Positions 1 through 56,526 of a stretch of 56,526 bases of DNA are shown here, piece by piece. The notes beneath the pieces are model-generated. The model searched no databases. It saw only the letters and a program-made list of their open reading frames with translations, and had not been told where the DNA came from. The position numbers were made by a program, and so were the translations under genes. This DNA is from a virus. Its lineage: Duplodnaviria > Caudoviricetes. The stretch is taken from positions 1-56,526 of IMG/VR virus record IMGVR_UViG_3300036785_000842, one strand, 5' to 3'. The first letter of the stretch is position 1. Each line of letters begins with the position of its first letter.

Positions 1-144
1 GCGGCGTGTTGTGGCGCGCCGGACGATGTCGTTGATGCACGCACTCTTGCGGCCGCCATAGATCGGCCCGATCAGCGCGCGCAGAAAGGCGTTGGAGGCA
101 GTGAACGCGCGCAGCTGCGCGCCGTGCGGCTCGTAGCTTTGCAT
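1..144 (-). CDS. terL: N-terminal 48 codons of terminase large subunit (continues across the window junction at 56526)
   Basis: ATG at 144 gives MQSYEPHGAQLRAFTASNAFLRALIGPIYGGRKSACINDIVRRATTRR, a Walker-A-like segment (cf. GPxGSGKSxACxxEIxRRA). No stop before base 1; joins in frame to AWRWLVVAPIRRELERYTIPAIKTWLD at 56526. Confidence 0.85.
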   Translation of the reverse strand, partial: MQSYEPHGAQLRAFTASNAFLRALIGPIYGGRKSACINDIVRRATTRR

Positions 145-179
145 CGTCTTTCGGGGGGGATTTTCGGGGGGGGCCGGGG

Positions 180-245
180 CCGGTCCTCGGGGACAGTTCC
201 CGAGCCTGGGGCAAAAGCTTTTTTGTGCCCGCGGGCAGCTGTCAA
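180..245 (-). promoter_or_regulatory. candidate late promoter/leader upstream of terL
   Basis: TTGACA at 245-240 overlaps the stop of the upstream regulator gene, followed by hairpin CTCGGG-AACTGTC-CCCGAG. The -10 element is not clear. Confidence 0.35.
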
Positions 246-823
246 GGGATGCTGTAATAGGTCTGCAATATCCCCAGATCGGTCAATAGGATGCCGGTCG
301 CTATCCGAGCATCGACCCGACCGGTACCCCAGCCCCGCGATAGGGCCCACGATTCGATCGTCATTTCGCAGCCCAAAATATGCCAAGCACAGGACCCGCC
401 GGGCGAGGCGACCCCGCCGAGCTGCAAAAGCGCGTCGAACACCATCTCGGCTGCGGTCCGCGAACCGCGGCGGGCGAGCGAGATCTGCCCGTTGGTCGCG
501 AGCACCGGGATGCGGGTCGGGTCGGCGGCCCACAACGGATCCAACCCGGCTTCATTAAACATTTGGTTGAATACAGAACCGGCCGCTCTCATAGAGCGCG
601 AGATGGTCCCGGCCCGTTCCATGCGGGCCAAGGTATCGAGCGCCCTCCACGGCCGGCCGATGCCGCCATTGGCATCCTTGATCGTCTGCTCGCATCGCAC
701 GACGACGCCGCCGACATGATCGGCGCGGTACCGTTCCGGGGTCGGCTGCACAATGTCCGCTCCGTTGACCCCTGATCGCGCCGCTCCGTTGACCCTCGAC
801 CGCCGCCGCTTGGAACTGTTCAT
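242..823 (-). CDS. DUF6456-like phage late transcription regulator (antiterminator-Q-like position)
   Basis: LDTLARMERAGTIS...AAG..F and C-terminal CAWHILGCEMTIESWA...ATGILLTDLGILQTYY pattern typical of alphaproteobacterial phage DUF6456 proteins; immediately upstream of terL. Confidence 0.6.
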   Translation of the reverse strand: MNSSKRRRSRVNGAARSGVNGADIVQPTPERYRADHVGGVVVRCEQTIKDANGGIGRPWRALDTLARMERAGTISRSMRAAGSVFNQMFNEAGLDPLWAADPTRIPVLATNGQISLARRGSRTAAEMVFDALLQLGGVASPGGSCAWHILGCEMTIESWALSRGWGTGRVDARIATGILLTDLGILQTYYSIP

Positions 824-1194
824 CGCTTGGTTTCTCCCCTGGGATTTCTAGCAGCCGCCGCGTGCTCGGCGCACCAGCTGCCCTCGGCGAGCGGCTGGCC
901 GCACCAGTGCCAGGCACCGGGCGGATCACCTATCACCCAGCGGCACCCGCCTTGGGTGGCGCGCTCATAACCGAGGCTTTGTTCGAGGCGCTGCAATGCC
1001 CGGCGAGCAGCCGCCTGATCGTAAGGGATCGACTGGATGAGCTCACGGCCCGCGCGCCGATGCATCCGGCCGGCGATCGCCGAGGCCGTAAAGCCGGCGC
1101 CGAGCTCGCCGGCGATCGCCGCATAGGTCGCCCCCTCGCCGATCCGGCGGTCGACATAGCGGTCGCGCTCCGGGGTCCAATTTTTTCGCGGCAC
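820..1194 (-). CDS. gcrA: GcrA family cell-cycle regulator
   Basis: N-terminal WTPER...G.TYAAIAGELG..TASAIAGRMHR helix-turn-helix and C-terminal CRWVIGDP...WCG...WCAEH motif. Confidence 0.85.
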   Translation of the reverse strand: MPRKNWTPERDRYVDRRIGEGATYAAIAGELGAGFTASAIAGRMHRRAGRELIQSIPYDQAAARRALQRLEQSLGYERATQGGCRWVIGDPPGAWHWCGQPLAEGSWCAEHAAAARNPRGETKR

Positions 1195-1290
1195 AAGCCC
1201 CTCAAAACTGTTTAGGAGCCTTGCAGTGAGACAAGTCCTGGCTTATATTTCGTCTCGGTGCATCGCACCGGGACACAGGAAGGGGCTGAA

Positions 1291-1965
1291 ATGGCCGTCT
1301 ACGGTTATGTGCGGGTTTCGAAGGAGATCCAGGTCGAGGAGGGCCACAGCCTCGAAGAGCAGGAGCGCCGGATCGTCGGCCGGGCCCTGGAGATGGGCTG
1401 GCTGTTGACCGAGACCTTTGTCGAGTGCGGCGTCTCGGGCGGTACCCCTTTTGCCGAGCGTCCCCAGGGCGCCCGGCTCAACGCCACCCTGCAGAAGGGC
1501 GACATCATGATCGCCTCAAAGCTCGACCGGATGTTCCGCTCGGCCCGCGACGCGCTCAACGTGGTCAGCGATTTTCAGAGCCGTGGGATCTCGCTGTGGC
1601 TCTTGGACATGGGCGGCGACGTGTCGGGCAACGGGCTCTCCAAGCTGATGCTGACGATGCTCGCGGCGTTTGCCGAATTCGAGCGCGACCGCATCGGCGA
1701 GCGCATCCGCGACGTCAAGCGCCACCAGCGCCAGGCCGGCAAATATCTCGGCGGCGATGTCCGCTTTGGCTGGCGCCGCAGCGCCGAGGGTCTGATCGAG
1801 GAGGACCCGGCCGAACAGGCGGCACTGACGATGGGGCGCCGGATGCGCGCCGAGGGCGCCTCACTCCGCACCATCACAAAGGCGATCAAGACCGAGCACG
1901 GGATCGAGTACAGCGTCGCCACCGTCCACCGGGCATTGCGGGAGCCGCGGGAGCCGCAGTCGTGA
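1291..1965 (+). CDS. serine recombinase (resolvase/invertase family)
   Basis: YGYVRVS catalytic Ser motif, E.GVSG, KLDRMFRS, AEFERDRIGER, GKYLGG, C-terminal HTH. Confidence 0.92.
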   Translation: MAVYGYVRVSKEIQVEEGHSLEEQERRIVGRALEMGWLLTETFVECGVSGGTPFAERPQGARLNATLQKGDIMIASKLDRMFRSARDALNVVSDFQSRGISLWLLDMGGDVSGNGLSKLMLTMLAAFAEFERDRIGERIRDVKRHQRQAGKYLGGDVRFGWRRSAEGLIEEDPAEQAALTMGRRMRAEGASLRTITKAIKTEHGIEYSVATVHRALREPREPQS

Positions 1966-2129
1966 AATGGCACATTTCGGTCTTTTCGGCCGACGGCCGG
2001 CGGCTGCTCTTCGCCGCTGGCACCACCCGGTCCGCGGCCCTCGAGCTCGCCACCGAGGCGCGCCGGCTCAATTCGACCGTCAAGATCTTCCTGCGCGCGC
2101 CGACCGGCGAGACGACCGAATTCGTCTAG
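1962..2129 (+). CDS. hypothetical protein (55 aa)
   Basis: GTGA overlap with the recombinase stop; GC3-rich codons. Confidence 0.5.
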   Translation: MKWHISVFSADGRRLLFAAGTTRSAALELATEARRLNSTVKIFLRAPTGETTEFV

Positions 2130-2139
2130 CCTCGCCGGC

Positions 2140-2427
2140 TCATAGCGGATCGAATCCTCCCTTGGTTGCTCGGCACAGCCAGCTCGACAGCGCCGCCCGG
2201 TCGGTCAGCTGATCGACATCGGCCCGCAATTTGGCGAGCCATACCTGTCCCTCGGGCCCGAAATATGGGTTTTGATCCCATATCCCCGCCATGATCCACT
2301 GGCGGCAATAAGCGCGCAAGGCCGCGATCTGCTGCAGGGTCAGCTCGCGGTCGTTGAGGTAAGCCTCGACCGCAGGCCACAGCACCCCGCTGGTCTCATA
2401 CATCCAATAACCCGGCTCAGTCGCCAT
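2140..2427 (-). CDS. hypothetical phage protein
   Basis: MATEPGYWMYETSGVL...; protein-like composition, co-directional with neighbours. Confidence 0.65.
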   Translation of the reverse strand: MATEPGYWMYETSGVLWPAVEAYLNDRELTLQQIAALRAYCRQWIMAGIWDQNPYFGPEGQVWLAKLRADVDQLTDRAALSSWLCRATKGGFDPL

Positions 2428-2593
2428 CGAGCACCCCGCGGCGCTGGAGATGGGCGCGCAGCTTCTCGGCCTCGACCTGGTCGGGGAGCTCGGCGAGCCA
2501 TTGGCACACTGCGCAGCGCGGCGGCGCCGGCGGCTCCTCGCGGCCGAATTCATAGACATGCACGCCACAGTCGACGCAATCGTATTCGCTCAC
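2417..2593 (-). CDS. small zinc-finger protein
   Basis: GTG start, MSEYDCVDCGVHVYEFGREEPAAPPRCAVCQWLAELPDQ... with two CxxC pairs; below the ORF-track cutoff, read by hand. Confidence 0.6.
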   Translation of the reverse strand: MSEYDCVDCGVHVYEFGREEPPAPPRCAVCQWLAELPDQVEAEKLRAHLQRRGVLDGD

Positions 2594-2669
2594 CGCGCGC
2601 CACGCCAGCCATCAAGCAGCGGCAACCTGCCGTTCATCAGTTCGAACGCGGTTCCAACGTTTGGGATCC

Positions 2670-2800
2670 CAACATTTCTATATATTTTTCAGAGACTTCG
2701 AGGCCGTCACGGGAAGCCGACCCCTATAGCGGCTTTAGCCGGTTTCTGCGGCCACCCCCCCCCGGGGTACCACCCCTCGAAAAATCCAATAGGGTGGGAT
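2670..2800 (-). other. candidate DNA packaging initiation (pac/cos-like) region
   Basis: Lower-GC non-coding stretch just downstream of the TerS-like gene with GGGGTGGTACCCCGGGGGGGGGTGG followed by an A/T tract (CTGAAAAATATATAGAAA). Confidence 0.35.
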
Positions 2801-3054
2801 CATTATGCTGCCACCTTCCAATACTATCGAAATGTCACCCTTCCAATACCATTGAACTGTCACGTTTCGCTCGGGCGCCCGAGCAGGGCGATCGTCGGTC
2901 GAGGCGACATTGCGCGAGGAGCTCGACCGCCGAGCGAAACACCAGCCGGCTATGGGATACGCATTGCGAACATTATCAGGATCGCAACGGCGCGACGGGG
3001 TGTTCGGGTGCATTTGCGTATGAGACACTTCACCGGCTAACCAGCCGGTTGATT

Positions 3055-3588
3055 TCATGGCTCCTCCTCGCTGCGTGGCATGTCGCTGACCAGCTCCAGG
3101 TGCTCGAGCACCTCGTCCTGAGCAAACGACCAAGGCAAGGTGACCGGTTCGCCCTCGGGCGATCCTGGGGGCTTTACGGTCAGCGTGGCGAGGCGCTGAT
3201 GGCAGTAGGGCATGGTCGCGGCATAAACGCCGCTCCACCAGCGAGCGGCCTCGAAGCGGTCGCAGCCCAAGACCTTGGCGAGCTCAGGCAATACTCCTGG
3301 TGCAAGGATAGGTAACGCCGAGATCTCGACGCCACGAGCCAGAGGATCGCCAAAGCGCGACTTGTAGAACCGCGCCGCCTCGTCTGTTCGTTTATTGCGT
3401 GCGCCGACCGGTCGACCTGGGCCGCGCTGCGCTACCACCTGCGCGGGTGCACCATTGCTCGGCCGCGGCGCCTCGAACAGCTCGAACAGCTCCAGCTGGT
3501 CGAGGTCCTCGGTGAGCCGCCGCAACTCCGCCGCGCGCGCCTCGCGGACCACGTCGGCCAGCGCCTGCTTATGCCCGGTTTCGGCCAT
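3055..3588 (-). CDS. putative terminase small subunit-like protein
   Basis: RGPGRPVGARNKRT motif (GRPxGxxNK type) and AATMPYCHQRL (cf. A..PY.HP.L of TerS-like proteins); upstream of terL on the same strand. Confidence 0.55.
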   Translation of the reverse strand: MAETGHKQALADVVREARAAELRRLTEDLDQLELFELFEAPRPSNGAPAQVVAQRGPGRPVGARNKRTDEAARFYKSRFGDPLARGVEISALPILAPGVLPELAKVLGCDRFEAARWWSGVYAATMPYCHQRLATLTVKPPGSPEGEPVTLPWSFAQDEVLEHLELVSDMPRSEEEP

Positions 3589-3805
3589 CCAACCACCTAT
3601 CCAATCGAATAAAACCCCGATATTTAATCACTGCAACCAGAGACGGTGAGTAAACACTCACGAAACCCAGCGAAAGGCAGAAAGGGTAATTGGTCTTACG
3701 CGTGCATAAGCGCGCGCAGGCATGACAAACTTACCTTTTGTGGCTTTCGGCGGGTTTCGACGTGCACACTGTATCCACACTACCACACAACCTCAACGAG
3801 CGGCG

Positions 3806-4039
3806 CTAGTCTTGTGACCATGCGGCTAATACTTCGCGAAGCGCATGCATCCTCGACTGCACATCACGCACCACAGGACCAGCCGCCTGATCGCCATGCA
3901 GCAGCGCCAATTGCTCGACGACCTCGACCAGGCGAGCCCATGAGCTCTCAGCCTGGCCGAGTTGGGTGTAAGCGCGATTGAGCAGACTGCGGGCACTGCG
4001 CGGCCTGGCCGTGGCCAGCGGGACCACCCTCGCCATCAC
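3806..4039 (-). CDS. hypothetical protein
   Basis: GTGA-coupled to the helicase stop; helical composition. Confidence 0.55.
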   Translation of the reverse strand: MMARVVPLATARPRSARSLLNRAYTQLGQAESSWARLVEVVEQLALLHGDQAAGPVVRDVQSRMHALREVLAAWSQD

Positions 4040-5487
4040 AACCCCAGCCCGTCGACATGACCCATCAGCGCCAAGCCGGCGATGCCGCGCTGGCGTGTCG
4101 TGGGATGCTGCCAGCGGTCAAACCCGAGACCCTCGAGCGCATCGACAAACCGGTTCTGAGGAAGTACATATTCACCAGCCGCTTTGATTTGTGCTTGATA
4201 ATCAGCGTGCAATTCACGGGTCAGCGAGCGTAACGACTTATCTATGTTGCAGCGCTCATCGATCCATGCTTGGAGAATATCTTCGTGGATAAAGTATTCG
4301 TTGGTTGCCTCTGTGACGATCGGCGGTGGCTTCAGACCGTGCTGTCGCCACAACACAGCTCCCAACACAGCCCATCGCATGATCCCGCCGAGCTCCGCCC
4401 TTAGCTTATCGATCAAATGCTTATCAACCACTCTCGGGCGGTGCTTAAAGGGCAACAAATGCATCCGCCGACGCATCGCCGAGGCGATCGACGAGAGGCG
4501 CGGGCGGTGGTTGCCGTGAAACATCAGCAGGCACTGCGGGTAGTAGGAGAAATCGTTCTTGTGCATGAAATGCGCATCGACCAGATCGCGCCCGGTCATC
4601 TGCGTCATGCGCTGCTGATCCCAGCGCCGACCCTCGTCGGTCTCGGCTGCGGTGACCAGCCGCTTGCCGACGAATTTCGCAATGTCCTGCGTGTGACGCT
4701 CTGCTTGCGTCGCCACAAACGTCGACATCGAGGCATTGCCGGCATAGGTCCCGTGCAATGCCCGCACGCACTCGACGAATTTGCTTTTGCCGGTGTTTGA
4801 GGGTCCATGGAGAAAAACAAACATTTCCTCCTCGGTCAATCCGGTCAGCGAGTATCCGATAAGCCGTTGCAAATAGTCCTGATAGTCACGAGCACCGTCG
4901 GTGATCTCACCCAAAAACCACAGCCAATGCGGACAGTCGCCCTCCGGTGCGGCACCCGCCATCTGCGTCATCAGCCGCCGGCGGTCATGCGGGTAGAGCT
5001 CGCCAGTAGCCAGATCGACAATCCCGCCCGGCGTGTTCAGCAATAGCGGATCACTGTCGAAATCAGCGACCTCGCGGGCCATCCTGTCGTCACTGCGCGC
5101 CAGCCGTTCGACGGACGCAATGGTCGAGCCTTTACACACCTGACGGGCCAATGGGCCACTCTCGATCCTGGCCGACGTGCCGCGGCAAATCACGCGTACC
5201 CGCTCGGTCACCGTCCCACGCTCGTCTTTCAGCCAGCGCTGACCATTCCAGCTCAGCCACTTCTCCTCGGCTTTCACATAGAGCCAGTCGCCAACCAATT
5301 TGGCGGCCAATTGCAATGCCAGCTCATCGTCCGACGCCCAGGTCGGCTTCGGACCCTCATCACCCGGCGGTGATGCCGCTGGCGGACCGCCGCCACCGCC
5401 GCGGCGATCATCCTCACGAGCCTTGCCTTCGCGCCAGAAATTGAGATTGACGACCTGCGCAGCCGATTCAACCAGCTCTTCTGGCAT
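4036..5487 (-). CDS. P4-family phage/plasmid primase-helicase (D5_N + SF3 helicase)
   Basis: LLNTPGGIVDLATGELYPHD, Walker A GPSNTGKS, GKRLVTAAET, GNHRP, RRMHLLPF. Confidence 0.92.
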   Translation of the reverse strand: MPEELVESAAQVVNLNFWREGKAREDDRRGGGGGPPAASPPGDEGPKPTWASDDELALQLAAKLVGDWLYVKAEEKWLSWNGQRWLKDERGTVTERVRVICRGTSARIESGPLARQVCKGSTIASVERLARSDDRMAREVADFDSDPLLLNTPGGIVDLATGELYPHDRRRLMTQMAGAAPEGDCPHWLWFLGEITDGARDYQDYLQRLIGYSLTGLTEEEMFVFLHGPSNTGKSKFVECVRALHGTYAGNASMSTFVATQAERHTQDIAKFVGKRLVTAAETDEGRRWDQQRMTQMTGRDLVDAHFMHKNDFSYYPQCLLMFHGNHRPRLSSIASAMRRRMHLLPFKHRPRVVDKHLIDKLRAELGGIMRWAVLGAVLWRQHGLKPPPIVTEATNEYFIHEDILQAWIDERCNIDKSLRSLTRELHADYQAQIKAAGEYVLPQNRFVDALEGLGFDRWQHPTTRQRGIAGLALMGHVDGLGL

Positions 5488-6583
5488 CGCTCACTCCCCC
5501 ACCGATTACTGCGAGATGCTGAATGTACTCGTTGACGTCTTTGACGAATACAGGCGGTGCCCAATAATATACTTTGCGACCTTCGGCTTCAAACCGAGCG
5601 ATTACTTTGGTCAATAGCCGCCGCGCCGGCGACAGTCTGACTGTCTTGCCATCTGCGGTCATCCGCGGATCGCGCTGCGCCAATATGCGGATCTCGGTAA
5701 ATTCGGGCGGCAGTTCCATTGCCATCATAAAGGACAGACTGACGGCGCAGGCGGCCCGCCACTGCGGCTCGAACTGCACGTAGCTGAGCAGGTCCTCGAT
5801 GCCCTCGGCGATCAGCAGGGTCTCACCCGGCTCGATCGAGCTCCATGGCCGACCCTTGGCACCGCGCCACAAGCGGATGTAACCGCCGCGGAACGGTCCG
5901 AGGCTCAATTTGGGATCCTTGAGCGGCGCCTTGCCGACCCTGGGCCCGTCCTCGAACGCCAGGTTACGCTCCTCGAGCCAGGTGCGGTGCACCGCGCAAT
6001 TCTTGCCGTCGGCGTCGGTGATCAGCGCCACCATCGCCGGCCACGCGCGCTGCGACTCTCCGTTCCACAGCCCCGGATGACAGCGCAATACCGAGGGCAC
6101 GCGCGGCAGGCGCCCGAGATCGATGCCGCGATCGGCGAGATAGCGCCAGACGACGTCGCCGCGCTCGACCGGGTTGCACGCGAGCCACAGCGCCATCGCC
6201 CGCTTACCGTTCTGCTCGAGCACACCGAGCGCGATCGCCCGGCCCGAGGCGGGTGCCGGCGATGGCGGCGGTTTGCGGTCGCGCTCGCGCTCCGGGCGTC
6301 CGAGCCATTGGCGCGCCCAATCCATCGCCTTGAGGATGTCACCGTTGCACTCGACCTGGGCGACCAAGTCGAGGGCGTCGCCACGCTCGTCCGAGGCGTA
6401 GTCATGCCAGCGGCCGCGCCTGGGTCCAGAGAGAATGATCGCCAGCGACTGGCCGTTCTCGCCGGCGAGCGAACCGACGCGCGCCCACATCCCGCGGCGC
6501 TCGGCATTCGGCAACAGATCGCGATACAATGAACCGATGCGCAGGTTGAGCTCGCGGGCGAGCTCGGCCGCTTCGCCCTTCAC
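5468..6583 (-). CDS. TOPRIM-domain DNA primase
   Basis: N-terminal GSLAGENGQSL...W.D.ASDERGDALDL, YLADRGI, PAMVA, AVHRTWL, IAEGIED, KDVNE. Confidence 0.85.
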   Translation of the reverse strand: MKGEAAELARELNLRIGSLYRDLLPNAERRGMWARVGSLAGENGQSLAIILSGPRRGRWHDYASDERGDALDLVAQVECNGDILKAMDWARQWLGRPERERDRKPPPSPAPASGRAIALGVLEQNGKRAMALWLACNPVERGDVVWRYLADRGIDLGRLPRVPSVLRCHPGLWNGESQRAWPAMVALITDADGKNCAVHRTWLEERNLAFEDGPRVGKAPLKDPKLSLGPFRGGYIRLWRGAKGRPWSSIEPGETLLIAEGIEDLLSYVQFEPQWRAACAVSLSFMMAMELPPEFTEIRILAQRDPRMTADGKTVRLSPARRLLTKVIARFEAEGRKVYYWAPPVFVKDVNEYIQHLAVIGGGVSDARRAG

Positions 6584-6897
6584 GCCAGCGCTCCGGGATA
6601 TTGCTCGTCGATCAGGCTGATCACGCGCGCGCTAAATCGATCGCTGAGCTCGCGCGAAGCCCATCTGAGGATCGGCTGATATTCCGCCTTGCCGTTGACG
6701 TCGCGCTTCTGGCGGCCGGTCTCGTCGAGCACCGGCCTGCCCGGCAGCGCCACCCACGGACTGCCGTTATTGCCGATCATCACCGGCAGGTCGGTCACGA
6801 TCAGCCCCGGCGGCAATTCGACCGTGCAAAACCCGCGCAACGAACCCTTGACCACCTCCTTGAACGAAACCAGCCGTAGACGCGCCTGTCCGTTCAC
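6580..6897 (-). CDS. SpoVG-like nucleic-acid-binding protein
   Basis: GSLRGFCTVEL..GLIV.D..V...G.PWVALP...Y.PI..W pattern. Confidence 0.65.
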   Translation of the reverse strand: MNGQARLRLVSFKEVVKGSLRGFCTVELPPGLIVTDLPVMIGNNGSPWVALPGRPVLDETGRQKRDVNGKAEYQPILRWASRELSDRFSARVISLIDEQYPGALA

Positions 6898-8855
6898 GGC
6901 GCGCGCCCTTCACCCCCGGGCACCGCCTTGCGCTGCTGCAGATAATGAAATACGGCTGGCGCCTCGAGCGGGTCGGCCTCGATCGGCAAGTCTCCAGGCA
7001 GTTCGAGGATGCGGTTTCCGAGCAGATTGGTCTTCATATACACGGCGACCCCGGCGTCTCGGGCTTGCTGCACCACATCGACAATCCAATCGAACGGCGG
7101 GCGCCACTCCGGCGTCGGCGGGTCATTCTTTGTGGATGACGCACCACCAATGACCATCCAGTGAAACCGCTCGAGATGCGTGAATTGTAGCGGCTCCAAC
7201 ATCGGCTCGATGGACAACCATCGGATCTTTGATCCGACATGTTCAAAACCAGCCTCGGCAGCGGCGACACGCGCCTGTAGGTCGACCGTGGTTCCCATCC
7301 AGCAATTGGCCGGGATATCGAACTCAGCCATACGCTTAGGAAACTTGGTCAAACACAGGAAATTCCACTGCGGCGCAGCGCGGATCTCGGTAAGGATCGC
7401 CTCGATCCATTCCGTCGGCACCCAGCGGCCAAAAACATCGGCCATCGAGCCCATGAAGACATTACGGAAGCGCGCGTCGGTCTTCGCCTTGTCCGGGACT
7501 TTCATAAACCGCGGTGCCAATAGCGAGCGCGGCTTCAGCGTCGGCGCAAAACCATTAGGAAAAACCTTCGCCCGGTCGAGATCATTGGCGATCTCCCGAG
7601 CATAGCAATAGGGGCAAGTGTGCTCGCAGCCGGTGATCGGGTTCCACGACCACTTCGCCCACTCGATCTCGCGGCTTTCCTGCGGGTTGAAGGTGGCCTT
7701 GCTGACACTGCTGGGCGCAGGCGGCAACAACGCCAGCTGGGTCGCCTGGTCGAGGGTCTGCCACTCCTCCAGGGCGACGTAGTTGAGCAGCCGCAAACTG
7801 CGCGCGCGGGCGGCCTCGGTGGCGCGCTGCGCCTCTCTGTGCAGGCGCTCGACCCCGGCTAAGTTCTGGCGACAGCGGGCAACTACCGCATCGAAATATT
7901 CAAGCGCTTCAGCGTAGGTACCGAAATAGGGTTTGTCCATCGACATTGACCCCTCGAAGAGCTGAAGCGTGCCAGCGAGCGGGTCGGCCTCATAGCCCTC
8001 TAATTCCCCTTGTCTTCGCGCGATCGCATCAAGCTCGGCAATGGTGCGCGCTTCGGCCTTGATGACCCGATCGATATCGGCCGGTGTCGCAATGCCAGCG
8101 ATCAGCGCCTCGGCAATGTCGAGGTAAAACGGCGGCTCACTGATGTTCTTGAACCGCACCACCCGAGCCCGTGTCTCCTCGACCGTCCATGCCCGTTTGG
8201 TCGCAACCGTGACGGTGCCGCCGGGCTCCCGCAATGTCGCTTCGGACGGCAGCATCGCCTCGACCAAGGCCGGCCACAGCCACTCGGGGGCGGCGTGGAT
8301 CTCGACGAGAACGCGGAAGTGACCAGCGAGATCACCCAGATCATTATACACGTGTAGAACCGCAGAAGCGACCCGAGCAGCCATCACCTCGTGACGGACA
8401 GTCTGGTATTCCTTCTCACGTCCCACACTGGCGGCGTACGCTTTGACATCGAGGTCTTCCGGCTTGGCGACGCTATGCAGCGCGTGCAGGCCGTGCTCGA
8501 GGGCGGTCAGCTCGCTTTGCGCATTGCTCGTCACCAGCATCATGTACGCCGTCGCGTCGTCGAGCTCACGCACCCAGCACGGTACCCGATCCAGCCCGGC
8601 GCGCTTGGCAGCACTCCAGCGGTGATGCCCCGAAACGATCTGCCAGCCCCCGCCCAGCGGGCGAACGATCAGCGCGTGCGCCGGGTCAAACCCCGAGGCC
8701 AGGCCCGCTGCTATCGCCTCGATGACGTCGATGCGCTCGCCGAGCCGCGGATTGTCGGGATGCGGACTGAGGCGAGCCACCTCGAGCCATTCCGGGGCTG
8801 ATGGCGTGGCGAATGAAATTAGCCGGAGGTCGTTCGGGGATAAAATTGGTGACAA
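6894..8855 (-). CDS. ParB-N domain fused to DUF5131 (Gp37/Gp68-like, radical-SAM-type Cys motif)
   Basis: LSPHPDNPR...IVSGHHRWSAAKRAG.. ParB motif; WSWNPITGCEHTCPYCYA, FMGSMADVF, LTKFPKR, WMGTTV, SIEPML. TTG start at 8855 chosen from SD AAGGGAG. Confidence 0.88.
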   Translation of the reverse strand: MSPILSPNDLRLISFATPSAPEWLEVARLSPHPDNPRLGERIDVIEAIAAGLASGFDPAHALIVRPLGGGWQIVSGHHRWSAAKRAGLDRVPCWVRELDDATAYMMLVTSNAQSELTALEHGLHALHSVAKPEDLDVKAYAASVGREKEYQTVRHEVMAARVASAVLHVYNDLGDLAGHFRVLVEIHAAPEWLWPALVEAMLPSEATLREPGGTVTVATKRAWTVEETRARVVRFKNISEPPFYLDIAEALIAGIATPADIDRVIKAEARTIAELDAIARRQGELEGYEADPLAGTLQLFEGSMSMDKPYFGTYAEALEYFDAVVARCRQNLAGVERLHREAQRATEAARARSLRLLNYVALEEWQTLDQATQLALLPPAPSSVSKATFNPQESREIEWAKWSWNPITGCEHTCPYCYAREIANDLDRAKVFPNGFAPTLKPRSLLAPRFMKVPDKAKTDARFRNVFMGSMADVFGRWVPTEWIEAILTEIRAAPQWNFLCLTKFPKRMAEFDIPANCWMGTTVDLQARVAAAEAGFEHVGSKIRWLSIEPMLEPLQFTHLERFHWMVIGGASSTKNDPPTPEWRPPFDWIVDVVQQARDAGVAVYMKTNLLGNRILELPGDLPIEADPLEAPAVFHYLQQRKAVPGGEGRAP

Positions 8856-9567
8856 GCAGAATTCTCCCTTGCATGGCTTTGGTGCCGACCGTGACTTTCG
8901 ACTGCAGGACATAGCTGCGATCCAGCCGCCGCGCCCATTCCAGCGGATCGAGCCGCCAGCGATGCCGACGCTTGACGGCCTCGGCGGCCTCGGGTCCGGA
9001 TCGCGCCCATCGCGGCGCTTCTGGATCGGTCGAATTGCCGGTTACCCCATTGACGCGACTGCAAGCGCTCTCGTTGACGACAATCAGGAAATCCGCTTTG
9101 GGCGCCTCGCGGGCGATGCGAGCCAGCACCTCGTCGCCGTGATCCTTTGGCCCATTCGGGTCGTTCAAAACCAATGCATAGGCGTAATCCGCGAACCGAA
9201 CCGGCCAGTTCAGCAAGGCCTTGTGGTTGCCCCCAACATGCGCGGCGTGACCTTCCTCGGTGAGCCGCTTGATCAGGGCCCTGCGTGCTTCCGGCGATTT
9301 CTCGAAGAGGACCAGGTCACAGACGATCTTACGTCGGGCAAACCTCGCCGCCGCATCGATCGCCACAAATGGGGTGGCCCTGCTTTCCTCCCCGCGCCAA
9401 AAATCCCGCTGACGTGCCTGTGCCCCGGCTGCATCTCCGGCGTGCATGTCGACGATCAGTACCCGATCACCCGGCCGCAGGAAGATGAATGCTATAGCGA
9501 CCTGGATCCCCGCCAACTCTTTGAGCAGATCGTGCTTTATATGCGATAGGAGATTGATCCCTTTCAC
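8686..9567 (-). CDS. tcmP: three-Cys-motif partner protein (TcmP-like, SAM-MTase-like fold)
   Basis: KHDLL, IVDMHAG, LFEKS, LNDPNG motifs and adjacency to DUF5131. Confidence 0.7.
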   Translation of the reverse strand: MKGINLLSHIKHDLLKELAGIQVAIAFIFLRPGDRVLIVDMHAGDAAGAQARQRDFWRGEESRATPFVAIDAAARFARRKIVCDLVLFEKSPEARRALIKRLTEEGHAAHVGGNHKALLNWPVRFADYAYALVLNDPNGPKDHGDEVLARIAREAPKADFLIVVNESACSRVNGVTGNSTDPEAPRWARSGPEAAEAVKRRHRWRLDPLEWARRLDRSYVLQSKVTVGTKAMQGRILLVTNFIPERPPANFIRHAISPGMARGGSPQSASRQSAARRAHRRHRGDSSGPGLGV

Positions 9568-9585
9568 GGCACCTCTCCCGTGTCG

Positions 9586-10095
9586 CTATGCAGCCTCGTC
9601 CTCGACGAGCTCCTCGACCTCCTCGAGCAATTCATCGGGTGGCACCGGCACGACGTCATCCTCGATTAGCGCCACAGCCTGTGGCGCTAACGGCAGCCCG
9701 GCGCTATTGAGCAGGGTCAGCGGCTCGATCAGGTGCACCGCGCGGCCGCGGCCGGGGACCGGTTCGAACCACACCGGAAACTCACCGATCCGGCAGGTCA
9801 TGCCGAATTCGCGCAGTAGCATCGCGACCGCCGCACGGTGTGGCGCTGCCGAGGGCTTGCCGCGGCTGACCGCCAGATGGCGGACGAGCCCCCAGCCAGG
9901 GGCGTCCTCAAAGCAGAACGCGACCAGGTAATCCTCGGCCATCACCACGCAGCGCTGGATGTCGAGGGCGACGCTCTTGCCATGCCGCAATTGCCGGATC
10001 TGCCGCTCGACCGCTGCGCGCTGCAGCGGTGCCCCTGCGGCGCGCCGGATCAGCCCGGCGATCTGCCGCTGCGCCTTAAGATCAAGGATCAGCAT
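9586..10095 (-). CDS. hypothetical protein
   Basis: Operon-coupled ORF; RHLAVS motif, acidic tail. Confidence 0.65.
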   Translation of the reverse strand: MLILDLKAQRQIAGLIRRAAGAPLQRAAVERQIRQLRHGKSVALDIQRCVVMAEDYLVAFCFEDAPGWGLVRHLAVSRGKPSAAPHRAAVAMLLREFGMTCRIGEFPVWFEPVPGRGRAVHLIEPLTLLNSAGLPLAPQAVALIEDDVVPVPPDELLEEVEELVEDEAA

Positions 10096-10333
10096 CGCCG
10101 AAGCTCAGCCTCTCCGCAGCCGCCGCTGATGCACGGTTGACCGCGGCCTGCATGCGGTCAAAGCCGATGTCGCTGAGGATGATCTCGACTTGGATGACGC
10201 CGTCAGGGGTGATCCCGCGCACCCTCGCCATCTCGCCGGCGATCAGGCGGTCGAAGTCCTCCGCGCCGAGTGCCACGCGCACCACCTGGCCGTGGTCGAT
10301 TGCCTGGCCGCGCGAGGCCCAGGCGGCACTCAC
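10082..10333 (-). CDS. hypothetical protein
   Basis: Overlapping start/stop with both neighbours. Confidence 0.6.
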   Translation of the reverse strand: MSAAWASRGQAIDHGQVVRVALGAEDFDRLIAGEMARVRGITPDGVIQVEIILSDIGFDRMQAAVNRASAAAAERLSFGDADP

Positions 10334-10587
10334 TCGTCACCCCAGCGATAGAGTGCCAGGTGCTGGTTGCGCCAGGCAACCATCCGGTCGGCGAGCTCGA
10401 GCGCCTCGCGGCTCTTTTCCGGCTCGTGCATGGCGAACGAAGTGACCAGCTGGACCCACAGGCGCACAGCCACCGCTGCGGCGGGATCTTTGGCACGCAA
10501 TACAAAGATCGGTTCGTCGCCGGCGGCCCGACCGAGGCAGCCCTCACCCTTTGCCAGAAGAGCGAGCTCCTCGTCTTTGGTCGCCAC
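10330..10587 (-). CDS. conserved phage protein (DEPIFVLRAxD type)
   Basis: GDEPIFVLRAKDPAAAVAVRLW motif common in phage early regions. Confidence 0.65.
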   Translation of the reverse strand: MATKDEELALLAKGEGCLGRAAGDEPIFVLRAKDPAAAVAVRLWVQLVTSFAMHEPEKSREALELADRMVAWRNQHLALYRWGDE

Positions 10588-10594
10588 GGCGAGC

Positions 10595-10822
10595 CTATGT
10601 CCGCGGCGTGCCGTCCGCGGTGCGGAGCACTGTGACGTTGCTCCACATCGCGCAGTCGCGCAGTTGGCGCAGCACATAGGTCTTGTCGGGACCGTCGGGC
10701 AAGACGCCGTCGAGGTATGTGACGAAGTCGGCAAAGCGCGCGCGCATGTCGTCCATCACGTCTGATTGGCTCTGGGTCGGTGTGATGTATTCGACGAAGG
10801 TGGAAGCGTGCAGCGCCATCAC
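10595..10822 (-). CDS. Acb2/Tad1-like helical-hairpin protein (candidate cyclic-nucleotide sponge)
   Basis: Y..PT..Q...M..R..F...L...PDG.DK...LRQL.DC.MW.N..V.R resembles the Acb2-type pattern; 75 aa. Confidence 0.55.
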   Translation of the reverse strand: MMALHASTFVEYITPTQSQSDVMDDMRARFADFVTYLDGVLPDGPDKTYVLRQLRDCAMWSNVTVLRTADGTPRT

Positions 10823-11046
10823 TTTGTCTCCTCGCTGGGGTTGGTTTGCGTGCCGGGATCCGCCGGCCGTGGGAGCGCCGGCTCGTCCGCTCGGCCACCT
10901 GGTCGGGGGTGACCGAGCGCCATCCCGGCACGCAACTGCTGCGCGGAGGGCCGCCGATGCCGTTGGCCACCGGTACGCTGGCTGCGCAAATAAGGGACCG
11001 ACAGGTGATACTGCCGATCACCGACGATCGAGCCGGGCCTGGCCAT
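10819..11046 (-). CDS. hypothetical protein
   Basis: Fills the operon gap with coupled stop/start; low complexity. Confidence 0.4.
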   Translation of the reverse strand: MARPGSIVGDRQYHLSVPYLRSQRTGGQRHRRPSAQQLRAGMALGHPRPGGRADEPALPRPADPGTQTNPSEETK

Positions 11047-11050
11047 GGGT

Positions 11051-11401
11051 TTAACCCTCCAATATCAGTCGGGCGAATTCGGGCCCGACCTCGGTTTCCA
11101 ATTTCACGGTTTCGGCGAGCGCCGCGGCCAATAGCGACGGCGGGCGCTCGCTGAGATTGCGCAGCAGATCACGCGCCGAAAGCCCGCGCTGCAGACAATC
11201 GCGACTGGCCATGATGCACATGTCGTGGATCAGCGCGTCGAATGGCGCGCCGGCGCGGCCCGAGCTGTCGAGAAAGATTTCCCGCACTCGTCCCTGGTGA
11301 TCAAAGCCGGTGGTGAAATGCCAGTACTGGCCACTCAGCGGATCGGCCAGGCGGTTGGTGAGGATCGGCCGCCGCGTTGGCAGCCGCAGTCGGTCAGACA
11401 T
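11051..11401 (-). CDS. TSCPD-domain (NrdJ C-terminal-like) protein
   Basis: RLRLPTRR...TTGF...GRVREIFL...G...DAL..D...AS..LQRG; SD AAAGGGGG. Confidence 0.7.
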   Translation of the reverse strand: MSDRLRLPTRRPILTNRLADPLSGQYWHFTTGFDHQGRVREIFLDSSGRAGAPFDALIHDMCIMASRDCLQRGLSARDLLRNLSERPPSLLAAALAETVKLETEVGPEFARLILEG

Positions 11402-11866
11402 AAGGTTCCCCCTTTCCCCCGCAATACCATTTGCAGAGGCTTACCAGAGCAAGCGGAACCGTGATGGCGCGGCCGGCCGCATTGGGAGCCGCGCGCACAC
11501 CCAGTCGGGTCCGCAAAATCAGCGCCTGTCAAGCACCAATTTAATAAAATTTGTGCACTGAATTATCGCGGGATCGTCCACCAGATTATCCACAGCAGCC
11601 CGCAACCCCCACCCCACGTCAAAGCGCTGTGAAAAAATCGTGATATCGTGAAAAATCTCGTTGGTTAACGTAAACCTCTTGACAGACGGGCGCTTGCGGG
11701 ACTGCGATTGTGACAGAAAAACGGCGGCAAACACCCCAAACCCACTACCGTAAGTTGCTGCCAAGCCGTACAAAATGGCTTTTCGGTGGGGCAATTGATG
11801 ACACCGTGCCGCGTGGCCGATTCCGTTTTGACGACCGAGGGTTAAAGAGCGCAGAAGGATTTCGGG
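11402..11866. promoter_or_regulatory. divergent early control region
   Basis: AT-richer non-coding gap between the leftward replication operon and the rightward xis/int operon; TTGACA on both strands (11527-11532 minus, 11679-11684 plus, approximate). Confidence 0.6.
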
Positions 11867-12235
11867 ATGAGCGAGCTCGAAAACTATTTCCGCGACCGTT
11901 CGCTCGATGACGACCCCAACGCCGGCGCCTATGCGCTCGCCTACGCCGTGCTGCGCTTGTCGGGCTCATTGGACGGGCTCGGCAAGACGTTTGCGCCGCG
12001 CGGACTGGGAACCTTTGACAGCGATTATTTTCTGGTCCGCCTGGCGCGCCGGCTCGACGAGCTCGCAAAGCAGCTCGGCAGCGAGCCATTGGCCGCACTC
12101 GCCACACGGCTGTTGCAGCAAGAGGGCGCCCTCGATCCACCCGAGGCCGCCGAATTTTTGGCTAAGCGACGTCAGCGCAAACCCGCTCGGATCAAGGAAC
12201 CTGACCCTGAGGAGACCGACCCTGATGGAACGTGA
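11867..12235 (+). CDS. hypothetical protein
   Basis: SD GAAGGA; first gene of the rightward operon. Confidence 0.65.
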   Translation: MSELENYFRDRSLDDDPNAGAYALAYAVLRLSGSLDGLGKTFAPRGLGTFDSDYFLVRLARRLDELAKQLGSEPLAALATRLLQQEGALDPPEAAEFLAKRRQRKPARIKEPDPEETDPDGT

Positions 12236-12551
12236 GAACAATTGGCAGCGCGGCGCCGGCGGGTCGACCAGGACCGACAAGCCCGCGGGCCCGTATCTGA
12301 GCCTTGAGGAAGTCGGCCAACGGCTCGGCGGGCTCAAGGAAAGCACCGTCAAGCTGCGCATCCGCGAGGCCGGCATCCGGCCGGTGCGCCCCGGCCGCAC
12401 CCCTTATCTGCACGAGGACGACGTCGAACAGCTGATCGAGGCGACGCGCGAACGCGCCTTCGACCCGAAGCTCACAGCCAAACAGCAGCGGCAAAAACGC
12501 CAATTGAGGGGGCCGCGCCGGCCGCGAACCATGGCTCCAGCCGCGACATAG
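12225..12551 (+). CDS. excisionase-like HTH DNA-binding protein
   Basis: YLSLEEVGQRLGG.KESTVK.RIRE.GI.PVR.GR...L...DVE.LI; SD GAGGAG; directly upstream of the integrase. Confidence 0.75.
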   Translation: MERENNWQRGAGGSTRTDKPAGPYLSLEEVGQRLGGLKESTVKLRIREAGIRPVRPGRTPYLHEDDVEQLIEATRERAFDPKLTAKQQRQKRQLRGPRRPRTMAPAAT

Positions 12552-12616
12552 CCTATTGTAGGCTAGTCAATATGAGGCTATATAGGGCGCGGGGCAGCGA
12601 CCCCGAGGAGAACCCC

Positions 12617-13684
12617 TTGGCACTCAAGCTCGTACCGCCCGGCACCCGCGGCAACAAATTCTGGATCGCCTACGGCCGGCACAACGACAAGGTCGTGTCG
12701 ATGTCGACCGGCCAATTGCAGCGAACCCGGGCCGAGGCCTGGCTGCGCCAGCAGCTCAAGCCGGGCGGGGCCCTCTGGGAGCGCGCGGTCGACGCCCAGC
12801 GCAATTTTGCCGCGGCGGCCGAGGCCTATGCGCTGGCCAAGGACATCGATCTGGCCCTGCCGCAGGGCAGCAAAGAGCGCGCCGCGGCGCGCGACATCAA
12901 CCGGCTGATCGAGGTCCTCGGCCACCGCCAGGTGGCGCAGATCAACGAATTCGATCTGCACCAGGCGGCCAAAGAGATCTTCCCGACCCAGCAGGCCGAG
13001 ACGCGCAACCGGCATGCGCTCAAACCGGCCCTGGCAATCCTCCACAAGGCGACCAAAGCGTGGAAACTGCAGCGCATCGAGGCCGCGATGTTCCCCGAGA
13101 AAGCGCCGGCGACCCGTGCGGTGGCGCTGGAGATCGACGAGCTCTTGTTACGGGCGATCCCGGCCGGCGCCCGCGCCTCGGCACCCGGTTCCTCGGTGGC
13201 ATTGCGGCGGCTGGCGGTGCTGTGGTTTCTGCGCCAGGGGACGCGGATCAGCGACACCTTGCAGATCACCTGGTCCGACATCGATCTCGACCCGGCTCGC
13301 GAGACCTGCCGCCTCCTGGTCGGCAAGACCCAAAGGTGGCGCGAGACCGCACTCGACCCCGATGTCGCCGAGGCGTTGCGGGCGATCCCCGAGGACCAGC
13401 GCCAGGGTCCGCTCTTCCCGTGGCGGCAAAAGAGCGGTGTCTATCGCTGGCTGCGCCCGCTGGTCCGCGAGCTCGGGATCCAATTCACCCCGCACCAGGG
13501 GCGCCACACCCTCGGCAAGCGCTTGAACGATGCCGGTGCCGGGCTGCGCACGATCATGGAGGCGCTGGGGCACGCCGATGTCAAATCGTCGCTGCGCTAC
13601 CAGGCCGGCGACATCGCGATCGTGCGCCTGGCACTGCACAACCTGGCGGCCAAGCGGGCCCAGGGTCGGACAGGTGCGGCATGA
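12617..13684 (+). CDS. int: tyrosine recombinase / phage integrase
   Basis: Catalytic set GTRISD (R), K, HQGRH, LGH, SSLRY; TTG start after SD GAGGAG. Confidence 0.92.
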   Translation: MALKLVPPGTRGNKFWIAYGRHNDKVVSMSTGQLQRTRAEAWLRQQLKPGGALWERAVDAQRNFAAAAEAYALAKDIDLALPQGSKERAAARDINRLIEVLGHRQVAQINEFDLHQAAKEIFPTQQAETRNRHALKPALAILHKATKAWKLQRIEAAMFPEKAPATRAVALEIDELLLRAIPAGARASAPGSSVALRRLAVLWFLRQGTRISDTLQITWSDIDLDPARETCRLLVGKTQRWRETALDPDVAEALRAIPEDQRQGPLFPWRQKSGVYRWLRPLVRELGIQFTPHQGRHTLGKRLNDAGAGLRTIMEALGHADVKSSLRYQAGDIAIVRLALHNLAAKRAQGRTGAA

Positions 13685-13998
13685 CCGAGGCTGCGCTGTT
13701 CCGCGCCGGGCGCAAGGCGCTCGGGCTCGGCACTCCCCTGATGGCGCGCGCCCTGGCACTGAGCGGCGGCAATGTCGTGCGCGGCTGGGAAAGAGGCGCG
13801 CACGCGGTCCCCGGCCCGGCCTGGACCGCGCTTTATTTCATGCTGGCGACGAGCGGCCACATCGAGCTCTCCGATCAGCTGCGTGCGGGGCCGCTCGCGG
13901 GGGCCTGGGACAATTTCCCCTGGCCGAAAGACCCCCGACACCCGCCGCCGCAGATTCCGTTGACGCCGGACGCAGTTCGCCGGCGGCAACGCACGTGA
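13681..13998 (+). CDS. XRE-family HTH protein
   Basis: FRAGRKALGL...MARAL.L...VRGWERG...VPGP; ATGA overlap with int. Confidence 0.75.
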   Translation: MTEAALFRAGRKALGLGTPLMARALALSGGNVVRGWERGAHAVPGPAWTALYFMLATSGHIELSDQLRAGPLAGAWDNFPWPKDPRHPPPQIPLTPDAVRRRQRT

Positions 13999-14300
13999 AC
14001 AGTCGAGATCACGCGGCGCGGCTCAGATGGGCCCATGGTGTGGCCCGCCTCCTCGTTCAGCAATGCTTTCGCCAGAACACGAGCCTGGAGGGCCTGCACA
14101 CAGAAGGGAAGATCAGCCAGGACGAGATGCGCCGGCTGATGATCGACAGCGTCGACAACGTGTTCACGTTTCTGTCGCTGCCCGACGAGGTCGTCGCCGC
14201 TTTCCCCGAGCCGGACTGGCAATTACCCAAAATCAACCGGCCGTTGCTGGAGGCCTGGGTCCGCCTCGCCTCCATGATAAGGAAAAGGAAAATCAAATGA
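13995..14300 (+). CDS. hypothetical protein
   Basis: GTGA coupling; CFRQNTSLEGLH..KISQDEMRRLMID.VD. Confidence 0.65.
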   Translation: MNSRDHAARLRWAHGVARLLVQQCFRQNTSLEGLHTEGKISQDEMRRLMIDSVDNVFTFLSLPDEVVAAFPEPDWQLPKINRPLLEAWVRLASMIRKRKIK

Positions 14301-14734
14301 ACCAACACGCGATATTCGCTTTGGCGCATCCGGTGTTCGACCCGGAGCGGCAGATTGTCGGCCGTCATTACTGGCTCGAGGACCGCACCGTCAGCGCCTG
14401 CCTGACCGTCAACATCGGCATGGAGTGAGCGCGCTATGCAGGGGGCCGTCCGCTCTGGCAGCTGAGCCTCGCGGCTCACACGCCCGAGGGTCCCCTGCCG
14501 GTGCTCCGTTGGAGCCCGACGCGCCGCCGCCGCATGGAGCGGATCAGGGACCGGATCTTTTTGGGGCTCGGCACCGACGAGCCGCTGTTTGAGGAGGTTC
14601 TGCCCGACGAGCTGGCGATCGCGCGGTTTGGTCACCTGCCGATCTCGGTGAATTGGCGCCGGCCGCTGTCGCTCGCCGAGGTCAATCGGATGGCGCCGAC
14701 CGAGGCGGTGCGCCAACGCCGAGGACGAACATAA
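14297..14734 (+). pseudogene. phage protein interrupted by a single in-frame TGA (pseudogene or readthrough)
   Basis: MNQHAIF...NIGME*ARYAGGRPLWQLSLAAH... continues in the same frame to 14734; TGA at 14426-14428. Confidence 0.6.
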
Positions 14735-14813
14735 AATGGCGTAGAGCTGGAGCAAAAGATCGCCGCGACGCGACAAAGCGGTGAACTCTGATTCACCACC
14801 TAGGGGTCTATCC

Positions 14814-15146
14814 ATGCCAGGCTTGAGCAAACGCGCCCGCCCTGCTTCGCTAAAGCTTCGAAGGGCGAAAGGTGCCGGGACGCCGGCCGATGCCGCAAAC
14901 ATGCTCAAAACCGCCGATGCGGTGGATGATCTGTTGGCCGCGCTCGATCGTGCTGCAGAGGCGTTCCATACGGATCCGGGGACGCTGACCGAATTGATGT
15001 TCGCCCAGGCCGGCTTCTGGAAAGAGGCAGATCAAATCCGCTCGACCATTGCCGCTTTGCCCGCGTTTCGCGACGCATTGCGGGCAAGTGCCGCGCGCAT
15101 CATCGCCGGAAAAGACGGAGGGAAAATCGAAGGACCACCCAAATGA
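14814..15146 (+). CDS. hypothetical protein
   Basis: Helical ORF; contains an in-frame palindromic element (ASLKLRRA). Confidence 0.6.
   Translation: MPGLSKRARPASLKLRRAKGAGTPADAANMLKTADAVDDLLAALDRAAEAFHTDPGTLTELMFAQAGFWKEADQIRSTIAALPAFRDALRASAARIIAGKDGGKIEGPPK
14841..14866 (+). repeat. REP-like palindromic element family B (GCTTCGCTAAAGCTTCG); other copies 15733-15760, 22497-22522 (variant), 22551-22577
   Basis: Direct sequence match between copies. Confidence 0.75.
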
Positions 15147-15165
15147 AACACAGGGAAAAATCCGC

Positions 15166-15498
15166 ATGAACCATTATTTATTGACCTTGGTCCTGGGCCC
15201 GACAAGTCATCCGCGAAGTTATCTGCATACATATCTGATGTGTGCGGAAGACGAGGATCGGCAAGTCGCTGCCGTCAGTGAGAAAATGTTGGATGTGGCT
15301 GAGGAGCATGGTGGTTGTTTGCTGCCGCTAATCCTAGCGACCAAACTTTCCTCCGGCAGCTCATTGGTTCGCAAAATATTGTGCGAGCGCAACGAGGAAG
15401 CGCGGCGGCTGATGGCCGTCGCTAAGGACTATCATCTCGCGATGTTTACGATGACGGATGACGATCCTGACAACGCAAAGCTGATGGCGTTGCATTGA
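15166..15498 (+). CDS. hypothetical protein (lower GC)
   Basis: ORF with SD-like AGGGA; more AT-rich codons than its neighbours. Confidence 0.6.
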   Translation: MNHYLLTLVLGPTSHPRSYLHTYLMCAEDEDRQVAAVSEKMLDVAEEHGGCLLPLILATKLSSGSSLVRKILCERNEEARRLMAVAKDYHLAMFTMTDDDPDNAKLMALH

Positions 15499-15713
15499 CC
15501 AAAGAAACGAGCGACGGCGCTGAGTTCGGCCGATGGCCGACTTATCCCAAATGTCCCGACTGCGGCGCCAACACGTGGCAGCTCGGCCCGCTCGCCCGCG
15601 CGTTCGGCGACGACGGTGCGGAGATCGGCCTCTTCTGCACCGATTGCGACGGCCGGTTTAGCGTCCTGATCTTTCGGCCACTGGCAATCCGCAGGCTAAA
15701 GGGCGTCCGATAG
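15495..15713 (+). CDS. zinc-ribbon protein
   Basis: CPDCG...CTDC; paralogue at 22847. Confidence 0.7.
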   Translation: MTKETSDGAEFGRWPTYPKCPDCGANTWQLGPLARAFGDDGAEIGLFCTDCDGRFSVLIFRPLAIRRLKGVR

Positions 15714-15767
15714 GTGATGTTGAAAGCGGCGGCCCTGCTTCGCTAAAGCTTCGAAGGGGCACGAAGG

Positions 15768-15932
15768 ATGCTTGATTACCTGCTGGGTGCGGCCCTGACG
15801 GTATGGCTGATCGGCCGCGGTCAGCATCATCGCTGGCCGGCGTGGAATCGACACATCCCCGGTTCAACCGGCCTCGATTGGCTTGATGTGATCGTGTTTG
15901 GCACGATCTTTTTAATCTGGTTCGCGGCCTAG
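15768..15932 (+). CDS. small two-TM membrane protein
   Basis: MLDYLLGAALTVWLIGRG...WLDVIVFGTIFLIWFAA read by hand. Confidence 0.5.
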   Translation: MLDYLLGAALTVWLIGRGQHHRWPAWNRHIPGSTGLDWLDVIVFGTIFLIWFAA

Positions 15933-16131
15933 AATAGGTGACCTCCGGGTCACCCCCTGAAAGCTGTGGAGTTCGCGGAAGCTGTTGCCTGTCAGCGAGT
16001 GCCGGCAACCATCGGAACCCGGAACAACTCAAAACGGCCAGGATGCAGGACCAACCTCGGCAAATGCAAACTTCCTCACCGAGTCGGAGTGGCGCCCGAT
16101 CCGCGAAACTACAAATGTCACGCCGGGCCTG

Positions 16132-16857
16132 TCAACGCCAGGCCTGGCGCTTGTCGAGGCGCCGGTCGATCTCGCTAGCGATGCCGGCCCCCGGCGAGGA
16201 CTGCGAAGACTTCTTTTTGCCGGGTGCGGCGATGACACGCTCGCCTTTATGGAGCAGATGCGGGCCGGTCTTTGTGACCCTGCCACCGCTCTTCATCGAG
16301 GGTATGCGCGGCGGTGCTGCGGCGGCCATCTGCGTCGCCTGGTTCGGGCTCATCATCGGCACGCTGCCCGGGGCACCCTGCGGCACCGCATTCATGTCGA
16401 TCGTTGGTGCAGCCCCCCGCGGCGGTGCGGCTGCGGCCAGCTGCATCGCCTGGTTCGGGCTCATCATCGGCATGCTGCCCGGGGCACCCTGCGGCACCGC
16501 ATTCATGTCGATCGTTGGTGCAGCCCCCAAGGGGGGTGCGGCGGCGGCCATCTGCATCGCCTGGTTCGGGCTCATCATCGGCATGCTGCCCGGGGCACCC
16601 TGCGGCACCGCATTCATGTCGATCGTTGGTGCAGCCCCCAAGGGCGGTGCGGCGGCGGCCATCCGCATCGCCTGGCTTGGGCTCATCATCGGCATGCTGC
16701 CCGCCGCACCCTGCGGCACGGCATTCATGTTGATGCCCGGCGCGGCGGCACCACCGGCGATTTGCCCAGCGGCCATTTGCCGGGCCTGCGGCTGCAGCAT
16801 CATCTGCTCCATCAGATACTGCAAAAGCTGGGGAGGTATTTGGCGTGTTTCGCTCAT
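16132..16857 (-). CDS. Met/Pro/Ala-rich repeat protein with GGxVxxTGxxxLHxGExV motif
   Basis: Four 37-aa repeats, then MKSGGRVTKTGPHLLHKGERVI and tail IASEIDRRLDKRQAWR. Confidence 0.75.
   Translation of the reverse strand: MSETRQIPPQLLQYLMEQMMLQPQARQMAAGQIAGGAAAPGINMNAVPQGAAGSMPMMSPSQAMRMAAAAPPLGAAPTIDMNAVPQGAPGSMPMMSPNQAMQMAAAAPPLGAAPTIDMNAVPQGAPGSMPMMSPNQAMQLAAAAPPRGAAPTIDMNAVPQGAPGSVPMMSPNQATQMAAAAPPRIPSMKSGGRVTKTGPHLLHKGERVIAAPGKKKSSQSSPGAGIASEIDRRLDKRQAWR
16305..16735. repeat. 111-bp coding tandem repeat, about 4 copies
   Basis: Unit encodes IDMNAVPQGAPGSMPMMSPNQAMQMAAAAPPLGAAPT; period is a multiple of 3. Confidence 0.9.
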
Positions 16858-16867
16858 CAGCGGGGCC

Positions 16868-17041
16868 TCAGCGCACCGGCAGGAGCTCGCGGCCAAAGAC
16901 CGCCAGCCCGAGGCAAACAAACAGCACCAGATAAATGACATGGGCTGACCACGGCGGGGCGCGATCGCCCCAGGCGCCCCACGGCGGCCCGATCACAAAC
17001 ATCAGGATGAGCAGCACCCAGAACAGGATTTGTATGACCAC
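16868..17041 (-). CDS. small two-TM membrane protein (holin candidate)
   Basis: IQILFWVLLILMFVIG...VIYLVLFVCLGLAVFG. Confidence 0.6.
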   Translation of the reverse strand: MVIQILFWVLLILMFVIGPPWGAWGDRAPPWSAHVIYLVLFVCLGLAVFGRELLPVR

Positions 17042-17107
17042 CGGCCGATCCTCGCTCTCCATTAGTCGAATGGTTAATCCCGCGACAAGCGTGAGCCCGC
17101 CGCAGCC

Positions 17108-17375
17108 GTGGCGAAGGGGGGCGTAGCGAAACTGTAGCGAAGAATTTCCAAGTCCTTGATATAAGACACCTTTTAGGCTCTTGCGGCGGCCCTCCGAAGG
17201 CAGAGGTCGTGAGTTCGAATCTCGCCGGGTGCGCCACCCTAAAACCTTCTGATATATAAGCTTTTTTGGGTTTGTCGGGAGGATTTTTGCGGGTGAACAA
17301 AGCGCAAACAAAAGTGCGAACAACCAGCGAACATCGATCAAAAATGTAGCGAAAACGTAGCGAAGAACCACGAAC
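17108..17375 (+). mobile_element. attP region: core = 3' part of tRNA-Arg(CCG) (about 17189-17236), with arm-type repeats and IHF site
   Basis: GCCCTCCGAAGGCAGAGGTCGTGAGTTCGAATCTCGCCGGGTGCGCCA has anticodon loop CCG, T-arm and CCA but no 5' half. GTAGCGAA pairs at 17123/17134 and 17346/17357; IHF consensus TATCAAGGACTTG (minus, 17149-17161). Confidence 0.85.
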
Positions 17376-17663
17376 AAACAGAGGACTCGCGGATGACCAT
17401 CGAGGCGATCTATCGGCTGGCGCGCAACGGTCGCGGCTCCTCATGGGACAGCATCCAAGCCTTTCCCCCGCAAGATCAATTGGTTAGGCAAGTTGCAATC
17501 AAGATCAATCAAGATTTTTCCCGCGTTCGCGCAAAAACTCGTTATCAACCAATCGATTAACCCATTCACGGCCGAGAATTCGACGGGGTATGAACAAATT
17601 GCCGTCCGGTTTCGGCGGGTTTTGTTAATTTTCCTGTGTTTCCGAGGAAACGCCCTTGAGGTA

Positions 17664-18434
17664 TCAATCGGTTAACTCGGAATATTTTCTCACACCAGCA
17701 AGGTTCGGACGCAGGCTGATCGTATGATCGCGCCAGCTGCCGACCCGATACGCCCGGCGCAGCCCCTCGAGCTCGAGGCGGTAGTCGCGGTAGAACCGGC
17801 TGCGGTTCCTGCGGGTGCGCGGGTGAGGCACCAGGATCCCGTCGAGCGACAGGATGCGCGCCTTTTCGGCGCGCCAACCAATCTCGTGCTCGAACATGTC
17901 GCCCCACAACGCGACGGCACCCCATATCGGCCGCCAGCCGTCACGGACCCGCCTTTTCGCACTCTTTATCGCGTCCTCGGCCGCGGCGCACGCCTTGTCA
18001 AACGCCGCGTCGCGCTCCTTGAAGGCCCACAGGCCAGCATAGTCGCGGACCCCCGGCTTGCCCTCCATTATGCAGCCGCCCGGCTCCCACCACACATCGA
18101 CGGCAAAGCTGTGCAGCCGATAGTGCCGATAACGGTACCACCAGATGCGCCAGCCAATGCGCTCACCAATCACGATCTCGGGCGTTACAAGACGCCGTTG
18201 CGCGGCCTTGCGTTCCGCTTGTTCGCGCTTCCACGCCTCCATCAGGGCGCGCTCCCGCGCCTCTTCCGCCTCGCGGCGCGCCTGCAGCCGCTGCAGCGCC
18301 AGCCGTTGCTCCTCGGCAATCGCCTCGGCCATCTGATCGGCATAACGCCGCACCAATTCCGCCTCGGTAGAGCCCGCCGCGGTCAAACCCACGACGCCAC
18401 GCTGCAACGCCTCGATACGGATGACGCGCAACAT
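17664..18434 (-). CDS. hypothetical protein (coiled coil + GWRxW...LWGxxxEHxxGxRA domain)
   Basis: IGWRIW...LHS....WEP...GLWAF...GAVALWGDMFEHEIGWRAEKARI. Confidence 0.7.
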   Translation of the reverse strand: MLRVIRIEALQRGVVGLTAAGSTEAELVRRYADQMAEAIAEEQRLALQRLQARREAEEARERALMEAWKREQAERKAAQRRLVTPEIVIGERIGWRIWWYRYRHYRLHSFAVDVWWEPGGCIMEGKPGVRDYAGLWAFKERDAAFDKACAAAEDAIKSAKRRVRDGWRPIWGAVALWGDMFEHEIGWRAEKARILSLDGILVPHPRTRRNRSRFYRDYRLELEGLRRAYRVGSWRDHTISLRPNLAGVRKYSELTD

Positions 18435-18451
18435 CAGGAACGCGTGACTGA

Positions 18452-18631
18452 TCAGGCCGGTACCAGCTCCCGCTTGCGCCGTGAAGGCGCCTTGCTCGGC
18501 GAGCTGGGCGAGGGCGAGGGCGCGCTCTTCCGGCGTGCCGGCGCGGCCGGGATAGACGGCTCCCCAGTCGGGCAGACCACTTCCCGCAAGGGGATTACGG
18601 TAAGGCGGCGCAACGGGGCACCGATCTCCAT
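18452..18631 (-). CDS. small peptide (MEIGAPLRRLTVIPL...)
   Basis: Strong SD GGAGG; directly upstream of the 17664 gene. Confidence 0.6.
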   Translation of the reverse strand: MEIGAPLRRLTVIPLREVVCPTGEPSIPAAPARRKSAPSPSPSSPSKAPSRRKRELVPA

Positions 18632-18729
18632 CGGAGAAACCTCCACAACAAGCAAGACAGAAAAGCCCGGTCAGCGGGCAGAGCATCGTCACAAAGGCAA
18701 TCTTAGTCGGCTTCCCGGCTCCCGAAATC

Positions 18730-18763
18730 AAAAAAACCAGGGGCCGCGCGAAGCGGCCCCCTG
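18730..18763 (-). terminator. intrinsic terminator
   Basis: GC stem GGGGCCGC/GCGGCCCC with a TTCG-containing loop, then a T7 run, after the Pro-rich gene. Confidence 0.75.
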
Positions 18764-18778
18764 AGGTGGAAGGTTCGG

Positions 18779-19369
18779 TTAGCTGCGGCGCGTCGGTGCC
18801 GGCTGGCCGCCTGGATCGATCGGGTGCGCCGGCCCGCCGCCCGGTGCGACCGGATGGGTTGGGACGCCCGGCACCGTCGACGGCGGAATGACGACCGGAT
18901 GCTCTGGTTTCAGGCTGGTGTCGATGGTGGTCCAGCGATAACCGACGCCAACCACCCAAATAAAACAGGTAATGATCCCGGTAACGCTCGGCGGCAGCGG
19001 CGGCCACACACTCCCCGGCGGCAGCTCAGGCGTTTCCCCCTCCGGCGGCAGATAGATCGGAAACGAGGGAAACACGGGAATGTTGACGACCGGGGGAACC
19101 GGTTGTGGCGGCTGCGGCCACACCGTCGGCGGCACCGGCAAGCCGTAGTCCGGGTCGACCGGATAGGTCGGCGGGCTTCCGGGTTGAGGCGGCCAGACTG
19201 TAGGTGGGATCGGATGCGAGACGACCGGGGGAAGCGGCACCCCGTACCCCGGATCGACCGGCCCTTCGATACCCCAGGGCGGGGTCGTTCCACCGGGCGC
19301 GACCGGGTGAGCAGGGCGCCCCGGACTGGCGATGACCTTCTCCTCGAGATAGCCTTCAACAAGCGGCAT
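18779..19369 (-). CDS. proline-rich protein (PxHPI / VDPxYG repeats)
   Basis: SD GGAG; repeats plus WVVGVGYRW motif. Confidence 0.75.
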   Translation of the reverse strand: MPLVEGYLEEKVIASPGRPAHPVAPGGTTPPWGIEGPVDPGYGVPLPPVVSHPIPPTVWPPQPGSPPTYPVDPDYGLPVPPTVWPQPPQPVPPVVNIPVFPSFPIYLPPEGETPELPPGSVWPPLPPSVTGIITCFIWVVGVGYRWTTIDTSLKPEHPVVIPPSTVPGVPTHPVAPGGGPAHPIDPGGQPAPTRRS

Positions 19370-19540
19370 TGATTTGCTCCAATTTGAAAAAAGCGCGTGA
19401 CCCCACGCGCCAGGATTAGATCGAGCCCCAACCCGGCGCCGACGGGGGTCCACCGGCGCACACCCAACCCTCTGCGGCAGTGGGGCCCCGCTGCCGCATA
19501 CTCGATAGACTGATCGCAATCCCCGTCCAGGCGGCCAAAA

Positions 19541-19661
19541 GTGTAAAGTTTGCCAGATTCCGGTGTCGGCCGATCTTACGATATTCCTGGTTTGTCCCAG
19601 CTATGCTCCGAGCGTGAAATCATAAAAATCAAGAGCTTGCCACTTTGGCTCGATCTTTGCA
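19541..19661 (+). promoter_or_regulatory. sigma54 promoter with IHF site and upstream activator sites
   Basis: TTGGCTCGATCTTTGCA with exact GG-N10-GC (19647-19660); IHF consensus AATCAAGAGCTTG (19627-19639); TGTAAAGTTTGCCAGA and inverted CGTAAGATCGGCCGACA about 100 bp upstream. Confidence 0.75.
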
Positions 19662-19705
19662 TTCGTGTTAAATCGGGCAACAACGCCCGCAGAAGGGAGT
19701 TTCAC

Positions 19706-20392
19706 ATGCACAAGCAATTGCTCGTCGGCGCCGCCCTTCGGAGCTTTATTAGCGCAGCAGGGGCGCTCGGCATGCTCGCCAGCTCGGCCAACGCCACCCT
19801 GACATTATCGGTCACCGACAACGGCACCGCCATTGCGGGGTGCGCAACGACCACCGCCTCGCCTCTGTCGATTACCTGCAGCAACGCCAACTTCAGCGCG
19901 ATCCAAGTCAGCGCGCAAGGCACGCCCACCGTGCCCTCGCCCGATCTCGGAACGATCACGATCAGCGCCACCGCCGGGGCGCTCAGCGCGACCCACATCT
20001 TGGACGCCATGCTGACCCAGACCGGGCTCAGCAATTTCCCCGGCGGCGCAAGCTCGACCACCTTTACGGAAAACTCGCTCATCGGCCTGCCCGGCCCGAC
20101 GATGTTCAACATGCTGTTCAACGGCGCGTCCATCGCCAGCGCGACATTGCCGGTTAGCGCCGCTCCGCAGACCGCGGGGCCGTTTCTCGTGAACCTCGCC
20201 GCAGTACCAGGATCGTTCACCGACGAACAGACGATCTCCGTAGACTTCGGGCCGTCGATCGCGACGCAACAGTCTGAAGCGGGCGCCCAGTTCCAAGCGG
20301 TTAGCGCGCCCGAGCCGGCCTCGCTGGCCATGCTCGGCAGCGCTCTGATCGGCATGGGTTTCGCCGCCTACCGCCGCCGCCGGCGCTCCTAA
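19706..20392 (+). CDS. PEP-CTERM sorting-domain exported protein
   Basis: Signal peptide ending SANA; Ser/Thr-rich body; C-terminal APEPASLAMLGSALIGMGFAAYRRRRRS. Confidence 0.92.
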   Translation: MHKQLLVGAALRSFISAAGALGMLASSANATLTLSVTDNGTAIAGCATTTASPLSITCSNANFSAIQVSAQGTPTVPSPDLGTITISATAGALSATHILDAMLTQTGLSNFPGGASSTTFTENSLIGLPGPTMFNMLFNGASIASATLPVSAAPQTAGPFLVNLAAVPGSFTDEQTISVDFGPSIATQQSEAGAQFQAVSAPEPASLAMLGSALIGMGFAAYRRRRRS

Positions 20393-20399
20393 AGTCCTC

Positions 20400-21005
20400 C
20401 TACCAAGACGCCAGCTGGCTCGCCGCCTGGTACAGCAGCCGCGAGGCTCCGGCCTCGGCCTCGGCCGAGGCCGGTTCGCGCCAGGCGATCAAGAGACCGC
20501 CGACCAGCGCGTCGAGCACCGGCGGCACCGCGACATAGCACCGCCGCTTGAGCCCGAGCAAGCCGAGCTCCTGATCCTCGACGCCGTCGCGCGCATCGAT
20601 ATCGCGGCACGCCACCTTGCCCTCGATCAGCTCGACGATGGCGACCGGATCGCGCATCGGGGAAAAGAACGGCCGCGGGTTCTTGGGCGGCCGCCAACTC
20701 GGATCGCCGCGCCTAAACCCGTCGATATTCTTGACCAGATTATTGCGCAGCGAGACCTCGCCCAGGATGACGACCTCAGCACCGGTCTCGTCGAGCAGAT
20801 GGCTGCCGATCTTGGGAAAGCGGCCCGGATCGAGCCGCGCGGTCACCCAGGTTTTGAGGATCGCCTCGGCGAGCTCGACGCGCCGCTCGTAGAGCGTCAG
20901 GCCAACGACTGCAGCCAGCGCCAGGATCACAACCGCGGCGATCTTCCATGGCCGATCGACAAAGGCGAGGATCCGGTCGAGGATCGTCAGCGGGGACGCC
21001 GTCAG
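20400..21005 (-). CDS. membrane-anchored protein with GAF-like periplasmic part (T4-T-type holin candidate)
   Basis: DRPWKIAAVVILALAAVVGLTLYE TM segment; C-terminal C.VAVPP....VGGLLIAW. Start uncertain (CTG at 21005 overlapping the upstream TGA, or GTG at 20930). Confidence 0.5.
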   Translation of the reverse strand: MTASPLTILDRILAFVDRPWKIAAVVILALAAVVGLTLYERRVELAEAILKTWVTARLDPGRFPKIGSHLLDETGAEVVILGEVSLRNNLVKNIDGFRRGDPSWRPPKNPRPFFSPMRDPVAIVELIEGKVACRDIDARDGVEDQELGLLGLKRRCYVAVPPVLDALVGGLLIAWREPASAEAEAGASRLLYQAASQLASW

Positions 21006-21313
21006 GACCGGCCCGGCCGCAACGGCTCGCGCGCGTCCTCGGGCTCGGGCCGGCGCGGCAGCACCAGCGGCTCGTCATCCGGCGTGTCGACCTCGGCACC
21101 GCGCAGCGCCGGCGGCCCCGGCGGCCGCAGCGGACGGTCCTCGGGGATCTCCTCAGGCGTCCCGGCTGCCGGGTCCGACCGATCCCAAAAAGCGCGGTCA
21201 ACCCCCTCGTCCTCGTGTGGCGCATGTTCCGCCTCGCGCCGTTCCTCCTCGTTCGCCTCGTCGCTCCGGTCATGCGCAGGCGGGTGGTGTGACCGGCTCG
21301 TGCTTTTGGCCAT
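21002..21313 (-). CDS. low-complexity acidic/Pro-rich protein
   Basis: SD GAGGAGAAGG; ORF in operon. Confidence 0.55.
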   Translation of the reverse strand: MAKSTSRSHHPPAHDRSDEANEEERREAEHAPHEDEGVDRAFWDRSDPAAGTPEEIPEDRPLRPPGPPALRGAEVDTPDDEPLVLPRRPEPEDAREPLRPGRS

Positions 21314-21346
21314 GCGTTCCTTCTCCTCAGCTTGTCGGTGATTTAC

Positions 21347-22234
21347 TCAGGGCAGATAAAGCATGCGGCCGGAACCGCCCGGACCGGTCCCAGCCGCGCC
21401 GATCTGCACGACCGAGCCGCCCAAGTTCAAAGTGTGGTTGAGCGTGAAGTTGCCGCTCGCGTCGAAATAGGCCCAGGCCGTTACCGGGGTGCCGTCGCCA
21501 TTCATCTGGCCTATATTGAGACCGCCCGGGCCGACCCAGAAACCGGACGCGGCCGGCGCGGTGGTGTTGTACATCGTCACGCTGGGGGCATTGTCTCCCT
21601 GACAGATCAGCCGGTTGTCGGTGCAGGTGATAAAGGGGGCGGTCAATGTGCCGCCGACCGCCAAATTTCCGGACAGATTGCTGTTGCCGTTGACCGTCAG
21701 CCCGGCGATCGTCGCTCCGCCATTCAGCGCCGCAGCACCGGTGACGGTCAGGGGCCCGCTGGCGCCGAGGCTGGTGGCATTGATGCCGCCGTTGGCATTG
21801 ATGGCGCCGGTGACGGTCAGGGCCCCGCTGACGCCGATGCTGGTGGCGCTGATGCTGGTGGCGCTGATGCCGCCGTTGACGGTCAGCACGTCCGCCGTGA
21901 GGCCGCCGGTGACGGTCGCCCCGCCATTCAACGCCGCAGCACCAGTGACGGTCAGGCTGCCGCTGATCGTGCCGTTCCCGGTCGCCGGCACGACCTGGTC
22001 GAACCGCGCGTAGTCGGTCGGGCTCGACGCCTGGGCGACGCTGAGATGCTTGAAGCCGGCCATCGGCAGATCGCCGATCGGCGCATTCTGCCCGTCGCGC
22101 GTCAGCGTGTTGTTGATGCCGCCCACAATGTCGTTGGTGTCGCTGTCCATGCGGTCGGCGAGAATGTCGTAACCGGCATTGGCGTCGGCGGTCCACGAAA
22201 ACAGCCGGCGAAAGGTGCCGTTTTGCCAGCCCAT
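21347..22234 (-). CDS. tail fibre/spike-like protein
   Basis: N-terminal W.ADANAG.DI.ADRMD...GINNTLTRDGQ...DLPMAGFKH head-binding-like region; LTVTGAAALNGG repeats. Confidence 0.7.
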   Translation of the reverse strand: MGWQNGTFRRLFSWTADANAGYDILADRMDSDTNDIVGGINNTLTRDGQNAPIGDLPMAGFKHLSVAQASSPTDYARFDQVVPATGNGTISGSLTVTGAAALNGGATVTGGLTADVLTVNGGISATSISATSIGVSGALTVTGAINANGGINATSLGASGPLTVTGAAALNGGATIAGLTVNGNSNLSGNLAVGGTLTAPFITCTDNRLICQGDNAPSVTMYNTTAPAASGFWVGPGGLNIGQMNGDGTPVTAWAYFDASGNFTLNHTLNLGGSVVQIGAAGTGPGGSGRMLYLP

Positions 22235-22310
22235 GCGGCGAGGCTCCCTCTTGACATTTCGGACCATCCGCCCGACTTGTCGGGTGGATGATTACCCCAG
22301 GAACCACCAG

Positions 22311-22496
22311 ATGAAGACCGCGCATCTCGACGTGCGCGTCGAGCCGGCGCTGATCGACAAGATCGACAGCTGGCGCAACCTGCAGCCGGTGCCCCCGTCA
22401 CGCGCCTCGGCGATCTGCCACATGCTGGAGGACTGGCTCAAAGAGCACGGCGCCGCCCGGCAAGAACCGCGGCCGCTGGCGCCGAGCCGGCGATGA
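22311..22496 (+). CDS. ribbon-helix-helix (Arc/CopG-like) regulator
   Basis: LDVRVEPALIDKIDSWR..QP.PPSRASAI. Confidence 0.75.
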   Translation: MKTAHLDVRVEPALIDKIDSWRNLQPVPPSRASAICHMLEDWLKEHGAARQEPRPLAPSRR

Positions 22497-22585
22497 CCCT
22501 GCTCCGCCGAGGCTTCGCAGGGTTCACGCCCCATCCTTCGAAGCTTCCGCCCATGCTTCGCTAAAGCTACGCAGGGCGCAGTAGG

Positions 22586-22834
22586 ATGAGCGAAGCCCGT
22601 ACCGAGGCGCGCCTCGACCGCCTCGAGGAGGATGTCCGCGAGATCAAGAGGACGCTCGGGCGGCTCGAGCCGCTGATCATCCGCATCGATGAGCGGCTGC
22701 AAACCGAATTGCCGCATCTGGCGACCAAGGCCGAACTCGCCGAGAAACCGAGCCGCGCCTACCTGTGGGGCGTGATGGCGGCGATGGTCGGGGCCCAAGC
22801 GGTCGCTCTGGCGGCTGCCGGCCTGCTCAAATGA
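22586..22834 (+). CDS. coiled-coil protein with C-terminal TM (XhlA/DUF1640-like)
   Basis: EARLDRLEEDVREIK...LATKAEL...WGVMAAMVG. Confidence 0.65.
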   Translation: MSEARTEARLDRLEEDVREIKRTLGRLEPLIIRIDERLQTELPHLATKAELAEKPSRAYLWGVMAAMVGAQAVALAAAGLLK

Positions 22835-22846
22835 GCGAATTGCACG

Positions 22847-23063
22847 ATGTCTAAGACCGTGAAACCCCTCACTCCCTGGGACTGCTACCCGAACTGCCCG
22901 GATTGCGGCGCCAATATCTGGCAATTGGGACCTCGCGGCGGCGCCTCGACCAAACACCGAATGCACCGCCTGCAATCACAAGTTCAACATGGCCTTGGGC
23001 GGCGTGCTGATCGAGCGCATTGGCGATCCCGAGCCTCCGCGCGCGGATGTGTTCCTCAAATAG
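22847..23063 (+). pseudogene. frameshifted zinc-ribbon gene
   Basis: CPDCGANIWQLGPRGGAST, then the +1 frame continues NTECTACNHKFNM...FLK*; shift at AAA 22952-22954. Confidence 0.65.
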
Positions 23064-23074
23064 GAGATCACCTG

Positions 23075-23344
23075 ATGTTTCACCTGGGTTTATTCGCCGG
23101 CATCGCGTTCTTGGTCGCGGTGGCGGGGTTGTTCGCTAACGGCCGCCCCGGTGGCGCCTTTGCGCTGCTCGGCGCGGGTGGCCTGCTCTTCACCCCGGCC
23201 GGCTGGTTCCTGGTGGGGGGCTGGTTGATTGCCACTGCGCCAGCGGAGCCGCCGCTGCCGCCACTGCCGCACCGGGCTCTGAGCGAACAGGAATTCCTGT
23301 GCTGGCCCGCTACCCCGCCCTGCGCAGCGCAAGCGAACCGCTGA
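23075..23344 (+). CDS. membrane protein (superinfection-exclusion candidate)
   Basis: SD AGGAG; hydrophobic N-terminal half; convergent with the last ejection gene. Confidence 0.6.
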   Translation: MFHLGLFAGIAFLVAVAGLFANGRPGGAFALLGAGGLLFTPAGWFLVGGWLIATAPAEPPLPPLPHRALSEQEFLCWPATPPCAAQANR

Positions 23345-23348
23345 ATCC

Positions 23349-25664
23349 CTAATACCCGCCGACCGCGCCGTAAACCCCCGGCAGCGCCATGTAGGAGCGC
23401 AGCGGCGAGGCCGGACCGCCCGGCGCAGCCGGCGGCGATCCGAGGCGCATCAGTCGCGCCGCCTCGCGTGGATCCGTCAGCCCGCCCGCGATCTTCCCCA
23501 GCACGGCCTCGCGGGCCCGATCATAGGGCAGGATCGACGACACCAGCCCCCTGCCGATGGCGCCCCCCCCGGGGCCCGAACCAATCAGCGCTCCCCATCC
23601 CGGCTCGCCGAATACGTGGCCGATCGCGCCACCAATACCGGCACCGGCAGCTGCCGGCGCCGCTTCCATGGCGCCCCGCGCGATCGGCCCGACACCGAGG
23701 CCTTGCAGATAGCGCTCGGTCGTCAGATTGCGAAACGTGTCGGAGCCGCCTGGTGTCCCGCCCCGCGCGGTGCTCTGCATCATGTTGGCGGCATCGACGA
23801 TGTCGTTGATCGCCTGGCGATGGGTGTCGTCGAACAGCGAACTGTTGATCAGCGGCAGGTTCCCACCGCCTGAAGGCGAGCCATCGCGAAAGCGGCGCAA
23901 CTGATTGCCGTTGAGGAGCTGGTTGCCCTGCAGGTCCTGGCCTGCGCTAGCACCGGCGGCCTGCATCTTACCGGAAACCCAGTCGCGCGCTGCCTGCAGG
24001 GTGGTCGGATCGTTCTGCGCCGCGGCGACAAACTGTTTCGCCCGCTCGGCCTGCCCGGCACCGGGCCCGAGCAACCGGTCGAGGGCCGAGCTGCCATACG
24101 CGTCCGGCTGCAACACCTTCTTGATCGCCGGCGGGTCGTTATAGGTCTGCTTGTATTGCTGCCACTGCTGCTTGGCTTGCCGTAACGCATCGCCGATCGG
24201 CCCCTGCGCCGGGGTCAACAGGTCCTCGGGACCACCGCCTGGGAAGAGCGCGTCATGCAAACCATTCAGCACATTGGCGCGGTTGTAGTCGGGGTTTGCC
24301 CCGCTGCCGGCGGCGCGCGCCTCGGTCTTGAGCGCCGAGCTGAAATTCTGCAGCTCGGAGAGCGGCTCCTGATCGGCGTAACCCGACAGCAAATTCTGAT
24401 AGGTGTCCGGCAGAAAGCGCTGCCGGGCCGGGCCGAGCTGACCGGCATAATTGACATAGGCATCCATCAGCGGCGATGTCGGCACCATGGTCTGGTCGCT
24501 CGGCACCGCCTTAAAGGCGTCCGAGGCCGCTTTCTGTTGCGCCGCGCGGGTGGTCTCGAGCCGGGCGGCCACGTCTTGCGAGATGTCCGCGAGCGGCTTT
24601 GCCGGCGTGCCGATCCGGTCAAAATTGTCGAGGATCGCCTGGTTGTTGGCGCTGGCCTGCCGCTGTAGCGCGCCGCCGACCGCCAGATCGCGTTGACCCA
24701 TGGTGCGCTGGATCGCCTGCACCGGGAGCTCGCCAGTGATATCGCCGAGGGTCGGCTGCACTCCGGCCGGAGCGCCGGCGACCGCGTTCTCGATCTCGCC
24801 CGGCGTCATCGTCGTCGCCTCGCTCAGAGCCTTGCCAGCGACCTGTTCTTGACCGCTGCGGGTGAACGGCCGGACGAGCTGAGACGCCGAGCGCGCGGCC
24901 ACAGCGGTGGGAAGCCCGGTGGCAAGGTTGCCGCCGAATTCGGCCAGCTGCTGCACCAGCCGCGGCGCGCCGGTCTTCGCGGCGAGCTCGCGCGCTCCCT
25001 CGCCGCCGACCCCGGCGACGCCGGCGATTGCCGTACCACCAGCGGTTACCGGCGGCAGCATCGCATCGGCGATCGACGGCAACGCCGCACCACCGGCGCG
25101 CAGAGCGCCGCCGATCAGCCCCGGTCCGACGACGCTGCCGACCCCGGCGGCACCCTTGTAGAGCAGATTTTCGCCCAGACCCTCGGGTTGGGTCGGACTA
25201 AAGGTCCGCCGCAACATTTGCGACCCCAAAAACGGGTCCGTGATCAGCGGCCCCGGCGGCTGGGCGGCGCTGTCGGCGGTCGGCGGCTGAGCGGTGCCGT
25301 CGGCGGTCGGCGCCGGTGGCGCGAGGTGGCGCAATAGCGGTGAAAGCGGCGGCCCCATCGGAGCATCCCCGCGCACTGTCCCGTAGATCCGGTTGATCAC
25401 ATTGGTCGCCGCATCCACCGGCGCCCCGACAAGGGTCTCCCAGGGCAGGTTGAACCCCGAGGCAGCGACTTGGGCTTCGCGCCACAAGCGCGATCCGAGA
25501 CCGGGTGCCTCCGTACCCGGCGGCGCCGGCGCCTGCAGAAACTCCTGCTCGGACATCCCGGCTGGCGCCGCCGGCGCCGCCGTCGGCGCCGCACCCGGTG
25601 CCGCCGTCGGCGCCGCGCCCGGTGCCGCCGTCCCGTCGAGATTGAGAAATTCGTCCTCGGTCAT
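23349..25664 (-). CDS. internal virion / DNA ejection protein
   Basis: 771 aa, Ala/Gly/Gln-rich helical; last gene of the ejection cluster. Confidence 0.7.
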   Translation of the reverse strand: MTEDEFLNLDGTAAPGAAPTAAPGAAPTAAPAAPAGMSEQEFLQAPAPPGTEAPGLGSRLWREAQVAASGFNLPWETLVGAPVDAATNVINRIYGTVRGDAPMGPPLSPLLRHLAPPAPTADGTAQPPTADSAAQPPGPLITDPFLGSQMLRRTFSPTQPEGLGENLLYKGAAGVGSVVGPGLIGGALRAGGAALPSIADAMLPPVTAGGTAIAGVAGVGGEGARELAAKTGAPRLVQQLAEFGGNLATGLPTAVAARSASQLVRPFTRSGQEQVAGKALSEATTMTPGEIENAVAGAPAGVQPTLGDITGELPVQAIQRTMGQRDLAVGGALQRQASANNQAILDNFDRIGTPAKPLADISQDVAARLETTRAAQQKAASDAFKAVPSDQTMVPTSPLMDAYVNYAGQLGPARQRFLPDTYQNLLSGYADQEPLSELQNFSSALKTEARAAGSGANPDYNRANVLNGLHDALFPGGGPEDLLTPAQGPIGDALRQAKQQWQQYKQTYNDPPAIKKVLQPDAYGSSALDRLLGPGAGQAERAKQFVAAAQNDPTTLQAARDWVSGKMQAAGASAGQDLQGNQLLNGNQLRRFRDGSPSGGGNLPLINSSLFDDTHRQAINDIVDAANMMQSTARGGTPGGSDTFRNLTTERYLQGLGVGPIARGAMEAAPAAAGAGIGGAIGHVFGEPGWGALIGSGPGGGAIGRGLVSSILPYDRAREAVLGKIAGGLTDPREAARLMRLGSPPAAPGGPASPLRSYMALPGVYGAVGGY

Positions 25665-25673
25665 CGCTGGCGC

Positions 25674-27077
25674 CTATTGGACGGGCTGGAAACTGCCGTC
25701 GGGCATGCGGGTCGCCCGCACCCCCTTCGGGTTGCTGTAAATCGCCCCGGGGACGTAATTGCCCTTGGCATAGCTCATCGGGATCGGCACCACCTTTGAG
25801 GAATAGGTCTCGATCGGGTTCGCCTTCTCGAACGCCGCGCCCATGCCGGCGATGCTCGAATGCGAGCCCAGCCACTGGTCTTGGAACTTGGCCTTGTCGA
25901 GATCGCGCCGCGCGCCCTGCTCGATCGAATTGACGATCGCGTTAAAGCCGCCTTGCGACATCGTCACTCCCGGCGTGTAGTCCTGGGTTGCGCCGTAGAT
26001 CGATTGAGCCTCGCCCGAGCCGAGCTGGCGCACGATCTGTGCCGTCAATTGCCCCTGCTCCTTGCCGATGATCTGACCGGCAGCGACGGTGTCCTTGAGC
26101 GCCTGGGGCACCTGAAAGCCAAACTGGTTGCCGATGTCGACGAGCCGATTGGCCATGTTGAGCCGGTCCGCCGCCGAGGGTCCCATGCCGCCCATCGGGC
26201 CCTGGTTGAACACCTGCCCGGCAGCCCGCAGGTCCTGCACCTTGCCGAGGATGGTGGGCGCCGCCGTCGCCGCGGCCATGTTCCCTGCGGCTATATCGCC
26301 ATAACCCTGGCTGATTTTCGCTTGCTCGGGCGTCAACTGCGGCGGCCCGACAAGCGCACCCGACGCCGGGCCGCCACCAGGAACGGCCGGTTGTCCCTGG
26401 GGGGCCTGGCTACGCGTGATCCAATCCTGGCGGGTTCTCGTGACTGGACGGATCGACCCGTCGGGCTGCATTTCGTCGTGCGTCTCCAGTGTGTGCGGAT
26501 CCTGCGCCGTCGCTTGGGCGCCGGTCGTCGCTCCGGCTGTGCCGGAGGCGATCGCGGAACCGGTGTCCTTGACGCCGCCCGGCGTCGGCAACCAGCGCGT
26601 CTCACCGGTCTGCGGGTTGCGATAGAGATTGTCGCCCTCGCGCAGCCTCGCGGCGACCGCTTCAGCCTCCACTGAGGGCATGTTCAGCGCATTCATGCGC
26701 GCGGCATGCTGTTCGACCGCCAACGGGTCATAGACCGGGACAAACCCTGGCGGGATCGGCGGCACCACAGTCTTCCCCGGGGGCGCCGCATCGGTCGTCG
26801 CTCCCGCTGCGGCCGGTTGCGCCGCCGCCGTCGGTTTCTCGTTGAGCCATTCCTGCATCTCGGGCGAGGCCAGCGTCTCGGCGTGGCTCGGGATCGGCTG
26901 AGCGCCGTCCGGCGGCGCGTTGCCGACCGCCGCCAACGGCGCCCCCGGCGATCCGGGCGGGACCGGCAGGGCCGGCGGCGGGCGGCGCAATTCGGCGAGA
27001 TCATCGGGGTTGAGCCCGAGCCCGGCTAACAACTGGTCGCCCGGCGGCGCATCGAGACCCGAACGCAATTCGGACAT
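25674..27077 (-). CDS. internal virion / DNA ejection protein
   Basis: Position and composition. Confidence 0.65.
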   Translation of the reverse strand: MSELRSGLDAPPGDQLLAGLGLNPDDLAELRRPPPALPVPPGSPGAPLAAVGNAPPDGAQPIPSHAETLASPEMQEWLNEKPTAAAQPAAAGATTDAAPPGKTVVPPIPPGFVPVYDPLAVEQHAARMNALNMPSVEAEAVAARLREGDNLYRNPQTGETRWLPTPGGVKDTGSAIASGTAGATTGAQATAQDPHTLETHDEMQPDGSIRPVTRTRQDWITRSQAPQGQPAVPGGGPASGALVGPPQLTPEQAKISQGYGDIAAGNMAAATAAPTILGKVQDLRAAGQVFNQGPMGGMGPSAADRLNMANRLVDIGNQFGFQVPQALKDTVAAGQIIGKEQGQLTAQIVRQLGSGEAQSIYGATQDYTPGVTMSQGGFNAIVNSIEQGARRDLDKAKFQDQWLGSHSSIAGMGAAFEKANPIETYSSKVVPIPMSYAKGNYVPGAIYSNPKGVRATRMPDGSFQPVQ

Positions 27078-27078
27078 T

Positions 27079-28659
27079 CTATCCCCCCGGTCCGGCGGAC
27101 AAGGCTTCGAGCCGGCGCTGGACTAGCGCTCGGTCGGCATCGGTCAAATCGCCGCGCCCGACCATGCCGAGCACATCCTCGGGCTGCATGCGCCCGATCT
27201 CCTCGTCGCTGAGCGTGCGCGGCGAGGGTGCCGCGATCGGCGTGGCACGCGCGGTCGTCGCCGGCGGCATTGCGAGGCTGAGCTCGGGCACGTTGAGCAT
27301 CGCGACGTCGAGCGGCCCCATCGACGGCACGGCACTGCCAGCCGCCGAACCGGCCGCCGCCGGCGCCGTCGGCGCGGATCCACGCGCTGCCGCGGCCAAG
27401 GCTGCATAGCCGGCCGGTGTCGAGGCCTGCGTCCAGCGCGCCTGCTCCTCCGGGCTCGACGCAGTAAAAGCCGAGGGCGGCGCCACCGCCATCGAGGCCG
27501 GCGCCGCGGTCTGGGCCCAATTCTCGGGCAGCGGCCCCGCACCACCCGTCGGCGGCACATCGGAGACCCCGGCGCTGGCGACCTGGACCGGCCGGGCGGG
27601 TGCCGTCGGAGTGCTGCGCCCCATGAGCGGGGCTGGGGCACCGCCAGGAGCGATCGGCATTTGAAAGTCGGCGACAGGACCCATGCCTTGCGAGGGGGCG
27701 CCACCTTTGTCAAAGCCGGTGTTTTTGCCGGTATCGTTGAGACCGCCCTCCCAGGTCCCGGCCTCGCCGTGTTCGCCGAGCGACAGATGCATCAGATCGG
27801 CAGCGCCGTAATTCAGCTTACCCGTTCCCGGGTTTGTCCCGCCGTTGTGAAAATAGCCGCCCCAGGCGAACTGGTCGTTGAGCTCGGGGTAGACCACGCT
27901 TTGGACCTTTTTGGCGACTTGGGCGAATTGCTCATAGGTGCGAAAAGCCGTCGGGCTCTGATAGTTCGGGATCGCCTGCCCATCGGGCCCGTAGAGCTGC
28001 ACATCGACCGCCTCCCCGTAGGGATGCAGGCTGGTGGGGGTGGTGCTGCCGCCGATCGGCCGGTAACCCGAAATGATCTCGGCGCGCCAGCCGGGCTGCA
28101 GATAGCTCGATGTTCGGTTGACGATGTCGACGAGCTTCGGATCGACCTTGCCCATGCCGGGTGCCGCCTGCGGCGAGACGCCGATGCTGAGGCCGCCGGG
28201 GCTCGATGCCGCCGGCGCCGGATCGGCCACCGGTGCTGCGGTCATATCGCCGGCGCTCTTTAGCTGGCCGGCGACATTCTGGACATATTGCGCCACCGCG
28301 CGATCGGGGTTCTGCGCGCCAGTGGGACCGCCATTGTAGTACATCGCCGCGTAGGCGCCGGGGTTAGTGTAGCCGGCCCGTTCGGCGACCCTCATACCCT
28401 GATCGAGATAGGCGGCCGCCCCCATGATCGCGGTCGCCGGATCATTCGGGTCGGCGTTCGGACCGAGCAGCCCGCGCAGGGTCGAGGGCCGCATCTGCGC
28501 GATGCCGATCGGGCTGTCGGGGTCGCCCGGCAATGACGCCTTGGTGTCGCGTCCGAGACCCGATTCCTGGCGCAGGACCGCCCGGATCAGCCGCGGGTCG
28601 ACGTTGTAGGCCCGCGCCGCAGCGTTGATCAGCGCATCATACTGCTGGCTCGCCGCCAT
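27079..28659 (-). CDS. virion-associated peptidoglycan hydrolase: SLT lytic transglycosylase + M15-like peptidase
   Basis: AVLRQESG, GIAQMRPST, YYNGG (SLT); ISGYRP, SLHPYGEAVD, WGG, DLMH (Zn peptidase). Confidence 0.85.
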   Translation of the reverse strand: MAASQQYDALINAAARAYNVDPRLIRAVLRQESGLGRDTKASLPGDPDSPIGIAQMRPSTLRGLLGPNADPNDPATAIMGAAAYLDQGMRVAERAGYTNPGAYAAMYYNGGPTGAQNPDRAVAQYVQNVAGQLKSAGDMTAAPVADPAPAASSPGGLSIGVSPQAAPGMGKVDPKLVDIVNRTSSYLQPGWRAEIISGYRPIGGSTTPTSLHPYGEAVDVQLYGPDGQAIPNYQSPTAFRTYEQFAQVAKKVQSVVYPELNDQFAWGGYFHNGGTNPGTGKLNYGAADLMHLSLGEHGEAGTWEGGLNDTGKNTGFDKGGAPSQGMGPVADFQMPIAPGGAPAPLMGRSTPTAPARPVQVASAGVSDVPPTGGAGPLPENWAQTAAPASMAVAPPSAFTASSPEEQARWTQASTPAGYAALAAAARGSAPTAPAAAGSAAGSAVPSMGPLDVAMLNVPELSLAMPPATTARATPIAAPSPRTLSDEEIGRMQPEDVLGMVGRGDLTDADRALVQRRLEALSAGPGG

Positions 28660-29373
28660 CTAGCTGCCGGGTAGCTGCACGGCCGGCTGCCGCGCTTTCT
28701 GCCGCGCCAATATTTGGCGCAATCTGTAGAGATCCGCCGGGTTCAGGTTGTTGGCAGCGGTCGCGCGCTGCGGTCCCGGCGGCATCGCCGCCACGGCCTC
28801 CACCGGGTCAGCGGCCGCTGGCGGGGTCTCGGCCGGCGGCGTGGGGCCCGCTGCGGGCGTGATCCGCCCGGGAAACTGGAAGGGCGCGCTGGCGCTCGCC
28901 GCTGGACTGCCGGGCGCCCCACCCGCCCCGGGCAAGGTCGGTATTTGCAAGCCGCCCCGCGCCGCCTCCTCGCCGATCGCCTGGGCGCGCGGCAGCAGCG
29001 CCCTCGCGGTCGCTCCCTGCGCCATCTGCAATTTGGCCTGGGCGACCTGAGCGGGGGTCTGATTGATCATCATGTACTTGGCCCAAGCCGGCGCGTCGGG
29101 GTCGTTGGCGATCGTCGCGACGGGGTCGTCGCTGGCATAGGCCCGCAACAGGCTCGGCTGCGCCGCGGTGTGCATATCGGCGATGCGCTGCGCGGCATCG
29201 CGCGCCTGGGCCTGGTAGAACCCGCCGCTGATCTGCCCCAGGGTCTGACCCAGAGGCCCACCATAGGCGAGCCGCGCGGGGTCGCTGGCGAGCGTGCCGG
29301 CGATCGCCCCCGAGACCTCGTCGGGTGCGGCCGGCGAGCCCTGCGCCATCAGGTCGAGCAAACCAACCATCAT
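28660..29373 (-). CDS. internal virion protein
   Basis: Position in the ejection cluster; MxGLLD start. Confidence 0.6.
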   Translation of the reverse strand: MMVGLLDLMAQGSPAAPDEVSGAIAGTLASDPARLAYGGPLGQTLGQISGGFYQAQARDAAQRIADMHTAAQPSLLRAYASDDPVATIANDPDAPAWAKYMMINQTPAQVAQAKLQMAQGATARALLPRAQAIGEEAARGGLQIPTLPGAGGAPGSPAASASAPFQFPGRITPAAGPTPPAETPPAAADPVEAVAAMPPGPQRATAANNLNPADLYRLRQILARQKARQPAVQLPGS

Positions 29374-29382
29374 TCGTCTCCG

Positions 29383-30831
29383 CTACCATGTGCTAGGAGC
29401 ATCGAGAAGAGTCTGGGCCGACGGCAGAGCCATGCCGCCGGTGCCGGTTTGACCGCCAAGACCCAGCCAATTCCCCATCGAGCCGATCAACCCGCCGCTG
29501 GGGATATTCCCACCGAGGGGCTGCCCGAACAGGGCCTGCGACCCCAAATTGAGGCCGCCGAGCAGAGTGTTGGCTCGATTGTAAAAGCCCGATTGGGCGA
29601 GCTGGTTCTGCGCGGTCGCCGCATTGGTGACCGCCCCGAGATTGGTCGCCGGGACGACGTTCTGCTGCCCGCCCATGGTCGGGATGCTGGTTGGCCAGGT
29701 CGGCGCCGCGCCGACTGCCGGCAATGCCGCGCCCATCGTGCCGATCCCGGTGCCGAAAAGCCCGGTGCCCGCACCCAGCACCCCTTGCATCGCGGCCATC
29801 GGGTCCTGGAACTGGGCTTGCGCGACCTGCAGGTTGCCCTGCTGCGCCACGGCGTTCTGCGCGGCCGAACCCGTCACCGCCTGGTTGTAGAGATTGGCCA
29901 GGTTGAACCCCTGGCCGAACATCTGTTGCTGCGCCTGGTTGGCGAACTGGCCGCCGGTCACGGCCTGGCCGAACAACGCCTGCTCCTGCGCGTTGCCGGC
30001 GGCCACCGCCTGGTTCTGCGCCGACTGGTAGGCCTGTTGCTGTTGGCGGTTGAAATCGCCTTGCGCCCGGTCGTAGGCCTCGGTGCCGGGCTGCAGCCCC
30101 TGATCGGCGAGCTGCTGGGTCAGCTGCTGGCGCGCCTGAGTGAATTGCGGGTCGAGGTACTGGGTTTGGGATTTGTAGGCGGCGTCCTGGGCCTGCTTGA
30201 CGAGGGTGGACGAGTCGACGCCGACACTGGTCTGGACACCCGGCAATGCCTGTCCGCCGGCACCACCGGTGACGTCGGTCCGAAACGAGCTCGGCGTCAG
30301 CACCGGGATGTTGGGCACATTCGCGAAGTTCGCGGTCGGCTGGACATTGGCCCCGTAGCCGGCACCCTGGTTGATCAGCCCCATGCCGAGGGTACCGAGC
30401 GTGCCGCCCTGGCCGACCGCGGTCGCGCCTGCCCCGGCAACCTTGCTGGCGAGGTCGGTCTGCTGGTTGAACAATGCCTGCTGCGCCGGGTTGAGCGTCT
30501 GGTCGAGCTTGAACCCGGACGCCATCCCGGTCGCCGGGTCGATAAACGGCGTGTAGGCCGACGACCCGAACGGCGAATAGGTGCTGATATTGTTCAGCAT
30601 CGCCTGGGCTTGCGCGGTGTTGACGTTCGCGTTCTGCTGCGCCAACGCCAGCGCCCCAGGATCGACCGACGGTGGGGCGCTCGCCCCGCCCTTAGACAAC
30701 GCACTGCCCAGCGAGATGGCGGCAGGGGCAGCCGCCAGCGCGGCACCGCCCAGCGACGCCCCCGCGGCTGCGGAACCCCCCAGCGAAGCCGCGAGAGGGA
30801 GAGCCGCCGCCGCCTTCGCCACTATTGGCAC
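29383..30831 (-). CDS. internal virion / DNA transfer protein
   Basis: Gln/Ala/Gly-rich; SPFGS, LDPQF...QLADQGLQPGTEAY; follows the GNAT gene as in podoviruses. Confidence 0.7.
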   Translation of the reverse strand: MPIVAKAAAALPLAASLGGSAAAGASLGGAALAAAPAAISLGSALSKGGASAPPSVDPGALALAQQNANVNTAQAQAMLNNISTYSPFGSSAYTPFIDPATGMASGFKLDQTLNPAQQALFNQQTDLASKVAGAGATAVGQGGTLGTLGMGLINQGAGYGANVQPTANFANVPNIPVLTPSSFRTDVTGGAGGQALPGVQTSVGVDSSTLVKQAQDAAYKSQTQYLDPQFTQARQQLTQQLADQGLQPGTEAYDRAQGDFNRQQQQAYQSAQNQAVAAGNAQEQALFGQAVTGGQFANQAQQQMFGQGFNLANLYNQAVTGSAAQNAVAQQGNLQVAQAQFQDPMAAMQGVLGAGTGLFGTGIGTMGAALPAVGAAPTWPTSIPTMGGQQNVVPATNLGAVTNAATAQNQLAQSGFYNRANTLLGGLNLGSQALFGQPLGGNIPSGGLIGSMGNWLGLGGQTGTGGMALPSAQTLLDAPSTW

Positions 30832-31277
30832 TCCTCATTTTCGGTCATCCTTAATTGAGGCAACCAACGGCACTCGCCGGGCGTCATACCGAACAGCCGG
30901 GCTGAGCCGGACGGCAACGCGTCGCGCAAGACGCCCTCTTCGCGAAAGCCGAGGCGGCGCAGGAACGCGATCACGCCGAGGCTCGCGTCCTCGGTCATCG
31001 CACCCAGGCGGCGGCATTTGAGCGTGATGAACGGGTAGGCGAAGATCGCCGCGAGATTGCGCCGCGAGCACCATTCCGGGCTCGCCGAGGCGATCGAGGC
31101 CTCGATCGAGGGCCACCGGTAGTTGTTGTAGACGACCCCGGCGAGCAGCTCCTCGCCGCGCATGACGCCGATCACCGCGCACGGCCCCCAATCGGGGACG
31201 TGCGGCACCCGCTGCCGCACCCACTCGGCGACACGCTCGGGATCATCGAGACTGACGATGGTCGCTGCTGGACGCAT
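30822..31277 (-). CDS. GNAT-fold acetyltransferase (tail-associated)
   Basis: AGVVYNNY, IFAYPF, LRRLGFREEGVLR. Confidence 0.8.
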   Translation of the reverse strand: MRPAATIVSLDDPERVAEWVRQRVPHVPDWGPCAVIGVMRGEELLAGVVYNNYRWPSIEASIASASPEWCSRRNLAAIFAYPFITLKCRRLGAMTEDASLGVIAFLRRLGFREEGVLRDALPSGSARLFGMTPGECRWLPQLRMTENEECQ

Positions 31278-31409
31278 GCAGGCCTGCTCCGGTGAGGCGA
31301 AGGGACGCCAAGTCGAGATCGGGGGGTACTCGGGTGGCCTGACGAGCCCAAAGCTCACCAGCGGGCGCCGGAGACGCCTTAGCGACGACTTCTACTAGGA
31401 CGAGAACAA

Positions 31410-33023
31410 TTAGAACGCGACGCCCGGTTCGATGCGAAAGTCGGTGCGCGTCCAGATCCACGGTTCGGTGTTGTCGGCCACCGCATGCATGGCGATCGCG
31501 ATCGCCGAGCCGTCGCCCTCGGCGACGTACCACAGGACCGAGGTCGAGGTCGGGCGTTCCCAGGGCGAGCCCCAGGGGGTGGTGTTCCACGGTGTCGGGC
31601 TGCCGAACTGCTCGACCACGATCGGCGTGTCGGGCTCGGCATAGTCGAAACCGATGCCGAACTCGTAGTAGACCGCGGCGGCCGAGCGGACCACCGGCCG
31701 GACCGCCGCCACCCGCTTGTTGTGCGCGGTGCCGAACAGGTTCCAGGCCTGCAAGGCAAAGGCGTCGATCGGGCGTTCGTCGCCGACCGCGATCTCGTCG
31801 GCCGTGGCGATGCCGAACTGAGAGACCGTGCCGTTCGCGGTGCCAAAAAAGGCCTCGTCGTCCTGGACGCACCAACAATAGGCGTTGAGGCCGCGATAGC
31901 GCGTCCAGGCGTCGAGCCCGGTGGCGTAGACGTGCTGCTCGAAATTGCTGTCGTTGGCGCCGGGGTCCGAGGCGATCAGCGGCACATTGACGATCAGGCG
32001 CCGACCGCCACCCCAATAGATGATTTGCCAGCCCAACAGCGACTTGCCCTGCGCGGTCGCCGCCGTGCACGCCCCCGACGCCTTTGAGCGCGGCGGGAAG
32101 GTGCCGTCCCGCAGCGCGGCGACCAGCTGCGAGAGCTTCACGTAATCGGTCGAGCTGATCATGTAGAGGTCGCCGCCATAACGGCAGACCGCGCGCGGCA
32201 ATATCGCACCGCCAAAAGCCGGCTGCGCCACCGTGTAATAGCCTCGCAATGACCAACCGATCGCCGCGTTCTCGGAGAGCGGGATGTCGGGGCTGGTTCC
32301 GGTGTAGAGCAGCATCTCGGCGCTCGAGAGAAAAAACACCGTGTAGCTGGCGATGCCCTGGCCGCCGTCATAGGTCAGCGGGTTGACCGCGATCAGGTTG
32401 GCGCCGTCGGGAGTGACCATGTCGAACGGGAACCAGTGCAGGATGCCCCCCTGGAACGCGTAGGGGGTCGAGGTGTACCAGAAGCCGGGCGAGTGCCCGT
32501 CCCACATGAATAGGAGGTTGTGGACGACCGCGAGCCCGATGATCGTCGAGGGGTCAAAGGGCGGATAGATCGAGCTCCCAGCCGGCGGTGCCGGATCGAC
32601 GGAGATGGCGAGGGCGGCCAATGTCGTGCCGTCATAGACCTGCAGCGGATCGCGGCCATTTGCCAGAAACAGCCGGCCGTTGAAGTTGACCGTATTCCAC
32701 CACGCCGAATTGAACCCGGTGCCGAGATTGCTCGCCTGGCCCACCACCCAGATATTGCCGCCGGCGGCCGCGATCATTTGCGACTGGTCGCCCGAGCGCC
32801 ATACCGCGAGCGTCGTGACCGGATTGCCGCCGCCGTGCTGGTCAAAGATGCGGCTGCCCTCGCGCGGGATCACGCCGCCGTAATCGGGCTGAAAATTGTC
32901 GAGGGTCACCGCCTCCTGCGGGTCCATCGCCTCGAACGGGTCGCGGGTATTCCACCCTTTGACCGGCGCCGTCACCGGGATCGGTTCGGCGATCAACGGC
33001 ATCGCCTGGCGCTGTCGCTGCAT
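31410..33023 (-). CDS. tail nozzle / packaged-DNA stabilisation protein
   Basis: APVKGWNTRD...DNF start; beta-rich 537 aa; position after the adaptor. Confidence 0.75.
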   Translation of the reverse strand: MQRQRQAMPLIAEPIPVTAPVKGWNTRDPFEAMDPQEAVTLDNFQPDYGGVIPREGSRIFDQHGGGNPVTTLAVWRSGDQSQMIAAAGGNIWVVGQASNLGTGFNSAWWNTVNFNGRLFLANGRDPLQVYDGTTLAALAISVDPAPPAGSSIYPPFDPSTIIGLAVVHNLLFMWDGHSPGFWYTSTPYAFQGGILHWFPFDMVTPDGANLIAVNPLTYDGGQGIASYTVFFLSSAEMLLYTGTSPDIPLSENAAIGWSLRGYYTVAQPAFGGAILPRAVCRYGGDLYMISSTDYVKLSQLVAALRDGTFPPRSKASGACTAATAQGKSLLGWQIIYWGGGRRLIVNVPLIASDPGANDSNFEQHVYATGLDAWTRYRGLNAYCWCVQDDEAFFGTANGTVSQFGIATADEIAVGDERPIDAFALQAWNLFGTAHNKRVAAVRPVVRSAAAVYYEFGIGFDYAEPDTPIVVEQFGSPTPWNTTPWGSPWERPTSTSVLWYVAEGDGSAIAIAMHAVADNTEPWIWTRTDFRIEPGVAF

Positions 33024-33026
33024 CGC

Positions 33027-34202
33027 TCAGGTCCCCGGCGGCAATTGCGGCTCGGGTGCGGGCGGCGCCAATGGCCCGCCCGCCCCGCCGTCGGGCCAGC
33101 TCCTCGAAGTCTCCGGGGCCGGCAGCCGCGGCGGCGCGGCCGCAGCGACCGGGTAGGGGACGCCGATTTGCGATGGCCTGGCGCTCTCGCCGAGGACCGG
33201 CGCCGGCGCGGCGAGCGGCGCCGGCCGCGTTACCTGGTGCCGGCGGCGCAGCCGGCGCGGCGGCGGCCGCGGCACCTCGAGCGGCGGCGGGGCGCGGCTG
33301 AGCAAGACCCGAGCACGCTCGGCGTCACCCGGAGCCCGCAGCAGCGCCGGCCGCGGCGGCAACGGCGGCGGCCGGCCGAGATCGGGCGGCGGCTGCCAAT
33401 CCGGTCGCTCCATCGGCGCGATGACGCGGGCGACATCGACCGGCAGCGGCGCTTCCGGCGGCGGCGGGCTCGGCGGAAAGGCGCCGAGACTGTACTGGCC
33501 GATAAAATCCTCGCGGTAGAACGGCACCAGGTTGAGCGTCATCATGCCGCCCGTGCGCGCCACCGCCTTGTCGACCTCGCGATCGTATTCCTCTTTTTCC
33601 TCGTCATAAGCGAGACCCAGCCGGCGCAGCATGCGCCAGCGGGTGCCGAGCTCGATCAGGAACTCGCTGAGGATCGCGGTATCGTCGTCGCCGGTCCAGT
33701 CGGGCCCCATCGTGCCGTCGGCGTGCCGGACCGCCCAGGCCGAGCGGTACTCGAAGACGAATTGCGAGGTCTGATCGGTCGCGGCGACCTGGGGGTCGAT
33801 CGAGAACCGCGTGCCGTAGCCCGCCCCCTCGCCCGACGGCACGCGGATCCGCCAGCGCCGCCAGATCGTCGCCCGGCCATAGATCGAGCTGCGGTAGCGC
33901 TGCCATTGCTGCGGGCTGAGCGCCCCACGCATCGCCCAATAGCGCGTCCGCTCCCAGACCGTGTCGTTGACCACCGACAGAAAATCGGGCGGCAGCACAT
34001 AGTCGGACGCGCCGTCGGCGGTGAACTCGTATTCGATCACCAAGGGCGCCCAATCGGCCCGCCGGACGATCGCCCACAGTGCCCGGCGCGCCTGCGCGAC
34101 CAGACGCTTGGCCGCCGGCAATTTGGATCCGAAAATCGGCGTGACCGGCTCGTCGATCCCGAGATCCTGAGCGATGTTGGTGCAGATCGTGGCCAGGGTC
34201 AT
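33027..34202 (-). CDS. head-tail adaptor (tail tubular A-like) with Pro-rich C-terminal extension
   Basis: MTLATIC.., YVLPPDF...TVWER, FEYRS.., LG..WR.LRRLGLAY.EE. Confidence 0.75.
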   Translation of the reverse strand: MTLATICTNIAQDLGIDEPVTPIFGSKLPAAKRLVAQARRALWAIVRRADWAPLVIEYEFTADGASDYVLPPDFLSVVNDTVWERTRYWAMRGALSPQQWQRYRSSIYGRATIWRRWRIRVPSGEGAGYGTRFSIDPQVAATDQTSQFVFEYRSAWAVRHADGTMGPDWTGDDDTAILSEFLIELGTRWRMLRRLGLAYDEEKEEYDREVDKAVARTGGMMTLNLVPFYREDFIGQYSLGAFPPSPPPPEAPLPVDVARVIAPMERPDWQPPPDLGRPPPLPPRPALLRAPGDAERARVLLSRAPPPLEVPRPPPRRLRRRHQVTRPAPLAAPAPVLGESARPSQIGVPYPVAAAAPPRLPAPETSRSWPDGGAGGPLAPPAPEPQLPPGT

Positions 34203-34432
34203 GCGGCTAGCTCCCCGCTATCACTCGACGATGAGCGAGTTTCCGTGAGGGCGACATCAAGAGCTCGTCTCTCGCGAGGCCAATAAGCCGCCCGAAAACA
34301 GTCGCACACGAGGCAACTGTGGCGTGCCGACAGGTTCGTCGCGATTAAATCGTTATGCGCCCAGTGGATCCCGCCCAGGTGCCAGTTGAGCCATTCGCTG
34401 CGGAGCCGAGCGGCAAGGCGCATCCCCCTCAT
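34199..34432 (-). CDS. hypothetical protein
   Basis: Coupled between neighbours. Confidence 0.45.
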   Translation of the reverse strand: MRGMRLAARLRSEWLNWHLGGIHWAHNDLIATNLSARHSCLVCDCFRAAYWPRERRALDVALTETRSSSSDSGELAA

Positions 34433-34433
34433 T

Positions 34434-34706
34434 TCACCGCCGGGCCTGGCGCTCGTCGATCCGGCGGCTGATCTCGCTGGCGATGGCGCCCCCCGGCGCC
34501 GATCGGCCGGAGGGTGGCTTCGCCCGCCGCTTGCGCTCGGAGGGCGGTTTTGACTGCCCGGTCTGGTTCAAGGCGATGGCGACGGCCTGCTTGGGGTTGG
34601 TCACCCTCTCGCCCGACGAGCTCTTGAGACCGCCCTCCTTGAATTCGCCCATCGTCCGGGCGACCTTGCGCTCCTTGCCGGCCTTGGTCTTGGGAATTCG
34701 GGCCAT
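34434..34706 (-). CDS. DUF6496-like basic protein
   Basis: KVARTMGEFKEGGLKSSSG..VTNPKQAVAIAL. Confidence 0.8.
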   Translation of the reverse strand: MARIPKTKAGKERKVARTMGEFKEGGLKSSSGERVTNPKQAVAIALNQTGQSKPPSERKRRAKPPSGRSAPGGAIASEISRRIDERQARR

Positions 34707-34951
34707 CAGCGCGCCTCCCCTTCGGCCAGCTCCAGGGTAAAGCGCGGGCTTGCCGCATTCTCGTCGATCACGAGCGGGACGTTTTTGATCCGCCCGTAAA
34801 AGCGCCCGTCGTGCTCCAAGAGGTGGCTGCGCACGAGCTCGTATTCGCCCGCCGTCACGGCCACCCGGGCACGTCTCGAGCGCGCCCCGAGCGCGGCCTC
34901 GACGAGCTCGGCCAGAAGCCGCTCGGCCGGATCGTCAACGCAGCTCAGCAT
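34706..34951 (-). CDS. hypothetical protein
   Basis: TGATG coupling on both sides. Confidence 0.6.
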   Translation of the reverse strand: MLSCVDDPAERLLAELVEAALGARSRRARVAVTAGEYELVRSHLLEHDGRFYGRIKNVPLVIDENAASPRFTLELAEGEAR

Positions 34952-35169
34952 CAGCTTGCCGGTTCCGCCGGCGCGCCGCTGGTGAACGCCTGGTAATAAG
35001 CCGCATAGGCCGCCGGGTAGCGCTCGGCGTCCTCGGTCGTCGCCACCGACACCGCCTCGCGGCGGCCGCCATCGACCTCCCAGCTCTCCTCGGAGCTGGC
35101 GACCCCGACCAGCAGCCGCCGGGCACCGCCGGCGCCGTTGCGATCCTCAAAGAAACGGACCGTTTGCAT
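34951..35169 (-). CDS. hypothetical protein
   Basis: SD GAGGAGGAG; ATTEDAERYPAAYAAY resembles the N-terminal part of the 40867 protein. Confidence 0.65.
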   Translation of the reverse strand: MQTVRFFEDRNGAGGARRLLVGVASSEESWEVDGGRREAVSVATTEDAERYPAAYAAYYQAFTSGAPAEPAS

Positions 35170-35317
35170 GCACTCCTCCTCTCCGCTGAAAATTTCGGCG
35201 CTGGAGCCGGTTTTCCGGCCGTTCAGGCACTAAGGAAAAAACACCCGGCCCACACGACCCGCGCCGGGCGAGGCGCGCCCAGCGGGCCTCCTAGAGGCTT
35301 TTGCGGGCGATTTCCGC

Positions 35318-35644
35318 TTAAGTGATTTCGGGGGCGTTCCTGATCGCCAGCCCGAATTCGGCGATCGCCGGATCGGCGATCCCGAACCGGAACACCTCGA
35401 GGCGCTCACATAGGGTGCGCCACTGCTCCTCGGTCAGGGTGACGCAGTCGGCCTTGTCCTCGATCGCCCGGGTGACCGGCTCGAGCGCCTTCATCACGCG
35501 CAGGATCTGGTCGAGCGCCACGCCTTCTCCCGGCGCACGGCGCAGCACGTCGGACATCGTCTCGCCCCATGCGAACGTCACCGGCGCGCCGTTCGGACCC
35601 TTGGCGGTCAACACACCGGTGCGTAGTTCGATCTTGCGTGCCAT
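35318..35644 (-). CDS. hypothetical protein (fibre-chaperone-like position)
   Basis: SD GGAGAGGA; follows the fibre genes. Confidence 0.6.
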   Translation of the reverse strand: MARKIELRTGVLTAKGPNGAPVTFAWGETMSDVLRRAPGEGVALDQILRVMKALEPVTRAIEDKADCVTLTEEQWRTLCERLEVFRFGIADPAIAEFGLAIRNAPEIT

Positions 35645-35746
35645 CACAGTCCTCTCCGATGCTCGACGAAACACTATCTTCGCGCTTCCAGCTCCTGGAA
35701 TATCCAGCCGGCCGCCGGCGCCAGGCGCATTGATTTTCCCTGGGCA

Positions 35747-36667
35747 TCATGCGGTTTGGGTGATCACAATAACGCCGGCGCGCCCGGCGCCGCCGTTGGC
35801 GGCGGTGGTGCCCACCCCGCCGCCACTCGCGCCGCCGCCGTAAAGGCCGCCCGTGCTGCCGGGTGAGCCCGCGACGGTCGCGGAACTCCCACCGCCGCCA
35901 GCCCCGCCACCGCTACCGTGGTTGACGCCCCACTCGTTGCCTCGCCCGCCAGCGCCGCCCGCGGCAGACGGCCCGCCAAAAGCACCACCACCACCGCCGC
36001 TGCCGCTGGTCCCGCCGCCGCCTGCGGCACCAGTAGTGCCGCCCGCCCCGCCCGCCGCTCCGGTATTCGCCCCAAAGGTTATCGAGGCGCCGCCCGCCCC
36101 GCCATTGGCCGTGCTCGTCGAACCGTTGGCCCCGTTGGCGCCGCCGCCGCTACCACCACCACCGCCGGCTCCCTTGTTGGTAGGGTCCGCCGAACCGCCC
36201 GCCCCGCCTGGGCCGCCTGGGCCGCCCGCCCCGCCACCGCCTCCAGCGCTGGCACCGCTTAAACCAACCCCACCGGTGCCGCCAGCATTGCCGGTGCCAC
36301 CGGTGCCACCGGTGCCACCGGTGCCAACAGCCCCCCCGCCGGCGCCGCCAGGCCCACCACCCATTGCGATGAGCACGCCGCTGTTCCAGTTGGTGTTGGT
36401 GCCGGCTGTAGAAACGGTACTCCCGGCAACCCCACCAGCACCGCCGGCGCCGATGACAATCGGATAGACAGTGGTGTTGACGATCGAGACGCCCGTCAAG
36501 ACGCGGTATTCGCCGCCGCCTGCACCGCTTCCACCGGCCGACCCGCCACCACCGCTGCCGCCGATGGCTTCGATCGTCGCGGTGCCGGTGAAGGTCGCGG
36601 TCCAGCTGGTGCCGATCGTCAAGAAAACCGGTGCGGCCAAGGCGACGGGTTTGCTGAACAGCATCAT
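35747..36667 (-). CDS. glycine-rich tail fibre domain protein
   Basis: IEAIGGSGGGG...GAGGGEY...GAGRAGVIVIT; ATGA overlap with the long fibre. Confidence 0.8.
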   Translation of the reverse strand: MMLFSKPVALAAPVFLTIGTSWTATFTGTATIEAIGGSGGGGSAGGSGAGGGEYRVLTGVSIVNTTVYPIVIGAGGAGGVAGSTVSTAGTNTNWNSGVLIAMGGGPGGAGGGAVGTGGTGGTGGTGNAGGTGGVGLSGASAGGGGGAGGPGGPGGAGGSADPTNKGAGGGGGSGGGANGANGSTSTANGGAGGASITFGANTGAAGGAGGTTGAAGGGGTSGSGGGGGAFGGPSAAGGAGGRGNEWGVNHGSGGGAGGGGSSATVAGSPGSTGGLYGGGASGGGVGTTAANGGAGRAGVIVITQTA

Positions 36668-39600
36668 TGCAACGTCACCTGAATGCCGCCGATCGAGTTC
36701 GTAAACGTGCCGGTGCTCGCCAGGATCAGCCGGTCGCCCGCCGCCATCGCCATCGTCGTCAAGGTCATCGGCTGGTCGCCGCTCTGGTAAATACTGCTGT
36801 TGCAATTCACCGACATGCCGCCATGAACCGACGTGCCCGGCCCGGCTGTCGAGCCCGCCGGCACCAGATTGACCGATACGGTGGCCGCCGCTCCGTTGAG
36901 CACCGTAATCACGCCGATCACCGAGACGATAGTCCTCGGTGCGTCCGCCCTAAACACAAACCCGTTGTTGGGGTTGGCTCCGGCGATCCACGCCACGGTC
37001 TTCACGATCTGCCCGATCGGCGCCCCGTTGAGTGCCAGGACGGGCGCCCCGGCGGTCCCGGTTCCTGCAAGGTTGATTGTGCCGGCGCCCATATCGCCGG
37101 TCATCGGCAACGTACCGCCGGTCGGCGCGCCGACCACCATGCCTTCGCCGAGCGCCAACCGCTGATTCAGGGTGGTGCCGCCATGGGTCGTCGTGTTGAA
37201 TGTAAGCTGCGTGCTTTCGACAGGCGTCGTGTTGTTCCAAGCTTCCGCAGCCAGACAGTTAATCGTCGCCCGGTTGCCGGCGCTGTATCCAGCGCCGTTG
37301 TAACCGCGCCAGGCAATACCACCCATCAGGGCGCCCTGTGTCAGGGCAGTAGGGGTACCTGCAGTCCCAAGCGAGGTGCGCATCAGGATACTGGGCGAGT
37401 TACCAGCACTCGCGCCGCTATAGGCATCCATCTCCAGCCGCGGTACAGTGGCATCCAGGCCACTGATCTGCATGGCCGTCCCGGGCTGCGGCGCCTGCGC
37501 GGCGGCGGTATTGAGATTGACCACCACCGCACCGCTGAAATTCGCCGCCGCGGCCGTGATCGTCCCGGTGAAGGTCGGCGACGGCGCCGTGAGCAGACCG
37601 GTAAATGTCGCCCCCGCCAACGCCGCGCGGCTAGTATCCGAGGGATGTACGTGATCGGGCCGCGCATAGGTCACCTGGGTGCCGATCGTCGCCGTGCCGT
37701 CCATGACCGGTGTCGTCACGGTGTTGACCACCGGCACGGAAGCGACGGTCGCTATCCCGAGTGTGGATAAGCTCTGAAAACTCGGGTTGGAGGAAGCTCC
37801 GTTGCTGGCAAGGATATTTCCTGCTCCGGCGGGAGCTGCGGCACCAAAGGGGGCAGCACTGCCGCCGCCAAGCAACACATTGAACGCAGGCGGTGCCGCC
37901 AGCCCGGTGCCGCCGCTGGTAACCCCAAGCGGTGTGGCCATCGTCACCGTGCCGGTGAAGGCCGGCCCGGCCAGCGGCGCGTACTGCGCGAGGTTGAGCA
38001 TCGTCGACACTTGCGCCGCGTTCAGGTCGAGCGGCGCACCAAGCGCCACATTATTATTGCCCTTGATCGTGTTGGCCGCCATCTGCGCCAGGATCGCGTT
38101 GGTAACGGCCTGCGCCGCCAACTTCCCGGTCGTCACCACGGCGGGCTGGATAGTCGCCGCACCGCCTTGAGGGATCAGGATATCTCCAGTTACCAATACC
38201 CAATTAGGCTGATTGGTGCCGCTGTTGACCTGCAATATCTGATTGCCGACAGGCAAAGCGAGCCGCGCCAGATTGCCGCTCGAGCCGCGAAAATATATAT
38301 CGCCGGCAGCATCGCTACCGACATTGAGCCCGGAGACTGTCGTGCCGGTGAAGGTCATCCCCGACGTGCTGACCACCGCTGCAGCCGTCGTGTTGTAATA
38401 CGCCGCTTGACTGGCCGCCCCCGGAGCATTGACCGTGCCGCTGCCGCCGGTACCCGGAGTGAGCAGCGTGCCGTTGACGTAAAAACCGCCGCCGCTCCCG
38501 ACATTGACGGTGTTCAGACCCATATCGGCGGCGCCGGCGCCGACCATCAGCCCCTGACCGATCGTCAGCGGAATCGTAGCGGCAGTGCCGGTGGCGGGAT
38601 TGGTAAGAAACTCGAGCCGTGTCGGATGGTTGGCAGTCGACCAAACCCCATTCGTTACCGCACGAATAGCCGCCGGCACAGAGCCCGTCTCAAACGAGGA
38701 ACCGTCCCAGCCCCAAAAGCGCAGCGCGCCGATATAAGCAGCGGCGGCGGTCGGGGCAATATTTGTCGGCGCCGCTTGGGTTCCCGCCGCCGTGCGGAAG
38801 TTGAGACTGGTGGTCGTCCCGGCTGCCAACCCGAAGGCGTCCATCACGATCAGCGCCGGCGCGCCGTCGATCGCGCCGGTATGAAACATCGGCGTGCCCA
38901 ATGTCGTCGACTGCATCGCCGCGACATTGAGATTGACCGACAGCGTGCTGGACATGTTCAGCGTGCCAGCCCCAAACACGCCGCCAGGGGGACCGCCGAT
39001 CGCCAAGCCACCAGTGATCGTGCCACCGACCAGCGGAAGGGCGCCGATATTGGTCGCCGCCGCCGCCCCCGCGGCCGTCGCCCCGGTGCCGCCGCTAGCC
39101 ACCGGAACCGTCGCCAATCCTATGGTTACAGTTGGTGTCGTACCGCCGCCGGTGATCGGTGCGGCGACATTGACCGTGGTTATCCCGCCGCCGGTTGCCG
39201 CCGCCACCGGCAGCCAGGTCGAGCCGTTCCACCCCATCACGTAGCCGGTCGTTGGCGCGGCGGTCGAGAGCGGCCGGGTCGCCAGATGAGCGTCGGCGTA
39301 CTGCTTGGTCACCGCACCGAGCGCCACGGTTGGATCGCCCGACAGGATCAAGGGGCCAGTCATCGTGTCGCCGGCGACGTCGACCGCGTCTTCCGCCATC
39401 GCCATGATGTTGTCGGCGTATTGCTTGGTCACCGCACCGAGTACCCCGGTCGGGTCGGCGTTGAGGGTCAGCGGGCCGGTCATGGTCACATTGCCGGCCA
39501 GCGGCACCGCAGCGTTGGCGACCGCGCTGACGGCGTCGACGTAGCCTTTGGTCGCCGCCTGGTTGACCGGCGAAACCCCGGTCGGTGCGGCCGACAGGGT

Positions 39601-40317
39601 CAGCGGGCCGGTCATGGTCACATTGCCGGCCAGCGGCACCGCAGCGTTGGCGACCGTGCTGACGGCGTCGACGTAGCCTTTGGTCGCCGCCTGGTTGACC
39701 GGCGAGGCCCCGGTCGGTGCGGCCGACAGGGTCAGCGGGCCGGTCATGGTCACATTGCCGGCCAGCGGCACATAGGGATAGGTCTTGGTGTCGACGTAGT
39801 TCTTGGTCGCCGCCTGCAATGCCGATTGCGGATCGCCGGTGAGCGACAAGAACCCGGTCATCGCGTCGCCGGCGCGCTTGACCGCAGCGTTGGCGACCGC
39901 GCCGACATTGTCGACGTAATTCTTGGTCGCCGCTGCCAAGGACTGCCCGGGCAGCGGATCGGCGGCGAGCCACAGCACCCCGGTCATCGTTCCGCCGGCG
40001 GTCGGCAATACACGCGCCCAGGCCGACGCCCCGCTGACCTGGCCGCGGCCATAGATGGCGCCGTCGATCGGCGCCTCCGGCACTCCGGTGGTGGCGCTGA
40101 TCAGCGACCATTGCCCGGCGCCCGACGGTCCCCGTCGGCCATAGAGCTGGCTATCCGGCGGCTCGGGGATCCCGCCGCCGCCCCCGACCACCGTTACCGG
40201 CAGCGGATGAGCGATGCTGGGCGGGTACCAGTGCTCGCCGGTGTCGGGTCCGGGGTTGTAGACCGCGACCGGCAGCGGATTGGCGTTGCTCGGCGGAAAC
40301 CAGGTCTCGTCGGCCAT
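36664..40317 (-). CDS. long tail fibre protein
   Basis: Foldon-like EAP.DG..YGR motifs, repeated GxTMTGPLTL...AATKxYVD, ARPDHVHP. Confidence 0.88.
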   Translation of the reverse strand: MADETWFPPSNANPLPVAVYNPGPDTGEHWYPPSIAHPLPVTVVGGGGGIPEPPDSQLYGRRGPSGAGQWSLISATTGVPEAPIDGAIYGRGQVSGASAWARVLPTAGGTMTGVLWLAADPLPGQSLAAATKNYVDNVGAVANAAVKRAGDAMTGFLSLTGDPQSALQAATKNYVDTKTYPYVPLAGNVTMTGPLTLSAAPTGASPVNQAATKGYVDAVSTVANAAVPLAGNVTMTGPLTLSAAPTGVSPVNQAATKGYVDAVSAVANAAVPLAGNVTMTGPLTLNADPTGVLGAVTKQYADNIMAMAEDAVDVAGDTMTGPLILSGDPTVALGAVTKQYADAHLATRPLSTAAPTTGYVMGWNGSTWLPVAAATGGGITTVNVAAPITGGGTTPTVTIGLATVPVASGGTGATAAGAAAATNIGALPLVGGTITGGLAIGGPPGGVFGAGTLNMSSTLSVNLNVAAMQSTTLGTPMFHTGAIDGAPALIVMDAFGLAAGTTTSLNFRTAAGTQAAPTNIAPTAAAAYIGALRFWGWDGSSFETGSVPAAIRAVTNGVWSTANHPTRLEFLTNPATGTAATIPLTIGQGLMVGAGAADMGLNTVNVGSGGGFYVNGTLLTPGTGGSGTVNAPGAASQAAYYNTTAAAVVSTSGMTFTGTTVSGLNVGSDAAGDIYFRGSSGNLARLALPVGNQILQVNSGTNQPNWVLVTGDILIPQGGAATIQPAVVTTGKLAAQAVTNAILAQMAANTIKGNNNVALGAPLDLNAAQVSTMLNLAQYAPLAGPAFTGTVTMATPLGVTSGGTGLAAPPAFNVLLGGGSAAPFGAAAPAGAGNILASNGASSNPSFQSLSTLGIATVASVPVVNTVTTPVMDGTATIGTQVTYARPDHVHPSDTSRAALAGATFTGLLTAPSPTFTGTITAAAANFSGAVVVNLNTAAAQAPQPGTAMQISGLDATVPRLEMDAYSGASAGNSPSILMRTSLGTAGTPTALTQGALMGGIAWRGYNGAGYSAGNRATINCLAAEAWNNTTPVESTQLTFNTTTHGGTTLNQRLALGEGMVVGAPTGGTLPMTGDMGAGTINLAGTGTAGAPVLALNGAPIGQIVKTVAWIAGANPNNGFVFRADAPRTIVSVIGVITVLNGAAATVSVNLVPAGSTAGPGTSVHGGMSVNCNSSIYQSGDQPMTLTTMAMAAGDRLILASTGTFTNSIGGIQVTLQ
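39420..39775. repeat. 132-bp coding tandem repeat in the tail fibre
   Basis: 44-aa unit VPLAGNVTMTGPLTLSAAPTGxSPVNQAATKGYVDAVSxVANAA, about 2.5 near-identical copies. Confidence 0.85.
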
Positions 40318-40319
40318 CG

Positions 40320-40583
40320 CTAGTCCTGCTGCACGCCGATCGGCACCCACTCGCCGTTGCGCCGGGCATAGACCCGCCCGTCATGCGGCGCGTCCTCGAT
40401 CAGCGCCACCTCGGCCGGGCGCGCCCCCGCAGCGGCGCGGGTCACGACGACCACCGGCAGCGGGTTGGCGGTGGTCGGCGGATACCAGCCATCGACATTG
40501 GGTGCCGGGCCGGCGACCTGGACCGTTGGCAACGGATTGGCGGTCGTCCATGGCCCAGCCAAGACCCCCCGCCCCCCGCTCAT
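40320..40583 (-). CDS. short fibre-associated protein with foldon-like C-terminus
   Basis: IEDAPHDGRVYARRNGEWV resembles the T4 fibritin foldon; W.PP..ANPLPV repeats shared with the fibre N-terminus. Confidence 0.7.
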   Translation of the reverse strand: MSGGRGVLAGPWTTANPLPTVQVAGPAPNVDGWYPPTTANPLPVVVVTRAAAGARPAEVALIEDAPHDGRVYARRNGEWVPIGVQQD

Positions 40584-40867
40584 GACCGATCGCGCGCGGC
40601 CAGGCGGTCGCCGAGCTCGCGCGCGATCCGGCCGTTCGAATTGCCGGTGCGCTTGGCCTGCGGGCCCTTCGACTGCGCGATGCCGGGATATTCCTTGGCG
40701 ACCTTGCGGCGCACCTGAGCCTTTTCGGTCGGCGAGCCAAATTGCGAGACCCTGGTGAGCGCGCTGCGCGCCCGGTTTGCGGTGTCGACCGGGTAACCGT
40801 TGGTTTGTGGGACGGCAAACTCCTTCTTAGGCAGCGCCGCGCGCCGTTTGGCGGTCAGCTCAGCCAT
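40580..40867 (-). CDS. DUF6582-like basic protein
   Basis: LTAKRRAALPKKEFAVP...YPVDTANRARSALTRVSQ. Confidence 0.7.
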   Translation of the reverse strand: MAELTAKRRAALPKKEFAVPQTNGYPVDTANRARSALTRVSQFGSPTEKAQVRRKVAKEYPGIAQSKGPQAKRTGNSNGRIARELGDRLAARDRS

Positions 40868-41655
40868 CAGCCAGCCTCCTCCTGAAGCTCGTGCACCGGC
40901 GGCGCCGGCGGCTCGCCGCCGAGTGCGGCCGCACCCGCGACCCGCGGCATGCGCAACTCGCGCGGCGGCGCCAGCGCGGCGAATTCGTCGAGTGCCGAGA
41001 CCGGAGCCCCGACCATGGCGCCGGGGTTGCCGAGCTGCTTGGCCATCTCGACCGGGTCGTGGAGGGCCGGGACATAGGTCGGCATTTGCGGCTGCTGGCG
41101 CTGATACTCGGCTGCCCGGGTCATCTGCAATAATTGCTGCCCGAGCCCCTCGACCTGGTTCTCCAGGGTCGAGATGCGCAACCGCAACGTGTCGTTCTCG
41201 GTGAACAATTTGGTCGCCACGGCCTCGCGCTCGGCGTCGTCGAGATAGGCCTTGGCGCGCAACCGCAGCATCTGACCGCCCATACCGAGGTTCTGCACCG
41301 CCAGATCCGAGAGATCGGCGAGGTCCTCGATGGTGCGGACGTTGCGATAATTTAATTCAGCGATCTGCGCTCTCTTCAAAAGCGACCATTCGCTGAGCGG
41401 AGTGCCGCTGAGCGGCGCCTCCTTGCCCGCCTTGAATGCCGCGTAGAGCTCGGGCCAGCGCTCGACATGCCCGTCATTGACCCGCTCGACCAGAATCGTG
41501 CCCGAGCCGGGGATGAAGATCTTGACAAAATCGACATCGCGAAAGATGTCGCGTCCGGCCTTGACCGAAGCAAAGCCGTCGCGTTCGGCGTCGGTATAAA
41601 ATTCGGCGCGGGTCTGCCGCGCCGGCCCGTCATAGGTCCGGCTGTAGCCCAGCAT
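40867..41655 (-). CDS. conserved podophage protein (HhH-like + coiled coil)
   Basis: GRDIFRDVDFVKIFIPG, GTPLSEW, NVRTIEDLADLSD. Confidence 0.7.
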   Translation of the reverse strand: MLGYSRTYDGPARQTRAEFYTDAERDGFASVKAGRDIFRDVDFVKIFIPGSGTILVERVNDGHVERWPELYAAFKAGKEAPLSGTPLSEWSLLKRAQIAELNYRNVRTIEDLADLSDLAVQNLGMGGQMLRLRAKAYLDDAEREAVATKLFTENDTLRLRISTLENQVEGLGQQLLQMTRAAEYQRQQPQMPTYVPALHDPVEMAKQLGNPGAMVGAPVSALDEFAALAPPRELRMPRVAGAAALGGEPPAPPVHELQEEAG

Positions 41656-41673
41656 GGGGCCTCCTCCTATGGA

Positions 41674-42975
41674 TCAGTTCGGAACGTAGAGGACGCGGCC
41701 GCTGCCGCCCGGCCCGGAATTGGCCGGCCCCAGCAACACGGTCTGGATCGACGTCGTGGTGCCGTTGTTGGTCAGCAGCTGGAAATTGGTCTGGTTAGCC
41801 ACCGGCGCCATGTTGAACGAGCCCACCCGGGTAAAGGTGACCGGCGCACCCAGTGTCCCCGGCGGCGCCTGGCGCAACGCAAATACCTGACTGGTCGCAT
41901 CGAAGGCGAGATCAAAGGCCGGGTTGTTCGAATTATAGCTCCAGGTGTTGTGGACCGAGTCGTAGACCACGTTCACCGTAAAGTGGCCGCCAATATCGCC
42001 GCCTTGCAACGTGCTAATCGGGTCGATCGCGATCAGCCCCGGATGAATGGTCGCCAGACGCTGCCAGGTTATTACGCTGTTGGAGGGGCCGCCCAGCCCC
42101 TGGCGGAATGCTATGTTGTCCGCCGTCACGTCGTAGACCAGGTCAAACGCCGGCATGTTAGTTTGAGTATAAGTGAAATTCTGCTGCACCGGATCAAACT
42201 GGGCATTGACCATGTAGTGGGCAGTACTGTCGCTGCCAAAGAACACGTTCGAATTGAGCCCGATGAACCCGTTCGACATGTCGGAGACCCGGGTCCAGGT
42301 TATCGTCTGCCCGGCCTGGCCGGCGGGAGCCGACCGCATCGCCCATTCCTGGGCCGTCAGGTTCCACACAAAGTCGAAGGCCGGGCCGTTGGTCAGGTAT
42401 TTGAACGTAAAATTACCCTGGGCATCCGGCTCCGTCTGGTAGGCGTTGGTGAGGATGTGCGTGACCGTAAGGCCCGGCGGCTGAAGCGACGAGCCGGGCG
42501 ACAAGACCAGACCGGTCGTCGAGAAGATCGTCCCCGGCGCAGCGTCGGTCGGTGGCGTGACCCCGACCCCGAGTGGCCCCGGCACGGTGACCGGGCCGCT
42601 CGCGCTATCCGCACTGCCAGCGAGCTGTCCGGCGATCCATTGCCGGCGAGCCGGCGCAAATACCCCGGTCATGAACGCCTCCAGCAAAAACGGCTCCCCG
42701 GGGGGGATATCGTTGATGTACTCGGTGCCATCGGGATAGACCTCCACCGTGTAAAGATTGCTGTTGAACAAAAAGTGCAGAAATTGCCCTGAGGCCGGAC
42801 GCAGCCGCACCCCCTGGCCGAGGTTCCCGAACAGCACCTGAAAATTGGTTTCGACCAGTGCCGCACTCTGCTGATCGACGCCCTGCGGCGCCAACACGGC
42901 CGGACTGTCCGAGGCCAGCATGTGAGCCAGCTTCGCCGGGGTTCCGGCCAGCATGACCTCGCGTTTGGTAGCCAT
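41674..42975 (-). CDS. putative head fibre / capsid decoration protein with three internal repeats
   Basis: Three N...F/W.Y....PAFD......A.R.......ITW.R repeats; fibre-type C-terminus. Confidence 0.55.
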   Translation of the reverse strand: MATKREVMLAGTPAKLAHMLASDSPAVLAPQGVDQQSAALVETNFQVLFGNLGQGVRLRPASGQFLHFLFNSNLYTVEVYPDGTEYINDIPPGEPFLLEAFMTGVFAPARRQWIAGQLAGSADSASGPVTVPGPLGVGVTPPTDAAPGTIFSTTGLVLSPGSSLQPPGLTVTHILTNAYQTEPDAQGNFTFKYLTNGPAFDFVWNLTAQEWAMRSAPAGQAGQTITWTRVSDMSNGFIGLNSNVFFGSDSTAHYMVNAQFDPVQQNFTYTQTNMPAFDLVYDVTADNIAFRQGLGGPSNSVITWQRLATIHPGLIAIDPISTLQGGDIGGHFTVNVVYDSVHNTWSYNSNNPAFDLAFDATSQVFALRQAPPGTLGAPVTFTRVGSFNMAPVANQTNFQLLTNNGTTTSIQTVLLGPANSGPGGSGRVLYVPN

Positions 42976-43090
42976 ATCTTAGGGTCCTTGGGTTGCCGGG
43001 GCCGGATCGGTCGAGCCGAGGAGCCGGGCGACGGCGGCGGGTAGTCCGGCATGCATCAACAGGCTGGTCTGCGCCATGCCGCCGCCCCTC

Positions 43091-43591
43091 TCAGTTCACC
43101 ACCGGCCGCGAGATTTCGACATTGACCGTCGCATCAGTGGTTACCGCAGCGGAGCTGACCACCGCCCCGGTCAAGGCTCCTGCGGTGGCGGCCCCCCCGG
43201 CACTGGTGGCGACCTGCCCGGGCGTCGCCGAGACGCCGACTGCGGCACCCAGCGCAATCGCCGCACCGCTGGTCTTGGCGATCAGCGCATTGCCGGTGAT
43301 CTGAAACCAGCCGAACTGGCCCGCACCAGGTGCGGCCATCGCGACCGCCACGGGCGACCCGCCTTTGGCCCCGGTCACCGCCAGGACCGTCGCGGGCGTC
43401 AGCTGGTTATAGGTCACCAGTGACCCGAGCACGGTCCCCGCCACCCCCGGCAGATACAGAAACTCGCCGCCGCCCAAGACCGGGTCGAGGGCGTGCGCCA
43501 GCATGCCCGGATAAGCCGGAATGCGCGGGAAGCTGTCGACCTGGCGCATCCCCGGCAGACCGGCGATGTCGTCTTGAAACGCATAGGCCAT
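43091..43591 (-). CDS. capsid decoration/cement protein
   Basis: Directly after MCP; GGGEFLYL, VAVAM, QFGWFQITG. Confidence 0.7.
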   Translation of the reverse strand: MAYAFQDDIAGLPGMRQVDSFPRIPAYPGMLAHALDPVLGGGEFLYLPGVAGTVLGSLVTYNQLTPATVLAVTGAKGGSPVAVAMAAPGAGQFGWFQITGNALIAKTSGAAIALGAAVGVSATPGQVATSAGGAATAGALTGAVVSSAAVTTDATVNVEISRPVVN

Positions 43592-43607
43592 TACTGTCCT
43601 CCTAAAT

Positions 43608-43634
43608 GACAAACCCGGCTTTCGCCGAGATTCG
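43608..43634 (-). terminator. hairpin / weak terminator after MCP
   Basis: CTCGGC-GAAA-GCCGGG followed by TTTGT. Confidence 0.5.
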
Positions 43635-43657
43635 TGTTCCGATTTACTCTGCTTACC

Positions 43658-44689
43658 CTAGTTAATCAGCACGCCCTGCAAAAACGCGTTCGACATAGTC
43701 ATGTTGCCGGCCCACCCGACCAGTTTGACCATTGCGTCCTGATTGACGGTAAACCGGTCAGGATTGAGCGGGACCATGTTGCGGTCGCGGTGCGGTCTCA
43801 GGAAGATGTAATCTGTATTGAGAAAGTACATATGATTACTTGGAGCGCCACTCAAGGTTGCCCAGGTGATGCCGCCGCCGATCGTCGTCCCGGTGCCGGC
43901 CGCGACCCCCTGGAAGCCACCATCGAACACCACGTCGGCATCCATGAATTTGAGGCTCTGGAACCCGGCCACCCCCTCGTTCGGGTTGGTGATCCGCTGG
44001 ATCGCCTGCAGGCTCTCCCAATAGAATGTGAAATACGCGTTATCCGCGATCATAAGATCCGGCCTATCGGTGCCGCGTACCTGGTTTAACCACTGCCGGT
44101 TCATCATGGTCTGCATCGTTGCCGTACCGGGTGTAAGACCCGCCGCAGCAAAGGAGCCCACATAGGCCCGCCAGAACGGCCACAGCCCGCGGTCGATGCC
44201 GCCGACCACGCCGGCGGTCTCGACATCGGCGACGAGCAATTGCAGACCGCCGATCTGCTTGCCGCCGTCCAACGTGCCATTGCCGTAGCAGTCGCCCGAG
44301 ATGCCGTTGGTCATCGTCCGCTCGGCATTGCCGATGCGGCTTTCCAACAGATCGATCATGCGCTCGACGCCGCTGTTCTGCAGCTCTTCGAGACCGCTGA
44401 TCGAGACCGCGACCGCGGCCTGCGCCCAGGGATATTGCGCCGCAGTGAAGACATCGGACGGCGAAATATTCAATATGTCGTAACCCGAATATCTCTTGTA
44501 AGTCCCGTTTTCTGAGTACTCCAATTCCTGGACGATCGCCTGCCCGCCGTCGACCGGCTTGATCTTGTTGCGCTGGCTGAGCTTGGCGAGGATCGCGTTG
44601 TTCTTGGTGACGTTGTCGGCGAGCTTGCGACTTCTATTGAACAGGGTAGTCGTCGTAATTTCGCCCCAGTTCGGATTTGGTGAAGGCAT
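43658..44689 (-). CDS. major capsid protein
   Basis: 343 aa; LADNVTKNNAIL, YSGYD, SISGLEEL.NSG, GGIDR, YFLNTDYI; follows the scaffold. Confidence 0.9.
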   Translation of the reverse strand: MPSPNPNWGEITTTTLFNRSRKLADNVTKNNAILAKLSQRNKIKPVDGGQAIVQELEYSENGTYKRYSGYDILNISPSDVFTAAQYPWAQAAVAVSISGLEELQNSGVERMIDLLESRIGNAERTMTNGISGDCYGNGTLDGGKQIGGLQLLVADVETAGVVGGIDRGLWPFWRAYVGSFAAAGLTPGTATMQTMMNRQWLNQVRGTDRPDLMIADNAYFTFYWESLQAIQRITNPNEGVAGFQSLKFMDADVVFDGGFQGVAAGTGTTIGGGITWATLSGAPSNHMYFLNTDYIFLRPHRDRNMVPLNPDRFTVNQDAMVKLVGWAGNMTMSNAFLQGVLIN

Positions 44690-44739
44690 GCCATCTCCCC
44701 AAAAGAGGTTTTGCGGGAGGACCCTCGAATGGGAACGCC

Positions 44740-45990
44740 TTAGCGGCGGTCGCCCATATGGGCCCTGATTTCATCACGGATGGATCGTTCCGGGCCTCCC
44801 AGGTCCTGCGGCGCTGCACCGGGTCCGGGGGAACCGGTGACGCTCGAACCCGCGCGGCGCGCGGCGTCTGCTCTGGCCTTCCGCTCGTCTGCCGCTTTCC
44901 TTGCCTCGTCATCATTGCGTTGCGCGAGGAGGCGTTCGCGGGTTGAGGGGTTGGCCCATGCGGCGCGGTCGTAGAGGTCTTGCAGATCGACCGTCGGCTT
45001 GCCCTGAGCTCGGTCGAGCTGGGCGAGCATCGTCATCTGCGACTCCACTTCCGCAAGATACGGATGCAACAGATTGCCGGCGCCGTCGCGCGCATCGGCA
45101 AAGGTCTGATAGGTCTGGCTGGCGGCATTGAGGCGGTCGCGCTGCTCGGCCTCCAACCGCGCGCGCTCGCCGCCTTCGAGCCGCTCGAGTCGCGCCGCGA
45201 GCGCCGGATCGACCGGTGCGGGCTGGCCGCCGCCGTTGGGCTGGTAGCCGCCATTGGGCTGGCCGCCGCCGTCGCCGCCGCCCGACTGCGGGGCAAAGCC
45301 GCGCCGCGCGTTGAGATGGCGAGCGATGTTGACCGGGTCGGCGCCATAGCCGTGAATGAGGTTGGCGATGACCTCGTCCTGGGTCTGCTTGTCGGTCAGG
45401 CCGCGCTCGACCGAGTACCAGATCTTGATGATGTCCTTGGGCTCGCGCTGCTGGGCGCGCAGGTTCTGCTGCCACGGCTGGAACAGCTGCTCGACCTCGC
45501 CATAGCCGCGCTCGAGGTCGGCCGCGCGCTGCAATCGCGGGGTGAGCCCGGCCTCGCGCCGCGCGTTCAGCCTGAGAAACTTTGACCGGTCATCGTCGGA
45601 GGACAGTGATCCAAACAAATCCTTGTCCTCGGCCGACCAGTGCTCGGGTGCCTTGGGCGGACCGGCGGGCTCGGCCGGCGCCCGATCGGCGGCCGGCGGC
45701 GGCGGTTCTCCACCCTCGGCCGGCGGTTGCCGCGGCTCACCGGTCGCCGCACCGGCCGCCGGCGGCGGTTTATCGCCGGCCGCTCCCGGCGGTTCTCCAT
45801 CCCTGGCCGGCGGTTGCCCGGTGCCACCCGACCCGGCATTGGCCAATTGGTCGACATCCGATGGGCCACCCTGGGCCGCCGGCGGCGGCTCTTTGGTCTG
45901 CTCCCGGAAGGTGTCGGCGATCAGCTCGCGCAGGTCGTCGCTCGGCGTGTTGCCGGTCGGCGGCCCGTCGCCACCGCGGTCTCCAGACAT
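44740..45990 (-). CDS. capsid scaffolding protein
   Basis: Acidic/Pro N-terminus, APEHWS, coiled coils, YDRAAWANP; directly upstream of MCP. Confidence 0.8.
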   Translation of the reverse strand: MSGDRGGDGPPTGNTPSDDLRELIADTFREQTKEPPPAAQGGPSDVDQLANAGSGGTGQPPARDGEPPGAAGDKPPPAAGAATGEPRQPPAEGGEPPPPAADRAPAEPAGPPKAPEHWSAEDKDLFGSLSSDDDRSKFLRLNARREAGLTPRLQRAADLERGYGEVEQLFQPWQQNLRAQQREPKDIIKIWYSVERGLTDKQTQDEVIANLIHGYGADPVNIARHLNARRGFAPQSGGGDGGGQPNGGYQPNGGGQPAPVDPALAARLERLEGGERARLEAEQRDRLNAASQTYQTFADARDGAGNLLHPYLAEVESQMTMLAQLDRAQGKPTVDLQDLYDRAAWANPSTRERLLAQRNDDEARKAADERKARADAARRAGSSVTGSPGPGAAPQDLGGPERSIRDEIRAHMGDRR

Positions 45991-45993
45991 CCC

Positions 45994-46395
45994 TTATCTC
46001 CTCGCTGCGTTCATGCGCGCGCCGATCGACGGCGTGGTGCTGCCGCGCGCCTGGTGACGAGCGTCTTCGAGCTCGTCGCGGATGGTCTTTTCCGGCTTGG
46101 CCTCTTCGCCGGTTTTCTCGGCGCCGAGCTCGTGCAATACGAGCTCGACCCGGCGGTCGGAATTCTGGTCGGTGTCGCGCTGCTCGGAGCTCAGCACATG
46201 CGCCTCGCCGGCGATGCGGAAATGGTCGCCGGGCTTGGGCATCTCGTTGATGCCGAGCTTGCGCAGGCAGTCGTCGTCGAGGTTGATCACCAGCCCGTGA
46301 GGGTAGTCATCGGCGCTGGGACGAAACGGGATCCCGAAGGTCTCCTCCGCGTTCTTCTTCTCGCGGTCCGAGCGCTTCATGACGACGGTTTTCAT
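45994..46395 (-). CDS. capsid staple / Gp10-like protein
   Basis: YPHGLVINLDDD.LRKLG...P.PG......A.V......RVELV. Confidence 0.7.
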   Translation of the reverse strand: MKTVVMKRSDREKKNAEETFGIPFRPSADDYPHGLVINLDDDCLRKLGINEMPKPGDHFRIAGEAHVLSSEQRDTDQNSDRRVELVLHELGAEKTGEEAKPEKTIRDELEDARHQARGSTTPSIGARMNAARR

Positions 46396-46570
46396 CGGAT
46401 CTCCCCGTGTTGGTGACCTCGTCGGCGCCGCCGACCGCCCCCTCGCAGCACGAAGCCTGTCCACTGCCCCCGCAGGCCGGACACGGGATGATCATCATCG
46501 CGACCATGTCGCGCGGCGTCGGGAGCCGCATCATGGCTCTGCCGCTACCGCCGCATTCAGCGCAGCGCAT
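46307..46570 (-). CDS. DnaJ-type zinc-finger small protein
   Basis: CAECGGSG...CPACGGSG..SCCEG; 3' end overlaps the next gene. Confidence 0.6.
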   Translation of the reverse strand: MRCAECGGSGRAMMRLPTPRDMVAMMIIPCPACGGSGQASCCEGAVGGADEVTNTGRSDENRRHEALGPREEERGGDLRDPVSSQRR

Positions 46571-46953
46571 CAGCGCCCACCGATGACGCGATCGATCTGC
46601 GGGCCCTCGTAGCCAGCACCGCGCAACACACCCTCGGCCTCGGCGCGGCGCTCGCCGGGATCGCGGTCGAGCTGGCGTTTGATATCCTGGGCGATCTCGC
46701 CGGCTGCCGGCTCGACCAGCTTGCGCGGCGCCATGATCGTCGAGGCCTCGTTGCCGACCTCGGTCAGGTCATAGCGCCGCAGATGCTCGCGGTGCTGGGT
46801 GCGCCCGGTGATCAGCTCGCCGGTGCGCATCGAGCGGTAAGGTGCCAAGTCGGTCTGCACCGTCGGCGCCGGCAGATCCGAGCGCGCCGCCGATATCGCC
46901 GGCGGCTCCCACGGCACGAGCTCGCCATTGCGCATGACATAGCGCCGTCGCAT
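46570..46953 (-). CDS. conserved phage protein
   Basis: DLAPYRSM.TG..I.GR.QHREHLRR....EVGNE; SD GGGGAG. Confidence 0.75.
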   Translation of the reverse strand: MRRRYVMRNGELVPWEPPAISAARSDLPAPTVQTDLAPYRSMRTGELITGRTQHREHLRRYDLTEVGNEASTIMAPRKLVEPAAGEIAQDIKRQLDRDPGERRAEAEGVLRGAGYEGPQIDRVIGGR

Positions 46954-47068
46954 GCTTAAGCTCCCCGTTAGGGCGAACGTCGCGGAGGGGTGAGCCGCCA
47001 CTGGAGCCCCGAGGGTGTCGGGCGTCCCCCTTGGCCTGGCGATCAGGTCAGCCCGGCATCCTCGCCGG

Positions 47069-47302
47069 CTAGACCCCCAAGAGCCGTGCCTGTGCGGGCG
47101 GCATGCCGACCGCACACAACATGTCCATCGGTGTGCTTTTCCCGGAACCCGGTGTATCGGAGCCGAGCAATTTGGCCAGCGCTGCCGGGATGCCAACATG
47201 CATCAGCTGCATCATCGGCGCCCCGTTCGCCCCGTCGCTGCCGAACAGCCGCGCCGCCGCCGCCGGCATGCCGACCGCGACGAGGTCCCGCATTACCGCC
47301 AT
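47069..47302 (-). CDS. small protein of three VG(M/I)PxAxA(R/K)L(L/F)G repeats
   Basis: SD AGGAG; internal triplication. Confidence 0.65.
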   Translation of the reverse strand: MAVMRDLVAVGMPAAAARLFGSDGANGAPMMQLMHVGIPAALAKLLGSDTPGSGKSTPMDMLCAVGMPPAQARLLGV

Positions 47303-47310
47303 CGAACTTC

Positions 47311-47332
47311 TCCTGAGCGATTGTCGAAGGGC
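47311..47332 (-). repeat. REP-like element family A (GCCCTTCGACAA(TC)GCTCAGG); other copies 48047-48067 (same orientation) and 48655-48674 (inverted)
   Basis: Direct sequence match between copies. Confidence 0.8.
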
Positions 47333-47336
47333 TCGA

Positions 47337-48305
47337 TTACACCAGGCCGCCGATATCGCGCGACAAGAGGTGCGAGGTGCGCGCCTGTTCCAGCGCCGCG
47401 CGCTGCTGGATCTCCTGACCCTGCTGCTCGATCTCGGCCATATGCAGCATGCCTTCCTGCTGCAGTTTCTTGGCGTCGCCCTGGGCCTCTATGTAGGCCT
47501 TCATCAACTGCACGGCGTTGGCCTGTTGCTGCGCCTGGACCTTGGCTTGATCGATCTGCTGATCGCCTTGCGCGGTGCGCGCCTCGGTCACGATCTCCAT
47601 CGGCGATTTGGTGTTGCCCCGCTGCTGCTGCTGCGGGTTTGGCGTCGGCGGCGATTGCGCGAGCGTCCTGAAAGCCTGCTCGAACATCGGTTCGAGCCCG
47701 CGCGCGGCCGGGAACGCCCGCACCCCGAACATCACCAGGGCCATCGCCAGGGGTGCGACCGCCGGGTTCTGCTGCACTTCGGGGATGATCATCTGCAGCA
47801 TCGGCATGATCGCCTGCAGAAACTCGGTGCGGGCAGCCTTTTCGGCCTGTTCGTCCGGAGCGATCGTCGAATCGGCCTCGATGTCGACCTTGTAGCCGGT
47901 CTGCACATCGTGCCGGACCATGTGGCAGGCGCCGAGAAACTGGGTTCGCCGGCGCGTGTTTTCGGCATCCCAGGCGGCTTTTTGCGCTCGCCATTGGGCA
48001 AAGGCCGGGTTCGGCATCATCCCCGGCGGCACCATACCGAGCGGCCCCTGAGCGATTGTCGAAGGGCCCCCCGGCGCCGGCATCCCGCCCGGTCCCGGCA
48101 GCCCACCGCCGGGACCTCGGGCAGGGAGACCGGGTCCCGGCGGTGGGAGACCGGGTCCCGGCGGTGGCAGACCGGGCCGTCCCACCACAGAGGGCCCGGT
48201 CACTCCCGGCCCGGCAGGCATCCCACCGCCGCCCAAAAGCGGCCCCCCTGGTGGCATCGCCCCACCGCCCGGAAATCCGACGACGTTGCTACGCTGTTCG
48301 GACAT
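47337..48305 (-). CDS. portal protein, C-terminal part (crown/barrel-like)
   Basis: Gly/Pro linker, then GYKVDIEADSTIAPDEQAEKAARTEFL...FGVRAFPAAR.LE and a Gln-rich coiled coil; own SD GAGAGGA. Confidence 0.75.
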   Translation of the reverse strand: MSEQRSNVVGFPGGGAMPPGGPLLGGGGMPAGPGVTGPSVVGRPGLPPPGPGLPPPGPGLPARGPGGGLPGPGGMPAPGGPSTIAQGPLGMVPPGMMPNPAFAQWRAQKAAWDAENTRRRTQFLGACHMVRHDVQTGYKVDIEADSTIAPDEQAEKAARTEFLQAIMPMLQMIIPEVQQNPAVAPLAMALVMFGVRAFPAARGLEPMFEQAFRTLAQSPPTPNPQQQQRGNTKSPMEIVTEARTAQGDQQIDQAKVQAQQQANAVQLMKAYIEAQGDAKKLQQEGMLHMAEIEQQGQEIQQRAALEQARTSHLLSRDIGGLV

Positions 48306-48322
48306 GGCTAATCCTCTCTGCC

Positions 48323-48607
48323 ATGGCCTTACCTCCTCCGATCCCATTGCGCCCCGCCGACCGCCCCGAGACCTGGGCGGAATATCAGCACCGGCGCCGG
48401 ATCCTCGCGCTGTGGCGTTCGATCGGCGATTTCGTGGTCAAGGGTCACTTCGCCAGCTTTGCCGACCTCATCCTGCTGGCACCCTACCGCCAGCCGATGC
48501 TGCCGCCGCGGCCGTTCGTGCCGTTCACCACGCTATTGGGCGGCGGGATCGTGCCGGGATCGCCTCAGGGCGAGCCGATCACGCTGCCGTGGTCCCCCGG
48601 AGAGTGA
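48323..48607 (+). CDS. small antisense protein ending in a TerS-like motif
   Basis: GC3-rich codons; PGSPQGEPITLPWS vs PGSPEGEPVTLPWS in 3055..3588; no obvious SD. Confidence 0.55.
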   Translation: MALPPPIPLRPADRPETWAEYQHRRRILALWRSIGDFVVKGHFASFADLILLAPYRQPMLPPRPFVPFTTLLGGGIVPGSPQGEPITLPWSPGE

Positions 48608-48687
48608 ATCGTTCGGCAGAGTGTAACTTTTTGCGCTCTCGTTTGCGGTGGGCGGCCCTTCGACAAGCTCAGGAGGCCGGCGGCGAT

Positions 48688-51489
48688 CTAGCGTCCGGGC
48701 ATAAAAAATGCCGGCGGCTCGCCGGCAAATGGATCGTGATCGACAGGAATGAGGTTGGGCGGCGGCTGCGCGGCCTGCGCCGGGTTGGTCAATGCTCCGT
48801 AGCCGGCGCCGAGAAGACCGGCGCCGGCCAGACCGGCGAGCGGCCTTAGTTGCCGCCCCCGCGCGGCGGGAGGGGTCTGCTCGTAGCGCTCGACGCGGGG
48901 TTTGAACTGGTCGATCCAGGCTTGGGTGGCGATCCGCTGCTGCTCGGCGATGTCGCGGACTTTTTGCCGCGCGTCCTCGAAAGCACCAGCTCGCTCGCCG
49001 GCGCTCCAACGTTGCGCTCGAACTCCTCCGGGTCTCCCGACATCATCCTGACCGGCATTGCGCTGACCTTCCCAAAAATCGTTGATGTGGGTGTCGTAAT
49101 TCTCGATGGCGTTTTGGCTCGGATGCTCAACGTAATATGACTGATACGCCCGCGGGTAAACTTGGATATTCCGCCCCGGCTGGTCAAATGCGCCGATCGC
49201 CGCAGCCTGCACCTGATCGCCCGACGGCGGCAGGACACCTTGATCGGTAAACGCCGGATGAACATCGACGAGGATGCCGTTGGGGCGACGCGTCGCGCTG
49301 ACCTCGCCACCGTGCCCGATCAATCGCTGGAATTGCTGCACTTGCGCGGTCGTGGTCGGGACCGCTCCCGGACCTGTCTCGGGGACGAACACCGAATAGG
49401 TTCGCAATCGGCCGCCGGCGTCCGCCGTCAGCGGCATCGTCTCAAAATGCGAGGCCGGCGCTGCCTCCTGGCCAAAACCTTCGCCGAGTGCGGAGAGCAC
49501 CGGATGGATCTGCTCGGGGGTCAAGCTGATCCGGTCGGAGCCCGCCTGCGCCCACATCGGGATGCGCAAATTTGGTGAGATGTCGCCCTGATAGGTGCCC
49601 CAGCCATTGTTGTCGACCCGGCTGACCGCGGCCCCCTTCCGGCCGATGACCGGTGCCACCAATTGCGAGACCACCGATTTCCCGCCGCCGGTCGTCACCG
49701 CATCCATCGCATCGCGCTGCAGCCGTTCCATCTTGTAGCGCGCGGTGTTGGCCCAGGGTGGCGCATCGGGACCGGCAGGCGGCAGGCGGCTTAAGAGGTC
49801 GGTGGCCTCCCGGCCCTCGGGCGTCATCTTTGTCGCGGTCTCGATCGTCGCCGTCGGCGTGGCGAGGTATTGCGCGCGCGTGCCGCTCATCAAATTCGGC
49901 ACATCGGGGTGCCCCAGCACCTCGGGGCTGAACAGCCCCTTGCTGGTGTCGACCCCGGCCGCCTCGAGCTGAGGCTTGATGTGGTTGTCCATCACATCGG
50001 CGTAATCGTCGCTGACCCCGATCTTGGTCGGGTCTTTCGTGCCGCGGTAATGGGTCCAGGCCGGCGCCTGGATCTGCCAGCTCTCAAACGGGTTTTCGGT
50101 GCCGGCCGCGACCCCGGGCCGCGCGGCGTTCTCGGCATCGCGAAAATTCTGGGTGAATTGCGAGGCGAGCGCATAGAGGTCGGGGCGCTTGGCCAGCTCG
50201 TCGGGATCCATGCCGAGGACCTCGCCATGCTGGCGGTCGTTGACCGAGATCGGCGGCTTGTCGTCGGCACCGGCGATGTGCAGAAACGTGCCGGTGTAAT
50301 TGGCGGTCTTGGGCGCCTCCATGCCGGTGGTCAACGCCATGCGCACCGTTCCGGGCTGTATCAGATCGGTCGAGATCGGCTGACCTTGCTGGTGCTCGGC
50401 CAGCACCCCGACGGTGCGCTGCAGGTTCTGCAGTGGTTCAGCGCTAGGCGAGGTCGCCGCGGTCACATTGAGCGCGTCGCGCATGTCCTCGGGGTGTTGG
50501 TCGAGCCCTTCGCTCTGAAACTTGCGCGCGCCGTTTTCGTACCAGTAACGCATCTTTTGCGGCTGGCTCAGCGCGTCGTTCCAGAATTTTGGCGTGTTCG
50601 GACCGACTTGCGGATTGTCCGCGAGGTATTTGTCGAGCTTCTCAGCCTGCTCCGGGCTCCACGAGCGGACCGTCTCGACCGCATCGTCCCAGGCTTTCTG
50701 CAGATCGGCCGCACTCGACTTCATGCCGCCGATCGACTGCGACATGTCGAGATCGGTCCAATCGGCGCCGCCGACCACCGGCACCGTGCCGACCCCCTCC
50801 TTATAGGGTCCGATCCGGCGGTTTTCGACCGGCAGGACCGTGTCGAGATCGCTGTTGCGGATCAATCCGCTGCGCGGCGGTGTGCCGGGTGCTGCAGCAG
50901 CGGGCCCCGCTGCCGCCTCGCCGGGCGGTATCGTCGACACCAACGCCGGCGCACCAATCGGCTCGGGCGGTTGGTTGTGACCAATCCCCGCCGGCGGACC
51001 CAGTTCAGCCAGCGGATCACCCGGCAGCTCACCCGGCAGCGGTACGCGACCACCGCGGCCAGGCCCGCGGCCGATGCCGGCGCCGACCGAGCCGCTCGGC
51101 GCTGCACCGGCGACATGCATCAGACCAAAGCTGGCGAGCTCCTGCGGCGTCATCTCGGGCAACCCGGTCTCGGTATTGCGGCCGAGCAGCCGGTTTTCCT
51201 GCTCGAGATACCCCGGGATACTGAGACTGCCGTAAATGCCGCGCGCAATGTCGGCCACATCGCCGCCGATCGCCTCTCCGGCACCACGCAGAACCCGGCC
51301 GGTTGCGCTGACCGCCGGCGCGATCGCCCTCGACAAATTGGCCATGCCAACTGCCTCGGGATCGCCCCAAAAACCGGTCGGATCGGGATCGCGCGGCAAA
51401 GGCGGCGACCGCATCGGCGAGGGCTGGTTGGGATCGCCAAATCCGCCATCGCCAAAATCCGGGTCGTAGTCGACCGGGATCAACGCCAT
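48688..51489 (-). CDS. large putative virion/injected protein with DUF7178-like (HhH-GPD-like) domain
   Basis: YWYE...AATSP...N...PKTANY...ISVNDRQH...QIQAPAW pattern; LIPVD(Y/H)DP motif at both termini. Confidence 0.55.
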   Translation of the reverse strand: MALIPVDYDPDFGDGGFGDPNQPSPMRSPPLPRDPDPTGFWGDPEAVGMANLSRAIAPAVSATGRVLRGAGEAIGGDVADIARGIYGSLSIPGYLEQENRLLGRNTETGLPEMTPQELASFGLMHVAGAAPSGSVGAGIGRGPGRGGRVPLPGELPGDPLAELGPPAGIGHNQPPEPIGAPALVSTIPPGEAAAGPAAAAPGTPPRSGLIRNSDLDTVLPVENRRIGPYKEGVGTVPVVGGADWTDLDMSQSIGGMKSSAADLQKAWDDAVETVRSWSPEQAEKLDKYLADNPQVGPNTPKFWNDALSQPQKMRYWYENGARKFQSEGLDQHPEDMRDALNVTAATSPSAEPLQNLQRTVGVLAEHQQGQPISTDLIQPGTVRMALTTGMEAPKTANYTGTFLHIAGADDKPPISVNDRQHGEVLGMDPDELAKRPDLYALASQFTQNFRDAENAARPGVAAGTENPFESWQIQAPAWTHYRGTKDPTKIGVSDDYADVMDNHIKPQLEAAGVDTSKGLFSPEVLGHPDVPNLMSGTRAQYLATPTATIETATKMTPEGREATDLLSRLPPAGPDAPPWANTARYKMERLQRDAMDAVTTGGGKSVVSQLVAPVIGRKGAAVSRVDNNGWGTYQGDISPNLRIPMWAQAGSDRISLTPEQIHPVLSALGEGFGQEAAPASHFETMPLTADAGGRLRTYSVFVPETGPGAVPTTTAQVQQFQRLIGHGGEVSATRRPNGILVDVHPAFTDQGVLPPSGDQVQAAAIGAFDQPGRNIQVYPRAYQSYYVEHPSQNAIENYDTHINDFWEGQRNAGQDDVGRPGGVRAQRWSAGERAGAFEDARQKVRDIAEQQRIATQAWIDQFKPRVERYEQTPPAARGRQLRPLAGLAGAGLLGAGYGALTNPAQAAQPPPNLIPVDHDPFAGEPPAFFMPGR

Positions 51490-51493
51490 CGGT

Positions 51494-53335
51494 TCAGGCC
51501 ACCATCAGGTATTTGCCGGGACGACGCGGATCGGGGACGTAGTGCCTGCCGTCGCGCGCCAGCCGGGCTCCCGGCGGCAACGGCGGACCGGGCGGCGCCA
51601 GCATGGGCGCCCGGACGGCACCGGGAGGCACCTGGGAAATCATCGGGCCCGGCCGTCCGGGAACCCCGACGGCCGGCGCCGGTAGACCGGCGCCGGGTGG
51701 TGCGCCGGCGCCGCCGGGCATCCCTGGGCCGCCCGTCGACAGAATACCTGGACGAGACGGCGGCGGTCCCGCTGCCGGTGCCGGGGCCGGCGCAGGGAGA
51801 GCCGGTCCGCCGCCCATCGCCGGACCCGGTGCGGGGGTCGGCGCCGGGATAAACATCGGCGGCGGCGGCGGCAGCGCCGGCAGCGGTTGCGGCAACCCGG
51901 ACATCCGCGACAATGTCTCCGGGTCGAAATGGCGCGCCATGACGGCCCCGCGCAATCGCATCAGATCGCGGGCAAAGCGCCCGACGTCCTTTTGCGCGCG
52001 GGTGATCCGGCGGGTGGCGAATTGGGTCTTGAGCTGCTGGGCGCCGAGCGTCTCGATCGGGTTGGTCTCGCCGCGCAGAATGTCGGCGATGCCGGTCGTC
52101 TGATAGATGATCTGCAGGAGGCGCTCGCGGGCGTCGTAGAGCTGAATCATCACCCGGGCGATCTGCTCGACCGGCAACCACTGGATCAGGTTCTGCAATC
52201 CCCCCTTGTCGCCGGCGAACCCGGCCCAATCCTCGACCGGGATCAGGCGGTTTTCGCTGCTGTCGTCGACCAGCTGCTGCAACACCATCTTTTCGGATCC
52301 GGCATAGACGCCGGCGACCTTGAGCGCGCGGGTCAATTTGTCGATCCGGCTGGTGATTACATCGAGCTCCTGGGCCTGATCTTGATATTCGATGTAATCG
52401 GCGACCGCTACCCGCTTGTTGTTTGTCGTCGTCGCTCTGAGGCAAGGCGGCGACGGGAAAAAGTCAGGTAATTCGAGCGGATCGTCCTGGGTGTCCAGCG
52501 GGCCCTCGGAATAGTTCTTGGCGACCCACACCGCCTGGTGCTTTTTCTTGTCCCAGATCTCCCAGACGGTGGCTTTTTTGAACATGTCGGCGAGCGGGCC
52601 CTGGTTGGCCTCGCTGGCCACCGCATGCACCCCCGAGGGGGTGTAATCGAGCCCGACCTTTTTGCCGAGCTCATTGCCAAAGCGCTCGCAGAGCTCGTCG
52701 CGCGTCATAAACGAGCGGTAGGCCTTCCACCAGATCTCGCCCTCGGTGCGCGCCGGGGTTTCCCGGTAATCCTCCCAAAAAACATAGCGGATCGGGGCGC
52801 GCTCGTTGGCGACCGGCTCAAACGTCGATGGATTGCCGTCCTCGTCGGGCTCGCCGTCCGGGTCCTCCTCGGGCGGCCCGAATTCGGGCTCGTAGAACAC
52901 CCGCGCGACCCCGCGGCCGGGCAACAGCCGGTCCTCGACCACCTGCTGCATGACCGCGTCGAACTCCTCGATGTCCTGCTCGTAATCGAGGGCGGCTTCG
53001 AGGATCTGCGCGCCCATCGCCGCCACCGGGTCGTTCTCGTCCTTGTGGCGGCGCGCGACATCGGGTTCCGGGGTGCGCCCGTAGAGCACCGGCTTTAGGG
53101 TTTCGATATTTGACCACAAAATGTTGTATTTTGCGGTACGCGCCTCGTTGGCGTCGCGCTCGTCGCGGTAGCGGTCGACGATGCGCCGGCCGCGCTTGAT
53201 AAAATCCTCGTCCTCGCGCTCGGCCAGGCTCAGCTGCGAGTTCCAGAACTGCCAGACCGCATTGGGTGTCGTGCCGAGGTCCTTGCGCTCCTCGATCGTG
53301 CCGACAACCGCGGTCGCCCCCTGCAGATCGGCCAC
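51494..53335 (-). CDS. portal protein, N-terminal part
   Basis: YNILWSNIETLKP.LY...P.P.V.RR, DRLLPGRG, WEIWDK, IYQTTGIADILRG...ETLGAQQLK; position after terL. Confidence 0.88.
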   Translation of the reverse strand: MADLQGATAVVGTIEERKDLGTTPNAVWQFWNSQLSLAEREDEDFIKRGRRIVDRYRDERDANEARTAKYNILWSNIETLKPVLYGRTPEPDVARRHKDENDPVAAMGAQILEAALDYEQDIEEFDAVMQQVVEDRLLPGRGVARVFYEPEFGPPEEDPDGEPDEDGNPSTFEPVANERAPIRYVFWEDYRETPARTEGEIWWKAYRSFMTRDELCERFGNELGKKVGLDYTPSGVHAVASEANQGPLADMFKKATVWEIWDKKKHQAVWVAKNYSEGPLDTQDDPLELPDFFPSPPCLRATTTNNKRVAVADYIEYQDQAQELDVITSRIDKLTRALKVAGVYAGSEKMVLQQLVDDSSENRLIPVEDWAGFAGDKGGLQNLIQWLPVEQIARVMIQLYDARERLLQIIYQTTGIADILRGETNPIETLGAQQLKTQFATRRITRAQKDVGRFARDLMRLRGAVMARHFDPETLSRMSGLPQPLPALPPPPPMFIPAPTPAPGPAMGGGPALPAPAPAPAAGPPPSRPGILSTGGPGMPGGAGAPPGAGLPAPAVGVPGRPGPMISQVPPGAVRAPMLAPPGPPLPPGARLARDGRHYVPDPRRPGKYLMVA

Positions 53336-53733
53336 TAGGCGGCCTCCGGGGGCGGCTCGAGGGTCGCCTCGGTCTCGACGACGTGGAACTGATCGCCGTC
53401 ATTGACCCGGCGCCCCCGGCCGCCGCGAAAGTGGATCGTGCGCAATGCCACCGGGTGCCCCTGCCACTGGTCCCACACCCGCAGGCCCCCATCGCTCTGG
53501 CGCTCATAAACCGCGGCGTGCGAGCGGCCGTCGGTGTGGTTGCCATAGCGGCCGTTGGGCTCAAAGGTCGCGATCACCGTCCCGGCCGGCAATTCGATGC
53601 CACGCACCTTGATGCCGCACCGCCATTGCGAGGTAAGCGGCAGGCCGCCGGCCGCCTGGACAAAGCGCACGCAATGCCCGTTGGCGACGACCTCGCCGGC
53701 CCAGCGCTCGGGACGATCGACGACAAAACTCAT
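53335..53733 (-). CDS. BPSL0067-like (Tae2-type, NlpC/P60-related) peptidoglycan amidase; endolysin candidate
   Basis: GHCVRFVQ, TSQWR.G, GTVIATF..NGRY.N, HAAVY, VWDQW. Confidence 0.8.
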   Translation of the reverse strand: MSFVVDRPERWAGEVVANGHCVRFVQAAGGLPLTSQWRCGIKVRGIELPAGTVIATFEPNGRYGNHTDGRSHAAVYERQSDGGLRVWDQWQGHPVALRTIHFRGGRGRRVNDGDQFHVVETEATLEPPPEAA

Positions 53734-53762
53734 CCCCGACCCCCTAACCGCCGCCGCCGTAT

Positions 53763-54473
53763 CTAAAATATTGCACCTTCTGGCGGCGCCACACCCTTAG
53801 CGCGGCAAACCCCGCACAACTCGCGAAAGGATTTTTTCCCGATATTCGGGATATGCAACAGCTCGGCGCTGTGCATTCTCGCCGCCGCGCGCAACGTGGT
53901 GATCCCCTCGCCGCACAAGGCGTTTTTTAGCCGAGCGCTGACGTCGAGGCCGGCGATTGGCCAATCCGCTTCTGCCGGTTCCGCCGGTTCGGCTTGGCTT
54001 TGCGCACTCTTCGGTTGAGCGATTGCGCGCGCCAACATTCCGCGCAGCCGCTCATTCTCCTTGGCCACGGCGCGCCAAACGGCCCCGGCGTTCTCCAGCT
54101 GCTGTTCCAATCCTCGTGTGTGCTCTTGCAAGCGTTGTTGATACGACCGGGCATAGACGCGGCTCTCCTCGACAGCCTGCTTGAGAGCCTCGTTTTCCGC
54201 CATCAGACGCCGAACCGTGTCTTGCAGCTCGATGATTAGGTGATTGACGTTGGGCCCGACGCCGCCCCCATAACGATCCCATTGGGCAAACGACGGCGGC
54301 GCCGGAACCGGCGCGTGGCCCTTGGCCACCAGGCTCTTCAAATCAAACCAGCTGAGCCCAGCCTCGCGCAGCATCGCCTGCGCCAAATCACGAGCATTCA
54401 ACGCCTCGCCCTCAGCGGCGGAGCCCATCATGCCGATGATTTTGGCGAGTTTTGACCAATCGAGCCCCGTCAT
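53763..54473 (-). CDS. protein with DUF2786-like N-terminus, coiled coil and RNA polymerase alpha-CTD-like domain
   Basis: KLAKIIGMMGS..EGEALNA; C-terminal PIAGLDVSARLKNAL...GITTL......ELLHIPNIGKKSFREL. Confidence 0.75.
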   Translation of the reverse strand: MTGLDWSKLAKIIGMMGSAAEGEALNARDLAQAMLREAGLSWFDLKSLVAKGHAPVPAPPSFAQWDRYGGGVGPNVNHLIIELQDTVRRLMAENEALKQAVEESRVYARSYQQRLQEHTRGLEQQLENAGAVWRAVAKENERLRGMLARAIAQPKSAQSQAEPAEPAEADWPIAGLDVSARLKNALCGEGITTLRAAARMHSAELLHIPNIGKKSFRELCGVCRAKGVAPPEGAIF

Positions 54474-54483
54474 CACCAGAAGT

Positions 54484-56526
54484 TTAGATGCGCTCCGGGC
54501 GGCCGTTGCCGATAAAGCGCCCGCCGCGGTAGTAGCGGGCATCGAGCTTGTAGAGCTCGTCGATCGTCATCCCGCCGATACCGCGCTGCTCGGGCTCGAC
54601 GGGCTTGGGTTTCGAGCCGGGGACCATCTCGTCGAGCATCCGCCCGATCAGGCTGAGGGTGTCGACCTGATCGTCATATTTCCCGGCCGGAAAGCGCAGC
54701 AATTCATCCATCAGGGTCGCCGCCCAGGGCGCGCGCTTGGGCAGATAGACCTTGCCCATCGCCACCCGCCCGCGGATCGCCTGCGCCCGCACCGCCTTGT
54801 CGGCAGCCGAGCTGAACTGCTTTCTATGGGCATAGACCTTGCGCTCCAGCTGGCGCTTGGTCAGAAACGGCCCGACCCCCTTCTCGATCTGCCCCGATTC
54901 CTCGGCCCAGGTCAGGGTTTTCCACAGCTCCATCAGATCGATCACCGCCTCGACCCACTCGTTCGAGGCGACCTGCTTGCGCCACAGGTCGAGCAGATAG
55001 AGATCGTCGTTCGGATCGAGCCCGCCGACGATGTGCACGGTGTAATCGCCCATGTTGGCGCGCACCGCATAATCCGAGGCGCCATAGGTGCGCAGCTGAT
55101 CGCGCTGTGGCGCTGTGTCGTACCACCTCAGCCAGTCGTTTTTGAAATAATCGCCCGACTCGGGCATTGGCCGCTGCTGGTAGAGCGCCGACCAGTTGCG
55201 CGCGTCACGCTGGGCATTTTCAAACATTTCGGTTGTGAACCACTCGGGCCACAAGCGCTCACCGGGCACCCGCCCGAGGGCATCGCCGTCCTCGGCGATG
55301 GCCGGCAGGCTGACGACCTCCCACTGCTCGCCGCCGATCTTGGCGTCCTCGAGCAAGCGCCCGGCGAGGTCGTCCTCGTGCCACCGGGTGCCGATGTAGA
55401 GGAGCCCGGCCTCGGGCACGAGCCGCGTCCAGAAATCGGCCTTGTACCACTCCCACACATGCTGCCGGATCGTCGCGCTATCGGCCTCGGCCTTGCCTTT
55501 GACCGGGTCGTCGATGATCCCCAGATGAGCCCGGCGGCCGGTGACGCTGGCATCGACCCCGACCGCGAAGTACTCGCCGCCGCGGGCGGTTTCCCAGCGC
55601 CCGGCCGCCCCGCTGTCGCCCGACAATCCAAATCCGAATGTCCCGCGGAAGATCGGCGAGCCGACGATGTTGCGCACCCGGCGGCCAAACCGCTCGGCGA
55701 GCTCTTTGGAGTGACTGGCGGCGATCACCGACTGGGTCGGGTGATTGCCGATGTACCAGCTGGGGAACAACACGCTGCCGTAGGTCGATTTTGCCGACCC
55801 CGGCGGCAAAAAGAACATCAGCCGCTTGATTTCCCCCTTGGCCAAGGCCTCGAGCTTGGCCAGCAGCAGCTGATGATGGCGCGCCGGGCTGATATCGGGC
55901 ATCGCCAACGCCACCCAGCGCCCGAGATCCTGGCGGGCGGCCGCCCGATCGGCCTCGGCCTGCGCCTCGGTCGCGGTTTGCCCCAATTCGGCGTCGATAT
56001 TGACCCGGATCCAGTCGGGATCGCGCTCGCTGGCAAAGGCGGCGTAGGAAAACCCCTTTTTGGCCAATGCCGGCAGGTTTTCGGCCTCGGCCGAGCGTCC
56101 GCTCGGCTGGCGAAACAGCACCAGGTCGCCCGGCTCCTCGGGCCGGCGCACCAGCCAATGACCCGGCGGCGGCATCCGCGAGGAACACACGACCCCGGAC
56201 CACACCGCCCCGCCGGCGAGCGGGGTCGGGAAGGTGCCGGCGATCCGCTGCGCGTCCTCGAGCACCGTCTCGCTCAAATTGCGCGCGTCGTCGAGCCACA
56301 CGCCGGTCGCCGCGGCCGCGGCAAAGCGCCGGCGGTCTTGGGCATCGTCCATCCCGAGAAAATCGAGCTCCAGCGAGCGCTTGACGCCATCCTCCAGCCG
56401 GTAGCTCAGCGCAAAATGGCGGCCCTTCTCGTCATATTCGCCAAGGTCGAGCCAGGTCTTGATCGCCGGGATCGTGTAGCGTTCGAGCTCGCGCCGGATC
56501 GGCGCCACGACGAGCCATCGCCAGGC
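54484..56526 (-). CDS. terL: terminase large subunit (open at window end; extra N-terminal ATPase-like domain)
   Basis: LPPGSAKST (Walker A), GIIDDPVK (Walker B), GTRWHEDDLAG, YQQRP, nuclease ASDYA...DDQVD. Confidence 0.93.
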   Translation of the reverse strand, partial: AWRWLVVAPIRRELERYTIPAIKTWLDLGEYDEKGRHFALSYRLEDGVKRSLELDFLGMDDAQDRRRFAAAAATGVWLDDARNLSETVLEDAQRIAGTFPTPLAGGAVWSGVVCSSRMPPPGHWLVRRPEEPGDLVLFRQPSGRSAEAENLPALAKKGFSYAAFASERDPDWIRVNIDAELGQTATEAQAEADRAAARQDLGRWVALAMPDISPARHHQLLLAKLEALAKGEIKRLMFFLPPGSAKSTYGSVLFPSWYIGNHPTQSVIAASHSKELAERFGRRVRNIVGSPIFRGTFGFGLSGDSGAAGRWETARGGEYFAVGVDASVTGRRAHLGIIDDPVKGKAEADSATIRQHVWEWYKADFWTRLVPEAGLLYIGTRWHEDDLAGRLLEDAKIGGEQWEVVSLPAIAEDGDALGRVPGERLWPEWFTTEMFENAQRDARNWSALYQQRPMPESGDYFKNDWLRWYDTAPQRDQLRTYGASDYAVRANMGDYTVHIVGGLDPNDDLYLLDLWRKQVASNEWVEAVIDLMELWKTLTWAEESGQIEKGVGPFLTKRQLERKVYAHRKQFSSAADKAVRAQAIRGRVAMGKVYLPKRAPWAATLMDELLRFPAGKYDDQVDTLSLIGRMLDEMVPGSKPKPVEPEQRGIGGMTIDELYKLDARYYRGGRFIGNGRPERI

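Follow-up and report, generated by a model that had tools for sequence, protein, structure and literature searches.

We find that the Mx8-like soil podophage of the window (the whole stretch of 56,526 nt analysed here) very probably has a portal of two chains, encoded by two genes denoted portN and portC, and in all likelihood it shares this two-polypeptide portal with a whole clade of relatives. Our joint reading, a two-polypeptide portal whose break has turned into an insertion site for address-tagged cargo, is one that we consider rather probable. That the cargo itself is tagged, associated with the portal and packaged is a separate claim, which we hold with slightly less than even confidence. 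Both portal genes are part of the head module: the large terminase gene precedes them, and those for the scaffold and the major capsid protein follow. The features of the locus are the following.

54484-56508: large terminase (PF03237, PHROG 38)
51494..53335, minus strand: portN, first portal gene, 613 aa (predicted clip, stem, wing and long helix; a linker and the tail peptide follow)
51890..53335, minus strand: portN body, aa 1-482, homologous to one-piece portals (PHROG 12082 and Mx8 alignments)
51572..51889, minus strand: portN linker, Pro/Gly/Ala-rich, aa 483-588, from the alignment with relatives
51497..51571, minus strand: portN tail peptide, aa 589-613 (...GARLARDGRHYVPDPRRPGKYLMVA), belonging to the inserted cassette
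48688..51489, minus strand: cargo A gene, 933 aa, with its ATG 4 nt past the portN stop
51457..51483, minus strand: cargo A N-terminal motif LIPVDYDPD, aa 3-11
48850..50877, minus strand: cargo A folded core, aa 205-880, from the predicted model and polyvalent-module homology
48727..48753, minus strand: cargo A C-terminal motif LIPVDHDPF, aa 913-921
48699..48727, minus strand: terminator-like hairpin and T run within the last cargo A codons (8 pairs, 7 of them G-C)
48325..48607, plus strand: small antisense ORF, 94 aa, between cargo A and portC, optional among relatives
47337..48305, minus strand: portC, second portal gene, 322 aa
48261-48305, minus strand: portC N-terminal peptide MSEQRSNVVGFPGG
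48012-48260, minus strand: portC Pro/Gly linker
47340-48011, minus strand: portC helix, strand, crown and barrel
43658-44689: major capsid protein (PHROG 9953)

As the initial annotation had described, the first ORF ends in HFDPETLSRM plus a Pro/Gly tract and the 933-aa gene lies between the portal halves. All three ORFs are on the minus strand at the coordinates given there. A longer form of the third ORF is 47337..48347 (336 aa). The start at 48305 (MSEQRSNVVGF..., 322 aa), adopted in that annotation, is nevertheless the conserved choice: the same Met opens the ORFs of relatives, and in L008 a stop codon is found two codons upstream of it. The portN linker differs in length among relatives through in-frame indels. 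Antisense ORFs are also found at the insertion site in L007 and L008, and a variant of the locus that lacks the antisense ORF occurs in run X2.

In a profile search, portN and portC were matched to PHROG 12082 (portal, Mx8 type; 715 profile positions). Residues 21-482 of portN correspond to profile positions 14-474 (E 3e-142) and residues 142-324 of portC, in the numbering of the 336-aa form, to positions 527-712 (E 1.2e-21), and only the two proteins jointly cover the profile. The one-piece Mx8 portal (663 aa) aligns to both ORFs in order, residues 8-466 with portN and residues 495-649 with portC, in agreement with the earlier statement that the two blocks are contiguous in one protein of this family. 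From these ranges, the coverage of full-length portals, which had been proposed as a check, is consecutive and non-overlapping, well past chance. A protein search confined to lengths of 177-564 aa gave 180 portC-like proteins (E<=1e-5), the best 120 of these 180 being 177-321 aa long; many of the database proteins of portC size lie on contigs of 1-2 kb and could be fragments.

The AlphaFold2 model of a one-piece relative, L010 (mean pLDDT 70.7), resembles solved podophage portals, namely those of Pan3 (E 2.4e-11), SU10, N4, T7 and P22, all with probability 1.00; the match to the P22 tail complex chain 9jg6_A has E 2e-06. When the chains of the window are aligned to this model, the split site falls on the loop 488-507 (pLDDT <50), followed by a helix (512-539), a strand (540-544), the crown helices (554-619) and an 80-aa barrel helix (635-714). 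The proposal that the break sits in a flexible loop thus stands, as the site maps to a disordered loop just ahead of the crown and barrel. The designation of portC as a crown/barrel gene is correct in that both elements are encoded there, but it is slightly too narrow because the helix and beta-strand preceding the crown are in portC as well. In the description of the P22 portal gp1 (PMC5290284), the wing is accompanied by a hammer loop (456-505), a crown (525-600) and a barrel (600-725); the crown is said to be 'flexibly connected to the wing', and the surface loop preceding it to be disordered in mature virions. Judging from its position in the sequence order, the split loop may be the counterpart of the P22 hammer loop.

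The split recurs among relatives. We compared 46 distinct portN-type sequences, having dropped 18 rows with an identical portN segment, and in 33 of them the first ORF ends in the same loop. Both halves are visible and split in 24 sequences; in another 9 the contig breaks off ahead of portC, with portN terminating at the same position and bearing the tail peptide. The portal is in one piece in the remaining 13 (11 from the survey, plus Mx8 and Mx9). Wherever sequence downstream of portN is visible (24/24 distinct loci), portC is next in order and in the same orientation. Among insert-free relatives, the stop of portN and the start of portC overlap as ATGA in L024, L036, L038, L039 and L040 and as GTGA in the cultured Bradyrhizobium phage ppBjS10J-1, where the split could be a sequencing indel. 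The GTG start of portC is 2 nt after the portN stop in L017, gaps of 200-250 nt separate the two genes in L018 and L020, and an 85-aa ORF is linked to both halves by two ATGA overlaps in L020 and L026. Relative to portN, portC is in the -1 frame in the ATGA loci and in the +1 frame in L017. With different frames and overlapping stop and start codons, the insert-free relatives hold no sequence to be spliced out, which excludes RNA splicing there. In a tree from a quick search only, with midpoint root, the one-piece portals of L010 and L011 fall inside the split clade, so that either several splits or a single split followed by re-fusion took place.

These junctions bear directly on whether a one-piece portal could be restored after transcription or translation, be it through splicing of an intron or intein, trans-splicing, ribosomal bypass or a frameshift that is programmed. 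The -1 frame of portC in the ATGA and GTGA relatives would allow a -1 shift near the stop to join the halves, and portC proteins mostly open with Met-Ser. However, the frame relation is not constant among relatives, the L024 junction has no slippery heptamer on inspection by eye, portN ends differ (MVA, GVGS, GAPQ, RMPQ, GATP), portC of the L024 type opens with MIGS and has no nucleophile at position 2, and in the window 3.2 kb with a complete, conserved gene stand between the halves. The lack of intein and intron features noted at the outset is also upheld by the domain searches: Pfam returned no family in portN, cargo A or portC at E<=0.01, and hence no intein, Hint or homing-endonuclease domain, and Rfam returned no intron over 46500-54000 at E<=1, its three matches there being unrelated (E 0.64-0.78) and all under the gathering score. 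We consider restoration highly improbable. An intein or split intein was rejected for want of a Hint domain and for junction residues that vary among relatives, and a group I or II intron for want of an Rfam match and because the overlapping ORFs of insert-free relatives leave nothing removable. Insertion of a free-standing homing endonuclease was rejected too: the 933-aa protein has no Pfam, NCBIfam or PHROG family, with no match to homing-endonuclease-type families (HNH, GIY-YIG, LAGLIDADG) in any of the three.

An assembly or sequencing artefact in the window is hardly conceivable. The window is a metagenome-assembled viral contig, and run X1, which holds the best reads, may be its own source sample, so that bridging by Logan contigs of this run tests the assembler and not the sample. 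Nevertheless, both junctions are bridged by independent Logan contigs of that run, one of 3515 nt covering 47958-51472 with 0 differences and one of 644 nt covering 51443-52086 with 2 differences, which speaks for the gene order over misassembly. Other IMG/VR datasets supply at least 10 further contigs with portN, insert and portC in this order, and the in-frame indels and synonymous changes among relatives are those of two maintained ORFs. Among the runs listed as containing the stretch there is none of RNA.

Selection was estimated as dN/dS by NG86 between the window and L007, L008 and L006. The portN body has values of 0.14-0.20 and its linker 0.24-0.37, and the portC core, with 0.19-0.33, evolves somewhat faster than portN; the dN/dS range of the two halves taken together, 0.14-0.33, is that of purifying selection on both. 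No part of portN is more constrained than the tail peptide, with dN/dS of 0.00-0.05 at dS of 0.6-0.8. The faster evolution of portC would agree with portN alone being a working portal, with a non-essential crown and barrel and with portC as a dispensable or repurposed remnant, as would the reports that the P22 barrel on its own is only weakly folded in solution and that a P22 portal core ending at residue 602 still makes rings (PMC5290284). We regard this as quite improbable in view of the purifying selection on portC, its retention as the co-oriented next gene in every one of the 24 loci, its overlap with the portN stop in insert-free relatives and its content: besides the barrel, it holds the helix, the conserved strand GYK[IV]DIEADST and the crown helices, blocks whose conservation ranks with the highest in the whole family. 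For the two-chain portal as originally proposed, the comparison thus offers 24 split relatives, overlapping genes, selection on both halves and the position of the loop; the ring would be assembled from both chains, and both would be present in virions.

The gene between the halves belongs to a cassette that adds a 25-aa tail peptide (…DGRHYVPDPRRPGKYLMVA) to portN together with the cargo gene. The consensus of the tail is APDGxHYVPDPxRPGKYLxV, with a core invariant in 7/7 aligned relatives, and that of the motif at the cargo ends is [LV][IV]PV[DE]HDP[FYW]. The tail is absent from the insert-free L024, whose flanks are 92-93% identical to those of the insert-bearing L030; the two differ by a single 1611-nt insertion ahead of the last 5 portN codons, so that the cargo gene takes over the old end of portN and its ATGA overlap with portC. 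Counting the window, the tail forms a protein C-terminus on 33 contigs. An ORF with the motif lies downstream on the same strand in 32 of them, and the 33rd (L073) ends 148 nt past the tail. In 30/33 the motif is at most about 45 aa from an end of the directly downstream ORF; in L076 and L080 it is not at an end of the adjacent ORF. By comparison, none of the ORFs of at least 50 aa on either strand of 34 related loci without the tail carries the motif. The same tail also ends whole P22-type portals in L074, L075, L076, L079 and L080 (PF16510, E 1e-57 to 5e-98) and a 1338-aa transglycosylase-like protein in L077, and ORFs bearing the motif follow it in L074, L075, L077, L078 and L079. The N- and C-terminal motif copies of the window differ at synonymous sites, so that selection acts on the peptide and not on the DNA. 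The suggestion that the break serves as an attachment point is strengthened by a tail that is co-inherited with the cargo gene and co-occurs with the terminal motifs of the cargo, to which it may bind. We found no description in the literature of a portal tail and a cargo end motif as a linking peptide pair.

The cassette resembles an autonomous 'moron' (a unit of phage genes that is optional and brings its own signals for expression), and the portal might conceivably have two chains while the genes between them are ordinary inserts of this kind at a tolerant site, the tail and motifs doing other jobs such as nascent-peptide translation control at junctions, serving as processing sites or binding host factors. 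Unrelated genes without tail or motif fill the same site in L020 and L026 (the 85-aa ORF), L031 (two small ORFs) and L035, and the inserts in L020, L031 and L035 thus need no connection to the portal. Antisense ORFs at the site in the window, L007 and L008 point the same way, as does the terminator-like hairpin at the close of the cargo gene (present in the window, L006 and L007), which is expected for an autonomous unit. With this hairpin and a 380-nt gap, occupied by the antisense ORF, between cargo A and portC, coupled and equimolar expression of portN and portC is not evident in the window. The tail and motifs sit at gene ends. All of them are at gene junctions, and a role in translation instead of docking also fits. 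On the other hand, the motifs are kept where the next gene is distant (380 nt in the window, 645 nt between tail and cargo in L007, a motif 60 aa ahead of the stop in L028), which argues against pure junction control. The tail is the segment with dN/dS of 0.00-0.05, it travels with the cargo gene as one insertion, and it is found on two unrelated portal families and a large transglycosylase-like protein with a motif ORF following in 32/33. Moreover, the cargo is a folded core with disordered arms of 200 aa and 45 aa tipped by the motifs, as a tethered protein would look. We judge this alternative, a two-chain portal with ordinary inserts, to be rather unlikely.

In the AlphaFold2 model of cargo A, aa 1-201 and 889-933 have pLDDT <50 and the core (205-880) is mostly >90. 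Homologues found by phmmer number 187 at E<=1e-3 and 118 at E<=1e-30, and many are internal stretches of proteins of 2,000-4,098 aa. These giants carry ART-PolyVal, LPD38 or phage lysozyme domains, with ART-PolyVal (E 3e-22) and LPD38 (E 2e-41) in 3 of the 4 that were scanned; InPase and LPD23 domains are found in other members of the set. By homology, the core is a stand-alone copy of a polyvalent-protein module. Some sister cassettes have ART-PolyVal-like domains under the Pfam cut-off (E 1e-05 to 2e-06), and no MuF / SPP1 gp7 domain was matched by Pfam in cargo A or cargo B. The cargo A sequence has no Pfam or PDB match, and Foldseek gave nothing for the model at E<=0.001. With VIA-align, aa 206-496 of the core, a candidate member of the HhH-GPD DNA glycosylase superfamily, matched 3n0u_A best (Z 8.9, 167 aa aligned, rmsd 3.4), then 7ugk (Z 7.0), 3s6i (6.6), 7rdt (6.4) and 8vx4 (6.2). 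K394 and D418 of the cargo are invariant in 38 sequences and may resemble the Lys/Asp pair of endonuclease III. Polyvalent proteins have been argued to be packaged and injected, and fusions that join an effector domain to a MuF or portal domain have been noted (Iyer et al. 2017, PMC5512222).

Returning to the two-polypeptide portal with tagged cargo, we propose the following scheme. portN would give the clip, stem, wing and long helix, and portC the crown, the long barrel helix and a helix and strand folded back against the wing, in a ring of presumably 12+12 chains. The break would lie in the disordered Pro/Gly-rich loop that links wing to crown in one-piece portals, on the side toward the inside of the capsid. 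Where relatives have no insert, the ATGA and GTGA overlaps may couple termination to reinitiation and so match the amounts of the chains. The break has become an insertion site, where in the window the cassette swaps the last portN codons for the 25-aa tail and a stop and adds the gene of a cargo with long disordered arms at both termini, each arm tipped by a LIPVDHDPF-type motif. Tail peptides on flexible tethers in the procapsid and the terminal motifs of the cargo may act as matching address tags that place the cargo beside the portal, and the cargo would be packaged and exit with the DNA; the location of the tails inside the capsid, their binding to the motifs, packaging and injection are all what we infer. 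The gap between the portal genes holds swappable genes whose products are probably carried inside the particle. More speculatively, and with more doubt than conviction, the tail and motif may form a portable two-part address system by which soil phages with at least two portal families hang interchangeable effectors on the portal, or on some other internal protein, so as to package and inject them, the split being kept for a free tag-bearing C-terminus inside the capsid. In a still bolder version the link between tail and motif could be covalent, given the Asp-Pro bonds of both peptides and a Lys that is invariant in the tail.

To our knowledge, portals have always been described as rings of one protein. 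A clade with two-chain rings would be a natural experiment on the attachment of crown and barrel to the wing and on how far assembly and the packaging signal depend on a covalent link there, and the cultured Bradyrhizobium phage may serve as a test system for the split. The cassette suggests transferable protein loading, with a tag of about 25 aa on the portal and one of 9 aa on the cargo. Such tags, if real, would explain the swapping of effector genes among phages and provide a handle to package chosen proteins in capsids.

Among known systems, the closest are the one-piece Mx8-type portals (PHROG 12082) of Mx8 and Mx9 (Myxococcus), the Brucella phage Tb group, Rhizobium phage RHph_I3_18, Ruegeria phage 45A6 and Stenotrophomonas phage BUCT555. 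They share with the window homology across both halves, the order of structural elements and the neighbourhood, with the large terminase upstream and a scaffold-like gene and the major capsid protein downstream. However, they are single ORFs of 663-783 aa, whereas the window has two ORFs broken in the wing-to-crown loop, each half with a long Pro/Gly extension and a conserved terminal peptide and with other genes between them. P22 gp1 has the same overall fold as the L010 model, including a long C-terminal barrel helix, but it is one chain. In the polyvalent effector-portal fusions (Iyer et al. 2017, PMC5512222) an effector gene adjoins the portal gene, as in the window, and packaging and injection were inferred there from such gene links; MuF toxins have been treated separately (Jamet et al. 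2017, PMC5576092). Those effectors are fused to the portal or MuF domain, whereas the cargo of the window is a separate protein whose link would be a short peptide pair. The internal proteins and Alt of T4 carry an N-terminal capsid targeting sequence, which attaches to the scaffolding core and is removed by the prohead protease, and the cargo-loading peptides of encapsulins bind the shell protein. In these systems too, short terminal peptides address unrelated proteins into a protein shell, but the cargo of the window has its putative tags at both ends, and their partner seems to be a peptide borne by the portal or by some other internal protein. Finally, a homing endonuclease gene divides nrdA of Aeromonas phage Aeh1, and the T4 topoisomerase is also split; two genes, with or without another gene in between, there specify what relatives make as a single chain, and the pieces function as a complex, as they would in the window. 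Unlike in Aeh1 nrdA, the insert of the window has no homing endonuclease domain by Pfam, the inserts are diverse, and the split persists insert-free in many relatives.

The 56.5-kb IMG/VR viral contig that forms the window has a completeness estimate of 94%. Its head genes are arranged as follows (portN and portC denote the first and second portal genes, cargo A the gene between them).

Head module of the window.
54484-56508, minus strand: large terminase (PF03237; PHROG 38)
53763-54542, minus strand: 259-aa protein between terminase and portal; PF03118 match (RNA polymerase alpha C-terminal domain, E 7e-11)
between the 259-aa protein and portN, minus strand: 132-aa ORF
51494-53335, minus strand: portN, 613 aa (PHROG 12082 match)
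48688-51489, minus strand: cargo A, 933 aa, between portN and portC
47337-48305, minus strand: portC, 322 aa (PHROG 12082 match)
after portC, minus strand: two small ORFs
between the two small ORFs and the major capsid protein, minus strand: scaffold-like ORF, 416 aa
43658-44689, minus strand: major capsid protein (PHROG 9953)

The initial annotation had described a portal divided over two ORFs with the 933-aa gene between them, and this observation was right in all details. In the portal family PHROG 12082, residues 21-482 of portN correspond to positions 14-474 (E 3e-142) and portC to positions 527-712 (E 1.2e-21). Compared to the one-piece (unsplit) portal of Mx8 (663 aa), portN corresponds to residues 8-466 and portC to residues 495-649; the blocks are thus consecutive and non-overlapping in both comparisons. 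The portC start at 48305 is borne out by relatives that share the Met and by L008, a related locus with a stop two codons upstream. Rfam reported no intron near the locus and Pfam no intein or endonuclease domain, in agreement with the annotation. Profile searches with portN and portC against solved structures by sequence gave no portal match. For portC and cargo A, tblastn against 50,697 phage records gave no match at E<=1e-5, the cultured phage ppBjS10J-1 itself being too distant there. The RNA polymerase alpha C-terminal domain is unusual at the terminase-portal position, and the 259-aa protein may be a small terminase or a DNA-binding protein.

In order to describe the recurrence of the split, we used loci from IMG/VR scans with four queries: portC (1 locus), the cargo (3), a portC alignment (36), and an alignment of the tail, the 25-aa C-terminal peptide of portN (34). 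Each locus was entered in a table with its portN-type match, the stop that follows and its portC match, and 18 rows with a portN segment identical to counted ones were left out, which gave 46 distinct sequences. Both halves are found as separate ORFs in 24 of the 46. Nine others have the same portN end and the same tail peptide on contigs that end before portC, and 13 are one-piece portals (L010-L012, L041-L046, L048, L049, Mx8 and Mx9). Logan contigs of sequencing run X1, possibly the source sample, read across each junction of the window, with 0 differences over 47958-51472 and 2 over 51443-52086; the runs listed as carrying this stretch include no RNA run. Among 5.8 billion protein clusters, searched at lengths of 177-564 aa, 180 portC-like proteins reached E<=1e-5. 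Of these 180, the best 120 have lengths of 177-321 aa; their sources are JGI, ENA, Logan and NCBI, with a Stellaceae MAG among them. Some of the portC-like proteins sit on short contigs and are possibly fragments. Scans of genome contigs gave only 3 relatives, each one-piece, and scans of metagenome contigs gave 1 locus, with portC only. In the other cultured relatives the portal is one-piece, at 687-783 aa. As judged from these sequences, the split in the window is real and not an artefact.

In insert-free relatives the two ORFs lie in different frames and touch. The portN stop and portC start overlap as ATGA in five loci (L024, L036, L038, L039 and L040) and as GTGA in the Bradyrhizobium phage ppBjS10J-1 (L003, OP596615.1), whose deposited second ORF starts at a later ATG. 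A GTG start lies 2 nt past the stop in L017, an 85-aa ORF with an ATGA overlap at each side stands between the halves in L020 and L026, and a 200-nt gap separates them in L018. The overlapping ORFs leave no intervening sequence for splicing, and the varying frame relation argues against a conserved frameshift. The ppBjS10J-1 record (L003 7372-7700) annotates hypothetical proteins of 522 aa and 173 aa; portC homology starts ~190 nt upstream of the annotated second start, at the GTG that overlaps the first stop. In this cultured phage either the portal is split or the deposited sequence has a one-base error, and no paper naming the phage was found in the literature searched. One subclade (L031 1438-2660, L035 7336-9538) has a distinct conserved portN ending (...RFGNGQ.WT..NGQP...) and inserts lacking the PVDHDPF motif described below; one inserted ORF of L035 (401 aa) resembles a sugar aminotransferase by eye. 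Loci L009 and L061 are one 58.6-kb IMG/VR contig with portC at its start and portN with cargo B, a different cargo family, at its end, which indicates a circular permutation cut within the cargo-portC interval.

We then placed the 46 portN segments in a quick maximum-likelihood tree, with a midpoint root only. All split forms but ppBjS10J-1 fall in one clade (34 rows, support 99). The one-piece prophage portals L010 and L011, from Alphaproteobacteria MAGs, lie within this clade beside a split subclade (support 100). Therefore, either the loop was broken several times or it was broken once and the halves were re-fused, which could occur by a one-base change given the ATGA overlap. The cargo-bearing state is scattered on the tree and needs at least 7 changes, so the cassette was gained and lost often.

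In order to locate the break, an alignment was made of 11 one-piece portals and, from split forms, 7 portN and 6 portC sequences, and it was used to fold the one-piece portal of L010 (mean pLDDT 70.7, pTM 0.64). The model matches the solved podophage portals of Pan3 (E 2.4e-11), SU10, Pa223, N4, T7 and P22, all with probability 1.00.

Elements of the L010 portal model (residues).
434-473: long helix
476-483: short helix
488-507: loop, pLDDT <50
512-539: helix
540-544: strand, conserved G[YF][KR][IV]DIE block
554-619: crown helices
635-714: 80-residue helix

The split site aligns to the loop 488-507, as expected from the flexible loop named in the annotation. In one-piece relatives this loop is already rich in Pro, Ala and Gly and variable, reaching ~120 aa in L012. 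For P22, Lokareddy et al. (PMC5290284) describe a crown joined flexibly to the wing, a barrel that reaches into the interior of the virion, and a loop ahead of the crown (the 'hammer', 456-505) that is disordered in mature virions. We infer that the split loop corresponds to this hammer loop. Low dN/dS values and in-frame length differences of the linkers among relatives indicate that both ORFs are kept as coding sequences.

Nei-Gojobori dN/dS of the window compared to L007, L008 and L006 (dS 0.6-1.2).
portN body: 0.14-0.20
portN linker: 0.24-0.37
portN tail peptide: 0.00-0.05
portC core: 0.19-0.33
portC N-terminal 15 aa: 0.04-0.25

The insert arrives as a cassette. The insert-free locus L024 and the insert-bearing L030 have flanks that are 92-93% identical and differ by a single 1611-nt insertion, directly before the final five codons of portN. 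The insertion brings GARLAPDGRHYVPDPQRPGKYLMVA and a stop, then a 71-aa ORF, and then a 446-aa cargo ORF without its own stop, which therefore ends in the old final codons of portN (AGVG-) and retains the ATGA overlap with portC. A target-site duplication was considered and set aside, since no clear direct repeat was seen by eye at the L030 boundaries. The tail is common to 7 of 7 aligned cargo-bearing portN sequences, with the invariant core DGRHYVPDP.RPGK, and insert-free relatives lack it. The same tail is found at the C-terminus of whole P22-type portals (PF16510, E 1e-57 to 5e-98; PHROG 156) in L074, L075, L076, L079 and L080, of a 1338-aa protein with a transglycosylase match (L077), and of an ORF of at least 1272 aa (L066). 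Some cassettes have a conserved basic 71-aa ORF between the tail stop and the cargo start (L027 7897-8112, L030 2412-2627), the start of which overlaps the portN stop.

Several cargo families, unrelated or mosaic, are represented among the inserts: A (window, L006), B (L007, L008, L027 and others), and C and D (L028, L030, L066), with sub-threshold ART-PolyVal matches in the latter two. Cargo A has no family, and cargo B DUF7178 alone at a sub-threshold E of 0.032, in Pfam, NCBIfam and PHROGs. A phmmer search of 1.84 billion representatives gave 187 homologues of cargo A at E<=1e-3, 118 of them at E<=1e-30, and residues ~210-870 align within the interior of proteins 2,000-4,098 aa long. Three of the four giant homologues scanned contain ART-PolyVal, or LPD38 together with a phage lysozyme domain; InPase and LPD23 occur in other members. 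These giants are polyvalent proteins in the sense of Iyer et al. 2017 (PMC5512222), who argue from gene context that those of phages are packaged and injected and who record fusions of effector domains with MuF or portal domains. The AlphaFold2 model of cargo A (38-sequence alignment; mean pLDDT 76.5, pTM 0.74) has a confident core at aa 205-880, flanked by disordered arms of 200 aa and 45 aa. Foldseek returned no PDB match to the model at E<=0.001, and a cargo profile search against solved structures by sequence gave nothing meaningful. VIA-align related aa 206-496 to HhH-GPD glycosylase-type folds, with Z values (3n0u 8.9, 7ugk 7.0, 3s6i 6.6, 7rdt 6.4, 8vx4 6.2) within the range that the tool flags as possible chance. 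K394 and D418 are invariant across the family; a base-excision-like activity is taken as a lead only. The N-terminal arm (aa 3-178; 50887-51489, minus strand) is 63% identical to that of otherwise cargo-B-like proteins in L053 and L056 and is thus itself a shared module, so the cargo genes are mosaics.

All cargo families share the motif [LV][IV]PV[DE]HDP[FYW], with 1-2 copies in the first 45 aa and usually another near the C-terminus; in the cargo A model the motifs are at the arm tips. The tail ends a protein in 33 contigs including the window (all loci found). A motif-bearing ORF follows on the same strand in 32 of these, among them L074, L075, L077, L078, L079 and L066, and the contig of the remaining one (L073) stops 148 nt past the tail. 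In 30 of the 33 the motif stands close to one end of the ORF that comes directly next; L076 has the motif 1.6 kb downstream, on a 79-aa ORF, and L080 has it internally. It is absent from all ORFs of at least 50 aa on either strand in the 34 tail-less related loci (L003, L010-L013, L017-L026, L031-L049). Synonymous differences separate the two copies in the window, so it is the peptide that is conserved, and a DNA-level recombination site was rejected as the cause of the repeat. A 60-aa ORF past the tail-bearing portN of L063 (8075-8257) contains little beyond three motif copies and looks like a cassette minus the cargo body.

As we read it, the most likely arrangement is a two-chain portal together with a modular tag system that places cargo at the portal. 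The portal would be built from two chains, with expression originally coupled and the break in an interior-facing tether. The tail, on its flexible Pro/Gly linker, would be the partner of the motifs that tip the flexible arms of the cargo, and the pairing would keep cargo at the portal while the procapsid assembles; the cargo would thereby be packaged and could exit through the portal with the DNA. The tail would be made first and the N-terminal motif of the cargo a few codons later from the same message, an order that would favour assembly in cis.

The main rival concerns the cargo part: these may be ordinary optional genes in a tolerant site, with the peptides serving another purpose. Untagged, unrelated inserts at the same site in other relatives may speak against the reading given above. 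Co-folding of the tail with whole cargo A (an alignment for each) gave ipSAE values of 0.07 and 0.10 with a mark of 0.32, which counts neither for nor against binding. Two further features may speak against that reading as the untagged inserts do.

48699-48727, minus strand: terminator-like hairpin, 8 pairs (7 G-C) and a T run, within the final cargo codons
48325-48607, plus strand: antisense ORF, 94 aa, in the cargo-portC gap

Similar hairpins are found at the cargo end in L006 and L007 and in none of the other 10 of 13 cassette ends examined. The antisense ORF before portC shares a conserved N-terminal stretch of ~36 aa (MALPPPIPLRP.DRPETW.EYQ...) with L008 and L009, the C-terminal parts being different, and is missing from L006 and L007; antisense ORFs gave no family match in the libraries searched. 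A variant in sequencing run X2 skips 48365-48718.

No paper on a two-part phage portal gene was found in the literature searched. Close comparisons include the capsid-targeting tags of T4, the loading peptides of encapsulins, and split phage genes; should the tail-motif pairing prove to dock cargo, it would represent a new kind of system.

Follow-up and report, generated by a model that had tools for sequence, protein, structure and literature searches.

An optional, reversed small gene in a phage head module ends in a near-copy of a motif from the protein in the terminase small-subunit position

What should be made of a small open reading frame that runs against the head genes of a phage and that ends in a near-copy of a segment of another protein of the same phage? 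The question is raised by the IMG/VR virus record IMGVR_UViG_3300036785_000842, the whole of which was analysed (56,526 bp, linear; hereafter, the window) and for which CheckV gives a completeness of 94%. An original prediction had taken this ORF for an antisense mini-gene with a mimic of the C-terminus of a small terminase subunit (TerS) and had joined it, together with a split portal and a long large terminase subunit (TerL), into one regulated packaging module. Searches against Pfam and PHROGs placed the head module at the right end of the window, and the genes on which the argument turns are the following:

48323..48607, + strand: mini-gene, 94 aa plus stop, ATG start, antisense to the surrounding head-morphogenesis genes
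47337..48305, - strand: portal-C, 322 aa from its homology-supported start, phrog_12082 positions 527-712, head-to-head with the mini-gene
48688..51489, - strand: gene for a 933-aa protein, between portal-N and portal-C, converging on the mini-gene
51494..53335, - strand: portal-N, 613 aa, phrog_12082 positions 14-474 (E 3e-142)
54484..56526, - strand: TerL, Terminase_6N and phrog_38; a 5'-open frame, the 5' end being lost at the contig end
43658-44689: major head protein, further downstream in the head module
12572-13684: tyrosine integrase

The head module also encodes a 259-aa protein with an RNA polymerase alpha-CTD-like domain. The GC content of the window is about 61-70%, and the majority of its genes are on the - strand; both neighbours of the mini-gene (47337-48305 and 48688-51489) are among the latter, so the antisense position of the ORF at 48323-48607, on the + strand between - strand genes, is as had been predicted. 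The tyrosine integrase, a serine recombinase and a GcrA-like regulator also encoded in the window, and two relatives that are proviruses in the IMG/VR classification, together point to a temperate phage, and the integrase and the provirus class of these relatives make a lysogenic state plausible. Relatives of the portal were found in phages of Bradyrhizobium, Rhizobium, Brucella and Ruegeria, which, along with the GcrA-like gene, hints at an alphaproteobacterial host. Among GenBank phages, a single DNA match of 83 bp was obtained with a 6.1-kb region.

Is the ORF a gene at all? A simple alternative is that it is a chance open frame, since GC-rich DNA is full of spurious ORFs, and that whatever is conserved here belongs to the regulatory region upstream of portal-C. 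The immediate surroundings of the start codon would suit this alternative, insofar as no Shine-Dalgarno sequence or promoter consensus was found for the mini-gene:

48306..48322, no strand: spacer of 17 bp, flanked by the divergent starts of portal-C and of the mini-gene

This spacer holds no Shine-Dalgarno sequence for the mini-gene, its AGAGAGG (- strand) serving portal-C, the true start of which (MSEQRSN) was set by homology to MSDQR(N/S)N; a scan of 47900-49000 for one promoter type, sigma-70-like, gave 0 sites. The same head-to-head layout, with a spacing of 17-20 bp, is present in two relatives, G001 and G002.

Against the chance-frame explanation stands a protein family. A word-based search found 5 relatives of the mini-protein; an exhaustive profile search then extended these to 51 representative clusters at E <= 1e-3 (42 at <= 1e-10) and recovered the window protein itself at E 3.9e-22, as a gene call (P0001) that begins 8 residues in. 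The members, all of 52-249 aa, come from contigs of soil phages, proviruses and metagenomes; in 48 of the 51, the match sets in at residues 1-4. The homologues share one conserved start, MAL(L/P)PPIP, which opens the family signature MAL(L/P)PPIP-x-(R/K)P-x-DR-x-ET-x-x-EY-x-x-RR, followed by some 15 further shared residues. One family alignment (A2) has 17 invariant positions among its first 32 residues, from M1 to R32, and the window mini-protein has every invariant residue of this alignment and of a second one (A5). The conserved part can be delimited as follows:

48323..48457, + strand: N-terminal module, residues 1-45, a Pro-rich lead and then a helix, conserved in the family

AlphaFold2, run with the family alignment, modelled residues 1-40 with confidence (pLDDT 82-94, with a helix at 18-39) and predicted residues ~55 to 94 to be disordered (pLDDT of the tail ~48-57). 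Past the N-terminal module, the tails of the family diverge completely, although a few tail modules recur. The Pro-rich lead and amphipathic helix would presumably hold the constant function of the family.

The codons tell the same way. Between the window and its relative L002, differences over the first 36 codons fall 6/4/14 on positions 1/2/3, with 12 synonymous and 7 non-synonymous codons. GC1/2/3 of the mini-gene is 0.68/0.54/0.84, and GC3 is high in both halves (N-terminal 0.80, C-terminal 0.88), as compared with 0.70-0.86 in eight known genes; the - strand frames across the mini-gene contain 2-4 stops. Nor is the family tied to the upstream region of portal-C, its members being found in either orientation and in unrelated surroundings: in G011, the gene has the same orientation as its neighbours, and the members in L004-L006 lie in a quite different context, among tail genes, the one in L004 coming after them. 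On this codon-position pattern, the conserved start and the confidently modelled N-terminal module, 48323-48607 is very probably a real gene, the translation of which we infer; a chance frame is highly improbable.

What the family does is not suggested by the collections searched. Neither Pfam (43 members searched), PHROGs, NCBIfam nor the PDB (profile search) gave a match to it; the ESM Atlas returned no usable feature match for the mini-protein, all structure rows having TM < 0.5; and no family in PADLOC-DB v2 reached E <= 0.1 with the mini-protein, with three members of its family or with the 177-aa protein considered below. Bacterial genome contigs scanned with the mini-family alignment produced 149 pattern matches and no relative. 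This family of small proteins of soil phages, with its constant head and swappable tail, has not been described before.

The next question is whether the mini-gene is part of a packaging module. The split portal is borne out by homology: the single 663-aa portal of the Myxococcus phage Mx8 aligns through residues 8-466 with portal-N (36% identity) and through residues 495-649 with portal-C, so that the portal of the window really is split by the gene for the 933-aa protein. The latter has no Pfam, PHROG or NCBIfam match, and relatives carry homologues of its gene. TerL, 674-680 aa in the window, where it is truncated, has 727-742 aa in relatives. A long, full-length TerL was present in 5/5 relatives examined and a separate portal-C gene in 4/4 relatives searched for the portal-C protein, and yet the mini-gene is absent from the complete relatives G007 (99% complete) and G008 (96%), and a family member was found in only 3 of 80 viral portal-C loci (G001, G002 and G011), within the flanks fetched. 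In this clade, the split portal and the long TerL occur generally, whereas the mini-gene does not; since it is missing from relatives with the other two, the three features do not regularly co-occur, and the regulated module that they had been predicted to form is unsupported.

The place where the mini-gene sits is itself variable. From the end of the 933-like gene to portal-C, there are 3 nt in G008 and 75 nt in G007; G001 and G002, in a layout like that of the window, have the mini-gene plus two more small genes; and in 9 loci, those of 27 examined in which the end of the upstream gene was recognisable, the gap at this junction measures between 3 and 1608 nt. Soil sequencing runs from two studies (X1 and X2) contain the empty site, with position 48290 joined to 48695 and 28 other letters between them; the contigs in question are from relatives ~90% identical to the window, and one of the runs is possibly the window's own source sample. 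Run X2 also contains variants in which the 5' part of the mini-gene is followed by the end of the gene for the 933-aa protein (joints 48365>48718 and 48417>48731). The junction between this gene and portal-C is an insertion hot spot, and the mini-gene is an optional, dispensable accessory gene, probably of the moron type, rather than a fixed part of packaging.

Morons are optional, independently transcribed genes inserted between the conserved late genes of temperate phages. The mini-gene resembles them in that it is small, is present or absent among close relatives, lies reversed at a variable junction between head genes and belongs to a phage with an integrase; it differs from them in having no demonstrable promoter or strong terminator and in the short distance, 17 bp, between its start and the divergent one of portal-C. 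An optional small gene reversed in a late operon is a known kind of thing. What is new here is the constant-head, swappable-tail family and, in one of its tails, an in-frame copy of a motif from a putative terminase subunit. The definition of a previously undescribed soil-phage family and the hot spot at the junction hold regardless of the role of this motif, to which we now turn.

The motif copy and its counterpart are located as follows:

48554..48595, + strand: motif copy PGSPQGEPITLPWS, residues 78-91, within the disordered tail of the mini-protein
3127..3168, - strand: original motif PGSPEGEPVTLPWS, residues 141-154, in the 177-aa ORF 3055-3588
3055..3588, - strand: 177-aa TerS-position protein, earlier termed 'TerS-like'

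The near-copy of 12 residues in 14 that had been predicted at about 3127-3168 was reproduced by BLASTP (12/14 identities, 14/14 positives, pairwise E 5e-7) and by reading the DNA, where 33 of the 42 bases coincide and where, of the 9 codons that are not identical, 7 are synonymous and 2 encode conservative replacements (Q/E and I/V). The local DNA alignment ends at 41 nt, with no homology further out. When the window was translated in six frames, matches of at least 12/14 between distinct loci amounted to three events only, the other two being a repeat with a 333-bp spacing at ~16320-16746 and a pair of Cys-rich peptides at 22886/15543; shuffled windows (12 second-order Markov and 12 triplet) gave such a match in 0/24 cases. 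A 33-aa region around the motif found the tail of the mini-ORF as its sole second copy in the window (E 1.6e-6) and no second copy in four relatives. By these comparisons, the match is real and specific and not due to chance; the copy is in frame, spans exactly the invariant core of the motif and has conservative replacements only.

Could the conserved element be a site in the nucleic acid rather than a peptide? Pac sites are often located within TerS genes, and a pac-like or regulatory DNA or RNA site inside the gene for the TerS-position protein might have been duplicated; the two copies are mutually inverted. However, 6 of the 9 mismatches are at third codon positions and one is a synonymous first-position change in a Leu codon, which is the signature of a peptide. 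Moreover, identity is just 33/42, and Rfam, searched over the entire window, gave 0 matches. A duplicated site of this kind has very little probability.

How far, then, can the 177-aa protein be regarded as a TerS? It has 79 homologues at E <= 1e-3, of which 40 near full-length sequences make up an alignment (A1). Its best-conserved block is LATLTVKPxGSPDGEPVxLPWSYxEDEVLxHLEL, in which G142 is invariant and at least 90% of the sequences share each of P140, P144, G146, P148 and W153, and which exists in two length forms, EPVxLPW and EPVS--W. The AlphaFold2 model (pLDDT 68) has a GRP-rich linker, three short helices at 66-107 and a long helix at 111-134, after which the motif sits in a disordered C-terminus. 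A motif that is nearly invariant in the unstructured C-terminus of the donor family is likely to matter there.

Recognised families are of little help with the identity of the protein. No TerS match was obtained in Pfam, PHROGs or NCBIfam, the only match being to phrog_15261, of 'unknown function' (25 of the 40 members, best E 0.0016); the PDB profile search gave nothing below E 0.69; Foldseek against the PDB and BFVD found no TerS, only weak homeodomain or sigma-region-4-like rows (E >= 0.04); and tblastn of GenBank phages found no relative of the protein. The positional evidence comes from distant homologues, which lie directly upstream of TerL in 2/2 genomes opened (both complete, of ~39 kb, out of 80 loci found), with a 20-nt overlap in G015 and a gap of 213 nt in G012. 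In the window's own clade (G008, G007, G001 and G002), the gene is upstream of TerL and co-oriented with it, 2.7-9.5 kb away; in the window, the contig end intervenes between the two.

PMC9611059 describes the TerS of lambda and of P22 as binding TerL via their C-terminal regions. According to the same source, the position after the long helix forms an oligomeric stalk in several solved TerS. The predicted architecture of the 177-aa protein appears compatible with the generic TerS plan outlined there, with an HTH DNA-binding domain followed by an oligomerisation helix and a flexible C-terminus, and its motif, in a flexible, clade-conserved C-terminus after a helix, resembles the tails of lambda gpNu1 and P22 gp3 as presented in PMC9611059. 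Unlike gpNu1 and gp3, the 177-aa protein has no sequence or fold match to a solved TerS, and its gene lies 2.7-9.5 kb upstream of TerL. The label 'TerS-like' is, therefore, partly supported, by the place of the distant homologues; it found no backing in TerS families, PHROGs, the PDB or fold comparison. 'TerS-position protein' is the furthest label that the evidence allows, its identity as a TerS being putative.

The synonymous differences between the copies had been taken as a sign of selection on the peptide. As far as the alignments go, 7 synonymous codons out of 9 do indicate such selection somewhere between the two copies, though not necessarily in the mini-gene. With L011 as the outgroup, the mini lineage has 2 non-synonymous and 2-4 synonymous changes (read by eye), and these changes are too few to demonstrate selection there. 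In run X1, contigs that look, from their flanks, like alleles of the TerS-position gene match the 42-nt tail at >=80%, whereas the resident copy, at 79%, is below this cut. Since these contigs are closer to the tail than the resident copy is, the tail may have come from an allele that had already diverged, and capture from such an allele would explain the synonymous differences without selection on the mini-gene.

These observations lead to a second explanation, which is nearly as probable as the one that we tentatively favour (below). The mini-gene would be a real gene with a functionless motif, its tail having acquired, through illegitimate or short-homology recombination, a patch of the TerS-position gene that perhaps came from a co-resident relative; the similarity would then mirror selection in the donor gene and not in the mini-gene, and the mini-gene would be an ordinary accessory ORF. 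The X1 contigs, which exceed the 33/42 of the resident copy, speak for such a patch. The hypervariable tails of the family are also in its favour: the closest protein relative, P0002, has 75% identity and a different tail end without the motif, and none of the other 47 family sequences read has the motif. (A frameshift was considered as the source of the tail of P0002; the other two frames of the window, translated by eye, bear no resemblance to it.) The history of the junction is in keeping with a patch as well, since insertions there leave gaps that vary between 3 and 1608 nt, it lacks the gene in complete relatives, and in run X2 (48365>48718 and 48417>48731) it retains the 5' part of the mini-gene before the jump to the end of the gene for the 933-aa protein.

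Several features of the tail speak, however, against a patch. The copy is in frame, covers exactly the invariant core and differs by conservative replacements only, and the high GC3 runs through the whole tail, beyond the patch. Moreover, when the mini-homologues of G001 and G002 are aligned locally to the TerS-position protein of the respective phage, the best alignment (E 0.023 and 0.034) again pairs the C-terminal tail with the motif, and the length form covaries: in the window, both proteins have EP(V/I)TLPW, whereas in G001 and G002 both have the short form (E/D)PV-x-W. Between G001 and G002, the middle of the mini-gene has undergone a large in-frame replacement, across which the tail stays in frame, with the same C-terminal stretch of ~45 aa kept in both; over the last 21 codons there are 3 synonymous differences, 1 non-synonymous difference and the in-frame indel of one codon. 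In G002, the serine codons of the two copies belong to different families (AGC vs TCG), and the copies have little similarity as DNA, so that the evidence from this second lineage consists of a marginal peptide match, and the likeness between mini-tail and resident motif extends to two independent lineages only. G011 and G003, whose records are fragments, gave no match when searched for the TerS-position protein.

If the motif is functional, what does it do? The reading that we put forward, tentatively and partly by analogy, is that the mini-gene is an optional gene of the moron type whose disordered tail would mimic the TerS C-terminal motif as a decoy. The predicted disorder of the tail, which is the usual setting of a short linear motif, counts in favour of this. 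The disordered, fast-changing tail would present the near-copy to the reader of the motif in the TerS-position protein; by analogy with the TerS of lambda and P22, this reader would be the N-terminal region of TerL. The decoy would then compete with TerS, and the start of packaging would be damped or blocked; a lysogen could use this effect against incoming relatives of the phage, or the phage could slow its own packaging with it. Co-folding of a full-length TerL (P0086, 86% identical to the truncated TerL of the window; alignment A3) with the mini-protein (A2) gave scores of 0.12 and 0.05, as against a mark of 0.32, a result that counts neither way.

It is also conceivable, though unlikely, that the motif works on a partner other than TerL, such as the TerS-position oligomer (as a slot or cap), the portal, the 933-aa protein or a host factor. 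The LATLTV that starts the conserved block comes directly after the long helix, where several solved TerS have their oligomeric stalk according to PMC9611059, and the mini-gene is located among portal-related genes without adjoining TerL. However, the mini-protein has neither the preceding helix nor the LATLTV strand, only a 'TL' upstream that might align with it, and gene neighbourhood alone is weak evidence of contact.

Known systems offer partial parallels to the decoy reading. In PMC10884400, the tail-assembly blocker Tab of the Pseudomonas phage JBD26 is described as lying on the opposite strand between the terminase genes, with its own promoter, and as being expressed from the prophage, where it blocks virion assembly of invaders. 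The mini-gene is like Tab, as characterised there, in its opposite-strand position within the part of a temperate phage genome that serves packaging and morphogenesis, and in an interference with assembly that is proposed here and was demonstrated for Tab. Unlike the mini-gene, which is likened to it by layout, Tab, in that account, targets tail assembly and has a partner, anti-Tab, no equivalent of which was seen by the mini-gene; TerS-motif mimicry, conversely, has no counterpart in the passages on Tab considered (PMC10884400).

Satellites, too, act on packaging, and the SaPI protein Ppi is a satellite-encoded packaging hijacker that binds the TerS of the phage. In PMC6739421, Rpp of Gram-negative PICIs is likewise a satellite protein that binds phage TerS. 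As far as these descriptions extend, the likeness is that of a small protein perturbing the TerS step by direct contact, which for the mini-protein is a proposal; the difference is that Rpp and Ppi are satellite binders of TerS, whereas the mini-protein is a product of the phage itself and looks like part of a TerS. A search of the literature, at the level of listings, abstracts and selected passages, turned up no account of a phage that encodes such a mimic of the TerS C-terminus. Should tail and TerS C-terminus indeed compete, the phage would be encoding a peptide that mimics a terminase subunit, and this peptide would provide a handle of ~14 residues on the TerS-TerL contact in a phage group that has no characterised terminase.

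The decoy reading has a broader version, which we consider improbable, in which the family as a whole consists of modular decoys for prophage defence: a constant module of ~45 aa would carry swappable tails that copy motifs of assembly proteins, here the TerL-docking motif. Expression from the prophage would jam the start of packaging of related superinfecting phages; on induction, head-on late transcription would switch the gene off; and the tail would co-evolve with the resident TerS.

For the decoy reading in either version, the opposite orientation of the mini-gene would allow its own transcription and, possibly, its silencing by oncoming late transcripts. Two hairpins lie between or on the converging genes:

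48618..48639, + strand: weak hairpin, 9 pairs (2 G-U), then CGUUUG, beginning 11 nt past the mini-gene stop
48709..48727, - strand: hairpin and T-run resembling a terminator, which overlap the final codons of the gene for the 933-aa protein

The first is a possible weak terminator of the mini-gene; the 145-nt fold that holds it has a z-score of -1.39, and the terminator scan made no call. The second, on the strand of the late genes, has 8 pairs, 7 of them GC, followed by the tail TTTTTTAT.

On sequence evidence, the portal of the window is split in two, each piece aligning to a different part of the single portal of the Myxococcus phage Mx8, and the two pieces are separated by a gene for a 933-aa protein belonging to no known family:

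51494-53335, minus strand: portal-N, which aligns to residues 8-466 of the Mx8 portal
48688-51489, minus strand: gene of the 933-aa protein
48709-48727, minus strand: intrinsic-terminator-like hairpin followed by a T-run, overlapping the final codons of the 933-aa gene
47337-48305, minus strand: portal-C, which aligns to residues 495-649 of the Mx8 portal

This order (portal-N, the 933-aa gene, portal-C) is common to the relatives G001, G002, G007, G008, and G011. Long Pro/Gly-rich stretches lie at the end of portal-N and at the start of portal-C in the window. The N-terminus of the 933-aa protein reads MALIPVDYDPDF and its C-terminus reads LIPVDHDPFAGEPPAFFMPGR; a short terminal motif is present at both ends. 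In 9 of 27 related loci, the homologue closes at its C-terminus with the motif (L/V)(I/V)PVDHDPF, and the L002 homologue has a similar motif at its opening; the relatives named for this feature are L002, L097, L101, and L102. If active, the terminator-like hairpin would end the late transcript ahead of portal-C.

Upstream of the portal lie the gene for the large terminase subunit, TerL, and a smaller neighbour:

54484-56526, minus strand: TerL, which runs past the contig end
53763-54542, minus strand: 259-aa protein, encoded between the TerL and portal genes

The window TerL is short of around 50 N-terminal residues compared with relatives of 727-742 aa. In TerL proteins of the window's clade, an N-terminal extension of around 230-290 aa precedes the Terminase_6N domain; there are also homologues of around 495 aa without it. 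At its C-terminal end, the 259-aa protein carries a domain similar to the C-terminal one of the RNA polymerase alpha subunit (PF03118, E 7e-11).

As regards the small-protein family of the 94-aa mini-gene, the L004 locus carries a homologue in a tail-gene context, where a TATAAT hexamer ends 7 nt ahead of the family ATG (stretch 5960-6003), a spacing that would fit a leaderless transcript. No comparable TATAAT hexamer precedes the ATG of the window mini-gene. In L109, a metagenome contig, a member of the family (3-467, plus strand) is followed, around 1.3 kb downstream, by a 107-aa ORF (1826-2149, plus strand), which presumably resembles P27-family small terminases.

Other genes of the window are as follows:

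820-1194, minus strand: GcrA-like regulator
1258-1965, plus strand: serine recombinase of the resolvase/invertase type
6894-8912, minus strand: 672-aa protein with ParB-N and DUF5131
12572-13684, plus strand: tyrosine integrase
19550-20392, plus strand: protein with a PEP-CTERM sorting motif

Two plus-strand frames share a Cys-rich peptide, YPNCPDCGANIWQL at around 22886 and YPKCPDCGANTWQL at 15543, with 12 of 14 residues matching; these may be paralogous zinc-ribbon-like small proteins. Finally, a direct DNA repeat with a spacing of 333 bp (around 16320-16746), visible in five of the six frames, sits inside the ORFs 16132-16941 (minus strand) and 15938-16948 (plus strand).

Follow-up and report, generated by a model that had tools for sequence, protein, structure and literature searches.

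A putative pseudo-ATPase domain related to Mx8-type terminases fused to the large terminase of uncultured tailed phages

Large terminases (TerLs) are among the best-studied molecular motors and serve as a standard marker for phage classification. Two of their lineages meet in the locus described here. Mx8-type TerLs, of which Mx8 p44 (482 aa), Cronobacter phage Ss1 orf04 (475 aa) and the enzymes of Burkholderia phage BcepC6B and Rhizobium phage RHph_TM3_14A were compared, belong to phrog_2 and give weak matches to Terminase_3 or Terminase_6N. TerLs of the phrog_38/Terminase_6N type, compared from the Brucella phages Tb, Pr and Bk, the Microcystis phage Mwe-JY13 and the Pseudanabaena phage Pam1, begin ~70 residues before their Walker A motif. 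A third point of reference is provided by type II AAA+ proteins (NSF, p97), in which ATPase-fold domains are arranged in tandem and one non-hydrolysing tier is thought to serve assembly.

The window analysed here is a whole virus contig of 56.5 kb, IMGVR_UViG_3300036785_000842, whose terL gene encodes an N-terminal domain (N-domain) related to the Mx8-type TerLs followed by a TerL of the phrog_38 type. Like the Mx8-type enzymes, the N-domain has F14, R22, GP, RW, E106, F109, W130, R135, P153, HW and QPxG....AEN, together with the same ATPase fold and domain boundary; unlike them, it is without the Lys of the P-loop, the catalytic Glu, the Asn of the C-motif, the conserved Arg residues and the nuclease of its own lineage. 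The C-terminal part is 45-47% identical to the phrog_38-type TerLs named above over >90% of the length and shares their Walker A, PPGSAKS, as seen in cultured Brucella phage Bk; the phages that carry these TerLs have a similar gene order with a GcrA-like gene upstream but, unlike the window, no extra ATPase-like domain. The arrangement also differs from that of type II AAA+ proteins: it lies in a different superfamily branch, its two domains come from different lineages rather than from a duplication, and the apparently inactive domain also occurs as a separate protein. A full-text search of the literature found no description of such a domain.

Layout of the terL gene and homology of its two parts

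The contig is of the linear class, without a terminal repeat and with a completeness rating of 94%, and both of its ends fall inside terL. A minus-strand open reading frame (56526..54484) of 680 codons and a TAA stop has an open 5' end, and 48 codons that start from an ATG and include GPIYGGRKS occupy 144..1 on the same strand. Comparison with four of four close relatives, which read ...RRAT..RYAKQTAWRW... across this region, showed that the gap between the contig ends is exactly 15 nt (5 codons); terL therefore runs on without a break or a change of frame, with a full product of ~733 aa when reconstructed across the gap. The direct join of the ends in an initial annotation skips five residues; every motif string quoted there is present. 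The main parts of the gene are as follows.

1..144, minus strand: first 48 codons of terL, the start of the putative pseudo-ATPase domain; ATG at 144-142; aligns with residues 1-48 of relatives of 732-734 aa
54484..56526, minus strand: remainder of terL, 680 codons and stop (54484-54486); ~15 nt are missing between base 1 and base 56526
55978..56526, minus strand: putative pseudo-ATPase domain (54 to ~236 in the residue numbering of the full protein), by homology to the Mx8-type TerL ATPase domain
55900..55980, minus strand: Ala/Glu-rich linker, equivalent to the N-terminal helix of phrog_38-type TerLs by comparison with the N-terminus of the Brucella phage Bk TerL
55129..55818, minus strand: Terminase_6N ATPase domain, with Walker A PPGSAKST (55783-55815), Walker B IIDDP (55504-55527) and TRWHEDD (55369-55395)
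54652..55047, minus strand: RNase H-like nuclease domain, from TIGR01630 in relative P0002 and a weak PF17289 match

The C-terminal part (~500 aa) is a complete TerL, matching PF03237 (E 3e-15; 56.9 bits, cut-off 22) and phrog_38 (E 1.4e-116), with Brucella and Microcystis phage TerLs as its nearest relatives; phrog_5573 and phrog_12171 also match the terL protein. All 12 sequences compared, that of the cultured phage Mwe-JY13 among them, have PPGSAKST, IIDDP and TRWH without variation. For the nuclease, TIGR01630 exceeded its curated cut-off of 41.65 in P0002 (48.4 bits, E 1.3e-12), and PF17289 scored 18.9 bits, under its cut-off. A PDB sequence search with the C-terminal part gave no match. 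This part is presumably an ordinary, active large terminase with motor and nuclease. The two ATPase domains aligned to each other with an hhalign probability of 0.09% (from shallow alignments), and these results together bear out the earlier proposal that a complete TerL of another family follows the first domain. A start within the gene that would yield a separate TerL, at the Met of ...AMPD..., was considered and given up because this residue is not conserved among relatives.

The N-domain (residues 1-235) is a homologue of the Mx8-type TerL ATPase domain far beyond chance (family profile against the Mx8 TerL, E 1.8e-38); tblastn likewise found the TerLs of Ss1 (E 3e-13) and Mx8 (E 2e-10), both complete proteins (475-482 aa). 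AlphaFold2 was run on the N-domain of the relative L007, which is 85% identical to that of the window over the 183 residues they share; with 114 alignment rows the model reached a pLDDT of 96.5 and a pTM of 0.93, superseding a run with only eight sequences (pLDDT 44.6). Searched with Foldseek, this model had TerL ATPase domains as its best folds, with P74-26 TerL (4znk; E 1.1e-10) and D6E TerL (5oe8; TMq 0.74) followed by Sf6 gp2, HK97 and T4 gp17. Profile, tblastn and fold thus agree with the initial annotation that the first ~230 aa follow one TerL family. The domain is covered by no Pfam, NCBIfam or PHROG model, and its profile found no match in a PDB sequence search. Its end coincides with the ATPase/nuclease boundary of Mx8-type TerLs; the nuclease domain of its own lineage is absent and the complete TerL of the other lineage comes next.

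Catalytic motifs and selection in the N-terminal domain

The motifs of the N-domain were compared with those of active Mx8-type relatives.

43..69, minus strand: degenerate Walker A GPIYGGRKS; active relatives have GPxGSGK[ST] (Lys to Arg, Ser/Thr to Lys)
56281..56304, minus strand: Walker B remnant GVWLDDAR; active relatives have hhhhNE (catalytic Glu to Asp)
56155..56190, minus strand: C-motif remnant VCSSRMPPPGHW; active relatives have DTNPP (invariant Asn to Arg)
56077..56115, minus strand: motif FRQPSGRSAEAEN, kept in the active and disabled classes alike

The altered Walker A and missing catalytic Glu that had been read from the window alone recur across the fused family. All 24 fused-family proteins that hold the P-loop region read G-P-x-[YF]-[GA]-G-R-K-[ST], with Arg for Lys, and 24 of 25 have Asp at the position of the catalytic Glu, where the window reads WLDD; in the C-motif the window has SSR instead of DTN. 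Among 127 active rows, chosen by the presence of K, S/T and E, Arg61 and Asn170 are each retained in 100%, Arg148 in 98% and Arg151 in 95%; the 23 thinned disabled rows have none of them. The latter have in common residues of their own (Arg32 87%, Lys33 74%, Ser169 87%, Arg170 91%, Met171 78%), and three conserved basic residues have been gained in the former ATP pocket. Judging by these motifs, the N-domain appears to be catalytically disabled, having lost every residue needed for ATP hydrolysis.

An alternative is that both ATPase domains are active, the N-domain hydrolysing ATP through a non-canonical site. A Gly-rich loop followed by Arg-Lys-Ser/Thr is still present and most members keep an acidic residue at Walker B, two of them (P0006 and P0031) even the D-E pair; yet six invariant or near-invariant positions of the 127 active relatives have been lost together, and the residue in place of the Glu differs within the disabled class (D, G, N, V, A, S, Q, R or H), which is unexpected for a catalytic residue, so that we regard this alternative as quite improbable. 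Since disabled domains have a Lys one position past the lost P-loop Lys, and in view of the D-E pair in those two members, the N-domain may nevertheless have residual nucleotide binding or slow hydrolysis.

The fusion recurs widely. At least 23 further metagenomic contigs carry it intact: a single uninterrupted fused open reading frame of 731-740 aa was present in 11 of 11 related IMG/VR loci, and the fused frame was also found in six further loci and six more new contigs; 23 of the 25 proteins from the homology search were at least 677 aa long, and no stops occurred in any of 12 terL genes. A chimeric join between the domains was also considered; contigs from two soil runs of two studies bridge the domain boundary without indels, and the terL fusion is not an assembly chimera. 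In the three pairs closest to the window, the N-domain had a dN/dS of 0.12-0.18, the active ATPase one of 0.14-0.17 and the nuclease one of 0.15-0.21; in these pairs purifying selection constrains the N-domain as strongly as it does the catalytic domains. At greater divergence (L013 pairs) the N-domain evolved faster, with dN of 0.41-0.49 against 0.18-0.25 for the active ATPase. The intact frame in all 11 loci and the low dN/dS confirm the earlier view that the apparently dead domain is retained. That the window breaks inside terL could point to a neutral leftover or an assembly artefact, a reading made scarcely credible by the other contigs with an intact fusion, the dN/dS values and the bridged boundary. 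From sequence, the domain is best described as a selected pseudo-ATPase module, and a non-catalytic role in packaging would be the natural reading of it.

Relatives of the N-terminal domain and origin of the fusion

A tree built with motif columns removed split 30 disabled from 43 active Mx8-type rows by one branch (SH-aLRT 100); this was a quick search under LG+G4 and unrooted, and 'one clade' presupposes a root among the active rows. Within the disabled group, free-standing proteins branch in among fusions that involve different TerL lineages. The free-standing members are ~255-310 aa long with conserved C-terminal tails of their own, and the ten that were looked up were all metagenome singletons. 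The C-terminal parts fused to the domain belong to phrog_38, to phrog_2/phrog_5902 (P0026, P0035 and P0073) and to phrog_31467 (P0040 and L076); BLASTP found no similarity between the C-terminal parts of P0026 and P0002, and 51 loci with relatives of the P0026 C-terminal part had the N-domain in none. Searches of IMG/VR with A3 and the free form P0181 returned no relatives, that with A4 returned fused forms only, one metagenome scanned held a single fused locus, and genome scans with A4 and A1 (N-domain alignment) gave no matches. If the root does lie among the active rows, the disabled domain would be an old family of single origin that has been fused to several unrelated terminases.

The genes around terL bear on how the fusion arose. 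The portal gene is listed here.

51494..53335, minus strand: portal protein of phrog_12082 (Mx8-type), by phrog_12082 match

Its closest cultured relatives are the portals of Mx9 and Mx8 (36% identity, E 2e-76 to 9e-80), phages whose TerL is of the lineage of the N-domain, and the N-domain ends exactly at the Mx8-type ATPase/nuclease boundary. Both observations would fit the motor replacement proposed in the initial annotation: a complete foreign terL would have taken the place of an Mx8-like one from its nuclease domain on, and the old ATPase would have been kept as an adaptor that preserves the ancestral contacts to the small terminase (TerS) or portal. Several lines of evidence stand against this history: the disabled clade includes free-standing members as well as domains fused to other TerL lineages; at locus L076 the domain precedes a phrog_31467-type TerL beside a phrog_332 portal instead of the Mx8-type phrog_12082; the Brucella phages, whose portal (30% identity) is of the window's family, have the same TerL type without the extra domain; the order GcrA-like gene, small gene, terL is that of phages with phrog_38 TerLs; and GC3 is alike in the two parts of terL (0.85 and 0.87). 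The N-domain is thus probably not a relic of motor replacement; of the earlier proposal, the disabled and selected ATPase homologue stands, whereas the mixed clade, L076 and the Brucella phages make the replacement history itself improbable.

At the junction, the ATPase domain ends and a phrog_38-type TerL follows with its N-terminus nearly complete, which is the outcome expected from fusion of two adjacent genes. Gene fusion is most likely how the N-domain came to be joined to terL; in the window's phage, the stop codon between two neighbouring genes would have been lost to give the fused gene, a route that presumes free-standing forms encoded beside a terL.

Proposed role in DNA packaging

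We propose, with a probability of roughly 0.6, that the terL product is a two-part protein in which an active-type TerL is accompanied by a pseudo-ATPase that acts as a non-catalytic part of the terminase holoenzyme. The phrog_38/Terminase_6N motor and RNase H-like nuclease of the C-terminal ~500 aa would do the work, and the N-terminal ~235 aa keep the full Mx8-type ATPase fold with the hydrolysis residues lost and conserved class-specific residues (P-loop Arg-Lys, C-motif Ser-Arg-Met) at the old catalytic sites. Within the holoenzyme the N-domain may serve as a docking or assembly scaffold, as a regulator or as a stand-in for the small subunit, acting through surfaces that it has in common with active TerL ATPases (QPxG....AEN) and through the remodelled basic pocket.

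The gene next to terL is relevant to the last of these roles.

242..823, minus strand: conserved 193-aa protein directly upstream of terL, which may or may not be TerS; from conservation among relatives

In a rival reading, which we consider unlikely although not negligible, the disabled domain would substitute for TerS, recognising or holding DNA and handing it to the motor in trans or in cis. The domain fills the slot directly upstream of the catalytic TerL, which is annotated as terS in Bk and is a small unnamed gene in Mwe-JY13 (138 aa) and L172; none of the five open reading frames neighbouring terL matched a small-terminase family in PHROGs or Pfam, a scan that covered the frames near terL; and the former ATP pocket carries its three new basic residues. 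Against this, the conserved 193-aa protein could itself be TerS, no DNA-binding motif was found in the N-domain, and to our knowledge the free forms (255-310 aa, ASCE fold) resemble no known small terminase. As a TerS candidate, the 193-aa protein was compared with Bk terS, its positional counterpart in Mwe-JY13 and Mx8 p43, and BLASTP and hhalign were empty throughout (hhalign probability 0.06% for the family against the Bk and Mwe-JY13 genes). Its only Atlas lead was DUF6456, and distant homologues also lie upstream of a phrog_9 TerL module without the N-domain.

Avs-type bacterial sensors read active-site features of TerL, and the structure of Avs3 bound to the phage PhiV-1 terminase (8dgc) was at rank 27 of the Foldseek matches. 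The N-domain might on this basis serve as a decoy for, or a shield from, sensors that detect the ATPase fold of TerL. No context evidence or defence-related neighbours were seen, and a packaging role would better explain why the domain is tightly fused to terL and as strongly selected as the motor; counter-defence is accordingly rated very unlikely.

Returning to the non-catalytic holoenzyme part, a broader proposal is offered tentatively: pseudo-terminase ATPases could be an unnamed third terminase component, an inert motor copy that occurs free or fused, assembles with active TerLs unrelated to it, and either replaces the small subunit in recognising DNA and loading the motor or forms a non-hydrolysing second tier of the packaging ring. 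Annotation pipelines miss the domain or call such genes ordinary TerLs, and its recognition would, if the reading is true, account for a set of over-long 'TerL' calls in metagenomes. Furthermore, the family offers a natural system for the role of the non-catalytic surfaces of the TerL ATPase, namely its lid, its ring contacts and QPxG....AEN. If true, a dead motor-domain paralogue moving between TerL lineages would represent a new regulatory or structural element of phage DNA packaging.

The split terL gene and its two ATPase domains

The window, a whole IMG/VR virus record (56,526 nt), is classed as linear, with end repeats absent and an estimated completeness of 94%, and its terminase gene is divided between the two ends:

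56526 to stop at 54484-54486, minus strand: main piece of terL, 680 codons, 5' end open
144..1, minus strand: start piece of terL, 48 codons from ATG, with GPIYGGRKS inside

By tblastn, both pieces fall on adjacent parts of the same large terminase subunit (TerL) of phage Mx8, Cronobacter phage Ss1 and a Pelagibacter phage. In all 4 relatives compared, the DNA between the two ends measures exactly 15 nt, and close relatives read through to an uninterrupted TerL of 732-734 aa; both pieces are thus parts of one gene, whose full-length protein has ~733 aa. The initial annotation, whose quoted motif strings were all found in the window sequence, had joined the contig ends directly, which keeps the reading frame but leaves out five codons. 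A 99%-identical protein (P0001) on a 56,400-nt contig begins just 4 codons earlier than the window's break, giving nearly the same break point inside terL in two assemblies, perhaps because assemblies tend to break there or because the genome physically ends within the gene.

For the C-terminal part, matches to family models include Terminase_6N (E 3e-15) and phrog_38 (E 1.4e-116); TerLs sharing 45-47% identity with it come from Microcystis phage Mwe-JY13, Pseudanabaena phage Pam1 and Brucella Tb-like phages. Three of its motifs, PPGSAKST (Walker A), IIDDP (Walker B) and TRWH, were invariant in 12/12 aligned sequences, Mwe-JY13 included; the TerL of Brucella phage Bk likewise carries PPGSAKS, and the nuclease-domain model TIGR01630 scored above its cut-off in the relative P0002.

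No Pfam, PHROG or NCBIfam model matched the N-terminal ~235 residues (N-domain). By tblastn, however, this region aligned with the ATPase half of the complete 475-482 aa TerLs of Ss1 (E 3e-13) and Mx8 (E 2e-10), followed at weaker rank by BcepC6B and Rhizobium phages, and an eight-member family profile matched the Mx8 TerL with an E value of 1.8e-38 (profile positions 11-233). Given the five-codon gap in the window, the N-domain of a relative (locus L007) was modelled instead with AF2 from a 114-row alignment (pLDDT 96.5, pTM 0.93); the top PDB matches of this model were TerL ATPase domains (P74-26, 4znk, E 1.1e-10; D6E, 5oe8, TMq 0.74), with further matches to Sf6 gp2, HK97 and T4 gp17. The N-domain and the ATPase domain of the C-terminal part showed no profile-profile similarity (hhalign probability 0.09%, from shallow alignments), and their stand-alone relatives sort into phrog_2 and phrog_38, respectively. 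Tandem duplication was rejected on these two grounds, and the initial proposal of two ATPase domains from different TerL lineages is borne out.

Conserved loss of catalytic residues

The N-domain profile was searched against 1.84 billion representatives, yielding 1,392 matches at E<=1e-3; the best 150 were aligned with the family proteins from the homology search, and rows were called active when they had the P-loop Lys and Ser/Thr together with the Glu that follows Walker B. Among these best 150 of 1,392 matches and family proteins, 174 rows held most of the domain: 127 were active (GPxGSGK[ST], hhhhNE, DTNPP) and 47 were not, 44 of the latter with one common pattern and three as scattered single cases. 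Residues outside the definition that are conserved in active rows (Arg61 and Asn170, 100%; Arg148, 98%; Arg151, 95%) are all gone in the thinned disabled set (n=23), whose members have in common Arg32 (87%), Lys33 (74%), Ser169-Arg170-Met171 (87/91/78%) and several further residues particular to their class. Both classes retain F14, R22, GP, RW, E106, F109, W130, R135, P153, HW and QPxG....AEN, which are not obviously catalytic.

In the window's family the P-loop reads G-P-x-[YF]-[GA]-G-R-K-[ST] in 24/24 proteins holding the region, and Asp occupies the catalytic-Glu position in 24/25, in agreement with the altered Walker A and missing catalytic Glu described initially. Judged by these alignments, the N-domain appears disabled in a conserved manner. 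P0053, P0103 and P0167, three stray cases within the active Mx8-type class, have independently lost the catalytic Glu or P-loop Lys, perhaps through gene decay or sequencing error.

Recurrence, selection and mobility

The N-domain and the TerL form a single uninterrupted ORF of 731-740 aa in all 11 N-domain loci from IMG/VR, several of which are internal to contigs of 57-59 kb; other scans added further fused loci (L072, L074, L075, L123, L151/L152, L153), an additional scan six new contigs, and 23/25 family proteins from the homology search measure at least 677 aa. In the three closest window pairs, Nei-Gojobori dN/dS of the N-domain (0.12-0.18) was comparable to that of the active ATPase (0.14-0.17) and of the nuclease (0.15-0.21). 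Pairs with L013, the most divergent, gave a higher dN for the N-domain (0.41-0.49) than for the active ATPase (0.18-0.25), with dS near saturation. Logan contigs of soil metagenome runs cover terL with no insertions or deletions listed, and in two runs, each from a different study, pieces extend >31 letters to either side of the N-domain/linker boundary. The fusion is real and under selection; the intact frame and retained domain claimed at the outset hold, and neither a stop nor a chimeric join separates the domains.

The disabled class extends beyond the window's family to fusions with other TerL lineages and to free-standing forms. The N-domain precedes TerLs of the phrog_2/phrog_5902 kind in P0026 (749 aa), P0035 (728 aa) and P0073 (737 aa), whose C-terminal parts show no BLASTP similarity to that of the window, and an intein-bearing phrog_31467 ATPase in P0040 and in locus L076; the portal of L076 is phrog_332, and its terminase is divided as follows:

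4989-7430 of L076: ATPase part with the pseudo-domain in front
7750-8418 of L076: nuclease phrog_5653, a separate ORF ~320 nt apart

The intein interrupts the catalytic ATPase of L076. Inteins occupy the P-loop region of several terminases of the set (P0010, L076 4989-7430, P0062, P0077, P0095 and others); the C-terminal part of P0010 (1062 aa) contains LAGLIDADG and homing-endonuclease domains, and many active Mx8-type TerLs of 800-1150 aa are split directly after GPxGSGKS.

Free-standing forms comprise at least a dozen 50%-identity clusters of 254-310 aa, each made up of the domain with a short tail added. Two groups, aligned as A3 (P0032, P0038, P0043) and A4 (P0036, P0044, P0086), have their own conserved tails, and since their protein ends align they are not truncated fusions; P0029, which resembles a frameshifted fused form, should be left out of the count. 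Thirty disabled and 43 active domains, stripped of the three motif regions, went into a tree (IQ-TREE quick, LG+G4, unrooted) that excluded 14 nearly identical members of the window's family, the three sporadic rows and two-thirds of those classed as active. In this unrooted quick tree active and disabled sequences split on one branch (SH-aLRT 100), and fused and free forms are intermixed on the disabled side. Together with its fold, loss of catalytic residues, selection and recurrence, mobility among terminases is an established property of the disabled N-domain.

Origin of the fusion and proposed role

Genes near terL and elsewhere in the window include the following:

242-823, minus strand: conserved 193-aa protein directly upstream of terL; sole lead DUF6456 (Atlas)
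820-1194, minus strand: GcrA-like regulator (PF07750)
1258-1965, plus strand: serine recombinase (Resolvase, E 1.5e-31)
5468-6583, minus strand: DUF7146/Toprim protein
12572-13684, plus strand: tyrosine integrase (E 2.9e-19)
47337-48347, minus strand: 336-aa ORF matching phrog_12082 profile positions 527-712
48688-51489, minus strand: 933-aa ORF between the portal and 336-aa ORFs, with no family match; conserved in L006 and L012
51494-53335, minus strand: portal ORF, matching only positions 14-474 of the phrog_12082 profile
53763-54542, minus strand: 259-aa ORF between terL and portal, overlapping the terL end by 59 nt

The 259-aa ORF has a coiled-coil middle and a C-terminal helix-hairpin-helix domain like that of the RNA polymerase alpha-CTD (PF03118, E 7e-11). 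L007 carries this ORF too, and the other 10 family loci compared, L006 and L008 among them, gave no match. The phage is probably temperate and of alphaproteobacterial type; a pattern scan of 185,579 species genomes returned no prophage copy.

At the window-family junction, the end of the ATPase domain (...IDAELG) runs into sequence that, by comparison with the Bk TerL, corresponds almost to the beginning of a phrog_38 TerL; loss of the stop codon between two adjacent genes would give exactly this. The initial annotation had favoured replacement of the motor, the old ATPase domain staying behind as an adaptor that keeps ancestral TerS/portal contacts. The window portal, closest to those of Mx9 and Mx8 (36% identity), agrees with such a history, but Brucella phages combine the same portal family (30% identity) and TerL type without the extra domain, the local order of GcrA-like gene, one gene and terL resembles that of Bk and Mwe-JY13, the N-domain of L076 adjoins a different portal family, and the single-origin tree, although unrooted, is at odds with a relic formed in place; the case for replacement is therefore weak.

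The 193-aa protein goes with the fused terL across the family, being paired with it in 16/20 loci of one scan, and its distant homologues sit ahead of a phrog_9 TerL module without the N-domain. Full-text literature searches, covering sources other than subscription journals and supplements, gave no relevant match to a description of such a domain.

We infer that the N-domain is a non-hydrolysing terminase component. As it would be serving TerLs of unrelated lineages, a TerL surface is probably not its specific partner, and fusion would provide a tether to TerL. Candidate working surfaces are the non-catalytic motifs that it has kept and the pocket that has turned basic. The N-domain occupies the slot of the annotated terS of Bk and of a small gene in Mwe-JY13 and L172, and no TerS family was detected among five ORFs neighbouring terL, which makes a role like that of the small subunit an alternative to be taken seriously.
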